NCBI RefSeq assembly: GCF_000143415.4
Contig: NW_003314317.1
Span: 999,183-1,063,182 of the forward strand
Reading direction: 5' to 3'
Source: Selaginella moellendorffii
Lineage: Eukaryota; Plantae; Lycopodiophyta
DNA length: 64,000 nt
Part shown: positions 1 through 64,000 of the stretch, piece by piece
How positions within the stretch are numbered: position 1 is the first letter of the stretch
Layout of the letters: each line of letters opens with the position of its first letter
Notes under the pieces: model-generated
Told to the model about the DNA's origin: nothing
Database searches by the model: none
What the model saw: only the letters and a program-made list of their open reading frames with translations
Position numbers and translations under genes: made by a program

Positions 1-976
1 AAAATTGATCTAAATGAATAACAATAGTTAGATGATAGAATATCCTAGAATATCCAAGCATATTCTAAGTATATCCACTACCATCCCAATCCCCCTACAG
101 GTTTGCTTAAGCAAACCAAAAAATTGAATTTTATTGTTATAAATTATAGTAATTTTATCATATAATAACTAGTAGAGAAACCAGAAAAACACATTTCAAT
201 TGGGTAAATTGAAATATAATTAAATACTTTGGGAATGAAATGTGCATGCAATAAAAAGTTTGATATCTCAATAGAACATAAGATCCATTTTGTATAGAGC
301 ATGGATTAAAAATATGTATTTTTCTTTAGGCATGTTGCCTTCATTGTACTCTACTATAGTTGTTTTATTTTCACTTAAAAATCATCTTTAAACAACTTTG
401 TAAATTTGTGAACTCAAAATAATCACAAATACTCTAAAAGTCTAATGACTGAATTTTGTAAATCTCTACAGTGCAATTTGGATTACATGAATTACATAAT
501 ATAATGGTCAAATTAAGTCACCACCCATAAATATATATTATATTAACATATTTTTTACAATGTATTTTAGTGAGGTCTTTAATTTTGTAAAGTCATCCTA
601 CCTTTGATTCCATAGGAACTATTCTATGCTAGAGTATATAATCTCTTGGAACATTATTTTATTGGTTTTGAAAGTTTTGATGATGTAGGATTTACTTTGA
701 GACAATACCTAAAAAAGATATTGTTTCTTGGAATGCATTACTCTTAGTTTACAATGGCTTTTTTTAGCATTTAATGAGACTTTAAGTATAATTTTTTTCT
801 TTCCTTTTGAGACAAATTATAATTGTTATGAGTTGTGTTTCTTTCTTCAAGTACCACTACTATCTTTAAGCCCATTATCCTAAAAGCTTTCTTTCTATTA
901 ATTATTCTAATTTTGGATCTTTCTATTAAAAAATTTCTAAGGGCCATACTGAAGGCTTCTAAAATGCTCTCATAAA

Positions 977-1082
977 GCTGATTGAATTTTGCAATTTACT
1001 TTGATACTTTCCTAGAGTTGATTGAATTTTGTAATTTAATTTGATGCTTTCCTAGAGCTAATTGAATTTTGTAATTTACTTT
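977..1082 (+). repeat. ~40-bp tandem repeat, about 2.7 copies
   Basis: GCTGATTGAATTTTGCAATTTACTTTGATACTTTCCTAGA-like unit repeated. Confidence 0.8.
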
Positions 1083-1278
1083 ATTTCCACACTAACTTTG
1101 CCAATCCTTCCATTGTACTTTGCTTAAAGGTATATTATACTTTTTAAGTAGCCACTAATTATTGTGAATTGAACCTGTACCAATCCTTCCATTGTACCTT
1201 GGTCAAAGGTATATTATACTTTTTAAGTAGCCACTAATCAATGAAAATTAAACCCGTGCCATTTGCTCTAATATCACA

Positions 1279-1431
1279 TATAACACACTTTATCTTTCTT
1301 CTCTTAAGCCACTGAAAAAAGAGCAATTACTTAATAAAAGAATCTTAGTAACTATTTTATTCTTATTTATCTCCCAAAGTTTCAAGAATCTATGGTGACA
1401 ATATATTCATCCCATAATCACATGCGCTACA
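1279..1431 (-). mobile_element. Decayed copy of the 152-bp LTR family (cf. 44864-45015)
   Basis: Aligns by eye to the reverse complement of 44864-45015 and ends in CACATGCGCTACA. Confidence 0.8.
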
Positions 1432-3214
1432 ATCCCTTAGCCATATTTTTTCCCTCTTACCCAACCAAAATAGAATATAGCGAGAAATATCCAAAAAGAA
1501 AAATTATACAATATGAGAAGGCATTAATTTCTTTTCCAACTTATGTGTAATTGTTTTCTAAGTGTTAGCATAGTTGGATGATGTAACAATAACATGAATT
1601 GATTTAATTAATCACTTGCTTATGGTGCCTTGCAAAATATCCACTAAATAAATTAAATTTCCTCATTTAGCAGTATTAATTTGTACAACCATAGCTTTCA
1701 ATCCTAATCCTTGACCTAGCACAATCCTTAACCACATAACCAAAAACTAAAATAGAAAATTAACACAAAATTTAAAAGATTTACTTTGAAATCCTTCCTA
1801 TTAAAGGAGTTTAATTCCAAAAATCAAGGAATGAATATTAAATTTTCTATCTAGTCAATTAAAATGTTTGAGAGAAGAAATAACTTATACCTTTACTCGA
1901 AGGTCAAACATAAATATGGAGTCATGAAATTTTAAACTTTTTATAAAGTTTGCTCATTCTTAATAGTAACTAACTTTCTCAACCAGATGTGGCCGCATAA
2001 CATAAGGCATTGGAGCATTAAGTATTAGTGATTTTAATTTAAGTTTTCTTTATAGATTTTTAAATTTGTTTTTGTTTTTACTTCCTTAAAAAAATAAAAA
2101 ATAAAGAGTTAGTGGAAATCCTTCTTTTGTATTTTTCTCTCAAGGTATATAAAAATGGTTTACAATTAGCAACTAGTTTTAAATACCAATAACCTTATCA
2201 TAGCATGGAAAGAGGCTGAAAAATTAATGAAATTCTTATTAACTCATTCATTAAAATATTTTCTCTTGATTCATGTCATAGCTCCATAAAATCCTTTCAA
2301 AAAGCACATAGTATAAATTTCTATAGGTGGAGGATGCCCAAATGTAGTAAACACCATTAAATCTTAAAGAACACTCAATGAATTATAAAGTGTGAAAGAG
2401 ATCATTTGAAATCATGCATTAGAAACATAAAGTCTAAAATTTTATTTCCATCATTGTAATTTTTGGTGTAGTGAGAAATTTTAAACTTTTTTAGTTCTCT
2501 CCTTTATCTTTCCTCTTCTATGTTCCTAAAATTTATGAAAATTTCAATAAATGTTGATCAAAGTATTATTTTAATTCATCATCCCTCATTAGATTATAAT
2601 TTATAGTTAACTTTCTTTTCTCTTCCTGAGGATAAAGTTTTTTACTCAATTTTCAAAAAGTCTAACTTCTTTGTTGAGAGCAAAAAATTCCTTTCTTAAA
2701 GCTATTCTAATTCCATCTTTATTAAAGATTATAAAATAAACCTTACTCTTTCAAGAGTCTTAATAAAGAACAAAAGTGAACTTTTAAATATTTATGGGGT
2801 GATAAAATTTGACTCTTGAGTTTGGTATATGAGTGGATACCATATAGGGATTAGAGTTTTATGTTTATAAAGAAGATACTAAAAACAATGATAGGTTGAG
2901 AGATATCTTCATAAAAAATGTAGATTATACATATAAGTAATAACAATTAGTGATTTTGGAATAAGCTTTTTTTATTACCGCGGCCTATTCAAAATCATAT
3001 ATTGATGTTTTGTTTCCAAAATCCTCACCACCTTGCACTTATTGTTATTCAAGCTTAGGGATATAGAGAATTTAACTTTAAAATTCTTTTAACTATTTTT
3101 AATATTTTTAAAAGGTATTGTGAAGTTGTAAGATACAAATTCTTAAGCCCCAAAGTGGAGCCAAAAATAGGCCATATAATAATGGTCAAAGTAGAAATTT
3201 AACAAGTGTAACAC

Positions 3215-4895
3215 TGTAAATGACTAATTTTTCCATTCTACTTTAGTCACTTAACTGCACCTCCGACCACTTGGAGGAGTCTTATTCACAACCTCCATAA
3301 GTCCCATTCAGAACTTGGGGCTTGCTAGCCCCGAGAATGGCATCCACGCCACTCAACCTTTGCACTTGGTCCAAGTGCTCCATGTGTCTGATCCCATGAC
3401 CGACACCCCAAGGTACTACCGACATACCAGCCCATTACGCTAGGCCATGCCCATTCACCTTGGTCACATCGGTGGTCCAACACCACCTGCATTACAATCC
3501 CGTCTCTCAAAGACTAAGTCATCCATCCATGAGTGGCTATCCCAAATCCACTCCATAGCATCCTCAGGATGCCTGCAGACATGGGGAATAGCCTTCCCCA
3601 ATGTCTCCTTTCCGGTCCCCACCAAGTCCCTTCCTGCCCATGGCCGTCTTCACCAACACTGCCACTGAATCAAGGCCCACAAGCCCGACCACTAAGTCTA
3701 ATTGTCCTCTAGGACTTCCTCACTGTGTGACTGTGTCTTTTGTCACCACACCAGAGGGCTACTCCTCTTCCTTTCCACAGTCTGGGACTTTGGGGCAACA
3801 TTTCAGAACACCATGGCCCTACGCAACCTATATGGGTACTCTCCTTGCCTTCTGCCTTTGGGTGCTCTAGCCATGGGCTTAGAGCGAGGTTCCGTTGAGC
3901 CACACCAGATATCCAAGTAAGTAGTGCCACCCACTCTTGGACTAGGAGCATCGGCCAGTCGATCTCCCGGAGGAACTAGAGCCGGCTCTTGAACACTTCA
4001 CCAAACTACCCCGCTTGTCGGTCCGTGTTCACTCTAGTCTTGGACTTCCCAGTGGGCAGCTCATCACCCAACTTTGGGTATAGCCTTCCTAGGCCAAACT
4101 GGCCTTTCCTGGCCAAACTGGCTCTATTGCAGTCCTCCCCCTTACTATACTTTTGGAACTCACCAAACCCCCCAGGGTCTGGAAGACGAACGCTTTGGGC
4201 TTTCACCCTCTCAGACTCGAACTTGAACTCAGACTCGGACTCGGACTCGGACTCGGACTCAGACTCGGGCTCAGACTCGGACTCAGGCTCGGTCTCTGCC
4301 TCGGCCTCGGTCTCGGTCTCGGTCCCGATCTCAGTCTTGGTCTCGGTCCTGGTCTCGGTCTCGGTCTCGGTCCTGGTCTAGGTCTAGACTTCGGACTCCA
4401 TCTCGGGTCCATCTCGGACTCCATCTCGGGTCCATCTTAGACTCCATCTCGGGTCCATTTCGGACTCCATCTCGGACTCCATCTCGGGTCCATCTCGGGT
4501 CCATCTCGGACTCCATCTCGGGTCCATCTCGGATCCACTTCAGACTCCACCTCGGACTCCATCTCGGGGTCCTTCTCGGACTCCACTTTGGACTCCACCT
4601 CGGACTCCATCTCGGGGTCCTTCTCGGACTCCACTTTGGACTCCAACTCAGGTCCATCTGGGACACTTCCACGTGTCATGTGTTGGTCCTTTTGGGTCCC
4701 TTTTTAGAGCCTCACTTATTGCTCACTTCGTGCTTGTTCTTCGAGCACTTTGTTGGGAGTTCCACTCCCGCTTTTGACTTTTCAAGTCAGAGCTTTTGGT
4801 CCAAATGTGTTACGCTCGTTTGGCTCTTGCTTCAGCCACTACCATGTAGCGCCCTTTCGGCTCCACTTTGGGGCCTAGGGATTTTGTGTCTCACA
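3215..4895 (-). repeat. 3' LTR of element A with (TCGGAC)n and (TCGGACTCCATC)n arrays
   Basis: Direct repeat of 17267-18911. Confidence 0.92.
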
Positions 4896-7800
4896 ACTCC
4901 ACCACCTGTAGACGAAGTTTGATGTCCTCATTGAACGGTAAACCCTTTTATAAAGTAACACTTGCACGTGTTACCATTTCCATCCTTGGCACCTAGCCAA
5001 TATTTGTCTATGGTTTGACACCGAAGGCTCACCATGCCTTGTCCATCCTTTAAGGAGCATAGTCTTTCTAACTTAGAGACTCATTTGACCACTTATGGTG
5101 GTCCTCTCCTTTTATTGGTTGAGTTTTTGCTAAACATGTTAGAGACACCTTCTCTAACTCAATCCCACTACTCATTTTCGAGTAGTCTCAATTTCCACCG
5201 ATATAACCCTTGCACTTTGGAACTTTTTAACTCTGACTTCTCGAAGTCAATTTCCTAGGTGTCTCCGACACCTTGCATTGCACATATTGTGCAACTCCAC
5301 TTTCCCATCCTAGGAAGTTCTCATCATCCTCTTTTCGATTTCATGCCACCTTTGGCACTAAGTTCCAGTTATCATATTTTGTGCTAGGGCTGTCCACAGC
5401 CCTATCATTTGGCCACATTACCGCTCCCACCCTTGGAGCTTCCACTTCGCCAAATTTGAGCAATTGGGAATCCATCCTTGGGAACACATTGCCGTCCCCT
5501 CAATCCATTGGCACCCAACACCTTTCTGTTCTTGGCCTACCTTGCCATTTGGATTCTTTTCCATGATTCCCTGGGCTCTTTACTTAGCCACTAGACTTTT
5601 ACTCCTATCCTTGATTGTTGCACTTAGCAACATAGGATCACTACCTCCATTTTCAAGGTATTCTTTCGGTTCCATAGCAAAGACTCTCCTTTGCCAAGTC
5701 CGGAGGGTATTCACCCCTAGTATGTTTGTTTAGCATATTCTGCTATGGGCTTTATCCACGGCCCAAGTTATGACCCTTCCATGGGTCTCTTATAGAGACT
5801 ACTTTCCCCGGACTCACTATGCCATTGCATTGACATATCTCATTTCCCTTAGATGTCCTTCCCACTTGGTCACCTTGACTAAGCCACACCATCATTAATA
5901 GTTCCAATCAACACTTTGAACTTGGAACTTTATCCCTTAACCTCACAAGGACCTTGTCCTTGTTTTGGCCACAAGATCATATAGTGATCTAACTTTGGCA
6001 CCTTAACAAGTTTGCCAATAGGTACTAGGTCTTCTAGACCTTTAAGTTGTTGACCATGACCCCGGGGGCATCCCCCACACTTGGCGGTGCACCCAAGCCA
6101 GCCCATCTGGCCAAAGGTCCATAGCAACTGAGATTAGGTGTCCCCATCTCATTCACCACGTCCCTGGTGCCACTTGCACCAAAGTTTTCAAGTTAGATAT
6201 GCCAAGCTTTCACACTATCGTGCATCACGACTCCGAGGCATCCCTCGCTTGGCGGTGTGCCCAAACCAGTCTCCCCACTGAGAGTCCATGACCACCGAAA
6301 TATGAGTGTCCTCATATTCCAAACCATCACCACGCCCTAGTGAGTTGGGACTCGAACCCAAGCATTAGAGGGTCGGGACTTAAACCCAACCTTTGTATAT
6401 GCATCTACGAACGGCATTACATAGGATGCCTAGCGTGACTCCCCATGCCAGTGCACCATCATACACTTAAAGCACGTTACAGATCACAGCTTAGCAACCT
6501 AGTTCCTTCGCACTGCCAAGTCCTCTCACTTGACAAGTTTGTGATCATGCATAGACTCCTCCATGCTTGGCCCCATGGGCCACCCCTTTGAAGTTAGCAC
6601 CTTCAACTAGGGGGTTTATTCCCTTGACTTGCCAATCTCACTTAACAAGTCATACAGCCACTGTAACATAGTTCATGCATAAGTGTGAAAGTCTTTAACC
6701 ATCGACTTTCGTTCAAAGCCCTCTCTTTAAACACTCGGGAACTACTTCCTCAACTTTGATAGCTTCGCCTCATGGCAAGCTTCAAGACCACGCTTCTGCT
6801 ACGCCACTTTAATTTCGCACGTTCTATGAAAGATTTACACTTGGCTGACTAGGTAGGGGAACTTTCAAGGAACTCTATTCCTTAGCTTGCTAAGGTCTCT
6901 CCTTTCGCAAGCTTTCCAATTACCATATAGTCTAACATGGACAATCCCATGCTTTAGACTCTTCATGGCATCCTAGTCGCTAGTAACAACATACTTAAGC
7001 ACCCACTTGATTCTCCACTCCCAACTTGCATAACCACCTTTGGTCATGCTTGTCAATTTTTATGGTTTGGTTCTATCCCTTTATTACTTGCCTTTTAACC
7101 TCATACATTTCCTTCAGTTATTCTCTTCCAAATTAGGAAGATAGCTTTGCACTTTCTACCATGCTTTGGCAAGTATTCATAGGGATGAACCTACCCGACA
7201 ACCTAGGGAGTGGTTCCTCAATCTGGGTTTGCTCAACTTATAATCCCACCCACTGGGATTACCGTTGTTACTTATGGGCCTTTCTATGCCCATTATTAGC
7301 CTTACCAAAATCCCTTTTTGACTTTGTCCAATTCGAGTAGAGAGATTTCTCCCATCTCTGTAACCTTGGACGTTTGGATGCACATTCTATCCATTATTCG
7401 CTAGGGACTTTATCCCTTGGGCCTTATCTATTGCCCTTAGCAACACTAAACACCACCTTTTAGTGTTCTAGAGTGTTTGGGTGTCCCAATGATGGCCTCC
7501 TTGACAATGAGCATTTCCTTTTACAACATTGACTTACTATATCGCAACACAAGCAACTTATCCCTGATAAGGGTATATTTAACTTCTTTATGCCATTAAG
7601 AAGTCTTGAATAGCTACATTCTACCCGTTTAACCAATTACCTGCACCTCTTGCTTAGTTGCCTCATAGTTGTCAAGTCCTCCAACTCATTGCTGGTGCTT
7701 GCACACCTCCATCATTATCCGGGTCACCACACTCTACCACATGCCTTCTAGCTTAGGCTATGCCATTCCCATTTCCATTGGGATTCCCTTGGCAAGAGGT

Positions 7801-8472
7801 TCTCATGAACCCATCAACATAATCCCAAGGTATCACACCTTGGCCCATTTGGTGTCCCCACACCATCGGCTCCATGAGTCTGCCTTTATGACACTTTGCA
7901 CTTGTGTCTAGATCTTTGCCAAGACCAACCTAGTCGTTTCTCATGCCAACTATCTGTTAGCACTACACTATAGTGTTCGCACACAACTCTACACCAAAGT
8001 TGCTTCTTCTGGGAACACCTTTCCCACGACTTTAGTATGGCACATTCTGCCACCCATGAGATACCCACCGTTCTCATACTTGGATCTCATGATCCTCCCC
8101 ATCCTTCGTGGGGCACAACACACCTTAGTCCAAATGCTTCTATCAGTCCTTTAGGACCATTCCTTGACTCCACTTAAATCATTTAGCCTTTTGGACTTTT
8201 CCTAATCCCCCGACCTATAAGGTTTTATTTTTGAGGTGCTAGCTCATTGGAATACAACTTCTTGTATTCATGTCCTACTCACCAGGACCACCATCATGAG
8301 TGTTATTCCAACACTCGATTTTGTTCTCTGGGGGCAACCCTTTGCCTCTTAGAACTATTTGTCCATGTGATAAGAATACAAACTCATCCTCTAAGTACAC
8401 CCCCAACTCCTTGGGTTTATTAGAGGTAGCCCCGGCTACCATTTCAAGGACTTGTTGTAAGCTCCTGAATTT

Positions 8473-8527
8473 GGACTTCCCGGGAGGTCACCCAGCCTAG
8501 TACTATTTAAACCCAAGGACGCTTAAC
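8473..8527 (-). promoter_or_regulatory. 5S rRNA-derived Pol III internal control region (A box to C box) in TRIM LTR; second copy at 8873-8927
   Basis: Minus strand GTTAAGCGTCCTTGGGTTTAAATAGTACTAGGCTGGGTGACCTCCCGGGAAGTCC resembles plant 5S GTTAAGCGTGCTTGGGCGAGAGTAGTACTAGGATGGGTGACCTCCTGGGAAGTCC. Confidence 0.88.
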
Positions 8528-8949
8528 CCCAAATATCCCAAGACCCTTAACCGATTGGAAAAGGGGGTGCACTCTTGTTCATGGGCCCTTTCCCTCTATA
8601 TTTGAACCCCATGGACCGTCTCTTGAGTCGTTCCCTTTGGTTGCTTACAATCCACCACGCTTCCCTACAAGTTCATGCCCTTGTGAACGGAAGCTGAGAG
8701 CCAGAGCTCTCCCGAGAGCCTCGCTCTCTTGACACCCTACCCCTTGGGTCGAGCCCAGCGGGAGCAAACTGGACCAGCTAGATATCAATCAACATGTGGT
8801 GTGATTCCCCTAATCCAACCAACAGAGTCGGACTTGAGACCCCTCTGATACCAAATGTAAGCTTCTAAATTTGGACTTCCCGGGAGGTCACCCAGCCTAG
8901 TACTATTCAAACCCAAGGACGCTTAACCCCAAATATCCCTACTATACTT

Positions 8950-10643
8950 TGTAAGCGACTAAATTTTCCATTCTACTTTAGTCACTTAACCACACCTCTG
9001 ACCACTTGGAGGAGTCTCATTCACAACCTCCATAAGTCCAATCCAGGACTTGGGACTTGCTAGCCCCGAGAATGGCATCCATGCCACTCAACATTTGCAC
9101 TTGGTCCAAGTGCTCCACGTGTCCGATCCCATGACCGACACTCAAAGGTACCACCGACATAGCAGCCCGTTACGCTAAGGCCATGCCCAATCACCTTTGC
9201 CACACTAGTAGTCCACTACCACTTGCATCACAGTCTTGGCTCTCCAAGACTAGGCAAACCATCCGTGAGTGGTCATCTCAGATCCACTCCTTAGCATCCT
9301 TAGGATGCCCACCGACAAGGGGAATAGCCTTCCCCAATATCCCTCTGTCAGTCCCCACTAAGTCCTTTTCTGCCCCTGGCCGTATTTGCCAACACTGCCA
9401 CTGGATTGAGACCCACAGGCCCGACCACTAAGTCCCACGGTCCTCTGGGACTTCCTCACCCCACGACTGTGTCCTTGGTCACTACCCCAGAGGACTGCGC
9501 CTCTTACTCTCCACAGTCTGGGCCTTTGGGACAACATTTCGGAACACCGTGGCCTTACGCAAGCCACCTGGGTACTCTCCTCGCCTTTCGTCTTTAGGTG
9601 CTCTAGCCATGGGCTTAGAGCGAGGTTCCGTTGAGCCACAACAGGTATCCAAGTAGGTAGTGCCACCCACACTTGGACTGGGAGCATCGGCCAGTCGATC
9701 TCCCGGGGGAACTAGAGCCGGCTCTTGAACACTTCACCAAGCTACCCCACTTGTCGGTTTGTGTTCACTCTAGTCTTGGACTTCCCAGTGGGCAGCTCCT
9801 CACCCAACACTGGGTCCGGCCTTCCTGGGCCAAACTGGCCTTTCCTGGCCAAACTGGCTCCACTGCAGTCCTCCCCCTACTATACTTTTGGAGCTCACCA
9901 AACCCCCCAGGGTCTGGGAGACGAACGCTTTGGGCTTTCACCCTCTCAGGCTCCGGACTCGGACTCGGACTCGGACTCGGACTCGGACTCGGACTCGGAC
10001 TCGGACTCGGACTCGGACTCGGGCTCGGGCTCGGTCTCGGCCTCGGCCTCGGTCTCGGTCTCGGTCCCGATCTCGGTCTCGGTCTCGATCTCGGTCTCGG
10101 TCCCGGTCTCGGTCTCGGTCTCGACTTCGGACTCCATCTCGGACTCCATCTCGGACTCCATCTCGGACTCCATCTCGGACTCCATCTCGGGTCCATCTCG
10201 GACTCCACCTCGGACTCCATCTCGGGTCCCTCTCGGGTCCACCTCGGACTCCATCTCGGACTCCATCTCGGGTCCATCTCGGACTCCATCTCGGACTCCA
10301 TTTCGGGTCCATCTCAGGTCCACCTCGGACTCCACTTCGGACTCCTTCTCGGACTCCATCTCGGGTCCATCTCGGACTCCACTTCGGACTCCAACTCGGG
10401 TCCATCTCGGACACTCCCACGTGTCATGTGTTGGCCCTTTTGGGTCCCTTTTTGGAGCCTCACCTTTTGCTCGCTTCGTGCTCGTTCCTCGAGCACTTCG
10501 TTGGGAGTTCCACTCCCGCTCTTGACTTTTCAAGTCGGAGCTTTTGGTCCAAACGTGTTACGCTCGTTTGGCTCTCGCTTCGGCCACTACCATGTGGCGC
10601 CCTTCCGGCTCCACTTTGGGGCCTAGGGATTTTGTGTCTCACA
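8950..10643 (-). repeat. 3' LTR of element B
   Basis: Near-identical to 14743-16370. Confidence 0.95.
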
Positions 10644-13600
10644 ACTCCACCACCCATAGACGAAGTTCGATGTCCTCATCGAACGGTGAACCATTTTATA
10701 AAGTAACACCCGCATGTGTTACCATTTCCATCCTTGGCGCGTAGCCAATATTTGTCAATGGTGTGACATTGAAGGCTCACCATGCCTTCTCCACATTCGT
10801 CAATGGTTGGACATTGAAGGCTCACCATGCCTTTTGCATATCCTCTAAGGAGGGTAGTCTCTCCAACTTAGAGACTGATTGGACCACATATAGTGGTTCT
10901 CTCCTTTTATTGGTTTAGTTCTCGCTAAACCTCTTAGAGACCCTTCTCTAAGTTAATCCCACTACTCCTTCTCGAGTAGTCTCAATTTCCATCGATATAA
11001 CCTTTGCACTTTGGAACTTTGAATTTTGACTTCTTGGAGTCAATTTCCTAGGTGTCTCCGACACCTTGCCTTGCACCTTTTGTGCAACTCCACTTCCCAT
11101 CCTAGGAAGTTCTCTACTCGAGGGCACCATCATTCTCTCTTCTATTTCGTGCCAAAGTTCCAGTTATCATACTTTGTGCTAGGGCTGTTCATGGCCCTAT
11201 CATTTGGCTACCTTACCGCTCCCTCCCTTGGAGCTTCCCCTTTTGCCAAATCGGAGCATTTCGGAATCCCTCCTTGGAAACACACTTCCTTTCCCGCAAC
11301 TTGTTAACGTCCAACACATTAGTGTTCCTCGCCTAACTTTGTCACTTGGATTCCTTCCAAGGGATTCCACGGCCCTATCTTGGCCACTCATCTTTTGCTC
11401 CTATCCGTTGATTGTTGCACCAAGCAATATCGAATCTCTACCTCCCTCCTTGAGGTATTGTTTCGGTTCCATAGCAAAGACTCTTCTTTGCCAAGTCCGG
11501 AGGATGTTCACCCCTAGTACGTCTCTTTAGCATCTTCTGCTATGGGCTCTATCCACGGCCCAACTTCGTGACCCTCCCATGGGTCTTTTATAGAGACTAC
11601 TTTCCTCGGACTCACTATGCCATCGCACGGACATAGTTTATTTCCCTTAGGTGCTCTTCCCACTTGGTCATCACGACCAAGCCACACCACCTTAAACAGT
11701 TCAATTTCAACATTTTGAACCAGGAACTTCATTCCTTAGCCAACCAAGGACCTTGTCCTTATCTGGCCATAAGATCACCTAGTGATTTCACCTTGGCACC
11801 TTAACAGAGTTGCCAAGAGGTACTTGGTCTTCTAGACCTCCAAGTTGTTGACTATAACCCCGGGGGCATCCCCCACACTTGGCGGTGCACCCAAGCTAGC
11901 CCTTACGGCCAAGGGTTCATAGCAACTGAGATTAGGTGTCCCCATCTCACTCACCACGACCTTGGTGCCACTTGCACCAAAGTGTTCAAGTTAGATATGC
12001 TGAGCTTTCACACTAAGCAATCTAACCGTGCATCACGACTCCGAGGCATCCCTCGCTTGGCGGTGTGCCCAAACCAGTCTCCCCACTGAGAGTCCATGAC
12101 CACCGAAATATGAGTGTCCCCATATTCCAAACCATCACCACGCCCTAGTGATTTGGGACTCGAACCCAAGCACTAGAGGGTCGGGACTCGAACCCAACCT
12201 CCGTATATGCATCTACGGACGGCATCACATAAGATGCCTGGCGTGACTCCCCACGCCGGTGCACCAACCTATATTAAAGCGCGCTATAGATCACAGCTTA
12301 GGAACCTAGTTCCTCCCCACTGCCAAGTCCTCTCACTTGACAAGCCTGTGATCATGCATGGACTCCTCCATGATTGGCCCCATGGCCCACCCTTTTTGAA
12401 GTTATCACCTTCAACTAGGGTATTTGTTCCCCCTGACTTGCCAACCTCACTTGGCAAGTCCTCCGACCACTGTAACATGGTTCCTGCATAAGCGTGAAAG
12501 TCCTTGGTCATCGACTTTCGTTCAAAGCCCTCTCTTTGAACACTCGGGAACTACTTCCCTATCCTTGACAGCCTTGCCTCATGGCAAGCTTCAAGACCAC
12601 GCTTCTGCTGCGCCACTCTGATTTCGCGCGTTCTATGAACCATTTACACTTGGCCTTTCTAGGTACTAAGCTACCTAGAATCGTTTTTGGGAACCTTGAA
12701 GGAACTCTGTCCCTTAGCTTGCTAAGGCCTCCCCTTTTTGCAAGCTTTATAGTTGCCATATAGTCTAACATGGACAATTCCATATTTTAGACTCTCCATG
12801 GCATCACGATTGCTAGCGGCAACACCCTCGAGCCCCCCACTTGATTCTCCACTCCCAGCTGGCATAACCAACCTTGGTTATGCCCTTCGATTCCTGTGGT
12901 TCGGTTATATCCCCTTACTTCTTGCTTTTGGCTTCACACCTTTCCTTCGGTCATTCTCCTCCAGACCAGGAGGATAGCTTTGCACTTTCTATCATGCCTT
13001 AGCAAGTATCCTTAGGGATGAACCTACCCAATAGCCCATGGAGTGGTTCCTTAATCCAGGTATGCTCACCCTATAATCCCACACACCGGGATTACGTTGT
13101 TGCTTACGAGCCTTTGCATGCCCATCACTAGCCTTGCCAAAATTTCATTTTTGGCTTTGTCCAATTCGGGTAGACAGTCCTCTCCTGTCTCCGCAACCTT
13201 GGACATTTGGATAGCACCTTCTATCCCTCATTCGCTAGGGACTTAGTCCCTTGGGCCTTATCCATTGCCCTTGCGACATCAAACACCACCTCCTGGTGTT
13301 CTAGAGTGTTCGGGTGTCCCAATGATGGCTTCCTTGCCAATGAGTATTTCCTTTTATGACATTGACTTACTATATCGCAACACAAGCAACTTATCCCCCG
13401 TAAGGGTATATCTAACTTCCTTATGCTATTAAGAAGTTTTGGGTAGCTACCTTCTACCCGTTTAACCAGTTATTTTGCACCTCTTGCTTAGTTGCCTCAT
13501 AGTTGTCAAGTCCTACAACTCATTGCTTGGTGCTTTCACACCTCCATCATTATCCGGGTCACTACACTCCAACTGCATGCTCTGCAGCTTAGGCTATGCC

Positions 13601-14742
13601 ATTCCCATTTCCATTGGGATTCCTTTGGCAAGGGGTTCTCATGAACCCACCCACATAGCCCCAAGGTATCACACCTTGGCACATTTGGTGTCTCCACACC
13701 ATCGGCTCCATGAGCCTACCTCTATGACACTTCCCTTTCGTGTCTAGGTCTTTGCCAAGACTGATACCACTCTTTCTCATGCCAACCAACCGTTAACACT
13801 GCATCATAGAGGTCACACACAACTTTGTGTCAAAGTTGTTTTCTTTTTTTTTTGGGAACACCTTTCCCACGACTTTAGCATGGCACATTTTGCCATCGAT
13901 GAGATACCCTCTATTCTCATCCTTGGATCCTATGATCCCCCCCCCCAGCCTTCGTGGGGTACAGTCCAAATGCTTCCATTAGTCCTTTCAGGACCATCCT
14001 TCGACTCTACTTGAGTCATCTAGCAGTTTTGGACTTGGTTAATCCACAGACCCGTAAGGTCCTACTTGTGAGGCACTAGCTCACTGGAATACACTTCTTG
14101 CATTCCTGTCCTACTCAAAAAGACTATTTTCACAAGTGTTACTCTGACACTTGATTTTGTTCTCTGGGGGCAACCTTTGCCCCTTAGGACTACTTGTCCA
14201 TGTGATGAGAATACCACTCATCTCTAAGTACACCCCTCAACTCCTTGGGTTGTTCCAGCATTTATTAAAGGTAGCCCCGGCTACCATTTCGAGGACTCGT
14301 GTCCTCATCCATACTTGACCTCTCACGGTCATCACTTCTGGTCTCACATTCATGAGCACCAACCTCAACTATATGAGGATAATCTTGTGACTCCTTTATT
14401 GTTTTGGAGTCTCTATCTTTGCCGTGATCCTAACTATAGTTATTTACCATAACTATATTAACCAGTTTGCTAAGTCAAACTCTCATCTGGATCACATCCT
14501 CAACTCAATGAGGAAAACCTTGCACTGTTCCCAAGATCCCAAAGTCGTTCCATTATTGGCCCCTTTTCTATCCACCACCTTGTCTACAAGTTCATACATG
14601 AACTGTAATGGAGAGCCATGTCTTCCCGACCTGCTACTCCTCAAGGATAGGCCCACTCCTCGGACCTTCCGATGCCAACACCAGTGGTGATATACTTGAG
14701 CACCAATAAAAGTCGGACTAAGGAACAGCTCCGATACCAAAT

Positions 14743-16370
14743 TGTAAGCGACTAAATTTTCCATTCTACTTTAGTCACTTAACCACACCTCTGACCACTT
14801 GGAGGAGTCTCATTCACAACCTCCATAAGTCCAATCCAGGACTTGGGACTTGCTAGCCCCGAGAATGGCATCCATGCCACTCAACATTTGCACTTGGTCC
14901 AAGTGCTCCACGTGTCCGATCCCATGACCGACACTCAAAGGTACCACCGACATAGCAGCCCGTTACGCTAAGGCCATGCCCAATCACCTTTGCCACACTG
15001 GTAGTCCACTACCACTTGCATCACAGTCTTGGCTCTCCAAGACTAGGCAAACCATCCGTGAGTGGTCATCTCAGATCCACTCCTTAGCATCCTTAGGATG
15101 CCCACCGACAAGGGGAATAGCCTTCCCCAATATCCCTCTGTCAGTCCCCACTAAGTCCTTTTCTGCCCCTGGCCGTGTTTGCTAACACTGCCACTGGATC
15201 GAGACCCACAGGCCCGACCACTAAGTCCCACAGTCCTCTGGGACTTCCTCACCCCACGACTGTGTCCTTGGTCACTACCCCAGAGGACTGCGCCTCTTAC
15301 TCTCCACAGTCTAGGCCTTTGGGACAACATTTCGGAACACCGTGGCCTTACGCAAGCCACCTAGGTACTCTCCTCGCCTTTCGTCTTTAGGTGCTCTAGC
15401 CATGGGCTTAGAGCGAGGTTCCGTTGAGCCACGACAGGTATCCAAGTAGGTAGTGCCACCCACACTTGGACTGGGAGCATCGGCCAGTCGATCTCCCGGG
15501 GGAACTAGAGCCGGCTCTTGAACACTTCACCAAGCTACCCCACTTGTCAGTTTGTGTTCACTCTAGTCTTGGACTTCCCAGTGGGCAGCTCCTCACCCAA
15601 CACTGGGTCCGGCCTTCCTGGGCCAAACTGGCCTTTCCTGGCCAAACTGGCTCCACTGCAGTCCTCCCCCTACTATACTTTTGGAGCTCACCAAACCCCC
15701 CAGGGTCTGGGAGACGAACGCTTTGGGCTTTCACCCTCTCAGGCTCCGGACTCGGACTCGGACTCGGACTCGGACTCGGACTCGGACTCGGACTCGGGCT
15801 CGGGCTCGGTCTCGGCCTCGGCCTCGGTCTCGGTCTCGATCTCGGTCTCGGTCCCGGTCTCGGTCTCGGTCTCGACTTCGGACTCCATCTCGGACTCCAT
15901 CTCGGACTCCATCTCGGGTCCATCTCGGACTCCACCTCGGACTCCATCTCGGGTCCCTCTCGGGTCCACCTCGGACTCCATCTCGGACTCCATCTCGGGT
16001 CCATCTCGGACTCCATCTCGGACTCCATTTCGGGTCCATCTCAGGTCCACCTCGGACTCCACTTCGGACTCCTTCTCGGACTCCATCTCGGGTCCATCTC
16101 GGACTCCACTTCGGACTCCAACTCGGGTCCATCTCGGACACTCCCACGTGTCATGTGTTGGCCCTTTTGGGTCCCTTTTTGGAGCCTCACCTTTTGCTCG
16201 CTTCGTGCTCGTTCCTCGAGCACTTCGTTGGGAGTTCCACTCCCGCTCTTGACTTTTCAAGTCGGAGCTTTTGGTCCAAACGTGTTACGCTCGTTTGGCT
16301 CTCGCTTCGGCCACTACCATGGGGCGCCCTTCCGGCTCCACTTTGGGGCCTAGGGATTTTGTGTCTCACA
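14743..16370 (-). repeat. 5' LTR of element B
   Basis: Near-identical to 8950-10643; 66 bp shorter in the tandem array. Confidence 0.95.
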
Positions 16371-17266
16371 TACTTTTGGAACCCCCGGCAGCCCCCCCCC
16401 CCCCCCCTGGGAGACGCACGCTTTGGGCTTTCACCCCTTGACCCGTATTAGTATTTGGACTTAGTCTTTGGCTCGATCTCGGACTCGATTTCGGATCCGA
16501 CTTCGGATTCGGTCTCGGACTCAATCTCGGACTCGATCTCGAACCCGATCTCGGACACGATCTCGGACCCGACCTCGGACTCGACCTCGGACTCGGTCTC
16601 GGACCCGATTTCGGATCTCGAACTCTGTCTCAAACTCGGTCTCGAACTCGGTCCCCGAGTCGGCCTTGGACTTGATTCCGGACTCTATCTCGAACTCAGT
16701 CTCCGAGTCGGTCTTGGACTCGATCTTCGACTTGGTCCCATCCGATAAACTCTTTGTCATTTTGGTCATGCTTTCGGGGTTCCTTTAGCCTACGACACCT
16801 CGGCAAGTTGGTTCCTTACACTTGTGTCCTCTTCCGTATTTGACCTCCCACAGTCATCAATTCTGGTCTCAAATTTATGAGCACCAGCCTCAACTATATA
16901 AGGATAATCTTGTGACTCCTTTATTGTTTTGGAGTCTGCATCTTTCCCGTGATCCCAACTATAGTTGTTTACCACAACTACATTAGCCCATTTACTGCGT
17001 CAAATGCTCATCTAGATCACGTCCTCAACTCTCTGAGGAAACCTTTTTATTGTTCCCAAGATCCCAAAGTCGTTCTCTTACTGGCCTTTTTCCATCCACC
17101 ACATTGCGCACAAGTTCACGCATGAACTTGAGTGGAGAGCCATGTCCTCTCGACATGCTACTCCTCGAGGATAGGTCCACACCTAGGACCTTCTAATTCC
17201 AATACAAGTGGTGATATACTTGGCCACCAATAAGAGTCGGACTAAGGAATAGCTCCGATACTAAGT

Positions 17267-18333
17267 TGTAAGCGACTAATTTTTCCATTCTACTTTAATC
17301 ACTTAACCGCACCTCCGACCACTTGGAGGAGTCTCATTCACAACCTCCATAAGTCCCATTCAGAACTTGGGGCTTGCTAGCCCCGAGAATGGCATCCACG
17401 CCACTCAACCTTTGCACTTGGTCCAAGTGCTCCATGTGTCTGATCCCATGACCAACACCCCAAGGTACCACCGACATACCAGCCCGTTACGCTAGGCCAT
17501 GCCCATTCACTTTGGTCACATCGGTGGTCCAACACCACCTGCATTACAATCCCGTCTCTCAAAGACTAGGTCATCCATCCATGAGTGGCTATCCCAGATC
17601 CACTCCATAGCATCCTCAGGATGCCTGCAGACATGGGGAATAGCCTTCCCCAATGTCTCCTTTCCGGTCCCCACCAAGTCCCTTCCTGCCCATGGCCGTC
17701 TTCACCAACACTGCCACTGAATCAAGGCCCACAAGCCCGACCACCAAGTCCAACTGTCCTATGGGACTTCCTCACTGTGTGACTGTGTCCTTTGTCACCA
17801 CACCAGAGGGCTACTCCTCTTCCTTTCCACAGTCTGGGACCTTGGGGCAACATTTCGAAACACCGTGGCCCTACGCGAGCCTCATGGGTACTCTCCTTGC
17901 CTTCTGCCTTTGGGTGCTCTAGCCATGGGCTTAGAGCGAGGTTCCGTTGAGCCACACTAAGTATCCAAGTAAGTAGTGCCACCCACTCTTGGACTTGGAG
18001 CATCGGCCAGTTGATCTCCCGGGGGAACTAGAGCCGGCTCTTGAACACTTCACCAAGCTACCCCGCTTGTCGGTCCGTGTTCACTCTAGTCTTGGACTTC
18101 CCAGTGGGCAGCTCATCACCCAACACTGGGTATAACCTTCCTGGGCCAAACTGGCCTTTCCTGGCCAAACTAGCTCCACTGCAGTCCTCCCCCTTACTAT
18201 ACTTTTGGAGCTCACCAAACCCCCCAGGGTCTGGGAGACGAACGCTTTGGGCTTTCACCCTCTCAGACTCGGACTCAGACTCGGACTCAGACTCGGACTC
18301 GGACTCGGACTCGGACTCGGACTCGGACTCGGA

Positions 18334-18368
<35 letters not shown>

Positions 18369-18911
18369 TCTCAGCCTCGGCCTCGGTCTCGGTCTCGGTC
18401 CTGATCTCGGTCTCGGTCTCGGTCCCGGCCTCGGTCTTGACTTCGGACTCCATCTCAGGTCCATCTCGAACTCCATCTCGGACTCCATCTCAGACTCCAT
18501 CTCGGGTCCATCTCGGACTCCATCTCAGGTCTATCTTAGACTCCATCTCGGGTCCATCTCGGACTCCATCTCGGCTCCATCTCGGATCCATCTCGGGTCC
18601 ACTTCGGACTCCACCTCGGACTCCATCTTGGGGTCCTTCTCGGACTCCACTTTGGACTCCAACTCGGGTCCATCTCGGACGCTTCCACGTGTCATGTGTT
18701 GGTCCTTTTGGGTCCCTTTTTAGAGCCTCGCTTATTGCTCACTTTGTGCTTGTTCCTCGAGCACTTTGTTGGGAGTTCCACTCCCGCTTTTGACTTTTCA
18801 AGTCGGAACTTTTGATTCAAACGTGTTACGCTCGTTTGGCTCTCGCTTCGGCCACTACCATGTGGCGCCCTTTCGGCTCCACTTTGGGGCCTAGGGATTT
18901 TGTGTCTCACA
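17267..18911 (-). repeat. 5' LTR of element A
   Basis: Direct repeat of 3215-4895, adjacent to the PBS. Confidence 0.92.
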
Positions 18912-19547
18912 AACACATTTGGACTAAAAGTTTCAACTCGGAAAATCAATAACAAGAGTGGAACTCTTAAAGAAGTGCTCAAGGAATGAGTATAAAGAAT
19001 TGATAAATGAGTCTTTAGAAAAGGGACATAAAAAGGACCAACACTTTGTAAGTGTTATGATATGTGAAAGTGTCAAGACTGAGTCTAAGTTCGAAACCGA
19101 GTCCGAGATGGAGCTTGAGGCTGAGTTTGAAATAGAGCCCAAGACAAAGTCCAGGATGAAGGCCGAGACATCTTAGATGGTCAAATCTGAGATGGAGCCC
19201 GAGGTTGAGTTTGAGATGGAGGCCAAGACTAGGTCCAAAATAAAGTCTGAAAATGAGACTGAGACTAAGATTAAGACCAAAATTGAGTCCATGATAATAT
19301 AACCACTAAGGAGTCCAAGATTAAAGTGAACATAAATAGACAAGTGGGGTAACAATGTTCAAGAGCCAGCTCTAGCTCCCTTGGGAAATCGAATGGTTAA
19401 TACTCCCAATCCAAATATAGGTGGCATTACCTACTTGGATACTTAGTGTGGTTTATCGAAACCTCACTTTAGCCATATGGTTAAGGAGCTCGCATTAGGT
19501 TGTGATGTTTCAAAATGTTATCCCAAAGTCCTGAACCGTGGAAAAGA

Positions 19548-19636
19548 TGTAGCACACTTTATTTCTCTCCTCTTAAGCCAATTAGAAAAGGGGCAATTGC
19601 TTGATGAAAGAGCCCTTAGTGGCTATTTTATCCCCA
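19548..19636 (-). mobile_element. Partial copy of the 152-bp LTR family
   Basis: TGTAGCACACTTTATTTCTCTCCTCTTAAGCCAATTAGAAAAGGGGCAATTGCTTGATG matches the reverse complement of the end of 44864-45015. Confidence 0.8.
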
Positions 19637-19648
19637 TTTATCCTTTAA

Positions 19649-19841
19649 TATACAATTTTGAATTAGACTTTCCAAAATGTCACCTAACCCAATATTATTC
19701 AAACCCAAGGATAATTAACCCTAAATATCATAAGACCTTTAACCGAATAGAAAAAGGGGTGCACTTTTATTCATGGGTTCTTTCCTTTTATATTTGAACT
19801 CAATGGACTATTTCTTAAGTTATTTTATTTAGTATTTTACA
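19649..19841 (-). mobile_element. Decayed solo Cassandra-like LTR
   Basis: Colinear with 8456-8649 (AAACCCAAGG...AAAAGGGGTGCAC...TATATTTGAAC) with C>T/G>A decay. Confidence 0.8.
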
Positions 19842-21837
19842 AAATGAATTTTGATGGAGCATTCAAGTTGAAAAAAAAAAGTAATTGACATTAAAATACA
19901 CAATAAAGAAGCTACTATAAAGACCCACACTTGTAACTAAATTAAATAAGTTGATTCAAGGATTGAAGGAAGTAAAAAAATTAAGAACTAAAGATATGAT
20001 TGTTATAAAGATTTTAAATTAATTATGAATGAGAGTTAGAAGTTCAAGAATCAAGGCTTAACACTTATATCAAAAGATGCCTATGAATTGAAACAAGAGT
20101 TTCATTCATTTAAGATAAAAAAACATTGCAAAGAGGCATAATTTTGAAGTGGATTCACTGCCTCAAGTTGGTAGTAGAAAGTTATAGTATATTCATAAAA
20201 GTTGATAAAAATTTTCTTAAAGTAGAGAAGAGGGTGGAGCCCTGCATCTCAAAGTTATGATAGTAATAGATATTTTAAACCTTTTTAAAAGAGTTTGTCT
20301 CTCAAGTGGAAATGAAACATAAGTGATATAGCTAAAGTTATTTCTAGTATTTATGAAGGATGCAACAAGATATACAAGCAAATTAGAAACACAATTTATT
20401 TTATTTTGATGAGGATAGAATATGAAAGGCCAAAGATTTAATGAAGTAATTAGATTAACTAAAACAATATAAACTAATATTTTGAAATCATATGGCAAAC
20501 TTGGAGAAGAATTACAAAGTCTAATAGCCCCAATCTTGAAATAATCAATACATCAGGAATGTGCAATTTTAATAGAGATTGAAATGATAAGTTGATAGTG
20601 TTTTTTCAAAGCTAAATGATGACACTAGATCAAAAACCTCTTCTACATATATTGTGGCAATGTAAACATTTCTAAAATCAATGTCGTTATCTTTTCCTTT
20701 AAACATATATGGCAGATGCAACATTTGTGGTTCTGGAAAACAAGAACATTTAATCTAATTAAAATTTATCTAATTAGATAAGTCAATTCTTATTTTTCAT
20801 TTTGGCTTCATTCTTTTTTTAAAGACCTTTAAACCTTTTCATATCACTACTTATTTTCAATCCATTAAGTCCAACTTGTTTTACAAGTTTTAAACGATAG
20901 TAGTGTCAATACAAATTTTTTTTACTAAAAGTTTACCCTTTTTCAGGGCTTTTCCTTTAACCAGCATAATGTTTAACTTGTGCTAAATGGTGAATAGTCG
21001 ACAAATCTCTTATGATCTCTTCACATATGAAACTAAATTGGTGAATATGACAACATTTAGGATTTATTGTAACATCTCCTTCAATATTGTCTCCATCCCA
21101 AAAAACTTCATCATTCTTAGTCTTCTTTGTTTAAATTGGTGAACCTAATAGTGGATTGGAAATGACATGATGTTAATTAAATAGTTTTCCTCTTTTCCAA
21201 ATCTTTTTTTTATGCTTCTATACAAATTTCTCATATTTCTTTGCATGAGTTATGATATGTTAGTTAAAATCCTGGTTCTATCTTTACAATTACTATTTAT
21301 CTAATATCAACTTCATCTTTTGGGATCAAATCCACTCTTCTCTCAAAATATGTTAATTTTGAGTATATTTTTGGCAAAAGGAATGATATTTGGCCATTAC
21401 ATCAACTTTAATTGTTTTATTGATTTTGTAGAAGGAAAATCACCACTATTTGGTCCTATTTATAATCTTTCATAAGTGGAATTCAAAATGTTATATAGAT
21501 ATATCAAGGAGAATCCTTTTAAAGGTTTTATTAGCATTCTTAAATTTTAGCTAATACATATTTCTTCTTTATGTCTAAAAGAAATAGGTCTTTTCATTTA
21601 ATGGGGGACTACTGTAACCTAAACAACCAATTGATATCCACTAATCCTTGAGATGTTAAAATGGTCTTCACTATAATTGATTTATTTGATGTTTATAGCT
21701 TTATTGATATTTGGGAAGGTGATAAGTAAAAAACAACCTTTCACACTCATTATAGCCACTTTGAGTATATGGTGATGCCTTTTGATCTGACTAAGTTCTA
21801 ACATATGACAGATGCTATATTCAAAGTCTATATATAT

Positions 21838-21888
21838 GTTCTTTATATATGTATATACATATGTGTATAGATACACACACACACACAC

Positions 21889-21928
<40 letters not shown>
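21838..21928. repeat. (AT)n/(AC)n microsatellite
   Basis: Direct observation. Confidence 0.95.
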
Positions 21929-21929
<1 letters not shown>

Positions 21930-22041
21930 TTTTACTATACTAATACTATTTACTATTCTACTACACTTTACTATTCTACCTCCACATTTTCTTTATAGCC
22001 TAAAATTAAAGTAAAAAATAAGTTAAATCAAATCATGAAAA

Positions 22042-22142
22042 AGTATCCCAAGACCCTCAACCAATTGAAAAGGGAGTGTCCTTTCCTTATATATGTAAAC
22101 CTTACTGGATTTTTTTTTTAAATCATTCTCTTTGGTTGATCA
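22042..22142 (-). mobile_element. Fragment of Cassandra-like LTR
   Basis: TATCCCAAGACCCTCAACCAATTGAAAAGGGAGTG...CTTTGGTTG resembles 8534-8644. Confidence 0.6.
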
Positions 22143-22729
22143 AATTATAAATTGGAGGTAAAAGGTATAAAAGTGGAATTTTTATTTTCCAATAGGTTAA
22201 GTAGTAGAGAATATAGTGCAAAAGTTAACACACTTAAGCCAACAAAGAGCATAGGGAATCAAAGATAATAGTGGGAAGGTTGCTTAAAGAATATTCTTTA
22301 TAACATGGTGGTAAAAAACCTTTTTTTAAGTTATGTAGACAAGATAGAGGTTGAGGAGGTGGAAGATAGTGATTTGTCATCAGGCAAAAAATTTCTTAGA
22401 CAAGTGTGATGGTTTTAAGAATTAAATAGGTTTTTTAAGCATAAGTAATAGGAGAAGTTTTACAAGAAAAAATCTAAAGTAAAGGTTTTAGAAGGGAAAG
22501 ATACAAAGAAGTCAAGGTTATATGCCCTTAAGAATCTTTTGGGTTGTAAAATTCTATGTGGGCTAGAACAATATATTTGCACTGTGGAAAGAGTGGAAAC
22601 AATCAAAGTATAGTTTGATCAGATTCTAGAAATCTTTTAAATAGGTCTAGAAGCATTATTAATGAAGCATGAAAGTGGTAAAACTAGTCGGAGATTAGAG
22701 TCTTGATACTTCAAATCAAAAATTTTGTA

Positions 22730-23600
22730 AACTTGGTATCACTTAGAGGATCCATAAGGATCACCAAGCATGGGAAGAACATGGAAGAAGCATGCAAAAC
22801 AAACATGAGTAGGAGATGGTATGTATCATTGTAGCCTAAGAATCTTGGAGTTGAGGATGAGAAGTTGAGGATGGAGTCATGAGAGGCCTCCTTGTGTAGT
22901 TGGTTAGGATGGGATTGGCTCTAAGAAGTTGGGCTTGCTCTAGATGAAAGATCTATCATTTGGATTAAAAGTTCAGCTTTTACATACTTGCATTCCAAGG
23001 TTTTGCTTCACCCTTTGGACAATGAAAACCTTTGTTCTTAGGAATAAATTTGCATTTTTGTTAGAAAGAAGAATGTTCTTCGAGAGGAAAAAGAAGACAA
23101 TGTTCTTTGAGAGGAAAAAAAAGAAAGTGTTTTTTAAAAGGAATCTTTATGTAATTTGTGAATTGTTATGGACATACAGTGTTTCCAAGTTTATAGTAGC
23201 AATCTAAGTGTGCTGAAAGAAGTTTTAGAGTGTCTACAAAGAATTCTAAGCTTGTCCCGTCTTTCAATGTTCTTAAGCATGTTGGAAGTCCTGAGAGGGA
23301 CTCTAGTGAGTTGGAGTAGCCTACAAGAAAGAACTCATCACCTTCTTGGACAAGCTAAGCTGGAGAATCTTAATGTGCATTGCGAATGGCTATAGAGTAA
23401 CAATGTTCTCAAACACATTTGAGAATAGAGCATTGCATGAGAGAGAGAGAGAGTGAGTTAGAAGCCATTTTTGTCACAATTAAGGAGTTAGGAGTAGGAA
23501 AGATTCATTGAAAAATCCATGTGTAACATTATGATGCTGCAAGCTAGTGGGCAGCAATTCTACTATATAAAGGCCTCTAGAGTTGCAATTGGTGAGCCAA
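22730..23600 (+). mobile_element. Deleted Ty3/gypsy remnant
   Basis: TGGTATCA PBS-like at about 22736; purine-rich tract before TGTAA at 23150. No intact domains. Confidence 0.35.
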
Positions 23601-23727
23601 ACTAGTTCAAAAACAGCCAAGACAAGAGGAAAAAGAAAAGGATTAACTCTATGCTATATGGATTAAAACTGACTTAAACTGTCACACCCACAAGCTAGGT
23701 TCTAAAGTTAAGCTCAAGATCTTTTAA

Positions 23728-23748
23728 AGTCAAGTCAAGTCAAGTCAA
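23728..23748 (-). promoter_or_regulatory. Four tandem W-boxes (TTGACT) upstream of the CRK
   Basis: AGTCAAGTCAAGTCAAGTCAA lies about 75 bp upstream of the ATG. Confidence 0.6.
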
Positions 23749-23822
23749 ACATACATTTTCAAAGTCACGAGTTTTCGCCCTTTACAACCCATTCTAACTT
23801 GTCCAGATCTTTTAGCGCAGCA

Positions 23823-25853
<2,031 letters not shown>

Positions 25854-26087
25854 ACAACACATGTATTTATAATAAAATTAGTATATATACAAAATAACTT
25901 CCAGCTTTTATATGAACTTTGTTTCAAATGTTGCTCTGTGATTGGAAGCAGCTCTCAGTACTGCAAGGAAAATCGGAAAGAAATTGAAGAGATCAATTCC
26001 ACTTGCGCTGTTTGTGCACCGGCACCATTGTGATCCATTTTGAGAAGCACGCATTTCCCAGAGCTTTTCTTGCAAGAGATGGCAATG

Positions 26088-26478
26088 ATGGGACGAGCAA
26101 ACGCGCTGGAAGGAAAGCTCGACCCCCAGCTGTCCCTGTCCCCTCTTCTCATTTTTCTCCTTTCTTTTTACTCTGCTTTCCTGTGAAACCAGAACAAAAC
26201 CTTTTCAGTATCACCTTGAGGAGCATAGCCAGAAATAAGAGCAGTCGAGCTTACCACATCCTTGCGAGAAGATCAAACACTCACTGTGCCTCGCTTGCAC
26301 TGCCGTATTTTTCATAAGTGTCCACCAGGCTATGCAAATCTCTCCGTGGAAAAACTTTCTCAAGTTGGAAACCTCGCACAAGCCTTTAAAACGGAGTTGA
26401 AGCTCGATGCCATTTCGAGTGAGATCGGTGTCATGGATAACAGTGTTGGACAGGAAGTGGAAGAACGTGGAGGTGGCT
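26088..26478. pseudogene. Scrambled PPR gene fragments related to 45736-47937
   Basis: About 26090-26113 and 26400-26476 match about 47685-47707 and 47724-47806 forward. About 26180-26400 matches about 47255-47517 in reverse. Confidence 0.75.
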
Positions 26479-27959
26479 TCTCTAGACAAGATGGATAAGG
26501 CGCGAACATTCTCTGTGAAACCCCTAAGAAAGAACCTCACGGAAATTTCTGGTTGCATTATTTTCTTTGACTTTGTAGTTGCAAGTTTGTCAATGCTTTG
26601 CATGTGAGTGCCGGCAGTATATATATTTTGTGTTTGACTTTGCCTCTTCCACTTGATTTGTTGCAGTGTACTTAAGAGGAGCAGCTCGTGCTTGTACAGA
26701 ATCTGACTAGGTATGGCCAATTTCAGAAAAGCTCTCTTGTTTCTTCTTGTTCTTCTTGTGATGTTTTCTTTGGTGAGCTGTAGATAAGTGTCAAGCAGCT
26801 TCCAATTGAGTGCAGGAAGGGTATTGATGAAAGCTACAACAACATTTGCAAATGTTGCTCTGTGATTGGAAGCAGCTCTCAGTACTGCAAGGAAGTAATC
26901 CTTTGTGCACCGGCACCATTGTGATCATTTAGAGTGTTATGTACAACACAGAAGAATAATATACCTTTGTAGCAAAGAAATACAAGACCAGTTTTCTTTT
27001 GTCTTGTTTCTCGCTTTTTGTGTGCTAGGCAGTGGAAAGTAATTTCGTAGGGAATATTATATTTTATGTAAAATATAATATTTATCTGGTCACAACGAAT
27101 CCTCAAAACATGATCCCATGATTGTGCATAAAGGGCAACAATATTCATGATCATTCGGTAGTATCCATAGCAGTATTGAGAGAAAACTCGAAAAACCATG
27201 AAAACCAAGAGAATAATTTTATTCTTTTTCATATCAAACTAAAGAAATCAAAGTCGGAACGCCTGGAAATGTTTGGCATAGGTAGAATATATATATGCAA
27301 TGTCTCTACCAGCATATATCACTTGTCGAATTAAATTTTCTATCTGAAGTGTGTTATGAGAGTTCTAGTTGGTTTTCTGAGGAGATTTGCAAAGAAAAGA
27401 GGGATATATAACATATGACCATAAAAACAAATCAAATTTGTATGATCCTCTTTTATGATTCTGCAAAAACTGGCAATTAAATTTGACCTGTGACCTTTCA
27501 CTGCCATTTTAATTTCATTTCCTACTTCAGCAATAAGCAGATAATTTCAATATTAATAATAAAGAGCAGATCATACTTATATTAGTTCTTTAGTTTTAAC
27601 TGCCATACATCCATCCAAAAAAATCCCCATGATTGATACCCACCCTGTGGTGCACAGCAAGAACTATAGTCACATACCAGAGTATGCTAGGAAGAAATGG
27701 CAATGAACGTGGATAGAGAATGAGTTATATGTATCCTTATATATAGAAAGGACTTATCCAAGTTGCAGTTGAAATAAAACTCTGGTCATATGGAGTCACA
27801 TTCACATTCTTTCTGCTTAGGACTATATGTTCACAATCTTACATTCAAAGTAATGCATATGTTGAAAGTGGGCCCTTACTGCAGAACCTTAATCTGGGCC
27901 TTAGGCCAACTTTAAGTTCCACTTTAATTCATTTCTCAAATCTGACACAAGTGAGTCAA

Positions 27960-28491
27960 AAACTAGAGTCAACTCAAGTCAAACACACATTTTCAAAGTC
28001 ACAAGTTTCCACCCTACAACCCATTCTAACTTAGCCAAAATCTTTTAGTGCTAGCAATGCCACTTTCTCTTTGAGCAGAGCAGTTGGCAGCAGGGACATC
28101 CTACGAGCCAGGCAATGATAGCAACATTATTTACTACAACACTGCCAAGACCATAGAGAAGCAGAAAAACGCTGAGACGGTCCTCCATTTTTTCTACGAG
28201 CACAAACCTCTCAACGGATTTGCTACCTGTCTTGGCTATGGCGACTTTCCCAACGCTATCTACGGCCACACAGGATGCTACAACATGTCCGACCAGCCAA
28301 GCTGCTCAGAATGCCTCATGCAAGCTTACCAAGCAGGTCGCTCTGTATGCTTTGGGTGGTACTTAGAAACGGAAAGAAGATGCAGTTTGCGACATTGGAT
28401 TCTGGATTGAGTAAGTTTCCTCTCCTGATAATCTATCATGGCTGTTCTAACTTATATTCCCATTCTTCCACAGCTCTCTTTGGTGTCGTGG
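27960..28491 (+). pseudogene. Truncated, frameshifted duplicate of the CRK promoter and DUF26 exon
   Basis: Colinear with about 23730-24320 (NGFATCLGYGDFPN..YGHTGCYNMSDQPSCSEC). Homology stops at about 28491. Confidence 0.88.
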
Positions 28492-29329
28492 CTAAAGTAT
28501 GGCAAGCAATATGTTGGTGTCAACGTCCTGGGTCCATAGTCCACCTAAGCAGCTTGGGGACGAGGTGGCGCTTGTGTGGCGCATAAAAAACTTTTTACTG
28601 ACTTAGTGTGAAGGCCTGACGATTGTGGGTGTTAAACATCGTGTGAAGACTTAAACTCAACAATGTTAACATGTGAGGACTCTAGCAATGGATTGAGCAT
28701 CACGATGTCATGCAATTGTCAACAAGATATTAACACGTGGCCTCCCGGAACAGCGCCAACAGAGATCCGTGGTGGTCCGCATTCTTCTTCTCGGTCGCTT
28801 CCTCGCCGCCGTGCCCCGCAAGCGGCACTGCCACCACCAGGATCGACGCTCCTCTGTCCGGTCCCGTGTCGGTGACCGGAAGCCCTCTCTGTGGTCGTGG
28901 GATTAAGTCGCTGTGGAGAAATCACAAGGAGCCCAATCCTTCCGGCTCTCAGCTTCGATCGCGGCGTCCACGTGTGGATCTGCGTTGGCGCTAGGAATAG
29001 CTTATGTGTTAGATCGACTCGGCAGGATATTTTCGGGAGCTCAGGATCGGCAGGGTCGGTTGACGACATTGCTTCACTACCCTAGCAGCGCGGGCATGTG
29101 AATGCAGGCAGTAGCAAGTGTAGCCTTTGCTCTGCCCATGTCATCTTCTTCAAGACCGAGTGCTAGGTACTGCAAGAAAAGCTTCTCTAGTTTGTGATCT
29201 TACTTTGGTGGCACTAATCTTCTTCGTTTTCCTTTCCAGGTGTGTAGTTGATTGTTATTTGCAACAGGTGTGTGATTTGGGCACAAAGTGTCTTCAGTAG
29301 CAACCCCTACCAATGCAAATTCAAGGTGG
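28492..29329 (+). mobile_element. Probable 5' part of the decayed gypsy element split by the DNA transposon
   Basis: Joins 42647 onward across the GTGG TSD. No clear intact domain. Confidence 0.45.
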
Positions 29330-29989
29330 AAGCTCTATTTCGTTAAAGTGGGATTTATTCAGTAAAATGGGACTAGGTACAAATTTTCAAGTATTTGAAA
29401 ATGACGTGAAATTATATGTTTTTTGTCCAGGGGCTAGACATATCTGGGGCATGGTGACTAGCGCGGTGACCTTATGTCCAGACTGAGTCCATCTAGTTGT
29501 ATAATAAATCTCATTGTCAAGGTGAACAAGCCGAATCTGAAGCTAAAGAAGAGCGATGGCATGCGCGCACACACTATTTGTTTGTTCATTGAGCGTGTGG
29601 TGAGCTTTCCAAGATGAACATCATTCCTATTAGCCAGACATATAACTTAATGGTGAGAACATTTAGATATTATTCAATGTTATCTTTTTCTAACGAATCT
29701 AATTGTGAAGGTGTAGCAAGAGGCATTGCTAGTCTGGAGAAGTCATTTAACTCATTTGACCCTTAGTGTATTTTCATGAAACTAAATAACATTCATATTA
29801 TTAAGGAATTTCTCTAGTACCTTTTTTTTACGACATAGAGGCTTGCATTTCTTTCAAAGGTGATTTAGTAAAAGGCCTGAGGGCACATGCCATTCTATTT
29901 CTCAGACCGGTATTAAGATATACTAGTGCAAAGGGAAAAAGGTATTTGGTGATCAAGTAAATGGCATGAGGGCACATGCCATTATAAGC

Positions 29990-30311
29990 CTAAGCGCTAG
30001 TGGACACCTCCTTTTTGGTACTCTCAGCGGTACTATCATCCTTCTCCGGGTCAGTTGTTTTGCTTTGGATTGTTGTCTCTGACGTTACTGGGGCGTTCTC
30101 GATAGTTGTTAATGTTGCCGTTTGTTCAGAAAAATGATCACCTGGAGTATAGTACGGGGAGTTTGGAAGACTTATATATTCTACATCTTCACCTATCTCC
30201 TTCTCCGTCTCCTTTTCTGCCTCACTTACAGATTTTGTGCTTGCCATGAGAACGCTCTTCACCCTAAAATATGGAGTTCGTTGTGTTATAAAAGGAAACC
30301 AACACACACGC
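29990..30311 (-). CDS. Possible extra or alternative exon downstream of the transposase
   Basis: Open frame after a TTGCAG acceptor; low-complexity product. Confidence 0.3.
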
Positions 30312-30462
30312 TGCAAGGGAATGATGGTACATAAAGCACGTAAGCCCACAATATGGGTTTATGTGCCATTAATATGGGCCACACGCCATATTATTAGATT
30401 TATGCACGTGTGATTGGTAAATGCATATGTCACATCATCTTTGTTTTACCTCACACACTATA

Positions 30463-33400
30463 TCAAGCCTCCTCTGATTCAGATTCGGATTGTTCACCTT
30501 GAAATAAAATACATTAGAAACTTTGTAAAGGAATATTAATGAATCTCACCTTGAACCCGAGTTATGAATGCTCTTGCTGCATCTCTTGCATGGTCTGGCA
30601 AGGTGATGGTGGCACTCTGCTTCCGCATCCAACCATGCACAACATTATCCACCGATATGCTCATGCTGGGATCCCTTGGATTCAGCACCCATCTCTTTTC
30701 TAGGCAATCCTTCGTATATCCGGAACTTGGCTTGAACCACTCCACAGTTACATTGAAGGAGTTAGTTTCCGCGTCCTCCTCTGCATCAGTGATGTAGCGC
30801 CCCACCCATATCATTTGTTTTTTATTACTGGGTCTGACAAGCACGACCATTCCTTTGCAGACCTGTACTGGATTGAATGCTGAATCCGGCTTCTTGTTCC
30901 TCGGCCCACAATAGTGATCCTCAACATCGTTATCTGTCACTGCATTTCCAGAGGACATTGTTCCGCTACTATCTGGTGCTCTGGGTTCTGGCCAAAAGGA
31001 CTCTTCCAATTCTTCATATACAACCGGCCCATTTTGGATAGCAGATATAATCTTCTCCCAGTATTCGAGCAAAGGCTTGCACCTCTGAAAATAGGATTCT
31101 CCACCAAACACCAACCCCCTCTTCCAGAAGGCAATATGCTGTCTAATCCCGGCCACTATACTTTCCTGGTCTTTGAGTCCATCCGGGTGCATCGGCCGTG
31201 GGGAACCCTGAGGAATCATAGGTTCCCCAGTTATGGGATCTCTCTTGAAGAGTTCAATGCCGTCCACTGGCAGCCACACTGTGTCCCATTCTCTCATCTT
31301 GTACCTCATCACTGGAGCACCGTCACACATGTTGAAATGAAACTGAAGAGGCTTGGAGTGGCCAATCAGCGTTTCGGATCCATCCCTGATGTAGCCTCTT
31401 ACAAACCCCTTAAAGTCTGGAACCTCTGTCAGAAGTGCAGCTTCAACAGTGCCTTTGATGCAATTTTGGAATTCATCGTAGAGTTGTGGGAGGGTGAGGA
31501 CATTGGATCGCCGGAGGGACTCTGCCAGGTGACTGAACATGGCATCGACGTCTTCATGAGTGTGCCCAACCATGAGAAAGCCAAGTGTAACCGTTTCAAA
31601 TATGCCTTTGGCAACAAGCATCGCCAAGTACGCGAAGACGTACATGTTTTTGTTCTCACTGCCAGCATTGTCTGTTTGGAGCAGAAGATGGGGTGGAAGG
31701 CCACATCGGCCGCAAGAACTTCCTTGAGATTCTGCTTCGTTTGGATGAGGCTGTGCATTCACCGGGCGACCAGCCTCGTCGGAATGGCATGAGGCCTCAC
31801 GTGATAACCCTACAATCTGACGGCCAACATATTCACTGGGATGGCATGGGGCCCCACGCGATACTGCAAGCCTTTGCTCCTCCTCCAGCTGAACCCTGTA
31901 TGGGGTTCGATCGACAAGGGCCTTATGCAAGGGTTGGCTGTTCAGCTCAGTCTGCGCACTTTGCAGAGACCTTAAGTGTTTTGCTAGGGACGCAATCATC
32001 ATGTTTGCACCCCTGCCACCCCATAGAGGTACAAAGAAGTTCCCATAGTTCTGGGCACCATGCCCATGAGCGATTATGCCAAACAGAGACACAGGCAGCT
32101 GCATGGATGAAGAGATTGCCTTGGGGGCAGGATTGAGTCGAGGTAAGCACGTCTTTTTCTGGTCCATTTTGTCGTGGATGATGCAGAGGTAAGAGTCAGG
32201 TCTCTCCATGGAGAGAATCCTGTTATGATAATATGCAGTCCTGCAGCTTCTCTGCTCGATGTTGTGGTCGAGCCGCCTTCTAACCAACGTCTCTCGCTCT
32301 TGAGCGCTGCAAGAATTCTTCGACAAAGCCATTTTGATAGCAGTGCACTCGTCACACTTTGAAAAGCTGGAGTACTTTCCTATACTCACATCCCTGAACC
32401 TGTTGCTCCACAATCTACTAAATCTAGATTGGCTCAGCTTCCTGTAGCCATTACTCTGGAGTTCCCGATTCACATCTTCCAATATGGCCCCCTTGGTATA
32501 CATGGAAGGGAGAACTCGTTGGGTGTCTCGTGTTCCATCTTCCAAGAGGCGGGTTTTATGTGGTTGCTGCTCGCTACATGTCTCGACAAACCTCTTGAAG
32601 ATTGCCTCTCCATATACAACATGACCCCTGGTTTTGTGCGTACCGTCGTTCCCATGGACTGCCTGTTGAACCCTTTGTTCCTCGAACTCAGTTTTGATTC
32701 TGTAGAATGTGCTTCGAGGGACTCCATAAATGATTCTCCATGCCTTCATGCAGACCAAACCCCTCTGGAAGACCATGCCCCCCACCTGATGTTCTGAAGC
32801 ATCAACAGATGACCGTAATGCCTCATACACAAAATTGCGAGCTGCCTTCCAGGACAATGTCTTGTATCTTGCTCTCTCCTCTTCAATAGCATCCCAATCA
32901 GCATGTTGACAACACCTCCTCTTGCAACAAGCAACTGTCGAGACCATTCGAACCTCCATCGCCATTTTCTGCCTTTTCGGTTCGTTGCTCAGATCCCTTT
33001 GGCTGCGCTTTAGGAAGGTGTACTTTCTTTTCCCATGAAGAGATGTTCTGTCATCAGTTGTAGTGGTGTTTGATTGTGAATCCTTCACATTCTCAAACAC
33101 TAAGTGCCTCAATTTCCACCGCACAATGCTTCCAATAGTCAGACTGTTTTCTTCTGTGTCAACAACCTCTAAAATCGCAACTCCAATATCATCCCAGCCC
33201 AATTCTTGATTAGCAACCGCATCTCTTGGATCGACAACTGTGGCTAAGCCCTCAGCTACCACCTCCCCCTCAGGGTTGTTTAGAAACACTTTTGCCTGAA
33301 TCCATGTAGCACGGTTCTTAAGATCCACGGAGGGAACATGCGTCGCACTTGCGCTGTCCCCAACATCTGCTTTCTTCTGAAGATTTTTCAAGGCAACAAC

Positions 33401-33604
33401 AACATTTACCCCGACGACCATCTCTCCTCGTTCAATAGCGACCACATTCCCATCGAAGACAGTCTCTACTGATACAGCAGCATTGCCTTCCCCAAGCCTT
33501 TCACAGTGTATAACAAAGTTCCGATCCATAGACACAAGGGTCCCTTTTGCAACTCTCTTCCCACCATTCAAAATGTAAACCTTTTCCCCAACCCTGAAGG
33601 CCAT
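30463..33604 (-). CDS. DDD-type transposase (Sola1-like / DUF7869-like)
   Basis: 1022-aa ORF with KCDEC, IHDKMDQKKT, LQTDNAGSENKN and FLMVGHTHEDVDAMF motifs. Probable terminal intron adds GEQSESESEEA* (stop at 30463-30465). The superfamily call is by recalled motifs plus the 4-bp TSD. Confidence 0.8.
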
Positions 33605-33724
33605 TCTGAAAGTGCAGAAAAGAAGTTAAGACCATACAAAAAATGATTGGAGAATGGCCTAAATCATAACATACCAAACAACCTCAATAGCATGAGGCCA
33701 CATGCCATTATCAAACATGCTATG

Positions 33725-33824
33725 NNNNNNNNNNNNNNNNNNNNNNNNNNNNNNNNNNNNNNNNNNNNNNNNNNNNNNNNNNNNNNNNNNNNNNNNNNNN
33801 NNNNNNNNNNNNNNNNNNNNNNNN
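33725..33824. other. Assembly gap (100 N)
   Basis: Run of N. Confidence 1.
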
Positions 33825-33998
33825 CTGACTAAGCAAGGGAAGAGCACGGATAGCGTCATGTTGCCAAATTGCAAGGGCCCAAGATGGCATGTGGCCTCAT
33901 GCCATTTCTAAATGTGGTCCTAAGCCATTCCATGGTGAACATACCAGGAAGCACAAGTGCCGAATATCAAGAGGAAGCGGTAGCCACACCAAAGACAG

Positions 33999-34135
33999 TG
34001 CCGCTCGCAACACCGCAACTACTCGTAGCGCCGCTCGCAACACCGCAACTGCTCGTAGCGCCGCTCGCACAAACTGCCACTCGCATAAACTGCCGCTCGC
34101 AATGGCGCTCGCAATGCCGCAACCGCTCGTAGACG
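33999..34135 (+). repeat. 30-bp GC-rich tandem repeat (GCCGCTCGCAACACCGCAACTRCTCGTAGC)
   Basis: Two clean copies plus degenerate copies. Confidence 0.75.
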
Positions 34136-34964
34136 CATAAACCACAGCCCACAACGCCGCTTACACAAGCAGCGCTCACTGCGCTCAGCGGAACCAAGAA
34201 CACGGCGCACAAAAATGATAGACCTAGGAATGAGTTCGAGAATTCAAAAATAACACACGCTTGAACGTCACATCAAATCCTCTGACAAACCAGATCTTAT
34301 GATTCCTCTGACAAATTTCAAACTGAGTAGCTTCTAGACTTTGCTGTCGGAGGTTGAACTTTGTCACATCATGTCCTTGCCTCGATCCAGCTGTGCCATG
34401 TCAGTGATTCGAACTTTGCCATGCCATGTCAGCGATCCGCGCCAAGATTATTCGCCGTGTAAAGGAATAATTACGCTGTGTGTGTACGTCCATTTATGGC
34501 AATATAAGGCCACACGCCATTCAAAGAATAATGCTCGACATAAGGCCACACGCCATTCAAAGAATAATGCTAGTCGAGCATTTTTTGGTGCATTTTTGGG
34601 TTCAAAATTGCATGAGCCCACACGCTATAAAGTTTACCTGTACCAAAAATAGAAACAGCTTTATTTACTTGGGAATTTAAGTGGTTGAGGCATTTTTAAA
34701 CTTACAAACACATGCCCTACTTACATTCCTTTGGTTGCCTAAAATTCAAAAATATTATAAACCTTTCTTTTTGCATTTTCAATGTTTTCAATTATGGTTT
34801 TTGATTTTCGTAGGACCAGCCTAGTAATCTATTTGCATCCCGTCATGTTTATAGCTAGCTTTCGTTCGTCCCCTTCGCTAGCCTGAGATACATCTGCTCG
34901 GCATCTGCCTCTTACAGCATTTGCCCAGAAAGGGCATCTTTCTTCACGCAGCATTTGCCACATG

Positions 34965-34997
34965 TTTAGGGTTTAGGGTTTAGGGTTTAGGGTTTAG
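34965..34997 (+). repeat. Interstitial telomeric repeat (TTTAGGG)x4.7
   Basis: Direct observation. Confidence 0.95.
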
Positions 34998-36625
34998 CAA
35001 TTCAGTAGCTTGATAAACATGCAAATACAGAACTTGATGCAAAATCCTTTGATATGTCACAATGCCCCTAGGACCATAAACACATTTCAATAGAGAGGGT
35101 CCTTTCATTTCATAACTCCTTACGTAGATCTTGGTGAAACCAGAGTTAGTGAAGTTAGTTTCTTGTGATCCCGCATCTGATTGTGATGTCCCTTTGCAGT
35201 TTCGATGGAAAGGTCAATGCACACCAAACTGTGAAATCTTGGAGCAAAATAACGGTCGGATCTATGGCAAATGCCCCTGAAACATTGTAAGGCTCGTGTG
35301 GTCTTATGTGGTGTCCGATTGAGATGCTTCTTTGCAGGGTCATCAAGAAAGACATTGTATACCATTCTGTAAAATCTAGTTGCGATCTAACGGTTGGATC
35401 TCCATAAAACTCAAAAAAATCTCGCGCGTGTCAGAATATCCTAGGAATATACTCCTATGTGCCCCTGAAAATGGCATGCGGCCCCACGCCATTCAAGAGA
35501 TAATGCCAGATGACGCCGAGAATTTTTTGGTGCATTTTTTGGGTTCAAAATTGCATGAGCCCACACACTATAAAGTTTATCTTTGCCAAATAAAGAAAAG
35601 TTTATCTGTGTCATGTGAGGTAGTTACAGTCCTTTGTGCTCGGCATCTGCCTCTTGCAGCATTTGCACTGAAAGGGAATTTTTCTCCATTCAGCATTTGG
35701 CCCTGAAAATGGCATGCGCCCACACGCCATTCAAGGAATAACGCCACAGGACGCCTGGATTTTTGGGTTTAAAATGTTTAGGGTTTTTTGGGTTTTTTCA
35801 AAATATTTTGGGTCCAACGTTTTTTGGGTTTCTTTGGTTCAAAATTGCATGAGCCCACACGCTATAATATTGATTTGAGAGAAAAATAGAAACAGATAGA
35901 ATTTCTTTATTTAGCTGAACATCTGCCATTTTTGGAAATACAAGATGCTTTGGAATATCCAATCATGCATGGTATAAATATAGCGAGGGTATTAAATGAT
36001 ATCCCAATCATGATCTTTCTTTTGGATTTCGCGTGCATGCAGTCCGAGGAATGATGACGTTGCGGATTTCTTTTGGATTTTGCATGCTTGCATGCGCGCG
36101 GCAATCCAGAAATTAATGGTGGCGCCCAAGTCCGAGGAATGATGACGTGGCGGGATTACCAACCGTTGTGACATTTCGCGCGTGTGAGGTTAGGTTTGCG
36201 ATTTTGCTTTGTACTCGCACTCGCACACTCGCGCTCGTGCTCGCACACTCGCGCTCACGCTCGCATCACACTCGCGCTCGCATCGCGCTCCCACTCGCGA
36301 TCACGCTCACATTCGCGCTCATCTACCTTCTCTACAGGTTTCTCGTGTGCATCGGCGTCCACTCGCGCTTGCATCACACTCGCGCTTGCATCGCGCTCGT
36401 GTGCATCGGCGTCCACTTCAAGACACACCCAGTTTGTAACTTTGCCGCCAACTCCGCCGCCCACTCCGCCACCCACACGCAGCCCACTTGGCGTCCCGGG
36501 AGATTTCAGTGCCACTCTCCAACTGTAAGTGGCAGAGTAGCCTTGCTGCTACGATCCGCTGCACACACAGTGCACATTCGCTAGCGAGTCCGGCCTTGAT
36601 TGTCACGGCCTCCATTCGACTTCAA

Positions 36626-39600
36626 ATGGTAAGTCTTTTAGGCCAAGTAGAAAATGGCATGAGGCCACATGCCATTCAGTAGCAACATTGGCATGCACCG
36701 ATTGGGCTCTCGAGTGCAGTCCGGTTACAGATGGCGTGTAGCCTCACGCCATCTTAGGATGCAGCCTCAAGACATCTGATGCAGTGGTGAATGGCGTGTG
36801 GCCTCACGTTATTTCCAGCTGCTAGCTTTTCATCTGTCAGCTCTAATTGTTGTGCATTTTTGAACAGGCGAGGAATTGCGTTCTTCTTCCAGCCACTGTC
36901 AATGTGGATGCAGAGAAGGGGGAGGAGCTCACCAGTTGGACTTTCGGGATGGAAGGCGAGGATCTGATGCTGTACAACACAGATGGTGGGAGAAAAGAAT
37001 GCATGGGGATCCTCATCCAAGTGACAGACACTCCATGCAGTTCCATGCAAGAATATGGACTGGCACTTGTGGTAGAGACAGCGTCCGCCTTCAAGATCCA
37101 CCTTGCACATCCTAGCGGCTTCCCGGAGGGGGGCAGCGGCTATGAGGAATTCCTAGAGGGAGCTAGGGAGAGGTTGTCCAGGAGGCCCACAATTTCAAAG
37201 ACGCTGCGGGTCTATGAAGATCATATGGAATCCACGGACCTCACCTACGGCGATGTTCAAAAACTATATTCCAACATTGAGCCGTTGAGAGTGCCTCCAG
37301 TTTGCGAAGCGAAGGGGAAGGGGGTCGATCTGGAAACTACCCCGAAGCAGAAAAGGGTGGTCAAGCTCAAGCCGACGTCCGACTCTGCTGCTCCAAAAAA
37401 GAAGCTACTCGGTGATGCCATTGCCTCGGGTTCGAACACTACACCCACCAAAAAGAAGAGCCGCAAAGAGCAGAAAGAGCAAGAAGAGGCAGCAAAAATC
37501 GTCGCAGATAATAGTACTTGTTACTATTCCAACAAAGTATTACAATCGACGTGAGCCGTATCGAGATCCAAAGCAAATACAACCACAGGCTAGTATCTGA
37601 TGAGTGGGTGGAGAAACTGAAGCAGAAGATGCTGGCAAGTCCAGTAACACCCGACATCGCAGACGTGATCCCCTACTACCGAACAATGAAGGGCGAGACG
37701 AGGTTTCCAGACTTGATCAATAGGAAGGTGTTGGACGATCAGAACATCCGGTTCTATGCCGTCTCCGGGCAGCATTCTAGCTTGGCGATGCAACAGATAG
37801 TTGTGGATATTATGGTGGGCGAGGAGGTGAAGAAAGTCTTCAAGACAAGAGTTGTCCGCCTGATAAAAGGCAACTCGCCCCTCCGATCTATCATATACAT
37901 CTCCCACGCGCAGAATGTCAAGCAAGAAACGTGCTACAAATCGGGTCTGCACGAGACATTGGCACGAACACGGAAGCTCTGGGTTCAACTGAAGAAGCCA
38001 CAAAAACCAGGACAAGGACGTGCACTAGCAACTAGCGCCTGGCAGGTAAGCCTCGTTGCATGTGGCATAGCATGTGGCCTCACGCCATTTCCATTGCAGG
38101 AATTCTCGAGTCTTCTCTCGAAAACACTGGGGGTCAATGACACACTCAGCATCCATAACATTCTACTCGCGACAAAAGTTGTTTTTGACAAATGGGTAGA
38201 TGTGCTAAGGAGGTACCATGACGGGGAGTTGCTAAACTCAATGGGTGTGGAGGACGGCCGGAAGCCCAATGATTTGAAGCTCAACGCCTTGCATTTCTCG
38301 CGGTCTCTAGACGACGACGACCTTCTGACAGTGGCTAATGCTCTTCTACTTGGTGAGGTAGTCTTCAACAAGACCAAAATGACTCCCGGCCATATTGTGA
38401 CATACGAGGACTTGTGCACGACTCTGAGAGCTCGTGCGCTATTGAAGGATTGGATCTTCGAGCAAGTGGCCGTGGCGAGGGTGAGCATCGACACCACGCA
38501 AGAGATGATGGAAGAGCTGGACTTGTCAAATGAAGACATCGACGAGTACGTGAAGGGGGCCCCCAAGTTCATCGATCTGCTGCGGGATGCCACGAAAAGT
38601 AAAGCTGAGAAGTTGGATCAGTATCCAAATTTCATTAAGAGGGATGTCGACCGCCGGCTTCAGAAACAGCTCGACCCCGCAGCAGAGGCCTATCGAGAAC
38701 CTTACCGGGTATACGTGAATTCGGATGAGGATCAAAGGTGGAGGAGCATCGTTTCCCGTGGAGATGAGCAGGTCAAGAACATCTTTTGTGTGATGGACTT
38801 CACAAACGAGGAGATCACTCATGCAGACGAAGTCAGCTCCATCATTGACTTAATGGTGGGACTTGCAGAGGTGGAATCTTCAGTCCACTATATGATCTAC
38901 GACTCCGAATCCTATCACAAGTTCTGGAAGGCCTTGAACGAGGTGAAGGCTCGGTTGAAAGGCAAGGAGATGCGGGAGATCCATGGGATAATGGCTAAGA
39001 AGAAGATACCGACGAATGTCCGCATCTTCACAGTCGCCCTTGTTATTGGTCCTGCAGAAAAGTGGGACTGGAGTGACTTCCCAGCTTCGTTCAACAAAGC
39101 CGATCGAATTGATCTGAGGGAGGTCAATTTACCCGTGCCTGAGGAACTGAAGACGGCTATGGAGCTTTCGAATCCAAAGAAAGCTCCAGGTGCAGCATGG
39201 GAAATGCTCAGCTGGGTCTTCAACGCAATAGCGGGTGACTCCAAGGGCAAATGCGTTGTCGAGTACAACTGCGGCGGACTATTCTTTCGAGCCGCACTAC
39301 TCAAGGGTGTCCCGTGTGTTGCGGTGACAAACTCCATTGAAGAGGTGACTTCAATGGAGCATATAATTACAGTTGCCAAAGAAAAACAGTATCTTCTCTA
39401 CGAACCTGGTGAGTACGCACTTTAAGTTTAAATGTTATCTCACAAGCTCTGTATGCAGGAGCGTGGCCACCCCCAGATGCTGAAACGGCGTTAACAGCTA
39501 CTGATGTTAGGCCGAGGTCACAACCTGCACAAGGTAAGGTCACGTGAGGCCTCACGCCATTTTGATTATAGATCGTTGTGAATATTCAGACACGAGGACT

Positions 39601-42215
39601 GAAAAGCGCACTGGTGGCGCGTCGAAGAAGGAAAAACAGACAAGCAATAGGAAAAAAGGAGGTACAAACTATATTTGCAATGGCGTGTGGTCTCATGCCA
39701 TTCCTTGCAGGAGACACTTCTTCAAAGGCAAAACAGGCAAGCACCAGCCAAGCTCAAACTGACAGTGGTCATAAAAAGCGAAAGCACGTTGGACAGTCGT
39801 CGGGATCAGAGGCGTTTGATTCGAAAAGGAAGAAGGGCAACGAAAAGATGATAGGTAATGCCTCGCGGTTATGGCGTGTGTGCTCATGCCATTCATTGCA
39901 GATCAAGGGCTGAGTGAAAGGAGCCAGTCACCACCTTCTGACTCAGATTCCTATGGCGGACTCCCCTTCCCCAATCTCAATGGAGAGGTACAATGGATGA
40001 GGGATGCTTTTCAAGTCAGGGCCACGTTTTTCTCATCTCGTCGTCTTCGAAGTTTGCAAGAACGTGCAGAAACCATGTTAAGACAGTCGGGTGAGGATAC
40101 GGTCCTAGGTCACGCACTAAAACAGGCTATGGATGTCTTGTATTTTGAGATGGAGACTCGGCCAGATGATTTTTCCAAGATGGTCCTGGAAAAACAAGCA
40201 ATCCAGCCTGAGCAGCCTATGGAAGAAATGCAAGAGGGGGATGAGGAGCCAGAGAAAGATAATGAGCAGGAAGAGCAGAAGGACGAAGAGGAGGACGAAG
40301 AAGAGGAGGACGAAGAAGAGGAGGACGAAGAGGACTTGGATGGTCCTCACAATGGTGACGATCACAATAATGACGAGGACGATGATGATGATGATGGCCA
40401 GCCTAAGGTGGCCAAAGAGCAGCGGAGGAAGGTCATACAAGACAAACCATCAGGTAAATAATAGTACATCCATTCCTAACCTTTTACCATTTCTAACATT
40501 GTCCATGTAGGTCGCAGAAGAAATGGTAAGTAGAGATTATTCAGTTGAATTAAGATACAAACTCTAGCCTTTAGTGTCGAGGAAGGATAGTGCCAAGCAA
40601 GGGTCGAAACGTATGTCCAATCCTTCAGAATCAGCAGTGCGCCCAAGTGATATCGGTCCTAGTTCCTCAATAGCAGTTGATGGTAAATACAGTATAGTCG
40701 ATTCAATGTGCTAATGAGTTTGTTTTTAGTAGCACGGGAGGATACCATCTCAATCGAAGGGAGATATTTGGACATGCATATGGATCCGCCAGTGGACTCT
40801 ACTTGCATGCAAGAGTCATCAGAGCTGGTGGAGGCTACTATCCATATCAACGCCAAGCAAGCTGACCACGCTCCACTTGATGCTGCCCATACCACTGAGT
40901 CAATCTTGTCCACGTATCCAACTGACGGTGACCAGGCGCCATTGGACCCGCATGAGGCCGCCCCAGCCGCCGAGCCGGTCGTATCCTCATTTCCAACGTG
41001 TGCCCAATCGTCTGACTACGCGCCGTTGGAACCTCCCTACACCGCCCCTGCTGCCTGTTCGGTCATGTCCACTTTGCCAACGGAGGCACCAGCTGAAATG
41101 GCGTGTGATCACACGCCATCGGAACCACCCCATGCCACTGTTGAGCCAGTTGTACCAGAGTCTACAGCTGAAATGGCATGTGCCCACACGCCATCGGATG
41201 CGATTGACCCCACATTGCAGAGGAGAGTATTTCTGCCCTTCACGTTTCCTCGACCAAAACCCTCTGAACGACCATCGGGAGCACCATTCGCTAATATTGT
41301 AGATGGTAAAATTGACTTGTACCATTTTTTATGCTAACGCATTTCATTTCAGAGTCACGGCGAAAGTACTGTATCGTTTTTGATCTGAACGGTGTCCTTT
41401 TCTCCCATGAGCGTGGCTCGTCCTCGAATGTCACTGCACCCTCCAAAGCCTGCGGTCGCAAGTTGGTCAAAAGAGACAGATTCACATTAATCACACGGGA
41501 GAAACTGCGGGATCTAATAATGACCATGCGACACTTAAAACAGAGGGCCGGGTTCAATTTGCAATTGGGAGTTTGGACATCCATGATGCGCCACAATGCA
41601 TTAACGTTGCTACAGATGATGCACGATCAGACGCGAGTAATATTACCATTTGACTTTCTCCTAACGCAGGAGGATTGCTTGACTATGGTCCATGTGAGGG
41701 GTAGCAAGCCCATCTTCGTCAAGGCAGAGGCTGTAGTGATGAACCGGACTGCTAGGTCAAGTGAAATCCTCATCATCGATGACTCGCCGATTAAAACTGC
41801 AGCGAACACGCACACATATGCAGTGCACCCCATCTCTTGCAGTATGGAAACTAGGGAGAAGAAACCGTATGTTCTGGGGGACCTTGCAAAACGGCTTGAA
41901 GCGATGGTGATAGAGAACCGGCCAGTCCAGGAGGTGGCTGCAGAAATCAACCAAATGGCAGATGGAACGGTATATCAGAAGCCATTTGATCGGACAGACA
42001 CCAGTCATCATTTATGGCATGTATATTGTCTAGCCAAGCACTATCCGCATCTCCATAATCTGCTCAACCGGATGGGTTCTTCGACCACTGAACATGAGCG
42101 TGGACGTATTAGAGAAGAGATGGCATTACTATTGGGTTTAAATCCTGATAGTGTGGAGAGTGATGAAATTCCAAGATTATTGTATAGGCGTTGGAGGCAA
42201 AAAATAACAGTCTGA
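36626..42215 (+). CDS. Multi-exon transposon cargo gene: ParB/Srx-like + degenerate amino-MTase-like + acidic linker + FCP1/NIF-type HAD phosphatase
   Basis: GT-AG introns 36629-36867, 38046-38099, 39409-39458, 39534-39589, 39662-39710, 39855-39901, 40454-40510, 40526-40574, 40683-40729 and 41306-41352 join the ORF pieces in frame. One unresolved frame break near 37510-37550. Motifs FYAVSGQHSSLAM; KCVVEYNCGGLFFRAALLKGVPCVAV; IVFDLNGVL and LIIDDSPIK. Confidence 0.72.
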
Positions 42216-42646
42216 GATGGCATGTATTTATTTAAAAATGTAACTTATTATGGCATGGGGTTCCATGCCATTGTATTAATATTAAAAGACAATTCTTTGA
42301 GAGGATTTGCATTATACTAGAAGTGTTACAGCATGTTATTGGAAGTCTACGAAGTTGTTTTATTAATAAGGGGAAAGTAAAGATTGAATGGGGACTTGGG
42401 CTCCACCTAGACTCGGAGCAACTGAGCCAATATTAAAAGGATGGAAAGAAATTGGACGACGATGACAAGGAGAAGAGAGAGGTGAAGCAGTGAGAAGTGA
42501 TTGAGTAGACATTTCCTTGTTTATAATAAAATGGCATGTGCCTCAATGCAGTTGAATTTTGTTATATTTATATACTATATAAAGGTTTGGAAACCTTATT
42601 TTACAAGTGGGATAATGACAATTCCCACTTTAACGAAATAGAGCTT

Positions 42647-45466
42647 GTGGGGAGTCAAGGATTCTCGGTTGCTTTGTTTGCAGGTGAGGGATACTATGGG
42701 GCTTGCCTTTTAAGACCTCACAGCAAACTGGAAAAGGTGGTGGCCTCATTTTTCTCTTTGTTTGCATTTTGAGAAACAAAGAATCTGGAAAGTGTTTGGT
42801 GGGGGTAGTTGATAGTAGTTTAAACCTGATGGGAGTATTTATTTTTACATTAAATATCATTTGTTAAATGTAGTGATGATCCTAGATGTGTGCCCTCTTG
42901 CTCACACAACTGATATCTTGGATTGTTTGGGGAAAAATTGTTGATTCATCAAGTTAGATTTTGCTTTTGGCCGAAGAAAATATTCTTAAGACTGTTTTTT
43001 GTATATCATTTGATTTGTACGAGTTCTTGGTGATGTTGTTTGGTTTGAATAATGTTTTAGCAACTTTCCAGCGGATGATGGATAAAGTTCTTTATGATAT
43101 GCCAAAAGTGAGTATTGACTTCATCGATAATGTCTTAATCCACTCAGAAGGGATGATGTCTTAATCCACTTGGAAAGGACATGGGAAGAACACGTCCATG
43201 ATATTCGTAAAGTGTTAGATTGGCTACAATAAGTTGGTTTAAAGTTGAAGCAGTCGAAATGCATATTTGGGTTCAAGGACACGACTTATCTTGGGTATCG
43301 TATTTCTCGTGAGGGTTTGCAAGTTAATCCTAATAAACTTGTGGCTATTCCAAAGTTCCCTACTTCGAAGTGTGTGAATGATGTGTAGTGCTTCTTGAGT
43401 AAAGTGCAATATCTTAATCGTTTTGTGAATCATTTTTTTGATTGCACTGCACCGTTACAAACGTTATTGAAGTCATTAACATCATCTTTCATCTTGTCTG
43501 TGGATTGTGAGCGAGCGTTCATGGATCTCAAGGAGCTATTGACGACTCCTCTGGTTTTGGTGTATTTTAACTACACTCGACCTTTCATTTTGCGCATGGA
43601 TGCTTCTGATATTGGTCTTTGAAGTGTATTGATGAAAAAAAGCTTGAATCTACTTGGTCAGTGCTATTTTATTGCATATATAAGTTGTACATTACAACTA
43701 GTGGAAGCAAACTACTCAATGATAAAGAGTTTACGGTTTTAAGAAACTTTATGCATATCTACATAGTTCTCAGATGTTATTGGAAGGTGATCATGTTGCT
43801 GTTACTTTATTATTGAAGTGGAAGAACTTGATTAGTCGTACTGTTCGGTGGGTTTTGAAGCTTTAGATATATGATTTTGATATTGCTCATTGTTCGAGGA
43901 GTTTTATAGTTGATGCTGATGCCCTTTCTTAAGCTTCTTTTATTTCTTTGCTCTCTTCTCATGTTTCTGACGAGCCTATTATTTTAGCATTTATAGATTT
44001 TCTATACGAGAATTTTATATAGTCGGTGGTGCATCATTTGCTGATGACTTACCATTCTGGCATTTACATTCTTAATATCGCTTTGAGGATGGCTTTCTTT
44101 ATTTTGTGGGGACAGACCTTGATAATCATTTATCGTTGGTGGTGCCTTTAATTTTTATTCCATGGTTTCTCCATACTTACCATGATTCTCTTATTCTAGG
44201 CAGGCATATAGGACATCATTGTGTGATTGAGAAGTTACACAAGTCTTTCTATTAGTCGGAGATGCAACGTGATGTTATTTGGTATATGCATAACTACATT
44301 TAGTGCCAAGCTTATAATACTCCCCCTCGTGCTATGGAAGGACAATTGGAGTTAATTGCAATTTCTCATCTGTTTAAGTTGGTGGCATTTGATCTTATGG
44401 AACTTTTTTCATGATCGACTTTTGGCAATGAATATGTTATTATTGCTTTTGACTACTTGATTTGCTGAGTGAAAGTTGGTGCTCTTGCTAGTGCCTTTGC
44501 AATTGATGTTAAATACTTCCTCCTCAATCGAGTGGTGTTCCAACATTCTTGTCCAGAGCGAATTCTTTTGGATAATAGTCCCACATTTATGGCTAAAGTA
44601 TTTCATGTTTTGACGTTTTAATTAGGGATATGCCACACTTTCATGAGTGTTTATTATCCATAGTCAAACAGTTTGGTGGAACAGCTTTTTCGAACATTCA
44701 AAGGGATGATCACGAAGTACGTGAATTTTTAGCATTTGGATTGAGATGGTTATTTGTTATTTCTTTAGTATGCATATGTCATAAGGGTGTAGAGTTTTGT
44801 TAGTGCTTCACCATAAAAACTCTTATATGGTCATGATCCAATATTATCAACAAAGTTGGGTTGTGTAGCGCATGTGATCATGGGATGAGATTTGGATATA
44901 CTGTCACCGTGGATCCTTGGAACCTTGGGGGATAAAATAGCCACTAAGGGCTCTCTCATCAAGCAATTGCCCCTTTTCCAGTTGGCTTAAGGGGAGATAG
45001 ATAAGGTGCGCTACAGGTTGACCTTTGTGATTACCACGAGCTATTAATGCTAGGTCGTGGGATCAATATTTGACGAGCATTCTTTCATTTATCCGAGTAG
45101 AGTTTGCCGAACACTTGGGTTGCATATAAATGGGAGAACAACAACGCTACAGCTCTCATCATCATCCACTTGTGGAGTACAAAGTGAATGATTTGGTGTT
45201 AGTCCATTTTCTTATGATATGTGGTTTATCTAAGAGGCTCCTTGCTTAGTAGAAAGGATTGTATTAGATGTTGCAGCAAGTTGGATTGTAAGTTTATGAG
45301 GTTTGGCATGACGTTTAGTAAGCCGATCCTTCTTCGTACAAAGGGATTAAAAAGAACTAGTACCACCTATACATCTATAAATGCCTTTTTTTTATGTTCC
45401 TTTAGATCCCGGCTCATCTACGAGAAAATTTTAATGATCTTTCATTATTCTGAGAGGAGGGGATAA
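42647..45466 (+). mobile_element. Decayed Ty3/gypsy pol (RT, RNase H, integrase) with PPT
   Basis: LYEFLVMLFGLNNVLATFQRMMD...FIDNVLI (RT), PFILRMDASDIGL (RNase H), integrase-like remnants, GAGAGGAGGGGA PPT before TGTG at about 45467. Many stops. Confidence 0.88.
44864..45015 (+). mobile_element. 152-bp solo LTR with TSD GGTTG
   Basis: TGTAGCGCA...TGCGCTACA termini; GGTTG at 44859-44863 and 45016-45020. Confidence 0.9.
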
Positions 45467-45735
45467 TGTGATATCCAAGTGTATAGCTATGATGCCATAT
45501 ATTAATATTAGTGTAGTGGGATTTTGGTAGCTGTTGAATTGGTTTTAATACGGACCACTCATATACAAGTTAGGGTTTTTGGGCTAATTAATATGCATAT
45601 TTTTTATATTCCCTTTTTATATTCCACTATTAATTAAGTTAAGGATTTACATTTAACATGTGTTGTACATATAAATATACATCATTTGATATTATTATTA
45701 AAATTAGTGAAAAGGAAGATGAACCCTAAAATGCG

Positions 45736-47937
45736 ATGGACGACAGAGGTATGTTTTGTAGCGTCCCAGTTGTTGCCGAATCTTTATGCGGCGCCTTGTC
45801 TCTTGCCCCGACCGGATGCAACAGCCCAGTATCTCGGCAAGCCTCCAACGCGAATCTTGTCACGCATGACGCAACCCACATCGAATCTGTCCACGCATCA
45901 TTGAAAGCTTGCATCAGGACCAAGGATTTGCAATGGGGGAAAGTGATCCACTCGCAAGGAGCGATCCTCCTTTCCAGGAATGTTAATCTGGCCAATTCCC
46001 TCATCACCATGTACTGCAAATGCGGGAGCCTCGACGACGCTCGCAGCGTTTTCGATGGGATGCTACTCCGGGACGTGGTTTCCTGGAACGCTTTGATGCA
46101 AGGGTATGTGGACGCTGGCCAGGGAGGCAAGGCCTTAGAGATTTTCTCGCGGATGATGGAAGATAGCGGCTGTGACCCGGATGCTCGGAGCTTCGTAGCT
46201 GCGATCAAGGCTTGCTCCAGCGAGCTCCAAGAAGGAGAGTCTTCGACAGATTCGGATGGGAAAAAGCTCTCGATCAGGGGGAAAGCTCTCGACAGAGGGC
46301 GATGGATTCACTCTCAAGCTGCAAAGTTTGGCTGCGAATCCAACATGTTTGTTTCGAGCTCGCTCATCGACTTTTATGCCAAGTGTGGACGTTTGGTTGA
46401 CGCGCGCCGGGTTTTTTCCAGAATGCGAGTTCGCGACGTGGTAACTTGGAATGCGATCATTCTGGGACATGCCGAGAACGAGGAGCCGGAGCTGGCTTTG
46501 GAGTTCTTCTCGAGCATGCAAAGGGAGGGGAGTGTTCCAAACTCTCGAACTTTCGTCGCGGCGATCAAGGCTTGTGCTGTTCTTGCCGAGTTTGAGTCGA
46601 GCACTAGAGTGGAGAAGTCTGATGTGAAGGTGGCGAGCTTGGAGAGAGGCATGGCTCTTCACTCGCAAGCGGAGAGAAGTGGCAGTGTCTCGGACGTGTT
46701 TGTGCGGAATATTTTGGTGGATATGTATGCAAAGTGTGGAGACGTAGAGGATTCCCGGCATGTTTTTGACAGAAGTTCCCATCGCGACGTTGTATCCTGG
46801 AACGCTTTGATCCTGGGATACGCAGACAACGGAGAGGAGCATCTAGCTTTGGGGCTTTTCTCGAGCATGCCCAAGCCAAACTCTCGAAGTTATGTTGCTG
46901 CTCTAAAGGCTTGCAGTGCTCTGGCAGCTAAAGAACAAGGCAAGGAGTTTGATGGAAAAGCTGGCATCAAAATCGATTCTTTGGAGAAAGGCATGGCTCT
47001 CCACGCTGGAGCAGCGATATCCGGCTGCGAACTCGATCACTTTGTAGCAAACACTCTGGTAGACATGTACGTGAAGTGTGGTAGCACTGAAGATGGCCGC
47101 AGGGTCTTTGAGAAAATCCCACACCGGAGTGCTGTTTCGTGGAGCGCTTTGATTCTGGGCTATGCAAACAACAGACAGGGGAAGCTGGGACTCGAGCTTT
47201 TCTTGCAAGAAATGGAGAAAACTCCGGGTTTGACACCAAACGCTCAAGCTTTCAACTCGGTTTTAAAGGCTTGTGCGAGCGTTGCCAACTTGAGAAGCTC
47301 CAAGTTTTTTCACGGAGAGATTTGCAAGAGTGGATGCGAAAGTATCCCTGCGCTGGGGACGAGCCTGGTGGACTCTTATGGAAAATGCGGCAGTTCGAGC
47401 GAGGCACAGCGAGTGTTTGATCTTCTCGCGAGGAACGATGTGGTAAGTTGGACTGCTCTTATTTCTAGCTACGCTCATCAAGGTGATACTGAAAAGGTTT
47501 TGTGCTGGTTTCACAGGATGCGGGACGAAGGAATTCAAGCAAATGAGGTAACTTTGCTGTGTGTTCTCTCGGCTTGCAGTCGTGCGGGATTGAGCGACCG
47601 AGGGAAGAAATACTTTGAGGCAATGGTTCCAAAGTTTGGTGTCACTCCGAGCATAGAACACTTCCACTGCATGGTGGACATGCTGGGACGAGCAAACTCG
47701 CTGGAGGAGGCGGTGTCCATGGTAAGCTCGATGCCATTTCGAGCGAGCTCGGTGTCATGGATGACAGTGCTAGATGGTTGCAGGAAGTGGAAGAATGTGG
47801 AGGTGGGAAAGCTCGCGTTTGAATCGCTGCTGGAGCTGGACAAGCGAGATTGCGGTGCGTACGTTGTCATGGCAAACATCTATGAGAGTGTGGGGATGTT
47901 TGAGCAGGCAAAAAGCAGCAGAGAGAAAAGAGAATGA
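45736..47937 (+). CDS. PLS-class PPR protein with E domain
   Basis: 733-aa intronless ORF: NSLITMYCKCGSLDDARSVFD, DVVSWNAL repeats, HFHCMVDMLGRA, AYVVMANIY. Confidence 0.93.
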   Translation: MDDRGMFCSVPVVAESLCGALSLAPTGCNSPVSRQASNANLVTHDATHIESVHASLKACIRTKDLQWGKVIHSQGAILLSRNVNLANSLITMYCKCGSLDDARSVFDGMLLRDVVSWNALMQGYVDAGQGGKALEIFSRMMEDSGCDPDARSFVAAIKACSSELQEGESSTDSDGKKLSIRGKALDRGRWIHSQAAKFGCESNMFVSSSLIDFYAKCGRLVDARRVFSRMRVRDVVTWNAIILGHAENEEPELALEFFSSMQREGSVPNSRTFVAAIKACAVLAEFESSTRVEKSDVKVASLERGMALHSQAERSGSVSDVFVRNILVDMYAKCGDVEDSRHVFDRSSHRDVVSWNALILGYADNGEEHLALGLFSSMPKPNSRSYVAALKACSALAAKEQGKEFDGKAGIKIDSLEKGMALHAGAAISGCELDHFVANTLVDMYVKCGSTEDGRRVFEKIPHRSAVSWSALILGYANNRQGKLGLELFLQEMEKTPGLTPNAQAFNSVLKACASVANLRSSKFFHGEICKSGCESIPALGTSLVDSYGKCGSSSEAQRVFDLLARNDVVSWTALISSYAHQGDTEKVLCWFHRMRDEGIQANEVTLLCVLSACSRAGLSDRGKKYFEAMVPKFGVTPSIEHFHCMVDMLGRANSLEEAVSMVSSMPFRASSVSWMTVLDGCRKWKNVEVGKLAFESLLELDKRDCGAYVVMANIYESVGMFEQAKSSREKRE

Positions 47938-48868
47938 TCGAGTGGATCGGTACCGAAGAACAGCAGAGGATGAAACACTCGCAGGTAGATGTCTTTCTCT
48001 TCACGAGCAATCTACGTTGCATTGAGCAGCCGCGAGAGCGAAGAGCACCGCGTTCAGCTGGGAATTATTAAACCAAGGTGGAAGAATTCACTCGTGAGAA
48101 AGCTCCGGGATACAGATCCAGGTTTTAGCGTTTGGATCGACAAAAGAGTGAACATAAACAACAACTTGACGAAGAAAACACACAGGAACAGGGACACGGA
48201 CAGGAACAGGAAACTGGAACATGGAGAATTCAACACGGGATGAAATGGAAAGGCAGGAAAAAAAAAAGGATTTCTCTTCCTCCAGATGCAGACAATGCTT
48301 CGCCGTGTCTCGATCAATGACCGCTCAAGGCTCTCGATGCAATCAAAGTATACACTACGACACGCTCAGCGCTCCTCTCCGCTCGTAGCAATCCGACAAA
48401 GGCGGCGCTTTTGTTTCACTCGAACACGCAAACGCCTCTTCCGGGACAGTTTTACACTTGATCGATCGCGAGCAACGCCAACTTTCGCGTGTCCGTGAGA
48501 ATCCTTTCGTCCTCTTGTAGCAACCAGCGGGTGGAGATTTTTGTGTGAGAGCCGGGAGCTGGATCGAATCCATCTCTCGAGCCCCGTGACAGATCTACGC
48601 CGGCATTTCTTTCCGACACATTCCCCGCGTGTCAGTTTCCTTGCGTCCTTTTCTTCCTCTCGACCAACTTTCTTTCTTTTTTCTTCTTCCTCGTCACTGT
48701 TCCTGGCAGTGTTTGTTTTCTTCCGCTCGAATCCGCTGCTATATTTCTCCCACGACGCCCTTTCATTGAATTCATTGTACAGTCATCTTCTTTTTTTTTC
48801 TTCCTTTTTTTCTTCCGCTTCTTCTTCTCTCTCCCCCAATTCTCACAAAAAAAGAAAAAAAGAAAAAA

Positions 48869-50530
48869 ATGTTTCATCATCCATTCCAAGAAGATCACAT
48901 ACCTTCTCACGAGTTTATACTTCAACCTGAGGAGCTTCTTATGGATATGGAACTTTGTCCTTCGAAAAAGGAGCTCGAGGCTCTTTTTGTTTATGGCGGC
49001 GAGCCCGACTCCGTCTTGGATCTCGGCCCTTACATCAGTCCTCTCAACAGTCCCAGCTCCGAGGCCTCGAGCACCATTTTCAACACACATGGATTCTCCG
49101 ACGAGCCTTGGGAGTATGAGACGATCGAGGACATGAATTTCGACTTGGATCTCTTGTCTCCCACTTCGACAACTTCCAGCAGCGATATCTCCCTCCAGGA
49201 TCCAGCCGATGATGATACTTGCGATGATCATCTCAACATGCTCGAAGATCTACTGCTGGACGACGATGATCACGATGGTCACACTCGGCAGGAACTGGAA
49301 GTGGAGCAGCAGCAAAACCACCACGTGGATCAAGGCAGCAAGCTTGACGCTCCACGAGAAGAAGAAGAAGAAGAAGGAATAGAAGAGGTCGAAAGAGCAG
49401 GAGAAAAACAAGACGAGGAGAAGAGAGGCCTGGAGATCGTCCACTTGCTGCTAGCATGTGTGGAGAACATCCAAGGAGGAGACATGGCAACATCAAAGCT
49501 CATACTGGATCATCTCGCTGCTTCCAGTCGCGATCATCCTCCACACCTCTCAAGCCCGATCGAGAGAGTCTCCACACACATCTCCAAAGCTCTGAGCGAG
49601 AGAATCACCAAAACATCCATCTTCGACGCCACCACCAGCGATGATCTCGCCTTTGCGCGCCGAGCCTTCTACCAACACTTCCCATTCCTCAAGTTCGCGC
49701 ACTTCACCGCAAACCAGGCCATCCTCGAGTCCCTGCGAGGCTGCTCCCAGCTCCACATCGTGGATCTCGACATCGATCAAGGCATGCAGTGGCCAAGCCT
49801 CATCCAGGCGCTCTCGCAGATCGAAAACGCTCCACCTCTTCGCATCACCGGCGTCGGATCCAGCTTCGCCGAGCTCCAGAGCACCGGACGCCGGCTAACC
49901 GAGTTCGCCACCTCCATCGGCTACCACAAGCTCGACTATCACCCCGTCCGGCTAGACTCCCCCGACCAGCTCGATCCCTCGGCCTTCTCTCTTGGCGACG
50001 ATGACGATCAAGATGTCGGCCTGGCCGTGAATTGCTCGATGTTCCTCCATCGTCTCCTCGGCAACCATCCAGCGCTGGAACGCACACTTTGCATGATCCG
50101 GGCATGGAATCCACGCATTGTCACGGTGTCCGAGATGGAAGCCAACCACAACACTCCGAGCTTCGTGGATCGATTCGTGGAGGCTCTCCATTTCTACTCG
50201 GCGGTGTTCGATTGCCTGGAGTCGGCTCTGGCACGGACGGACCCGGACAGGATCTACATCGAGGGCGCCATGTTTGCCGGAGAGATCCGGAGCATTCTTG
50301 CCTGCGAGGGCGCCGACAGGATCGTCCGGCATGCCCGGAGCGAGAGCTGGAGGGATTTCATGCGGTGGTCGGGGTTTAAAGATGTTGGACTGAGCGATCA
50401 CTCGCTCTATCAGGCTCACGTATTTCTCACATTGTATTCGCAGGCGTATAGGCTGACGAGGGAAGAACAGGCACTTATACTGGGCTGGCATGACACTCCC
50501 GTAGTGTCCATCTCCACTTGGAGCTGCTAA
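48869..50530 (+). CDS. GRAS family transcription regulator
   Basis: LLLAC, PFLKFAHFTANQAI, LHIVDLDI (VHIID), QWPSLIQAL, RFVEALHFYSAVFD, C-terminal STW (SAW). Subfamily uncertain. Confidence 0.95.
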   Translation: MFHHPFQEDHIPSHEFILQPEELLMDMELCPSKKELEALFVYGGEPDSVLDLGPYISPLNSPSSEASSTIFNTHGFSDEPWEYETIEDMNFDLDLLSPTSTTSSSDISLQDPADDDTCDDHLNMLEDLLLDDDDHDGHTRQELEVEQQQNHHVDQGSKLDAPREEEEEEGIEEVERAGEKQDEEKRGLEIVHLLLACVENIQGGDMATSKLILDHLAASSRDHPPHLSSPIERVSTHISKALSERITKTSIFDATTSDDLAFARRAFYQHFPFLKFAHFTANQAILESLRGCSQLHIVDLDIDQGMQWPSLIQALSQIENAPPLRITGVGSSFAELQSTGRRLTEFATSIGYHKLDYHPVRLDSPDQLDPSAFSLGDDDDQDVGLAVNCSMFLHRLLGNHPALERTLCMIRAWNPRIVTVSEMEANHNTPSFVDRFVEALHFYSAVFDCLESALARTDPDRIYIEGAMFAGEIRSILACEGADRIVRHARSESWRDFMRWSGFKDVGLSDHSLYQAHVFLTLYSQAYRLTREEQALILGWHDTPVVSISTWSC

Positions 50531-50980
50531 ACACTTCAATCCAAAACTGTGTATATAAACACTACAGGTAAAACTTTTTTTTTTTTCCTTTCTTTTTGAA
50601 ATAAAAGGGAGAGAGAACAAGCAAAAAAAAAAAAAAACAGTGGTATGTTCTCTATAACTATGGGGAGCCGAAAGTGATGACCTTTTGTGTCCTTCAGCTT
50701 CTATCTTTGTAAATAATCAAGGCTTCTGTTTTGATATGGTTTCACGGTTTACTTCAATGTATGCATAAACAGTGCTAGAGTAATTTTTTTAATTTTATTT
50801 TTCACATAATTAAAGAGAAGAAAAAGGGAGAGAACAAGAAAAAAAAAAACAAAAAACAAAAAACAAAAATTTTTAGAGGAGCTGAAAGTGAGACCTCTTG
50901 TATCCTTCAGCTTATCTTTTACTTTGTAAATAATCAAGGCCTCTTATTTGATATGGTTTCATGGTTTGTGATTTTCATGG

Positions 50981-52858
50981 ATGAGAAAGCTAGAGTGGAT
51001 TGACGTGATAAGAGGCTGCAAGAGTCTATCAAGGGCGAGAGAGATCCATAGGCAAATTTCGAGCAGCCAAGGAGGGGCCAGGCACTTTAGCAAAGATCCA
51101 ACTTTTCTCTCTAATCTCCTCATCCAGATGTATGGCAAATGCGATGGCGTGGGCGATGCGCTGGCTGTTTTCCAGGCCCTTTCTCAAAAAAACACTCACA
51201 CTTGGAATTTGATGCTCCAGGCGTGTCTCGTCAACAGTGCTCTCGAGCAAGCCAAGGAAATCTTTGGAGCTATGCCGGATCCAGATGCGTTGTCTGGAGA
51301 AGCGATGGTGAAAGCATTGATTCGAAAAGAGCAGCCGCTGGAAGCAAAGAGATGTTTCGAGCGTCTGGGTCAGCGAGACGAATCTCTCTGGGCACTGGTT
51401 TTTGCAGCACTTGCCCAAAAGTGGTATCTTCTTGCGGCCGAGGAGGTCTTTGTTAGAACACCTCTTGTAAACGATCTGACCTGGGGAAACATGATAAACA
51501 TGTATGGAAGAAATGGAAATCTAGGCGAAGCTAAACATTTGTTTGTCTCCATGCCGGAAAAAAACCTTGTAGTGTGGAGTTCCTTGATCACTGCTTATGC
51601 CCAATACGGGCATTTTGTCAAGTCGATAGAGATGTTTAAAAGAGTCCCGGCTTTGGATCTTGTGTTGTGTTCGGTGATGTTGCGAGGCTTTGGAGAAAAC
51701 GGAAATGTTGAAGAAGCAAAACTCTTGTTTGATTCCATGCCAGAACGAAACCAAGTGTCTTGGTGTGCTATGATCACAGCGGCTTCGCGAAGTGGGAGCA
51801 TTGAAGAGGCCAGAGAAGTGTTCGACAGAATCCCAGAGTGTGATCTCGTTGGATGGAACGGGATCTTAGCAGCGTACTCCATGCGAGGAGAGGCCGAGGT
51901 GGTAAAGACGCTGTTCGATCGAATGCCCGAGAGAGACGAGATCTCCTGGAACACACTTTCAGCTGGGCTCTTCGAGAGCTCCAAGACGAGCCTGGAGGTG
52001 GTGAGAGAAACGTTTCGGAGAGTTCCAAAGCATAGCTTGGGATGCTGCACAGTGGCGATCACCGCCAGCGGCGACGCAAGAGAAGCAAAGCTGGTGTTTG
52101 ATTGCATGAGGCATCGCGACGTTGTGTCATGGACGTCGCTCTTCAAAGCCCACTTCCAAGGTGGCGAGCTCCAAGAAGCCAAAGAAGTCTTCGAGAGAAT
52201 GCCTGTGTATGACTTGGTTTCCTGGAACGCGATGCTCACAGGATTCTCGCAGAGTGGCCGCATGGACGACGCAAGGCTGGTTTTCTCCGAGCTCCCGGAG
52301 AAGAACTTAGTATCCATGACGACGATGCTGGCAGGATTTGCAAAGAGCGGCCAGCTTGCCACGGCGAAGAGCGTGTTTGACGAGATGCCGGACATGAACG
52401 TCCCGACTTGGAACTCGATGATCGCAGGCTACGCTCAAAACGGGCACTTTCGCGAGTCGATGGAGACGTTCCAGTTGATGCAGCTGGAAGGTTTCAGGCC
52501 CGACGATGGCACGTACAGCAGCGTGATCCTGGCAGGAAACCACGCAGGAACTCTTTCGGTGGCTCGATCCCGGTTTGTGTCGATGGTGGACGACTATGGC
52601 TTAGTTCCGAAGAAGGAACACTACAGTTCAATGGTGGACGTGTTGAGCCGAGCCGGACACTTGACAGAAGCGGAGGATCTGATCGTAAGCATGCCTTTTG
52701 TTGCTGATGATCGAGACTGGAGGACTTTACTCGGCGCTTGCAAAGATCTGAATGATTCGGAGCAAGGAGGCCGCGCTGCAAAGTTTGCGCTTGAGTTGGA
52801 GCCTGAAAGCTCTGCATCATATGTGGTGTTGGCAAATTTGTGCAAGTTAGAAGCATAG
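50981..52858 (+). CDS. PLS-class PPR protein (short-repeat rich) with E domain
   Basis: Repeated AKxxFDxMPERxxVSW units; HYSSMVDVLSRAG; SYVVLANL. Confidence 0.93.
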   Translation: MRKLEWIDVIRGCKSLSRAREIHRQISSSQGGARHFSKDPTFLSNLLIQMYGKCDGVGDALAVFQALSQKNTHTWNLMLQACLVNSALEQAKEIFGAMPDPDALSGEAMVKALIRKEQPLEAKRCFERLGQRDESLWALVFAALAQKWYLLAAEEVFVRTPLVNDLTWGNMINMYGRNGNLGEAKHLFVSMPEKNLVVWSSLITAYAQYGHFVKSIEMFKRVPALDLVLCSVMLRGFGENGNVEEAKLLFDSMPERNQVSWCAMITAASRSGSIEEAREVFDRIPECDLVGWNGILAAYSMRGEAEVVKTLFDRMPERDEISWNTLSAGLFESSKTSLEVVRETFRRVPKHSLGCCTVAITASGDAREAKLVFDCMRHRDVVSWTSLFKAHFQGGELQEAKEVFERMPVYDLVSWNAMLTGFSQSGRMDDARLVFSELPEKNLVSMTTMLAGFAKSGQLATAKSVFDEMPDMNVPTWNSMIAGYAQNGHFRESMETFQLMQLEGFRPDDGTYSSVILAGNHAGTLSVARSRFVSMVDDYGLVPKKEHYSSMVDVLSRAGHLTEAEDLIVSMPFVADDRDWRTLLGACKDLNDSEQGGRAAKFALELEPESSASYVVLANLCKLEA

Positions 52859-52880
52859 ATCTCAGCGAAAACCATTACCA

Positions 52881-54884
52881 TTAATTCAAACTTTCCTCGA
52901 GCTCCACATGTATATCGAAAACCTTGTCATCGCGCTGGACTTTAAGAACGACTTGATCTCCAATCTCATGATCGTCCAGAGCTTTTGCTAGTTCCGCTGG
53001 GTTTTTAATCTGAGGAAGCCATGTTGGATGAAATGTCTATACTCCAATCAAGACAGGATTTCCTTACAGAAAGATTGTCGACTGCAAGAATGACATCTCC
53101 AAGCAGAATGTTTCCCGCAATTCCACGCCGCGTTGCCACTAAACCAGCCTTGGCAGCAGTGCTCGAAGGTAAAACCTGAAATTTTGATATGTTTCGAAAA
53201 GTATGAAGAAGAAAGAGATCACGTACCGAAAGAACTAGTGAGCCTTTCTTGACGTTAAGCTGTTTTGCAACAATGTCTGGTGCGACTTGAATTTTCAAAC
53301 CAGCATGCATGATCTGACATAAAATACAAGTTAGAGAAACTTAAGGAGGCCAAAAAATCAACCTTTCCATATTTGATCAGCTGAGGCACCACTCTTGACA
53401 CTGCATCCACTGGAATAGCGAAACCAATTCCCGCGGACGTACCTAAGTGGTAAGAAATCATATCAAGAACAACCAAAAAAATCATCCATGAGTTTACCTG
53501 TTCGAGTGAAAATTGCAGCATTGATTCCGATCAGCTTTCCATCAGAGTTTAATAACGGACCACCACTGCTCACAAAAATGATCAGAGTAGAAAAAAAAGA
53601 GAAAAAAAGCTCACCTATTTCCTGGATTGATGGCAGCATCGGTTTGGATGCCTCCACCAATTATCACTCCGGTTTGGCTGTTGATGTCTCGATTCAAACC
53701 ACTTACAACCCCCACCGTGAGTGTGTGATCAAATCCAAATGGATTCCCTATGGCCAGGCAGCGCTGGCCAACTTTTAAGTTCGAGGATTTTCCCACAGAG
53801 ATTGGATGGAGAAGTGCTTCAGGAGCATCAATCTGTAAAAAGAAAGACGTGGTAAATTCTCTGCCGAAAAGAACAATCGATGAAACATCATATACTTTGA
53901 GAACAGCAAGATCTTTGGTCTTGTCTGCGCCAACCAAAGTCGCTTGGAAAGTCTTTTGAACCCTGGAAGACGGAAAAGCATCCAGTAAGTCGTCAATGGC
54001 GAAACCAAAAACAAGCCATACCCGTCCTCCACAAGAAGTGAAACTCGAGCCACAGGTTTTTTCTTTCCGAGGCCTTTGGACAAGGCGCTACCAATAACTG
54101 TAACACCAATCTTAGGCGAAAAACAAAGGAAACAAGAACTAGAACTGACCGTGATAGTTTGTGACAATGTGACCATCTTTGTCCCACACAATTCCTGTTC
54201 CATTACCTTCTGGAACCTAGCAAGAAGCAAGAAACTCTTTTCAGCGGCTGTGATCTCAGTTGCATCAAACATTTACCTCCACTGATCCAGTCAAGTTGAG
54301 CTCCGGTTTAAGTGTGGTGTCGAAAACATTAACCACGGAGAATGTGTTGTTTTCAAAGAGTTTGGCAATCCGTTCCTACAGCCTGCCAACACAACTCCAT
54401 CAATCTATCCAAAAACGAAGCAAAGAAAGAAGCTTTTCTCCTTTTATGTGCTCACCTCACTGGGTGGAAGATCGCCGCGAGGAGCTACAGGTGGAGTAAC
54501 GTCCTCCAGTGTGACAGTGGAATCTCCCAAAGCAAGTGCTATAAAACAAATATCAAAGCTGGAAAAGAAAAAAAACCTTGCACCAGAGAACGAAAAAAAC
54601 AGGTAGAAAATTTGTCGGAAAGAAAATCCATGCACGCAAGAGCATAGAAACGAAATCGATGCAGGCAAGAGCAAAGAACGAGAAAAATCAATGAGGATTT
54701 CATACCTGGGAGTGTAGGCAGGGAGAATCCAAAGATGAGCATTCCAGCCCCAACAGCGCGCCTGGAATTCACAGCCCTGGCACTGCAAGAAACAAAGATT
54801 GCGTGAGCATTCCATTCGCAATCTCGCTACTCACTGGCAATGCGAGGCATTCTCGCAGGCCGCGCGCGCCGCCAAAGCCCTCAT
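52881..54884 (-). CDS. DEG8: Chloroplast Deg/HtrA serine protease 8, multi-exon
   Basis: GHIVTNYH, KDLAVLK, AIGNPFGFDHTLTVGVVSGLNRDI, QTDAAINPGNSGGPLL, C-terminal PDZ. Confidence 0.88.
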
Positions 54885-54992
54885 CTAGTCTAGCTAAGAT
54901 ATTTCACCTTTAGGATATTCATGAATATACCTAATAGGTCAATTTGATTCCCGCCATACTTTTTAGATTAGGGCAAGCTAGGGTTTCTGTAG

Positions 54993-56014
54993 ATGGAGCG
55001 CAGGGGAAGGCGCTCGCCGGATCGCGAGCGCGGCGAGAGAGGGGACAGGCACGGCAGGCGCTACGAGGGCGAAGGATTTGGCAGCGACCGCAGAGAGAGG
55101 CGCTATGATTCTGGCGACGATTTCGATCGCGGGGACAGGAGGTTTTTCCAGCGTGAGGAAGGTAGAGATTTCCGGCGTGAGAATGTAGGGAGAAGAGGGG
55201 ATGGAGCAGCAGCAGCAAGTCAGGAGCTTCCGGAGCTCTACTCGATTTGTAGGGGACGAGTTCACTCGGTGAAACCCTTTGGTTTGTTTGTTCGTTTAGA
55301 AGGCTATCGAGCTCACGGGCTCGTCCATCTTTCGCAAGTGAGCAATCACGAGGTCACGCAGCGGGAAGACTCGGACGAGGTGAAAATGCAAGCTTTGGCA
55401 GCGATTGCCGGGCAAGGAGAGGAGATATGGGTGAAGATTATCGCCGTGAGACGAGAGGAAGATGGAAGTGTGAAGATCGGTTGCTCGATGAAGCTTGTTG
55501 GGCAGACCGATGGAAGAGACTTGGATCCAAACAATCTCCAGGCCGAGCTCAACGAATCAAGGCCATCTCGTCCTGCTCGTTCCAAAGTGAGATTTTTATC
55601 TTTTCTCTTCGTAGTTCTGATGTATTTGGAGTGTGCCAGGTTACTCTTGATGCTGTTTACAACGTTTCTTGCTCGCGGTGCGGCGGTCACGGCCACTTGA
55701 AATCCGAATGCTACGCCACCGGTGACAAAACTTACGAGCTTCTTCCAGAGGAAGCTCTGGAGGATCCAGTGCCACAGCCATCGACAGTACTTGCGGAAGA
55801 AACTCTAGACAAGGAGAAGAACAGGCACAGCGCATCCAAGTCGAGCAAGAAACGAAGCCATCTCCCAGACAGCGTTACTACGGTGGAAGAAGCCAAAGCT
55901 CTCATCGCGAGCCTCAAGGACGAGAAGAAGAAAAAGAAGGAGAAAAGAGAAAGCAAGCGCCACCATAGCAAGCATCACAAGAAGAGGAGGAAAGAGGAGG
56001 AATCAGCGCACTAA
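54993..56014 (+). CDS. S1 RNA-binding + CCHC zinc-knuckle protein (ZCCHC17/pNO40-like), one intron
   Basis: GRVHSVKPFGLFVRL..GLVHLSQVS (S1); CSRCGGHGHLKSEC; Lys-rich tail. Confidence 0.88.
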
Positions 56015-56132
56015 GGCAAGCGGTGGTGTGGAATATCCGCGTCTTTATGGCACTCGCAGTGCTGACGCGATGCGACGGTGACCGTCAGATCTCAAACTCT
56101 TTCTTCGCGGGGAGAGAGCTATTTAGTGGGCG

Positions 56133-56753
56133 ATGGCGCTCGAGCAAAGGAACGAGGCAGCGATGCAACGGAAGAAATTGGAGCAGCAAGAGCAGCACTC
56201 AATTGAGCTCCTCGATGGGCAGAATTGCCACCCGGCAATCGCCATTCCCCGGCAGGCCGCCTGCGACACGCTCCAGTCGATCATCCAGGCGCATTTCGAG
56301 AAGACGCTGGAGAAGAAGCGCGCGGTGGACGCGCAGAAGAAGGAGCTGTGGCGGATGTTTGGCATCTTCTTCGTGTTCCTGGCGATCCTCTTCGACGGCG
56401 TGGCGCGGTCCTCGGTGATCCAGTGCCGCCACTGCTGGGCTCCAATTGGGATTTGCTTGCTCGCCACCGCCATCTTCTACGTGGGGATGGCGCAGACGCT
56501 CAAGTGTATCAACGCGTTCAAGTACCAGCGGAGGTGCCACAAGCTCACCATGGGCGTCGCGACGGACAAGCTCCGGAGGATCACATCGAGCTCCATGGAC
56601 TTGATCCGCGAGGAGGAGGTGGAGGTGAGGTACCAGGAGCCGGACGATGACTACATTGGCAAATTCAAGAGGAAATGGATCATGTTCACGGTGTTCTTGG
56701 CTCTCACTCTGGCTCTGCTCGTCTCGTCCTTTGCACAGATCCTATGCTTGTAA
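56133..56753 (+). CDS. Conserved plant membrane protein of unknown function
   Basis: 206-aa ORF with strong codon bias, three hydrophobic segments, QAHFEKTLEKKR / CRHCW / KYQRRCHKL motifs. Confidence 0.8.
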   Translation: MALEQRNEAAMQRKKLEQQEQHSIELLDGQNCHPAIAIPRQAACDTLQSIIQAHFEKTLEKKRAVDAQKKELWRMFGIFFVFLAILFDGVARSSVIQCRHCWAPIGICLLATAIFYVGMAQTLKCINAFKYQRRCHKLTMGVATDKLRRITSSSMDLIREEEVEVRYQEPDDDYIGKFKRKWIMFTVFLALTLALLVSSFAQILCL

Positions 56754-57067
56754 CTAGAAGTCTTCTTTTCTCTTCTCACTGATCACTCATTCATGTAAGA
56801 GACAAACCACTGTACGCAAGAATTATGTCCAAGAAAAGAGGTTGAAATTCCACCATTGCTCAGTCAAAAAGGAGGAAAAACATTGTAAAATGGCTGTGAT
56901 GCCAACTTCAGTGTTGGTGGCTGGGACCTCCAGCTCGAATCTTAATCTCCATGCCACGATTGACTCCTCCTAGCTAGGAAAAAATTCTTAGAAAAAGTTT
57001 CCTCCAAACTTAAGTTGCTGTAGCAAGCTTGTCTTCTTCTTCGTCTTCCTCCTCTCCTTTTCTTTGT

Positions 57068-58196
57068 TTATTTGAGCTTTGTCGATGGTATGGACGTGTC
57101 TGGCTTCTTTGGCTCGTTTTTCAAGTCGAGCAGACCTTGTTCCTTCAACTTTGGGTCGAATCTCAGTGTCTCTTTGCAGTTTCTACTGTCGAAGCTCGCC
57201 ACCAGAGACTTTTCGATCCGCCTGGCTACGTTTTTGAGAACCTTGGCTTTGGGAGGTCCCTGGCCTGCTTCTTCGTGGAGTTTGATCTCCTCGTCTACAG
57301 TCGATCAATCGATAGATCGAGAAAAACATGAATCCTGGCATAGAAAAAAGTTATTACCTGTCATTAGAGGCTTGCAATCCAGTGGATTCTCCCAGATGTT
57401 TTGCTGCTCGCTATCGGTGTTTCCGGGTGGAGGAACTGGACTTTCGGCCATCCACTTGTTCCTGGTGAGCTCCAAAATGGACCGGCTTGGCTTGGTTACG
57501 TGATAGACTTTGACAAAATAGCACTTTTGTGGAACTCGAGCAAAGTGTAGCCTCATGCTCGGATGGATCTGCCGTAAAGTTTGATGATCTCTTGCGTTGG
57601 AACTCAAAGAAAAGGAGGAACCTACAAACCTGCCTTGAGATTCCAATGTAGTTTATGACCTTGTTCTCGTCGAAAACAGCGTAGACACTGGCTTTTGCAT
57701 CAGCTTGGCTACAATCGAGAATCATCCCGTCTTCCGTGAGATACGGAAGAAATTCCAAGTCCTCCAGAGAAACGAGTTCTTTAGATGATGCTAGCTCACG
57801 TCCCTGCGTTTGTAGTTGCCGTCTCTTATACTCTTCTTGAGCCTGCATTGCATTGTTACGCATCCAAACTTTCCAAGGAAATGGAAGAGCTAGAAAGAGA
57901 AAAATACCTGTAGAGTTTCTCTCTTGATTCTTTCTATGTTCTCCTCTGCGGCAGCCACCTTTTGCTTCCACTTGGGCTCTGGAAATGGCAATGCCGGTTG
58001 AATCAAAGATAAAATTCCTAGAATTCTCACGCAAAGAAGTACCTGCCATGGACGCCATGGCAATGGGCGCGTTAGAGCTGCGATCCCCATCGTTGGGTCA
58101 GACGAGCGTAATGGCATGAAAAAAAAAACAGCAATCGAACCGGAGCGAGGGCGAGAGTGAGCCGAGCGCCATAGCAGCTATCGCCTTCGTCGCCAT
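57068..58196 (-). CDS. GIY-YIG-like domain protein, probably plastid-targeted, multi-exon
   Basis: SVYAVFDENKVINYIGISRQ...LHFARVPQKC...W..PPGN motif set; Ala-rich N-terminus. Confidence 0.75.
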
Positions 58197-58234
58197 AGTC
58201 TATCCAAGGAGAAAAAAAATTACAAAACAAATCT

Positions 58235-58316
58235 CGTCGCCTGAGAGATTCGAACTCTCGCGGGGAAACCCCATGTACTTAGCAGGCACACGCCTTAACC
58301 ACTCGGCCAAAGCGAC
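58235..58316 (-). tRNA. tRNA-Ser(GCT)
   Basis: GTCGCTTTGGCCGAGTGGTTAAGGC...CTGCTAA...long variable arm...GTTCGAATC...AGGCGACG, followed by a T-run. Confidence 0.96.
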
Positions 58317-59054
58317 AGATGATGAAAGTATTCCTATTTTAGTCTTCTCGTACTTTCACAACAATTAAAATTGATGATAAAAATAAAATTTTCAGCTTTT
58401 ACAAGCTTCTCTGGAGTCTTTGCATTTTACTCATACTTCAAGCAAAACTGACTTTGGCACGGAATGGACACTTGAGATGAGAAAGCTGCTGCAATTACAT
58501 CATCCCCCTCCGGAGCAAATTCCTGGTAAGAGAAAACTGAAGATTTTCATAAACATTACCACGCTGCAAGTTTCTCGCAGACTATGGAGAATTTCAACCG
58601 AGGCCTCGTCCCTGTTGCATCCCATAAAGGATGAAGATTTTGAGAAATATGAATCACGAACTGGCCATGCTGCACAAAAGATGTTTCTTTCTCGTTTGAT
58701 AGGTTTCTTGTTCTGTTTTAAGTGCACAAACACAATCTCATCACCCACCAGATGGATCTCCGAGACGAACCCGAACTCCCATTGTGTCCATGTGTATTGT
58801 ACTGAAAGATTTCTGGCAACCATGCATCGCATTGCCTTGGCCCATCACAACAGGGATCAGAAAGAAATGGTTATAGAATTGAATTGGCTTCAATTTTCAA
58901 TTTACCTGATAAAATCCAGCACAGTTTCTTGCGATATTTTTGGAAGATCATGGCGATATCCTTCGTGAAGGATGTGAGTAAAAGATCACCCGTCGCGAAG
59001 GTTTTCGTGGATATGCTAGTAGAAGATCATCAACTTACCTTTCAGTTACAATAA

Positions 59055-59131
59055 CCGATCTTAGCTCAGTTGGTAGAGCGGAGGACTGTAGTGTCTCTCA
59101 GACATCCTTAGGTCGCTGGTGGCAGATCGGA
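59055..59131 (+). pseudogene. Intron-containing tRNA-Tyr(GTA) lacking the T-loop/B box
   Basis: CCGATCTTAGCTCAGTTGGTAGAGCGGAGGACTGTAG-intron-ATCCTTAGGTCGCTGGT|GGCAGATCGGA; TCGAATCC is absent. Confidence 0.85.
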
Positions 59132-59220
59132 ACCTTGTCACTCTTACGGGTAAGGGAAGCACTATCGATCTTGCAATGCTTTGAATTTGTGGATCCCAGA
59201 AAAGGAAATCACTTCCCCCA

Positions 59221-60012
59221 CTAATGGTGTTGATCCATCTCTTTGAGCTTCAAGAGCCATCTCCGCCCACCATCGCCAGCTCTGACAGTAATCAGCCGGT
59301 CCAGCGATGGAACCAGCTTCTCCATGTTGAAACTCCGGTTGGCCACCTTTTTGTACCCCATGATCTCCACGAACTTGTCAATCAGCTGCTCCGTCACAGC
59401 CTCCTCGTCCACTCCATCCGGCGATCCCAGCTCCTTGGCCAGCGAGGTCGCCTCCTTCCCCGCGAGGCCACAGCACGGGACAATGTGCGAGAAGTAGCCC
59501 AGGTCCGGCTTGGCATTGAACGCCAATCCATGCGTCGTGACCCCGCCCGTCAGCCGCAATCCAATCGCTCCAATCTGCCGCTGCCGCTCGATCCAGCATC
59601 CAGCCTCGAATGGCACCCTCACCTCGGCATCGATTCCATGGCTCTTGGCCACGCCCAGCATCACGTCCTCGAGCACCTCCAGGAAATTGCGAAGACCCAT
59701 CTCGATTGCGCGGAGGGAGACGATCGGGTAGAGCACGGGCTGGCCTGGGAGATGCATTGTCACCTCGCCGCGGCGGTCCGTGTGGTAGATCTCGATGCCC
59801 AGCCGGCGGAGCTCCGAGTGGGGGGTGAGGATGGCGTGGGAGAGCCTGTGGCGGCCTAGGGTTATGGCGGGCGGGTGCTGCACGGAGATGAGGACGTCGT
59901 CGTGGCCGAGAATGCGGTCCTCCATCACGTAGCGCTGCAGCGCCAGGGCGCGATCGTAGCGCAGCATTCCCACGCGCCATACCTGGAGCTTGCCGGGGCT
60001 CTTCCTGGGCAT
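59221..60012 (-). CDS. LIP2: Octanoyltransferase (LipB/LIP2)
   Basis: QHPPAITLGR, TDRRGEVTMHLPGQPVLYPI, IGAIGLR, VTTHGLAFN, FSHIVPC. Confidence 0.88.
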   Translation of the reverse strand: MPRKSPGKLQVWRVGMLRYDRALALQRYVMEDRILGHDDVLISVQHPPAITLGRHRLSHAILTPHSELRRLGIEIYHTDRRGEVTMHLPGQPVLYPIVSLRAIEMGLRNFLEVLEDVMLGVAKSHGIDAEVRVPFEAGCWIERQRQIGAIGLRLTGGVTTHGLAFNAKPDLGYFSHIVPCCGLAGKEATSLAKELGSPDGVDEEAVTEQLIDKFVEIMGYKKVANRSFNMEKLVPSLDRLITVRAGDGGRRWLLKLKEMDQHH

Positions 60013-60084
60013 GGCCTCTCAGGAGCCCTAAACGGATATGCCGCTGGAATCATTTCAAATTTCCCGCTTTAGTGGTTAATATAT

Positions 60085-60106
60085 AAGCCCTAAACCTTAA
60101 ACCCTA
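60085..60106 (+). promoter_or_regulatory. Telo-box cluster in a short divergent promoter
   Basis: AAGCCCTAAACCTTAAACCCTA lies about 30 bp upstream of a ribosome-biogenesis helicase. Confidence 0.6.
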
Positions 60107-60136
60107 CCACAGTGGATTTTCTAGGGTTCTTGCGCC

Positions 60137-62196
60137 ATGGCAATTCGTTTCGATTCCCTGCCCCTGAGCGATCGCACACTGGCGGCTCTCAAGGAATGCA
60201 ATTTCACTCACATGACCGAGGTAAATGCTCGAAAGCGCGATCTCTCTCTCCCTTGGTTTTTGTTTCGTAGATCCAAGCGCGATCCATTCCAAGGCTGTTG
60301 GCGGGGTCGGATGTGCTGGGAGCATCTCGCACTGGCACTGGAAAGACTCTAGCCTTCTTGGTACCGGCATTGGAGCTTCTCAACCGGGTGCAAATCAAGC
60401 CAAGGAATGGGACCGTGGTTCTTATCATCTCCCCTACAAGGGAACTGGCAAGCCAGGTTTATTTCTTTTATTGTTCCTTTTCTTGCTGGTCTATTGCTTC
60501 GATTGACACTCTTATCTATGATCGATCGGCAGATCCACGGAGTTGCATCCAAACTTATGTCAGCGCACAGCCAGACGCATATGGTTATCACTGGAGGCTT
60601 GAACCGTAAAGTCGAAGCTGTGAAGCTCAAGGCTGGAGTGAACCTTTTGGTTGCTACTCCTGGCAGGCTCCTGGATCATCTCAGGAGCACTGCCGGATGG
60701 ATCTATCACAACTTGAAGGTGTTGTTCTATGTCTGGTTTGTTTTTCCATTCTACCCTGACCTTCTTTTCCAGTACTTGGTGATCGATGAAGCGGACCGGT
60801 TGCTTGACATCGGGTTTGAAGAGGACATGAATCAAATTCTTCGTTTCTTTCAGGCATTCTTTTCTCTATCTAAATCATGATCGCGACGAGTCTAAGGCTC
60901 CCTGCCTACTGCAGAATACAAAGCGACAGACTGTGCTCTTTTCTGCGACTCTATCAGAGAAGGCGAGCCTTGGTCTTTTTTTCTTGGGTTTCTCACTGAC
61001 ACTCTCCCAATACCCAGGTAAAACAGCTTGCGAACTTGTCGCTGAAGGATCCAACGTACATCGGGGTGGAGTCCATTGAGCAATCGACTGTACAAGGTTT
61101 GGAGCAAGGCTACTGGGTGGTGCCACTCGAGAAGCGGCTCTTACTTCTCATCTCATCCCTGTACAGAAGTAAGAAAAAGAAGGTGAGGAAGTCGAGCTGA
61201 TTAGTTCAACTGATGAGTTCTTCTACTTCTACATCACCTTTTTTCTTGTGCAGGTGATGGTCTTCTTCTCCTCGTGTAACTCAGTCAAGTTCCACTTCGA
61301 ACTGTTTTGCCACATTGGCTTGGAGTGCCTGAGCATCCACGGGAAGCAGAAGCAATCGACGAGGACTTCTGCCTTCACGGAGTTTTGTGCCGCGGAAAAT
61401 GGCCTCCTTCTTTGTACTGATGTTGCAGCCCGTGGCCTGGACATTCCTGCCGTTGTAAGTATTCTTTGCAAGATGTATGATGGTAGTAATTACCACAGAG
61501 TTGCAGGACTGGATTATCCAGTATGATCCTCCTCCTGATCCGAAGGTCGGTTTCTTCCTGATTTTCTTGTTTGTAACATGCTGATCTTTCAGGAGTATAT
61601 CCACCGAGTTGGCCGGACTGCTCGGGGAGAGGGTGCCCGTGGCCGAGCTTTATTGTTTCTGCTGCCTCAGGAGCTCCTGTTTACTTCTGACCTTAAGGTA
61701 TATGTCTTTTGCTTTTCAATGTTTTCTTACTCCATTTCCTTAGCGTTCTAGAGTCCCCATAAAGCTGTGGCCAAGCTCGAAGCCGCTGAACATTCAAACC
61801 TTCCTTGTATGTATGCACTCTCACGTCGTTTCTTCCTTTTCTAAGTATCTCTCTTTCGTTTTGTGTGGCAGGAAACTCAGATACTCAAGATCCAAGGCAT
61901 GCAGCGCTTGGCAGCGGACGCCTTCAAGTCTTACCTGCGCTCGTATCAGGCGCACACGGCCGCCTTTGACATCCACAAGCTAGACTTGCAGGTTAAGTTT
62001 TTCCTTTTTTGTTTGTGCCGGTTAGCGAAGTGTTGCTGCCTCGCAGGCTCTTGCAGCATCGTTTTGCCTCAAGTCGATCCCGCCCAGCTGCACCAGCATT
62101 CACAGCAACGCAGCCAAGCACAGAAAGAAGAGAAAGGGAGCAGGGCATGCGTTTAGTGCTGAAGACCCTTACGGGAAACGGAGTAAACAAGGGTAA
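60137..62196 (+). CDS. DEAD-box RNA helicase, HAS1/DDX18-like, multi-exon
   Basis: [69 protein letters not shown]. Confidence 0.92.
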
Positions 62197-62282
62197 ACGA
62201 TGTAGAAACTTTAGAATGACAACAATGTCAATGAGAAGTGGACATTGGCAGTCAAATCTATGCTTACTAATCTCAAACTCAT

Positions 62283-62470
62283 CTAAAACAGAAGCTCTAG
62301 CGCGTCGCTGGAATGCCCACACCGGGCATACGACGCTAGCATGGAATTCCAAGCGGCTTCCGCGGATGAATGATCGCCTTGAGCAAAAAAGATTTCTTCC
62401 GCGCGATCCACCTGGTTGAATCTGCCATGAGCCACATACACGAGAATATCCATCGCGAACCTGGATTGAT
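62283..62470 (-). pseudogene. PPR fragment
   Basis: VDRAEEIFF...AWNSMLASYARCGHSSDALELL. Confidence 0.6.
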
Positions 62471-62647
62471 TCTTGGGTCCAAACACGCAATTCCGGCTCT
62501 GCTTCTTCTGGATGATGCTGATTGCCACCAACCTTCATACCAGCACCTGGGAAGTTTCGTTCGAGAAGCCTCTGATGGTACACATAATAGTTTGAACATA
62601 GCTTAAGAAAACATTTGACGCGGCTCTAGAGGCCTGGACAAAAAACA

Positions 62648-62962
62648 ATGGGAGCTCCTGTGTTTGCACCGACCGGAGCGGAAGAAAACTCCAATGATGG
62701 AGGTAATTCTCTCGATGTTGCGGTTGCAGCTCAAGACGAGGATGGATCGCAATGCAAGGATGAGGGAGAGCAAGAAGATGGACTGCAATGCAACGATGCG
62801 GGAGAAGAAGATGGATTGCGATGCAACGAGACACTTCAAGATCACGAAGATGACGACGACGTGCTTCGAGAGCTCCTCCTCGATGCTGGCTTTGAGTACG
62901 GGTCTGGATCTGCCGATCATCTCAAGGCGCAAGATCAGGAAGTGTCCGAGGTCGACATATGA
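62648..62962 (+). CDS. Short acidic ORF with internal repeats, unknown function
   Basis: AAAAACAATGG start context; EEDGLxCN repeats; no recognisable family. Confidence 0.3.
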   Translation: MGAPVFAPTGAEENSNDGGNSLDVAVAAQDEDGSQCKDEGEQEDGLQCNDAGEEDGLRCNETLQDHEDDDDVLRELLLDAGFEYGSGSADHLKAQDQEVSEVDI

Positions 62963-64000
62963 ATGATCTGTAATTTTTCTTCATTGCATCCAACGATCCC
63001 CTTTGAGGCGATGACGATGATGGATAATCTCGTGCATGTACATAACTTATAGCACTGAAAAATCATGTGTCACGAGGATTCATCTTGCTCTTGCTGTACA
63101 GAAAACAACTGCTAATGTATACACTATAATATATGACATGTTGTGGAGTGATCCTCAAAGCGACTGCATGGAGGTTTCGTCCAAGCTTTTTCAGCTCTCA
63201 AACTATTAATTCTTCAGGTAGAGTGGGCTGTGCACAAGGCAAATAAATATAGGAAGAACCTTTCAGTCAAAACGGTGGAGAAGATGACAAATTTCAAGGA
63301 TTTGGATGCTGCTGTATGTGAAATCTCGAGGGGGGAACCTTTGCACTCTTGCTCTGTTGTCTCTTTGCATCGGACTAGTGATAGCCTTTCCTCTGTTCTT
63401 CCAGTTTTTCGTAAATGTAAATCTTGTGCAAACATGCTCCAGCAATTCACGAAGCTCTTTCCCAATTTTAAAGGAAGAGATTGTGGTAGCTGAAGTAGCA
63501 TCGCTTTGACTGGATTGTAACTCAAAGTCTTTCCTCACTGCTGGAATTCTATCTTTCTTTGTTTTTACCCAGCGTGCATATTCTATATATATTCATCTTC
63601 AACTTGTGCATGGGGATTCAACTCCTACGAAAATGTCGCATTCCTGGATCATCCTGGCAAGCTAAAAAGTTTGTCTAGACGATATTGTGGATCAGTTTCT
63701 TACTCTTCAAAGTCCTGTTTTGACTCCACTCTTTTGTCCCATACGCCGCCAAAGAGACAAAATCATTTTCCGCAATCACAATGCTGGTCGTACAAAAAAA
63801 TTTAACCTCAAGAGACTGGAGCTCAAGTCCCTGGAATTGGGAAATCTTTTTCTTATCACATTTCAAATGCAACAGAATAGTATTGTTTAAAAAGAAACGC
63901 GTAGAAGAAATCTTTTGTACGAAAAGCTTGCTACGTAGGCACACATCACTCTCTCTCAATTTGACCAATTCTTCGTGTGGTGTCTCACTATGTATGGATT

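What the first reader, a model, noticed from the sequence alone, without database searches (positions are those of the whole stretch)
36626..42215. Separate ORFs splice into one ~1600-aa fusion: ParB/Srx-like, degenerate amino-methyltransferase fold, FCP1-like phosphatase
Seen: ten GT-AG introns link the ORFs in frame, and the last eight are all phase 1. Motif inference: FYAVSGQHSSLAM recalls the ParB/Srx GxH motif. NPKK...SKGKCVVEYNCGGLFFRAALLKGVPCVAV recalls the beta-class N6A/N4C MTase C-terminus (GDxVLDxFxGxG..AA..GR) but has no DPPY/SPPY, so it is probably catalytically dead. DLNGVL...IIDDSPIK is an FCP1/NIF HAD signature. A transposon-borne DNA-associated protein fused to a possible CTD-type phosphatase would be an unusual chromatin or transcription effector. 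One frame break near 37510-37550 may mean this copy is damaged.
Basis: partly seen in the sequence, partly recalled or inferred. Interest (0 to 1): 0.85.

Follow-up and report, generated by a model that had tools for sequence, protein, structure and literature searches.

The report
Spikemoss transposon's fused dead-enzyme passenger gene
A 13-kb jumping gene in a spikemoss carries a second gene predicted to splice a likely ParB-type domain, a probably inactive bacterial-type DNA methyltransferase fold and a phosphatase-like domain into one protein that may bind the element's own repeated palindromes; it is a land-plant variant of a design already described in algae.

Summary
Ten GT-AG introns (phases 0, 0, then eight phase 1) join the ORFs into a predicted 1,631-aa protein. 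The single frame break at 37540 is absent from two other sequencing runs.

About 20 copies of a 22-bp palindrome are confined to it; 7 of the 9 in this gene lie in introns.

Domains:
- Beta-class N4C/N6A methyltransferase fold: supported by structure (top 11 hits, Z 9.2-11.1). The catalytic motif is missing in the window and all relatives.
- ParB/Srx domain: likely (DGQHR-like), unproven, and lacking the nucleotide-binding Arg.
- NIF/FCP1 domain: real, but DLNG-type, without the acid/base Asp, so "CTD phosphatase" is doubtful.

No spliced read was seen, so the fusion remains a prediction. ParB-plus-methyltransferase accessory genes are published for algal giant transposons, including a Sola1. 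What is new is the land-plant setting, the lost catalytic motifs and the NIF fusion. Most likely role (inferred): a self-targeting scaffold that binds the element's palindromes.

The parts
29326..29329 (+). left 4-bp target-site duplication (GTGG)
   Evidence: same 4 bases on both flanks
29330..29356 (+). left terminal inverted repeat, 27 bp, first 24 bp perfect
   Evidence: (pair I12, 96%)
30536..33604 (-). intact DUF7869 (Sola1-like) transposase, about 1,022 aa, no stop; candidate acidic triad in HDKMD, QTDN, GHTHEDVD
   Evidence: Pfam PF25273 E=2.5e-42; motifs; 3 relatives at 32-34% identity
29556..42552 (.). dispersed 22-bp palindrome (ATGGCRTG-N6-CAYGCCAT): 20 copies at up to 2 mismatches, 24 at up to 4, from end to end of the element
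   Evidence: 0 copies at up to 3 mismatches in the 50.7 kb outside; consensus taken from these same copies
36626..36628 (+). exon 1 (start codon only), predicted
   Evidence: strong donor follows; weakest exon, since an internal Met in exon 2 could serve instead
36868..37540 (+). exon 2, first part: N-terminal domain of no known family plus basic linker (aa 2-225)
   Evidence: no Pfam hit; P0003 and P0006 also have an N-terminal region before the ParB-like part in one frame, but similarity is weak (E 0.047 and 0.013)
37540..37541 (+). one-base loss in this copy that shifts the frame
   Evidence: runs X3 and X4 both carry one more base here; X1 and X9 do not cover the place
37541..37950 (+). 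likely ParB/Srx-superfamily domain, DGQHR-like, motif GQH(S/T) (aa 226-360)
   Evidence: fold search inconclusive
37951..38687 (+). all-helical middle region, interrupted by intron 2 (38046-38099); candidate DNA-binding part, untested
   Evidence: most confident part of the model; conserved in relatives; match to the ParB helix-turn-helix not significant
38688..39408 (+). beta-class N4C/N6A DNA methyltransferase fold without the catalytic motif (about aa 590-830)
39459..41305 (+). exons 4-10, all flanked by phase-1 introns: about 510 aa of low-complexity, basic, acidic and Pro/Ser-rich linker
   Evidence: insertions seen in other runs in exons 3, 4 and 10 are net multiples of three in 4 of 4 cases
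41353..42215 (+). exon 11: NIF/FCP1-like HAD domain of the DLNG type (about aa 1348-1500) plus a C-terminal extension
   Evidence: Pfam PF03031 E=4.4e-6, 26.9 bits against cut-off 21.8; ESM Atlas 0.95-0.96 to NIF clusters; motif alignment
42620..42646 (-). right terminal inverted repeat
42647..42650 (+). right 4-bp target-site duplication (GTGG)

Best explanation
This is the second gene of a 13.3-kb cut-and-paste transposon, predicted to encode one 1,631-aa protein made of a likely ParB/Srx domain, a helical region, a methyltransferase fold that is probably inactive, a long flexible linker and a DLNG-type NIF domain; it most likely works as a non-catalytic scaffold that binds the element's own palindromes and so helps the element stay active or transpose. 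Shown: element ends, transposase, exon chain in the DNA, methyltransferase fold in a predicted model, missing catalytic motifs, NIF domain, palindromes confined to the element, frame break absent from two other runs. Inferred: splicing into one mRNA (about 0.8); ParB/Srx ancestry (about 0.8); no methylation activity (about 0.85); the palindromes as this protein's sites (about 0.55). Also inferred: the NIF domain, tethered there, binds or slowly acts on a phosphorylated nuclear partner to counter host silencing, as VANC does for VANDAL elements. This copy is a silenced, decaying one.
For: Element. Gene model. Fold: the top 11 of 48,161 chains are all beta-class amino-methyltransferases, Z 9.2-11.1 (CcrM Z 11.1, rmsd 4.3, 194 aligned), and the next unrelated chain scores 7.9. 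Foldseek's top 10 are the same class, best E=1.3e-3. Dead: no [DNS]PP[YF] in 18 of 18 rows, 10 of which cover the domain. ParB/Srx: profile match to DGQHR proteins, probability 60-63%, E about 8e-5, 0 of 60 and 0 of 40 column shuffles reach it. The nearest named ESM Atlas clusters are phage ParB_N plus N6_N4_Mtase proteins, at 0.77-0.79, a lead only. Palindromes: 20 inside and 0 outside; 7 of 9 copies within the gene lie in introns, which make up 12% of it (p=1e-5). Precedent: Sola1-1_Ec32, inverted-repeat arrays beside the ParB-like PAG3, VANC21 binding motifs in introns and intergenic DNA. Silenced copy: 17 of 23 C>T/G>A differences shared by two or more runs are in CG or CHG context (p=2.5e-4).
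Against: No spliced read or contig. RNA run X9 (about 12% read) has almost no depth over the gene. With the 9-column motif block held in place, shuffles average 27.9 against an observed 33.0, and 2 of 40 reach it, so the ParB signal is mostly one motif. The ParB part folded poorly (pLDDT 50) and matched nothing. Profiles of 46 phage ParB-methyltransferases matched neither domain. The whole model has mean pLDDT 54. None of the 9 relatives found is long enough to show the NIF fusion. The listed coding differences are 8 synonymous and 23 non-synonymous, with no sign of purifying selection (40 of 56 differences were shown). No binding datum links the protein to the palindromes, and the transposase could be their partner. 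None of 3 transposase-relative contigs (2-4 kb) carries this palindrome.
Confidence: 0.55

Rival explanations
1. The palindromes serve the transposase (end pairing) or act as RNA hairpins and splice signals. The fused protein is a conserved passenger that works elsewhere, for example on transcription or RNA processing through its NIF domain.
For: Copies also lie near both ends and inside the transposase frame. In introns 2, 5 and 6 the palindrome ends 9-11 nt before the acceptor and holds a branch-point-like CTCAY. A S. moellendorffii relative (P0001 cluster) keeps the helical and methyltransferase parts but, as annotated, lacks the ParB core.
Against: Copies are spread evenly over 13 kb rather than packed at the ends. 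ParB-like accessory genes sit beside inverted repeats in an unrelated transposon superfamily too.
Confidence: 0.2
2. The NIF exon is a separate gene or an optional tail, and the working product ends in the linker.
For: No RNA joint across 41306-41352. An in-frame ATG at 41331 lies upstream of the DLNG motif. No relative shows the fusion.
Against: Intron 10 has a strong donor, a CTAAC branch point, 30% GC and the same phase as the seven introns before it. That ATG sits on the branch point, with coding sequence and no promoter space upstream. An ESM Atlas cluster of Streptophyta proteins of 1,673 aa scores 0.93, the length a full fusion would have, though its domains are not given.
Confidence: 0.12
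3. The enzymes are active, as the first reader half-suggested: the NIF domain is a working Pol II CTD-type phosphatase, or the methyltransferase methylates with a non-standard motif and marks the element.
For: HAD motifs II, III and IV and the nucleophile Asp are kept. An Asp after the second strand of the methyltransferase fold is kept in 10 of 10 rows. The algal counterpart is proposed to methylate its own element.
Against: The acid/base Asp is Asn. PP[YF] and FxGxG are absent in all rows.
Confidence: 0.13

Closest known systems
Sola1-1_Ec32 accessory gene of Ectocarpus (PMC12477816; passages and supplement rows read)
   Same: Giant Sola1 element with a 4-bp TSD and AA...TT termini. Second gene on the strand opposite to the transposase. 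ParB-like plus N4C/N6A methyltransferase domains. Proposed to bind and modify its own element.
   Different: That protein is 1,104 aa, in a brown alga, described as a predicted methylase, with no phosphatase mentioned (0 hits in the main text). Here: land plant, catalytic motifs lost across relatives, NIF domain fused, 27-bp instead of 282-bp TIR. Sequence homology to it was not tested.
Plavaka accessory genes PAG2 and PAG3 of Bostrychia (bioRxiv 10.1101/2025.02.11.637652; passages read)
   Same: Giant DNA transposon carrying a PF01555 methylase (PAG2) and a weakly detected ParB-like domain (PAG3) with inverted-repeat arrays proposed as its sites.
   Different: EnSpm superfamily. ParB and methylase lie in separate genes, fused to a 2OG oxygenase and a SET domain. 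The repeats are tandem arrays next to the gene, not dispersed through introns.
Phage ParB_N plus N6_N4_Mtase fusions; beta-class methyltransferases CcrM, M.MboII, M.RsrI, M.PvuII, Adineta N4CMT
   Same: Same domain order and same fold.
   Different: They keep DPPY/SPPY and FxGxG. Sequence profiles do not match. The ParB part here is nearer DGQHR than phage ParB_N.
VANC anti-silencing proteins of Arabidopsis VANDAL transposons (PMC5735166; passages read)
   Same: Works-like analogy only: a transposon accessory protein that binds short motifs gathered in the element's introns and intergenic DNA.
   Different: No homology tested or expected. VANC motifs are 8-9 bp, same-orientation tandem repeats in MULE elements, and anti-silencing is shown there but not here.
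FCP1/SCP CTD phosphatases and the DLNG branch of NIF proteins
   Same: PF03031 over the curated cut-off; HAD motifs II-IV kept.
   Different: Motif I is DLNGV, not DxDx(T/V). The nearest Atlas clusters are giant-virus NIF proteins (not evidence of transfer).

Membership tests
Sola1 DNA transposons | DDD transposase of the Sola1 type | tested here: inconclusive
   DUF7869 E=2.5e-42 and three acidic motifs. The link DUF7869 = Sola1 comes from recall and earlier AI notes; no Repbase comparison was possible.
Sola1 DNA transposons | terminal inverted repeats | tested here: met
   27 bp, 96%. By eye the core resembles the insect Sola1 TIR in PMC3845634; the AA...TT termini match Sola1-1_Ec32.
Sola1 DNA transposons | 4-bp target-site duplication | tested here: met
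   GTGG on both flanks
Sola1 DNA transposons | AWWT target preference | tested here: not met
   The one site seen is GTGG. The preference is quoted in PMC3845634; Sola1-1_Ec32 is listed only as biased to end in A. I therefore file it as Sola1-like.
beta-class N4C/N6A DNA methyltransferases (PF01555) | permuted Rossmann-like fold of the beta class | tested here: met
   Top 11 VIA rows, Z 9.2-11.1, rmsd 4.0-4.7, 175-213 aligned, on a model of mean pLDDT 54
beta-class N4C/N6A DNA methyltransferases (PF01555) | catalytic motif IV [DNS]PP[YF] | tested here: not met
   Absent in 18 of 18 rows, 10 covering the domain
beta-class N4C/N6A DNA methyltransferases (PF01555) | SAM-binding motif I FxGxG | tested here: not met
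   Reads EYNCGG, EYGCGG, DINTGG; no F.G.G in any row
beta-class N4C/N6A DNA methyltransferases (PF01555) | methyl transfer to DNA | not testable with these tools
   needs an assay
ParB/Srx superfamily | homology of the N-terminal domain | tested here: inconclusive
   DGQHR profile match E about 8e-5, 0 of 100 full shuffles but 2 of 40 motif-kept shuffles; second template set E=8e-4. Classical ParB E=0.028. No Pfam hit.
ParB/Srx superfamily | ParB/Srx fold in a structure search | tested here: inconclusive
   Model pLDDT 50; best Z 3.6 to unrelated folds
ParB/Srx superfamily | Arg of the GxxR nucleotide-binding motif (role recalled) | tested here: not met
   Ser in 8 and Thr in 2 of 10 rows
ParB CTPases proper | helix-turn-helix that reads a parS palindrome | tested here: inconclusive
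   E=0.068 against 5 chromosomal ParB middle domains
FCP1/SCP CTD phosphatases | NIF (PF03031) HAD domain | tested here: met
   26.9 bits against cut-off 21.8; Atlas 0.95-0.96
FCP1/SCP CTD phosphatases | motif I DxDx(T/V) with both Asp | tested here: not met
   DLNGV against DLDET in a bacterial NIF protein, L204
FCP1/SCP CTD phosphatases | motifs II (T/S), III (K), IV (DD) | tested here: met
   VWTS, FVKA and IIDDSP align with VWTS, WIKD and IVDDSP
FCP1/SCP CTD phosphatases | dephosphorylates the Pol II CTD | not testable with these tools
   needs an assay
ParB plus N4/N6-methyltransferase accessory genes of giant DNA transposons | second gene inside a giant TIR element, opposite strand to the transposase, with a methyltransferase domain behind a ParB-like domain | tested here: met
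   the ParB part is only likely
ParB plus N4/N6-methyltransferase accessory genes of giant DNA transposons | sequence homology to the Sola1-1_Ec32 protein | not tested
   that protein was not fetched

The most novel reading that the evidence does not exclude
Early land plants harbour a transposon-encoded, ParB/parS-like self-recognition system built from three disarmed enzymes. A ParB/Srx domain without its Arg and a dead methyltransferase load on palindromes hidden in the element's own introns. There they tether a DLNG-type NIF domain that traps or dephosphorylates a phospho-protein such as the Pol II tail, so shielding the element from silencing. It would be an anti-silencing system unrelated to VANC, and would give the untested DLNG clade a first function.
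Probability: 0.2. Interest if true: 0.85.

Novelty: new variant of a known kind. Interest (0 to 1): 0.55.

Why it matters
Published work proposes that giant algal transposons use ParB-methyltransferase proteins to bind and mark their own DNA, but this has not been tested. This element makes the idea testable in a land plant. It has a defined 22-bp candidate site in about 20 copies, an intact transposase, and other runs that show an open frame at the break. Because the family lost its catalytic motifs yet kept the fold from spikemoss to liverwort, binding rather than methylation may be the conserved job. The fused NIF domain would tie a transposon to nuclear phospho-signalling.

Tried and rejected
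Expression: no RNA holder listed. A second read lay meant to add RNA runs and the right end gave no data, so splicing, copy number and other insertion sites stay open. No whole genome was held, so copies could not be counted.

Homologue searches: three word-index searches found nothing. The relatives come from one HMMER search, which gave 11 rows; 2 were dropped as repeat-driven (P0002, P0005), leaving 9. Pfam, NCBIfam and PHROGs name no family for the ParB or methyltransferase parts. PDB sequence searches were empty of relevant hits. tblastn against phages was empty or chance. Viral-contig scans for the NIF exon and the ParB part found nothing.

Profile and fold tests: hhalign against 46 phage ParB-methyltransferases failed for both domains. 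It also missed the structurally supported methyltransferase, so it lacks power. The plant ParB profile over 600 scored bacterial genomes gave 2 weak hits at E about 0.02. One is DUF1015, which I recall as ParB/Srx-like; this is not significant over that many genomes. No ParB/Srx chain was listed for the ParB-only model.

Readings rejected: an intron at 37510-37550, because two runs show a one-base difference. An intron in the transposase's 90-aa insertion, because relatives have a similar insertion in frame. My first exon script had nine donors off by one and was corrected. The CTVAY branch-point count (9 of 10) was chosen after seeing the data and is not relied on.

Literature: ten searches found no paper on this element, on DUF7869, or on a NIF domain fused to such a protein. 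Iyer et al. 2011 (cited by PMC12477816 for green-algal cases) was not read, Bao et al. 2009 was not held, Repbase could not be seen, and the bioRxiv supplements were not seen; any of these may already list it.


Full report
VERDICT. The gene is the accessory gene of a Sola1-like giant DNA transposon, and it is a land-plant variant of a design published for algae. I score it 0.55, a new variant of a known kind.

1. THE OBSERVATION. Rebuilding the gene from coordinates gives 11 exons and ten GT-AG introns, nine of them 47-57 nt long. Phases are 0, 0 and eight times 1. The product is 1,631 aa once one base is allowed for at 37540; without it the frame stops at codon 230. Ten of ten donors fit G|GT(AA/GA/AC) against 15 of 283 other GT sites; I set that pattern after seeing the donors. 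A YTRAY branch point precedes 5 of 10 acceptors against 19 of 153 other YAG sites, p=0.004. Introns 7-10 are 30-32% GC in a gene of 49%. Intron 2 falls exactly in the gap between W-Q and E-F of the relatives, and the relatives' called frames often end there. Two runs whose contigs pass through the introns, X3 and X4, carry one more base behind 37540. Their other exonic insertions are net multiples of three in 4 of 4 cases. So the break belongs to this copy or assembly. No joint was seen in any of the 4 runs. RNA run X9, about 12% read, has almost no depth past 36.9 kb. Splicing is therefore predicted, not shown.

2. THE SURROUNDINGS. The gene lies in an element from 29330 to 42646 (13.3 kb, including a 100-N gap). 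It has 27-bp terminal inverted repeats and GTGG duplicated on both flanks. A stop-free transposase of about 1,022 aa runs on the other strand, head to head with the gene (Pfam DUF7869, E=2.5e-42). A 22-bp palindrome occurs 20 times inside the element at up to 2 mismatches and never in the other 50.7 kb at up to 3. The consensus was drawn from these copies, so the inside count is partly circular; the outside count is not. Seven of the 9 copies within the gene are in introns, which make up 12% of it (p=1e-5). A neighbouring host gene clusters with S. moellendorffii proteins (1 of 10 look-ups found), so the host is that spikemoss. Of the 40 differences listed against other runs (16 more not shown), 17 of 23 shared C>T/G>A changes are in CG or CHG context against 36% expected (p=2.5e-4). 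Coding changes are 8 synonymous to 23 non-synonymous. I read this as a young copy decaying under host methylation.

3. THE DOMAINS. A HMMER search of 1.84 billion representatives gave 11 rows. Nine are relatives and two were dropped as repeats. Named ones are from S. moellendorffii and the liverwort Calypogeia fissa.

Methyltransferase. An AlphaFold2 model of 37545-39407 (mean pLDDT 54) matches beta-class amino-methyltransferases. They fill the top 11 of 48,161 chains, Z 9.2-11.1, led by CcrM (Z 11.1, rmsd 4.3, 194 aligned), and the next unrelated chain scores 7.9. Foldseek's top 10 agree at borderline E-values (best 1.3e-3). Relatives keep HPHVK or PRPK where phage enzymes have HPTQKP. No row of 18 has [DNS]PP[YF] or FxGxG; 10 rows cover the domain. 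The loss is a family trait, so the domain is probably not a methylase.

ParB/Srx. GQH is invariant in 10 of 10 rows, followed by Ser or Thr and never Arg. The plant profile matches DGQHR/DndB-type proteins: probability 60-63%, E about 8e-5, and no full shuffle of 100 reaches it. That is stronger than classical ParB against the same set (E=0.006). I chose that family after seeing the motif, and with the motif block fixed 2 of 40 shuffles reach the score. The domain alone folded poorly and matched nothing. Profiles of 46 phage ParB-methyltransferases matched neither domain. The ESM Atlas lists two unnamed Streptophyta clusters (0.97, 813 aa; 0.93, 1,673 aa), then phage ParB_N plus N6_N4_Mtase clusters at 0.77-0.79, a lead only. 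I put ParB/Srx ancestry at about 0.8.

NIF. Exon 11 passes Pfam's cut-off and keeps HAD motifs II-IV and the nucleophile Asp. It has Asn for the second Asp of DxD, which from established HAD chemistry (recalled) is the general acid/base. Its nearest Atlas clusters are giant-virus NIF proteins, which is not evidence of transfer.

4. HOW IT MOST LIKELY WORKS (0.55). The transposase cuts and pastes at the terminal repeats; this is inferred from family. The second gene is spliced into one protein (inferred). Its front half descends from a prokaryotic ParB-methyltransferase fusion that lost its chemistry but kept its shape. It would bind the palindromes spread along the element, which sit in introns where they cost no coding sequence (inferred). 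A 500-aa flexible linker would carry the NIF domain to a phosphorylated nuclear partner (speculative). The effect would be to keep the element open or to help pair its ends. Rivals: the palindromes serve the transposase or splicing and the protein acts elsewhere (0.2); exon 11 is separate (0.12); one of the enzymes is active (0.13).

5. WHAT IS KNOWN. PMC12477816 (passages and supplement rows read) describes Sola1-1_Ec32. It is 21.5 kb, with a 4-bp TSD, AACCG-CGGTT termini and an opposite-strand gene for a 1,104-aa ParB-like plus N4C/N6A methyltransferase protein. [quoted passage not shown] PMC5735166 (passages) shows VANC21 binding motifs in introns and intergenic DNA of its own element, the best works-like analogy. 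PMC4738411 (passages and supplement search) covers phage ParB-terminase loci and inactive DIRS1 methyltransferases; none of its 8 SELMODRAFT mentions is one of the relatives named here. PMC3845634 (passages) gives the AWWT preference of Sola1, which this one site does not meet, so I say Sola1-like. The Marchantia 4mC preprint (passages) concerns active TSPPY enzymes. PMC6431247 (one passage) had nothing relevant. Iyer et al. 2011, Bao et al. 2009, Repbase and the bioRxiv supplements were not seen.

6. NOVELTY. The design is known. Ten literature searches did not find it in a land plant, in a catalytically dead form, or fused to a NIF domain. Earlier AI notes from this scan report related cases: an invertebrate Sola element with such a gene and palindromes, a dead beta-class relic in a flowering plant, moss CACTA elements ending in a NIF domain, and a wide DLNG clade. 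They are unchecked leads, and they suggest the parts recur rather than being unique here.

Noticed in passing
window 36522-36561: A 40-bp stretch upstream of the start codon matches a very abundant RNA in run X9 and many variant contigs in X3, all continuing differently on both sides. From recall it looks like the 3' end of large-subunit rRNA captured in the element. Rfam found nothing.
   Followed up: partly
window 38046-38099, 39662-39710, 39855-39901: In introns 2, 5 and 6 the palindrome ends 9-11 nt before the acceptor and contains a branch-point-like CTCAY, so these introns may have formed around the repeat.
   Followed up: partly
window 33830-36600 (between the two genes): The spacer holds a short run of plant telomere-type repeats, several 60-80 bp dispersed repeats and two microsatellite-like tracts.
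   Followed up: no
window 29517-29541 and 30478-30502: A second 25-bp inverted repeat pair, 936 bp apart, inside the left end of the element. It brackets a 122-codon minus-strand frame (29990-30358) with no Pfam hit.
   Followed up: no
proteins P0001, P0012-P0014: S. moellendorffii has annotated 379-451 aa relatives with the helical and dead methyltransferase parts but, as annotated, no ParB core or NIF domain; possibly domesticated or truncated copies.
   Followed up: partly
window 3000-19500: A G+C-rich array of multi-kb repeated units with GACTCG-type tandem repeats and long repetitive frames.
   Followed up: no
window 43000-43500: Just right of the element lies what looks by eye like a decayed LTR-retrotransposon reverse-transcriptase fragment (recalled motif, not tested).
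   Followed up: no
window 26179-26401 and 47251-47518; 19548-19635 and 44928-45015: Inverted duplications of about 90% identity around the element, one a decayed copy of the PPR gene at 45730-47937.
   Followed up: no
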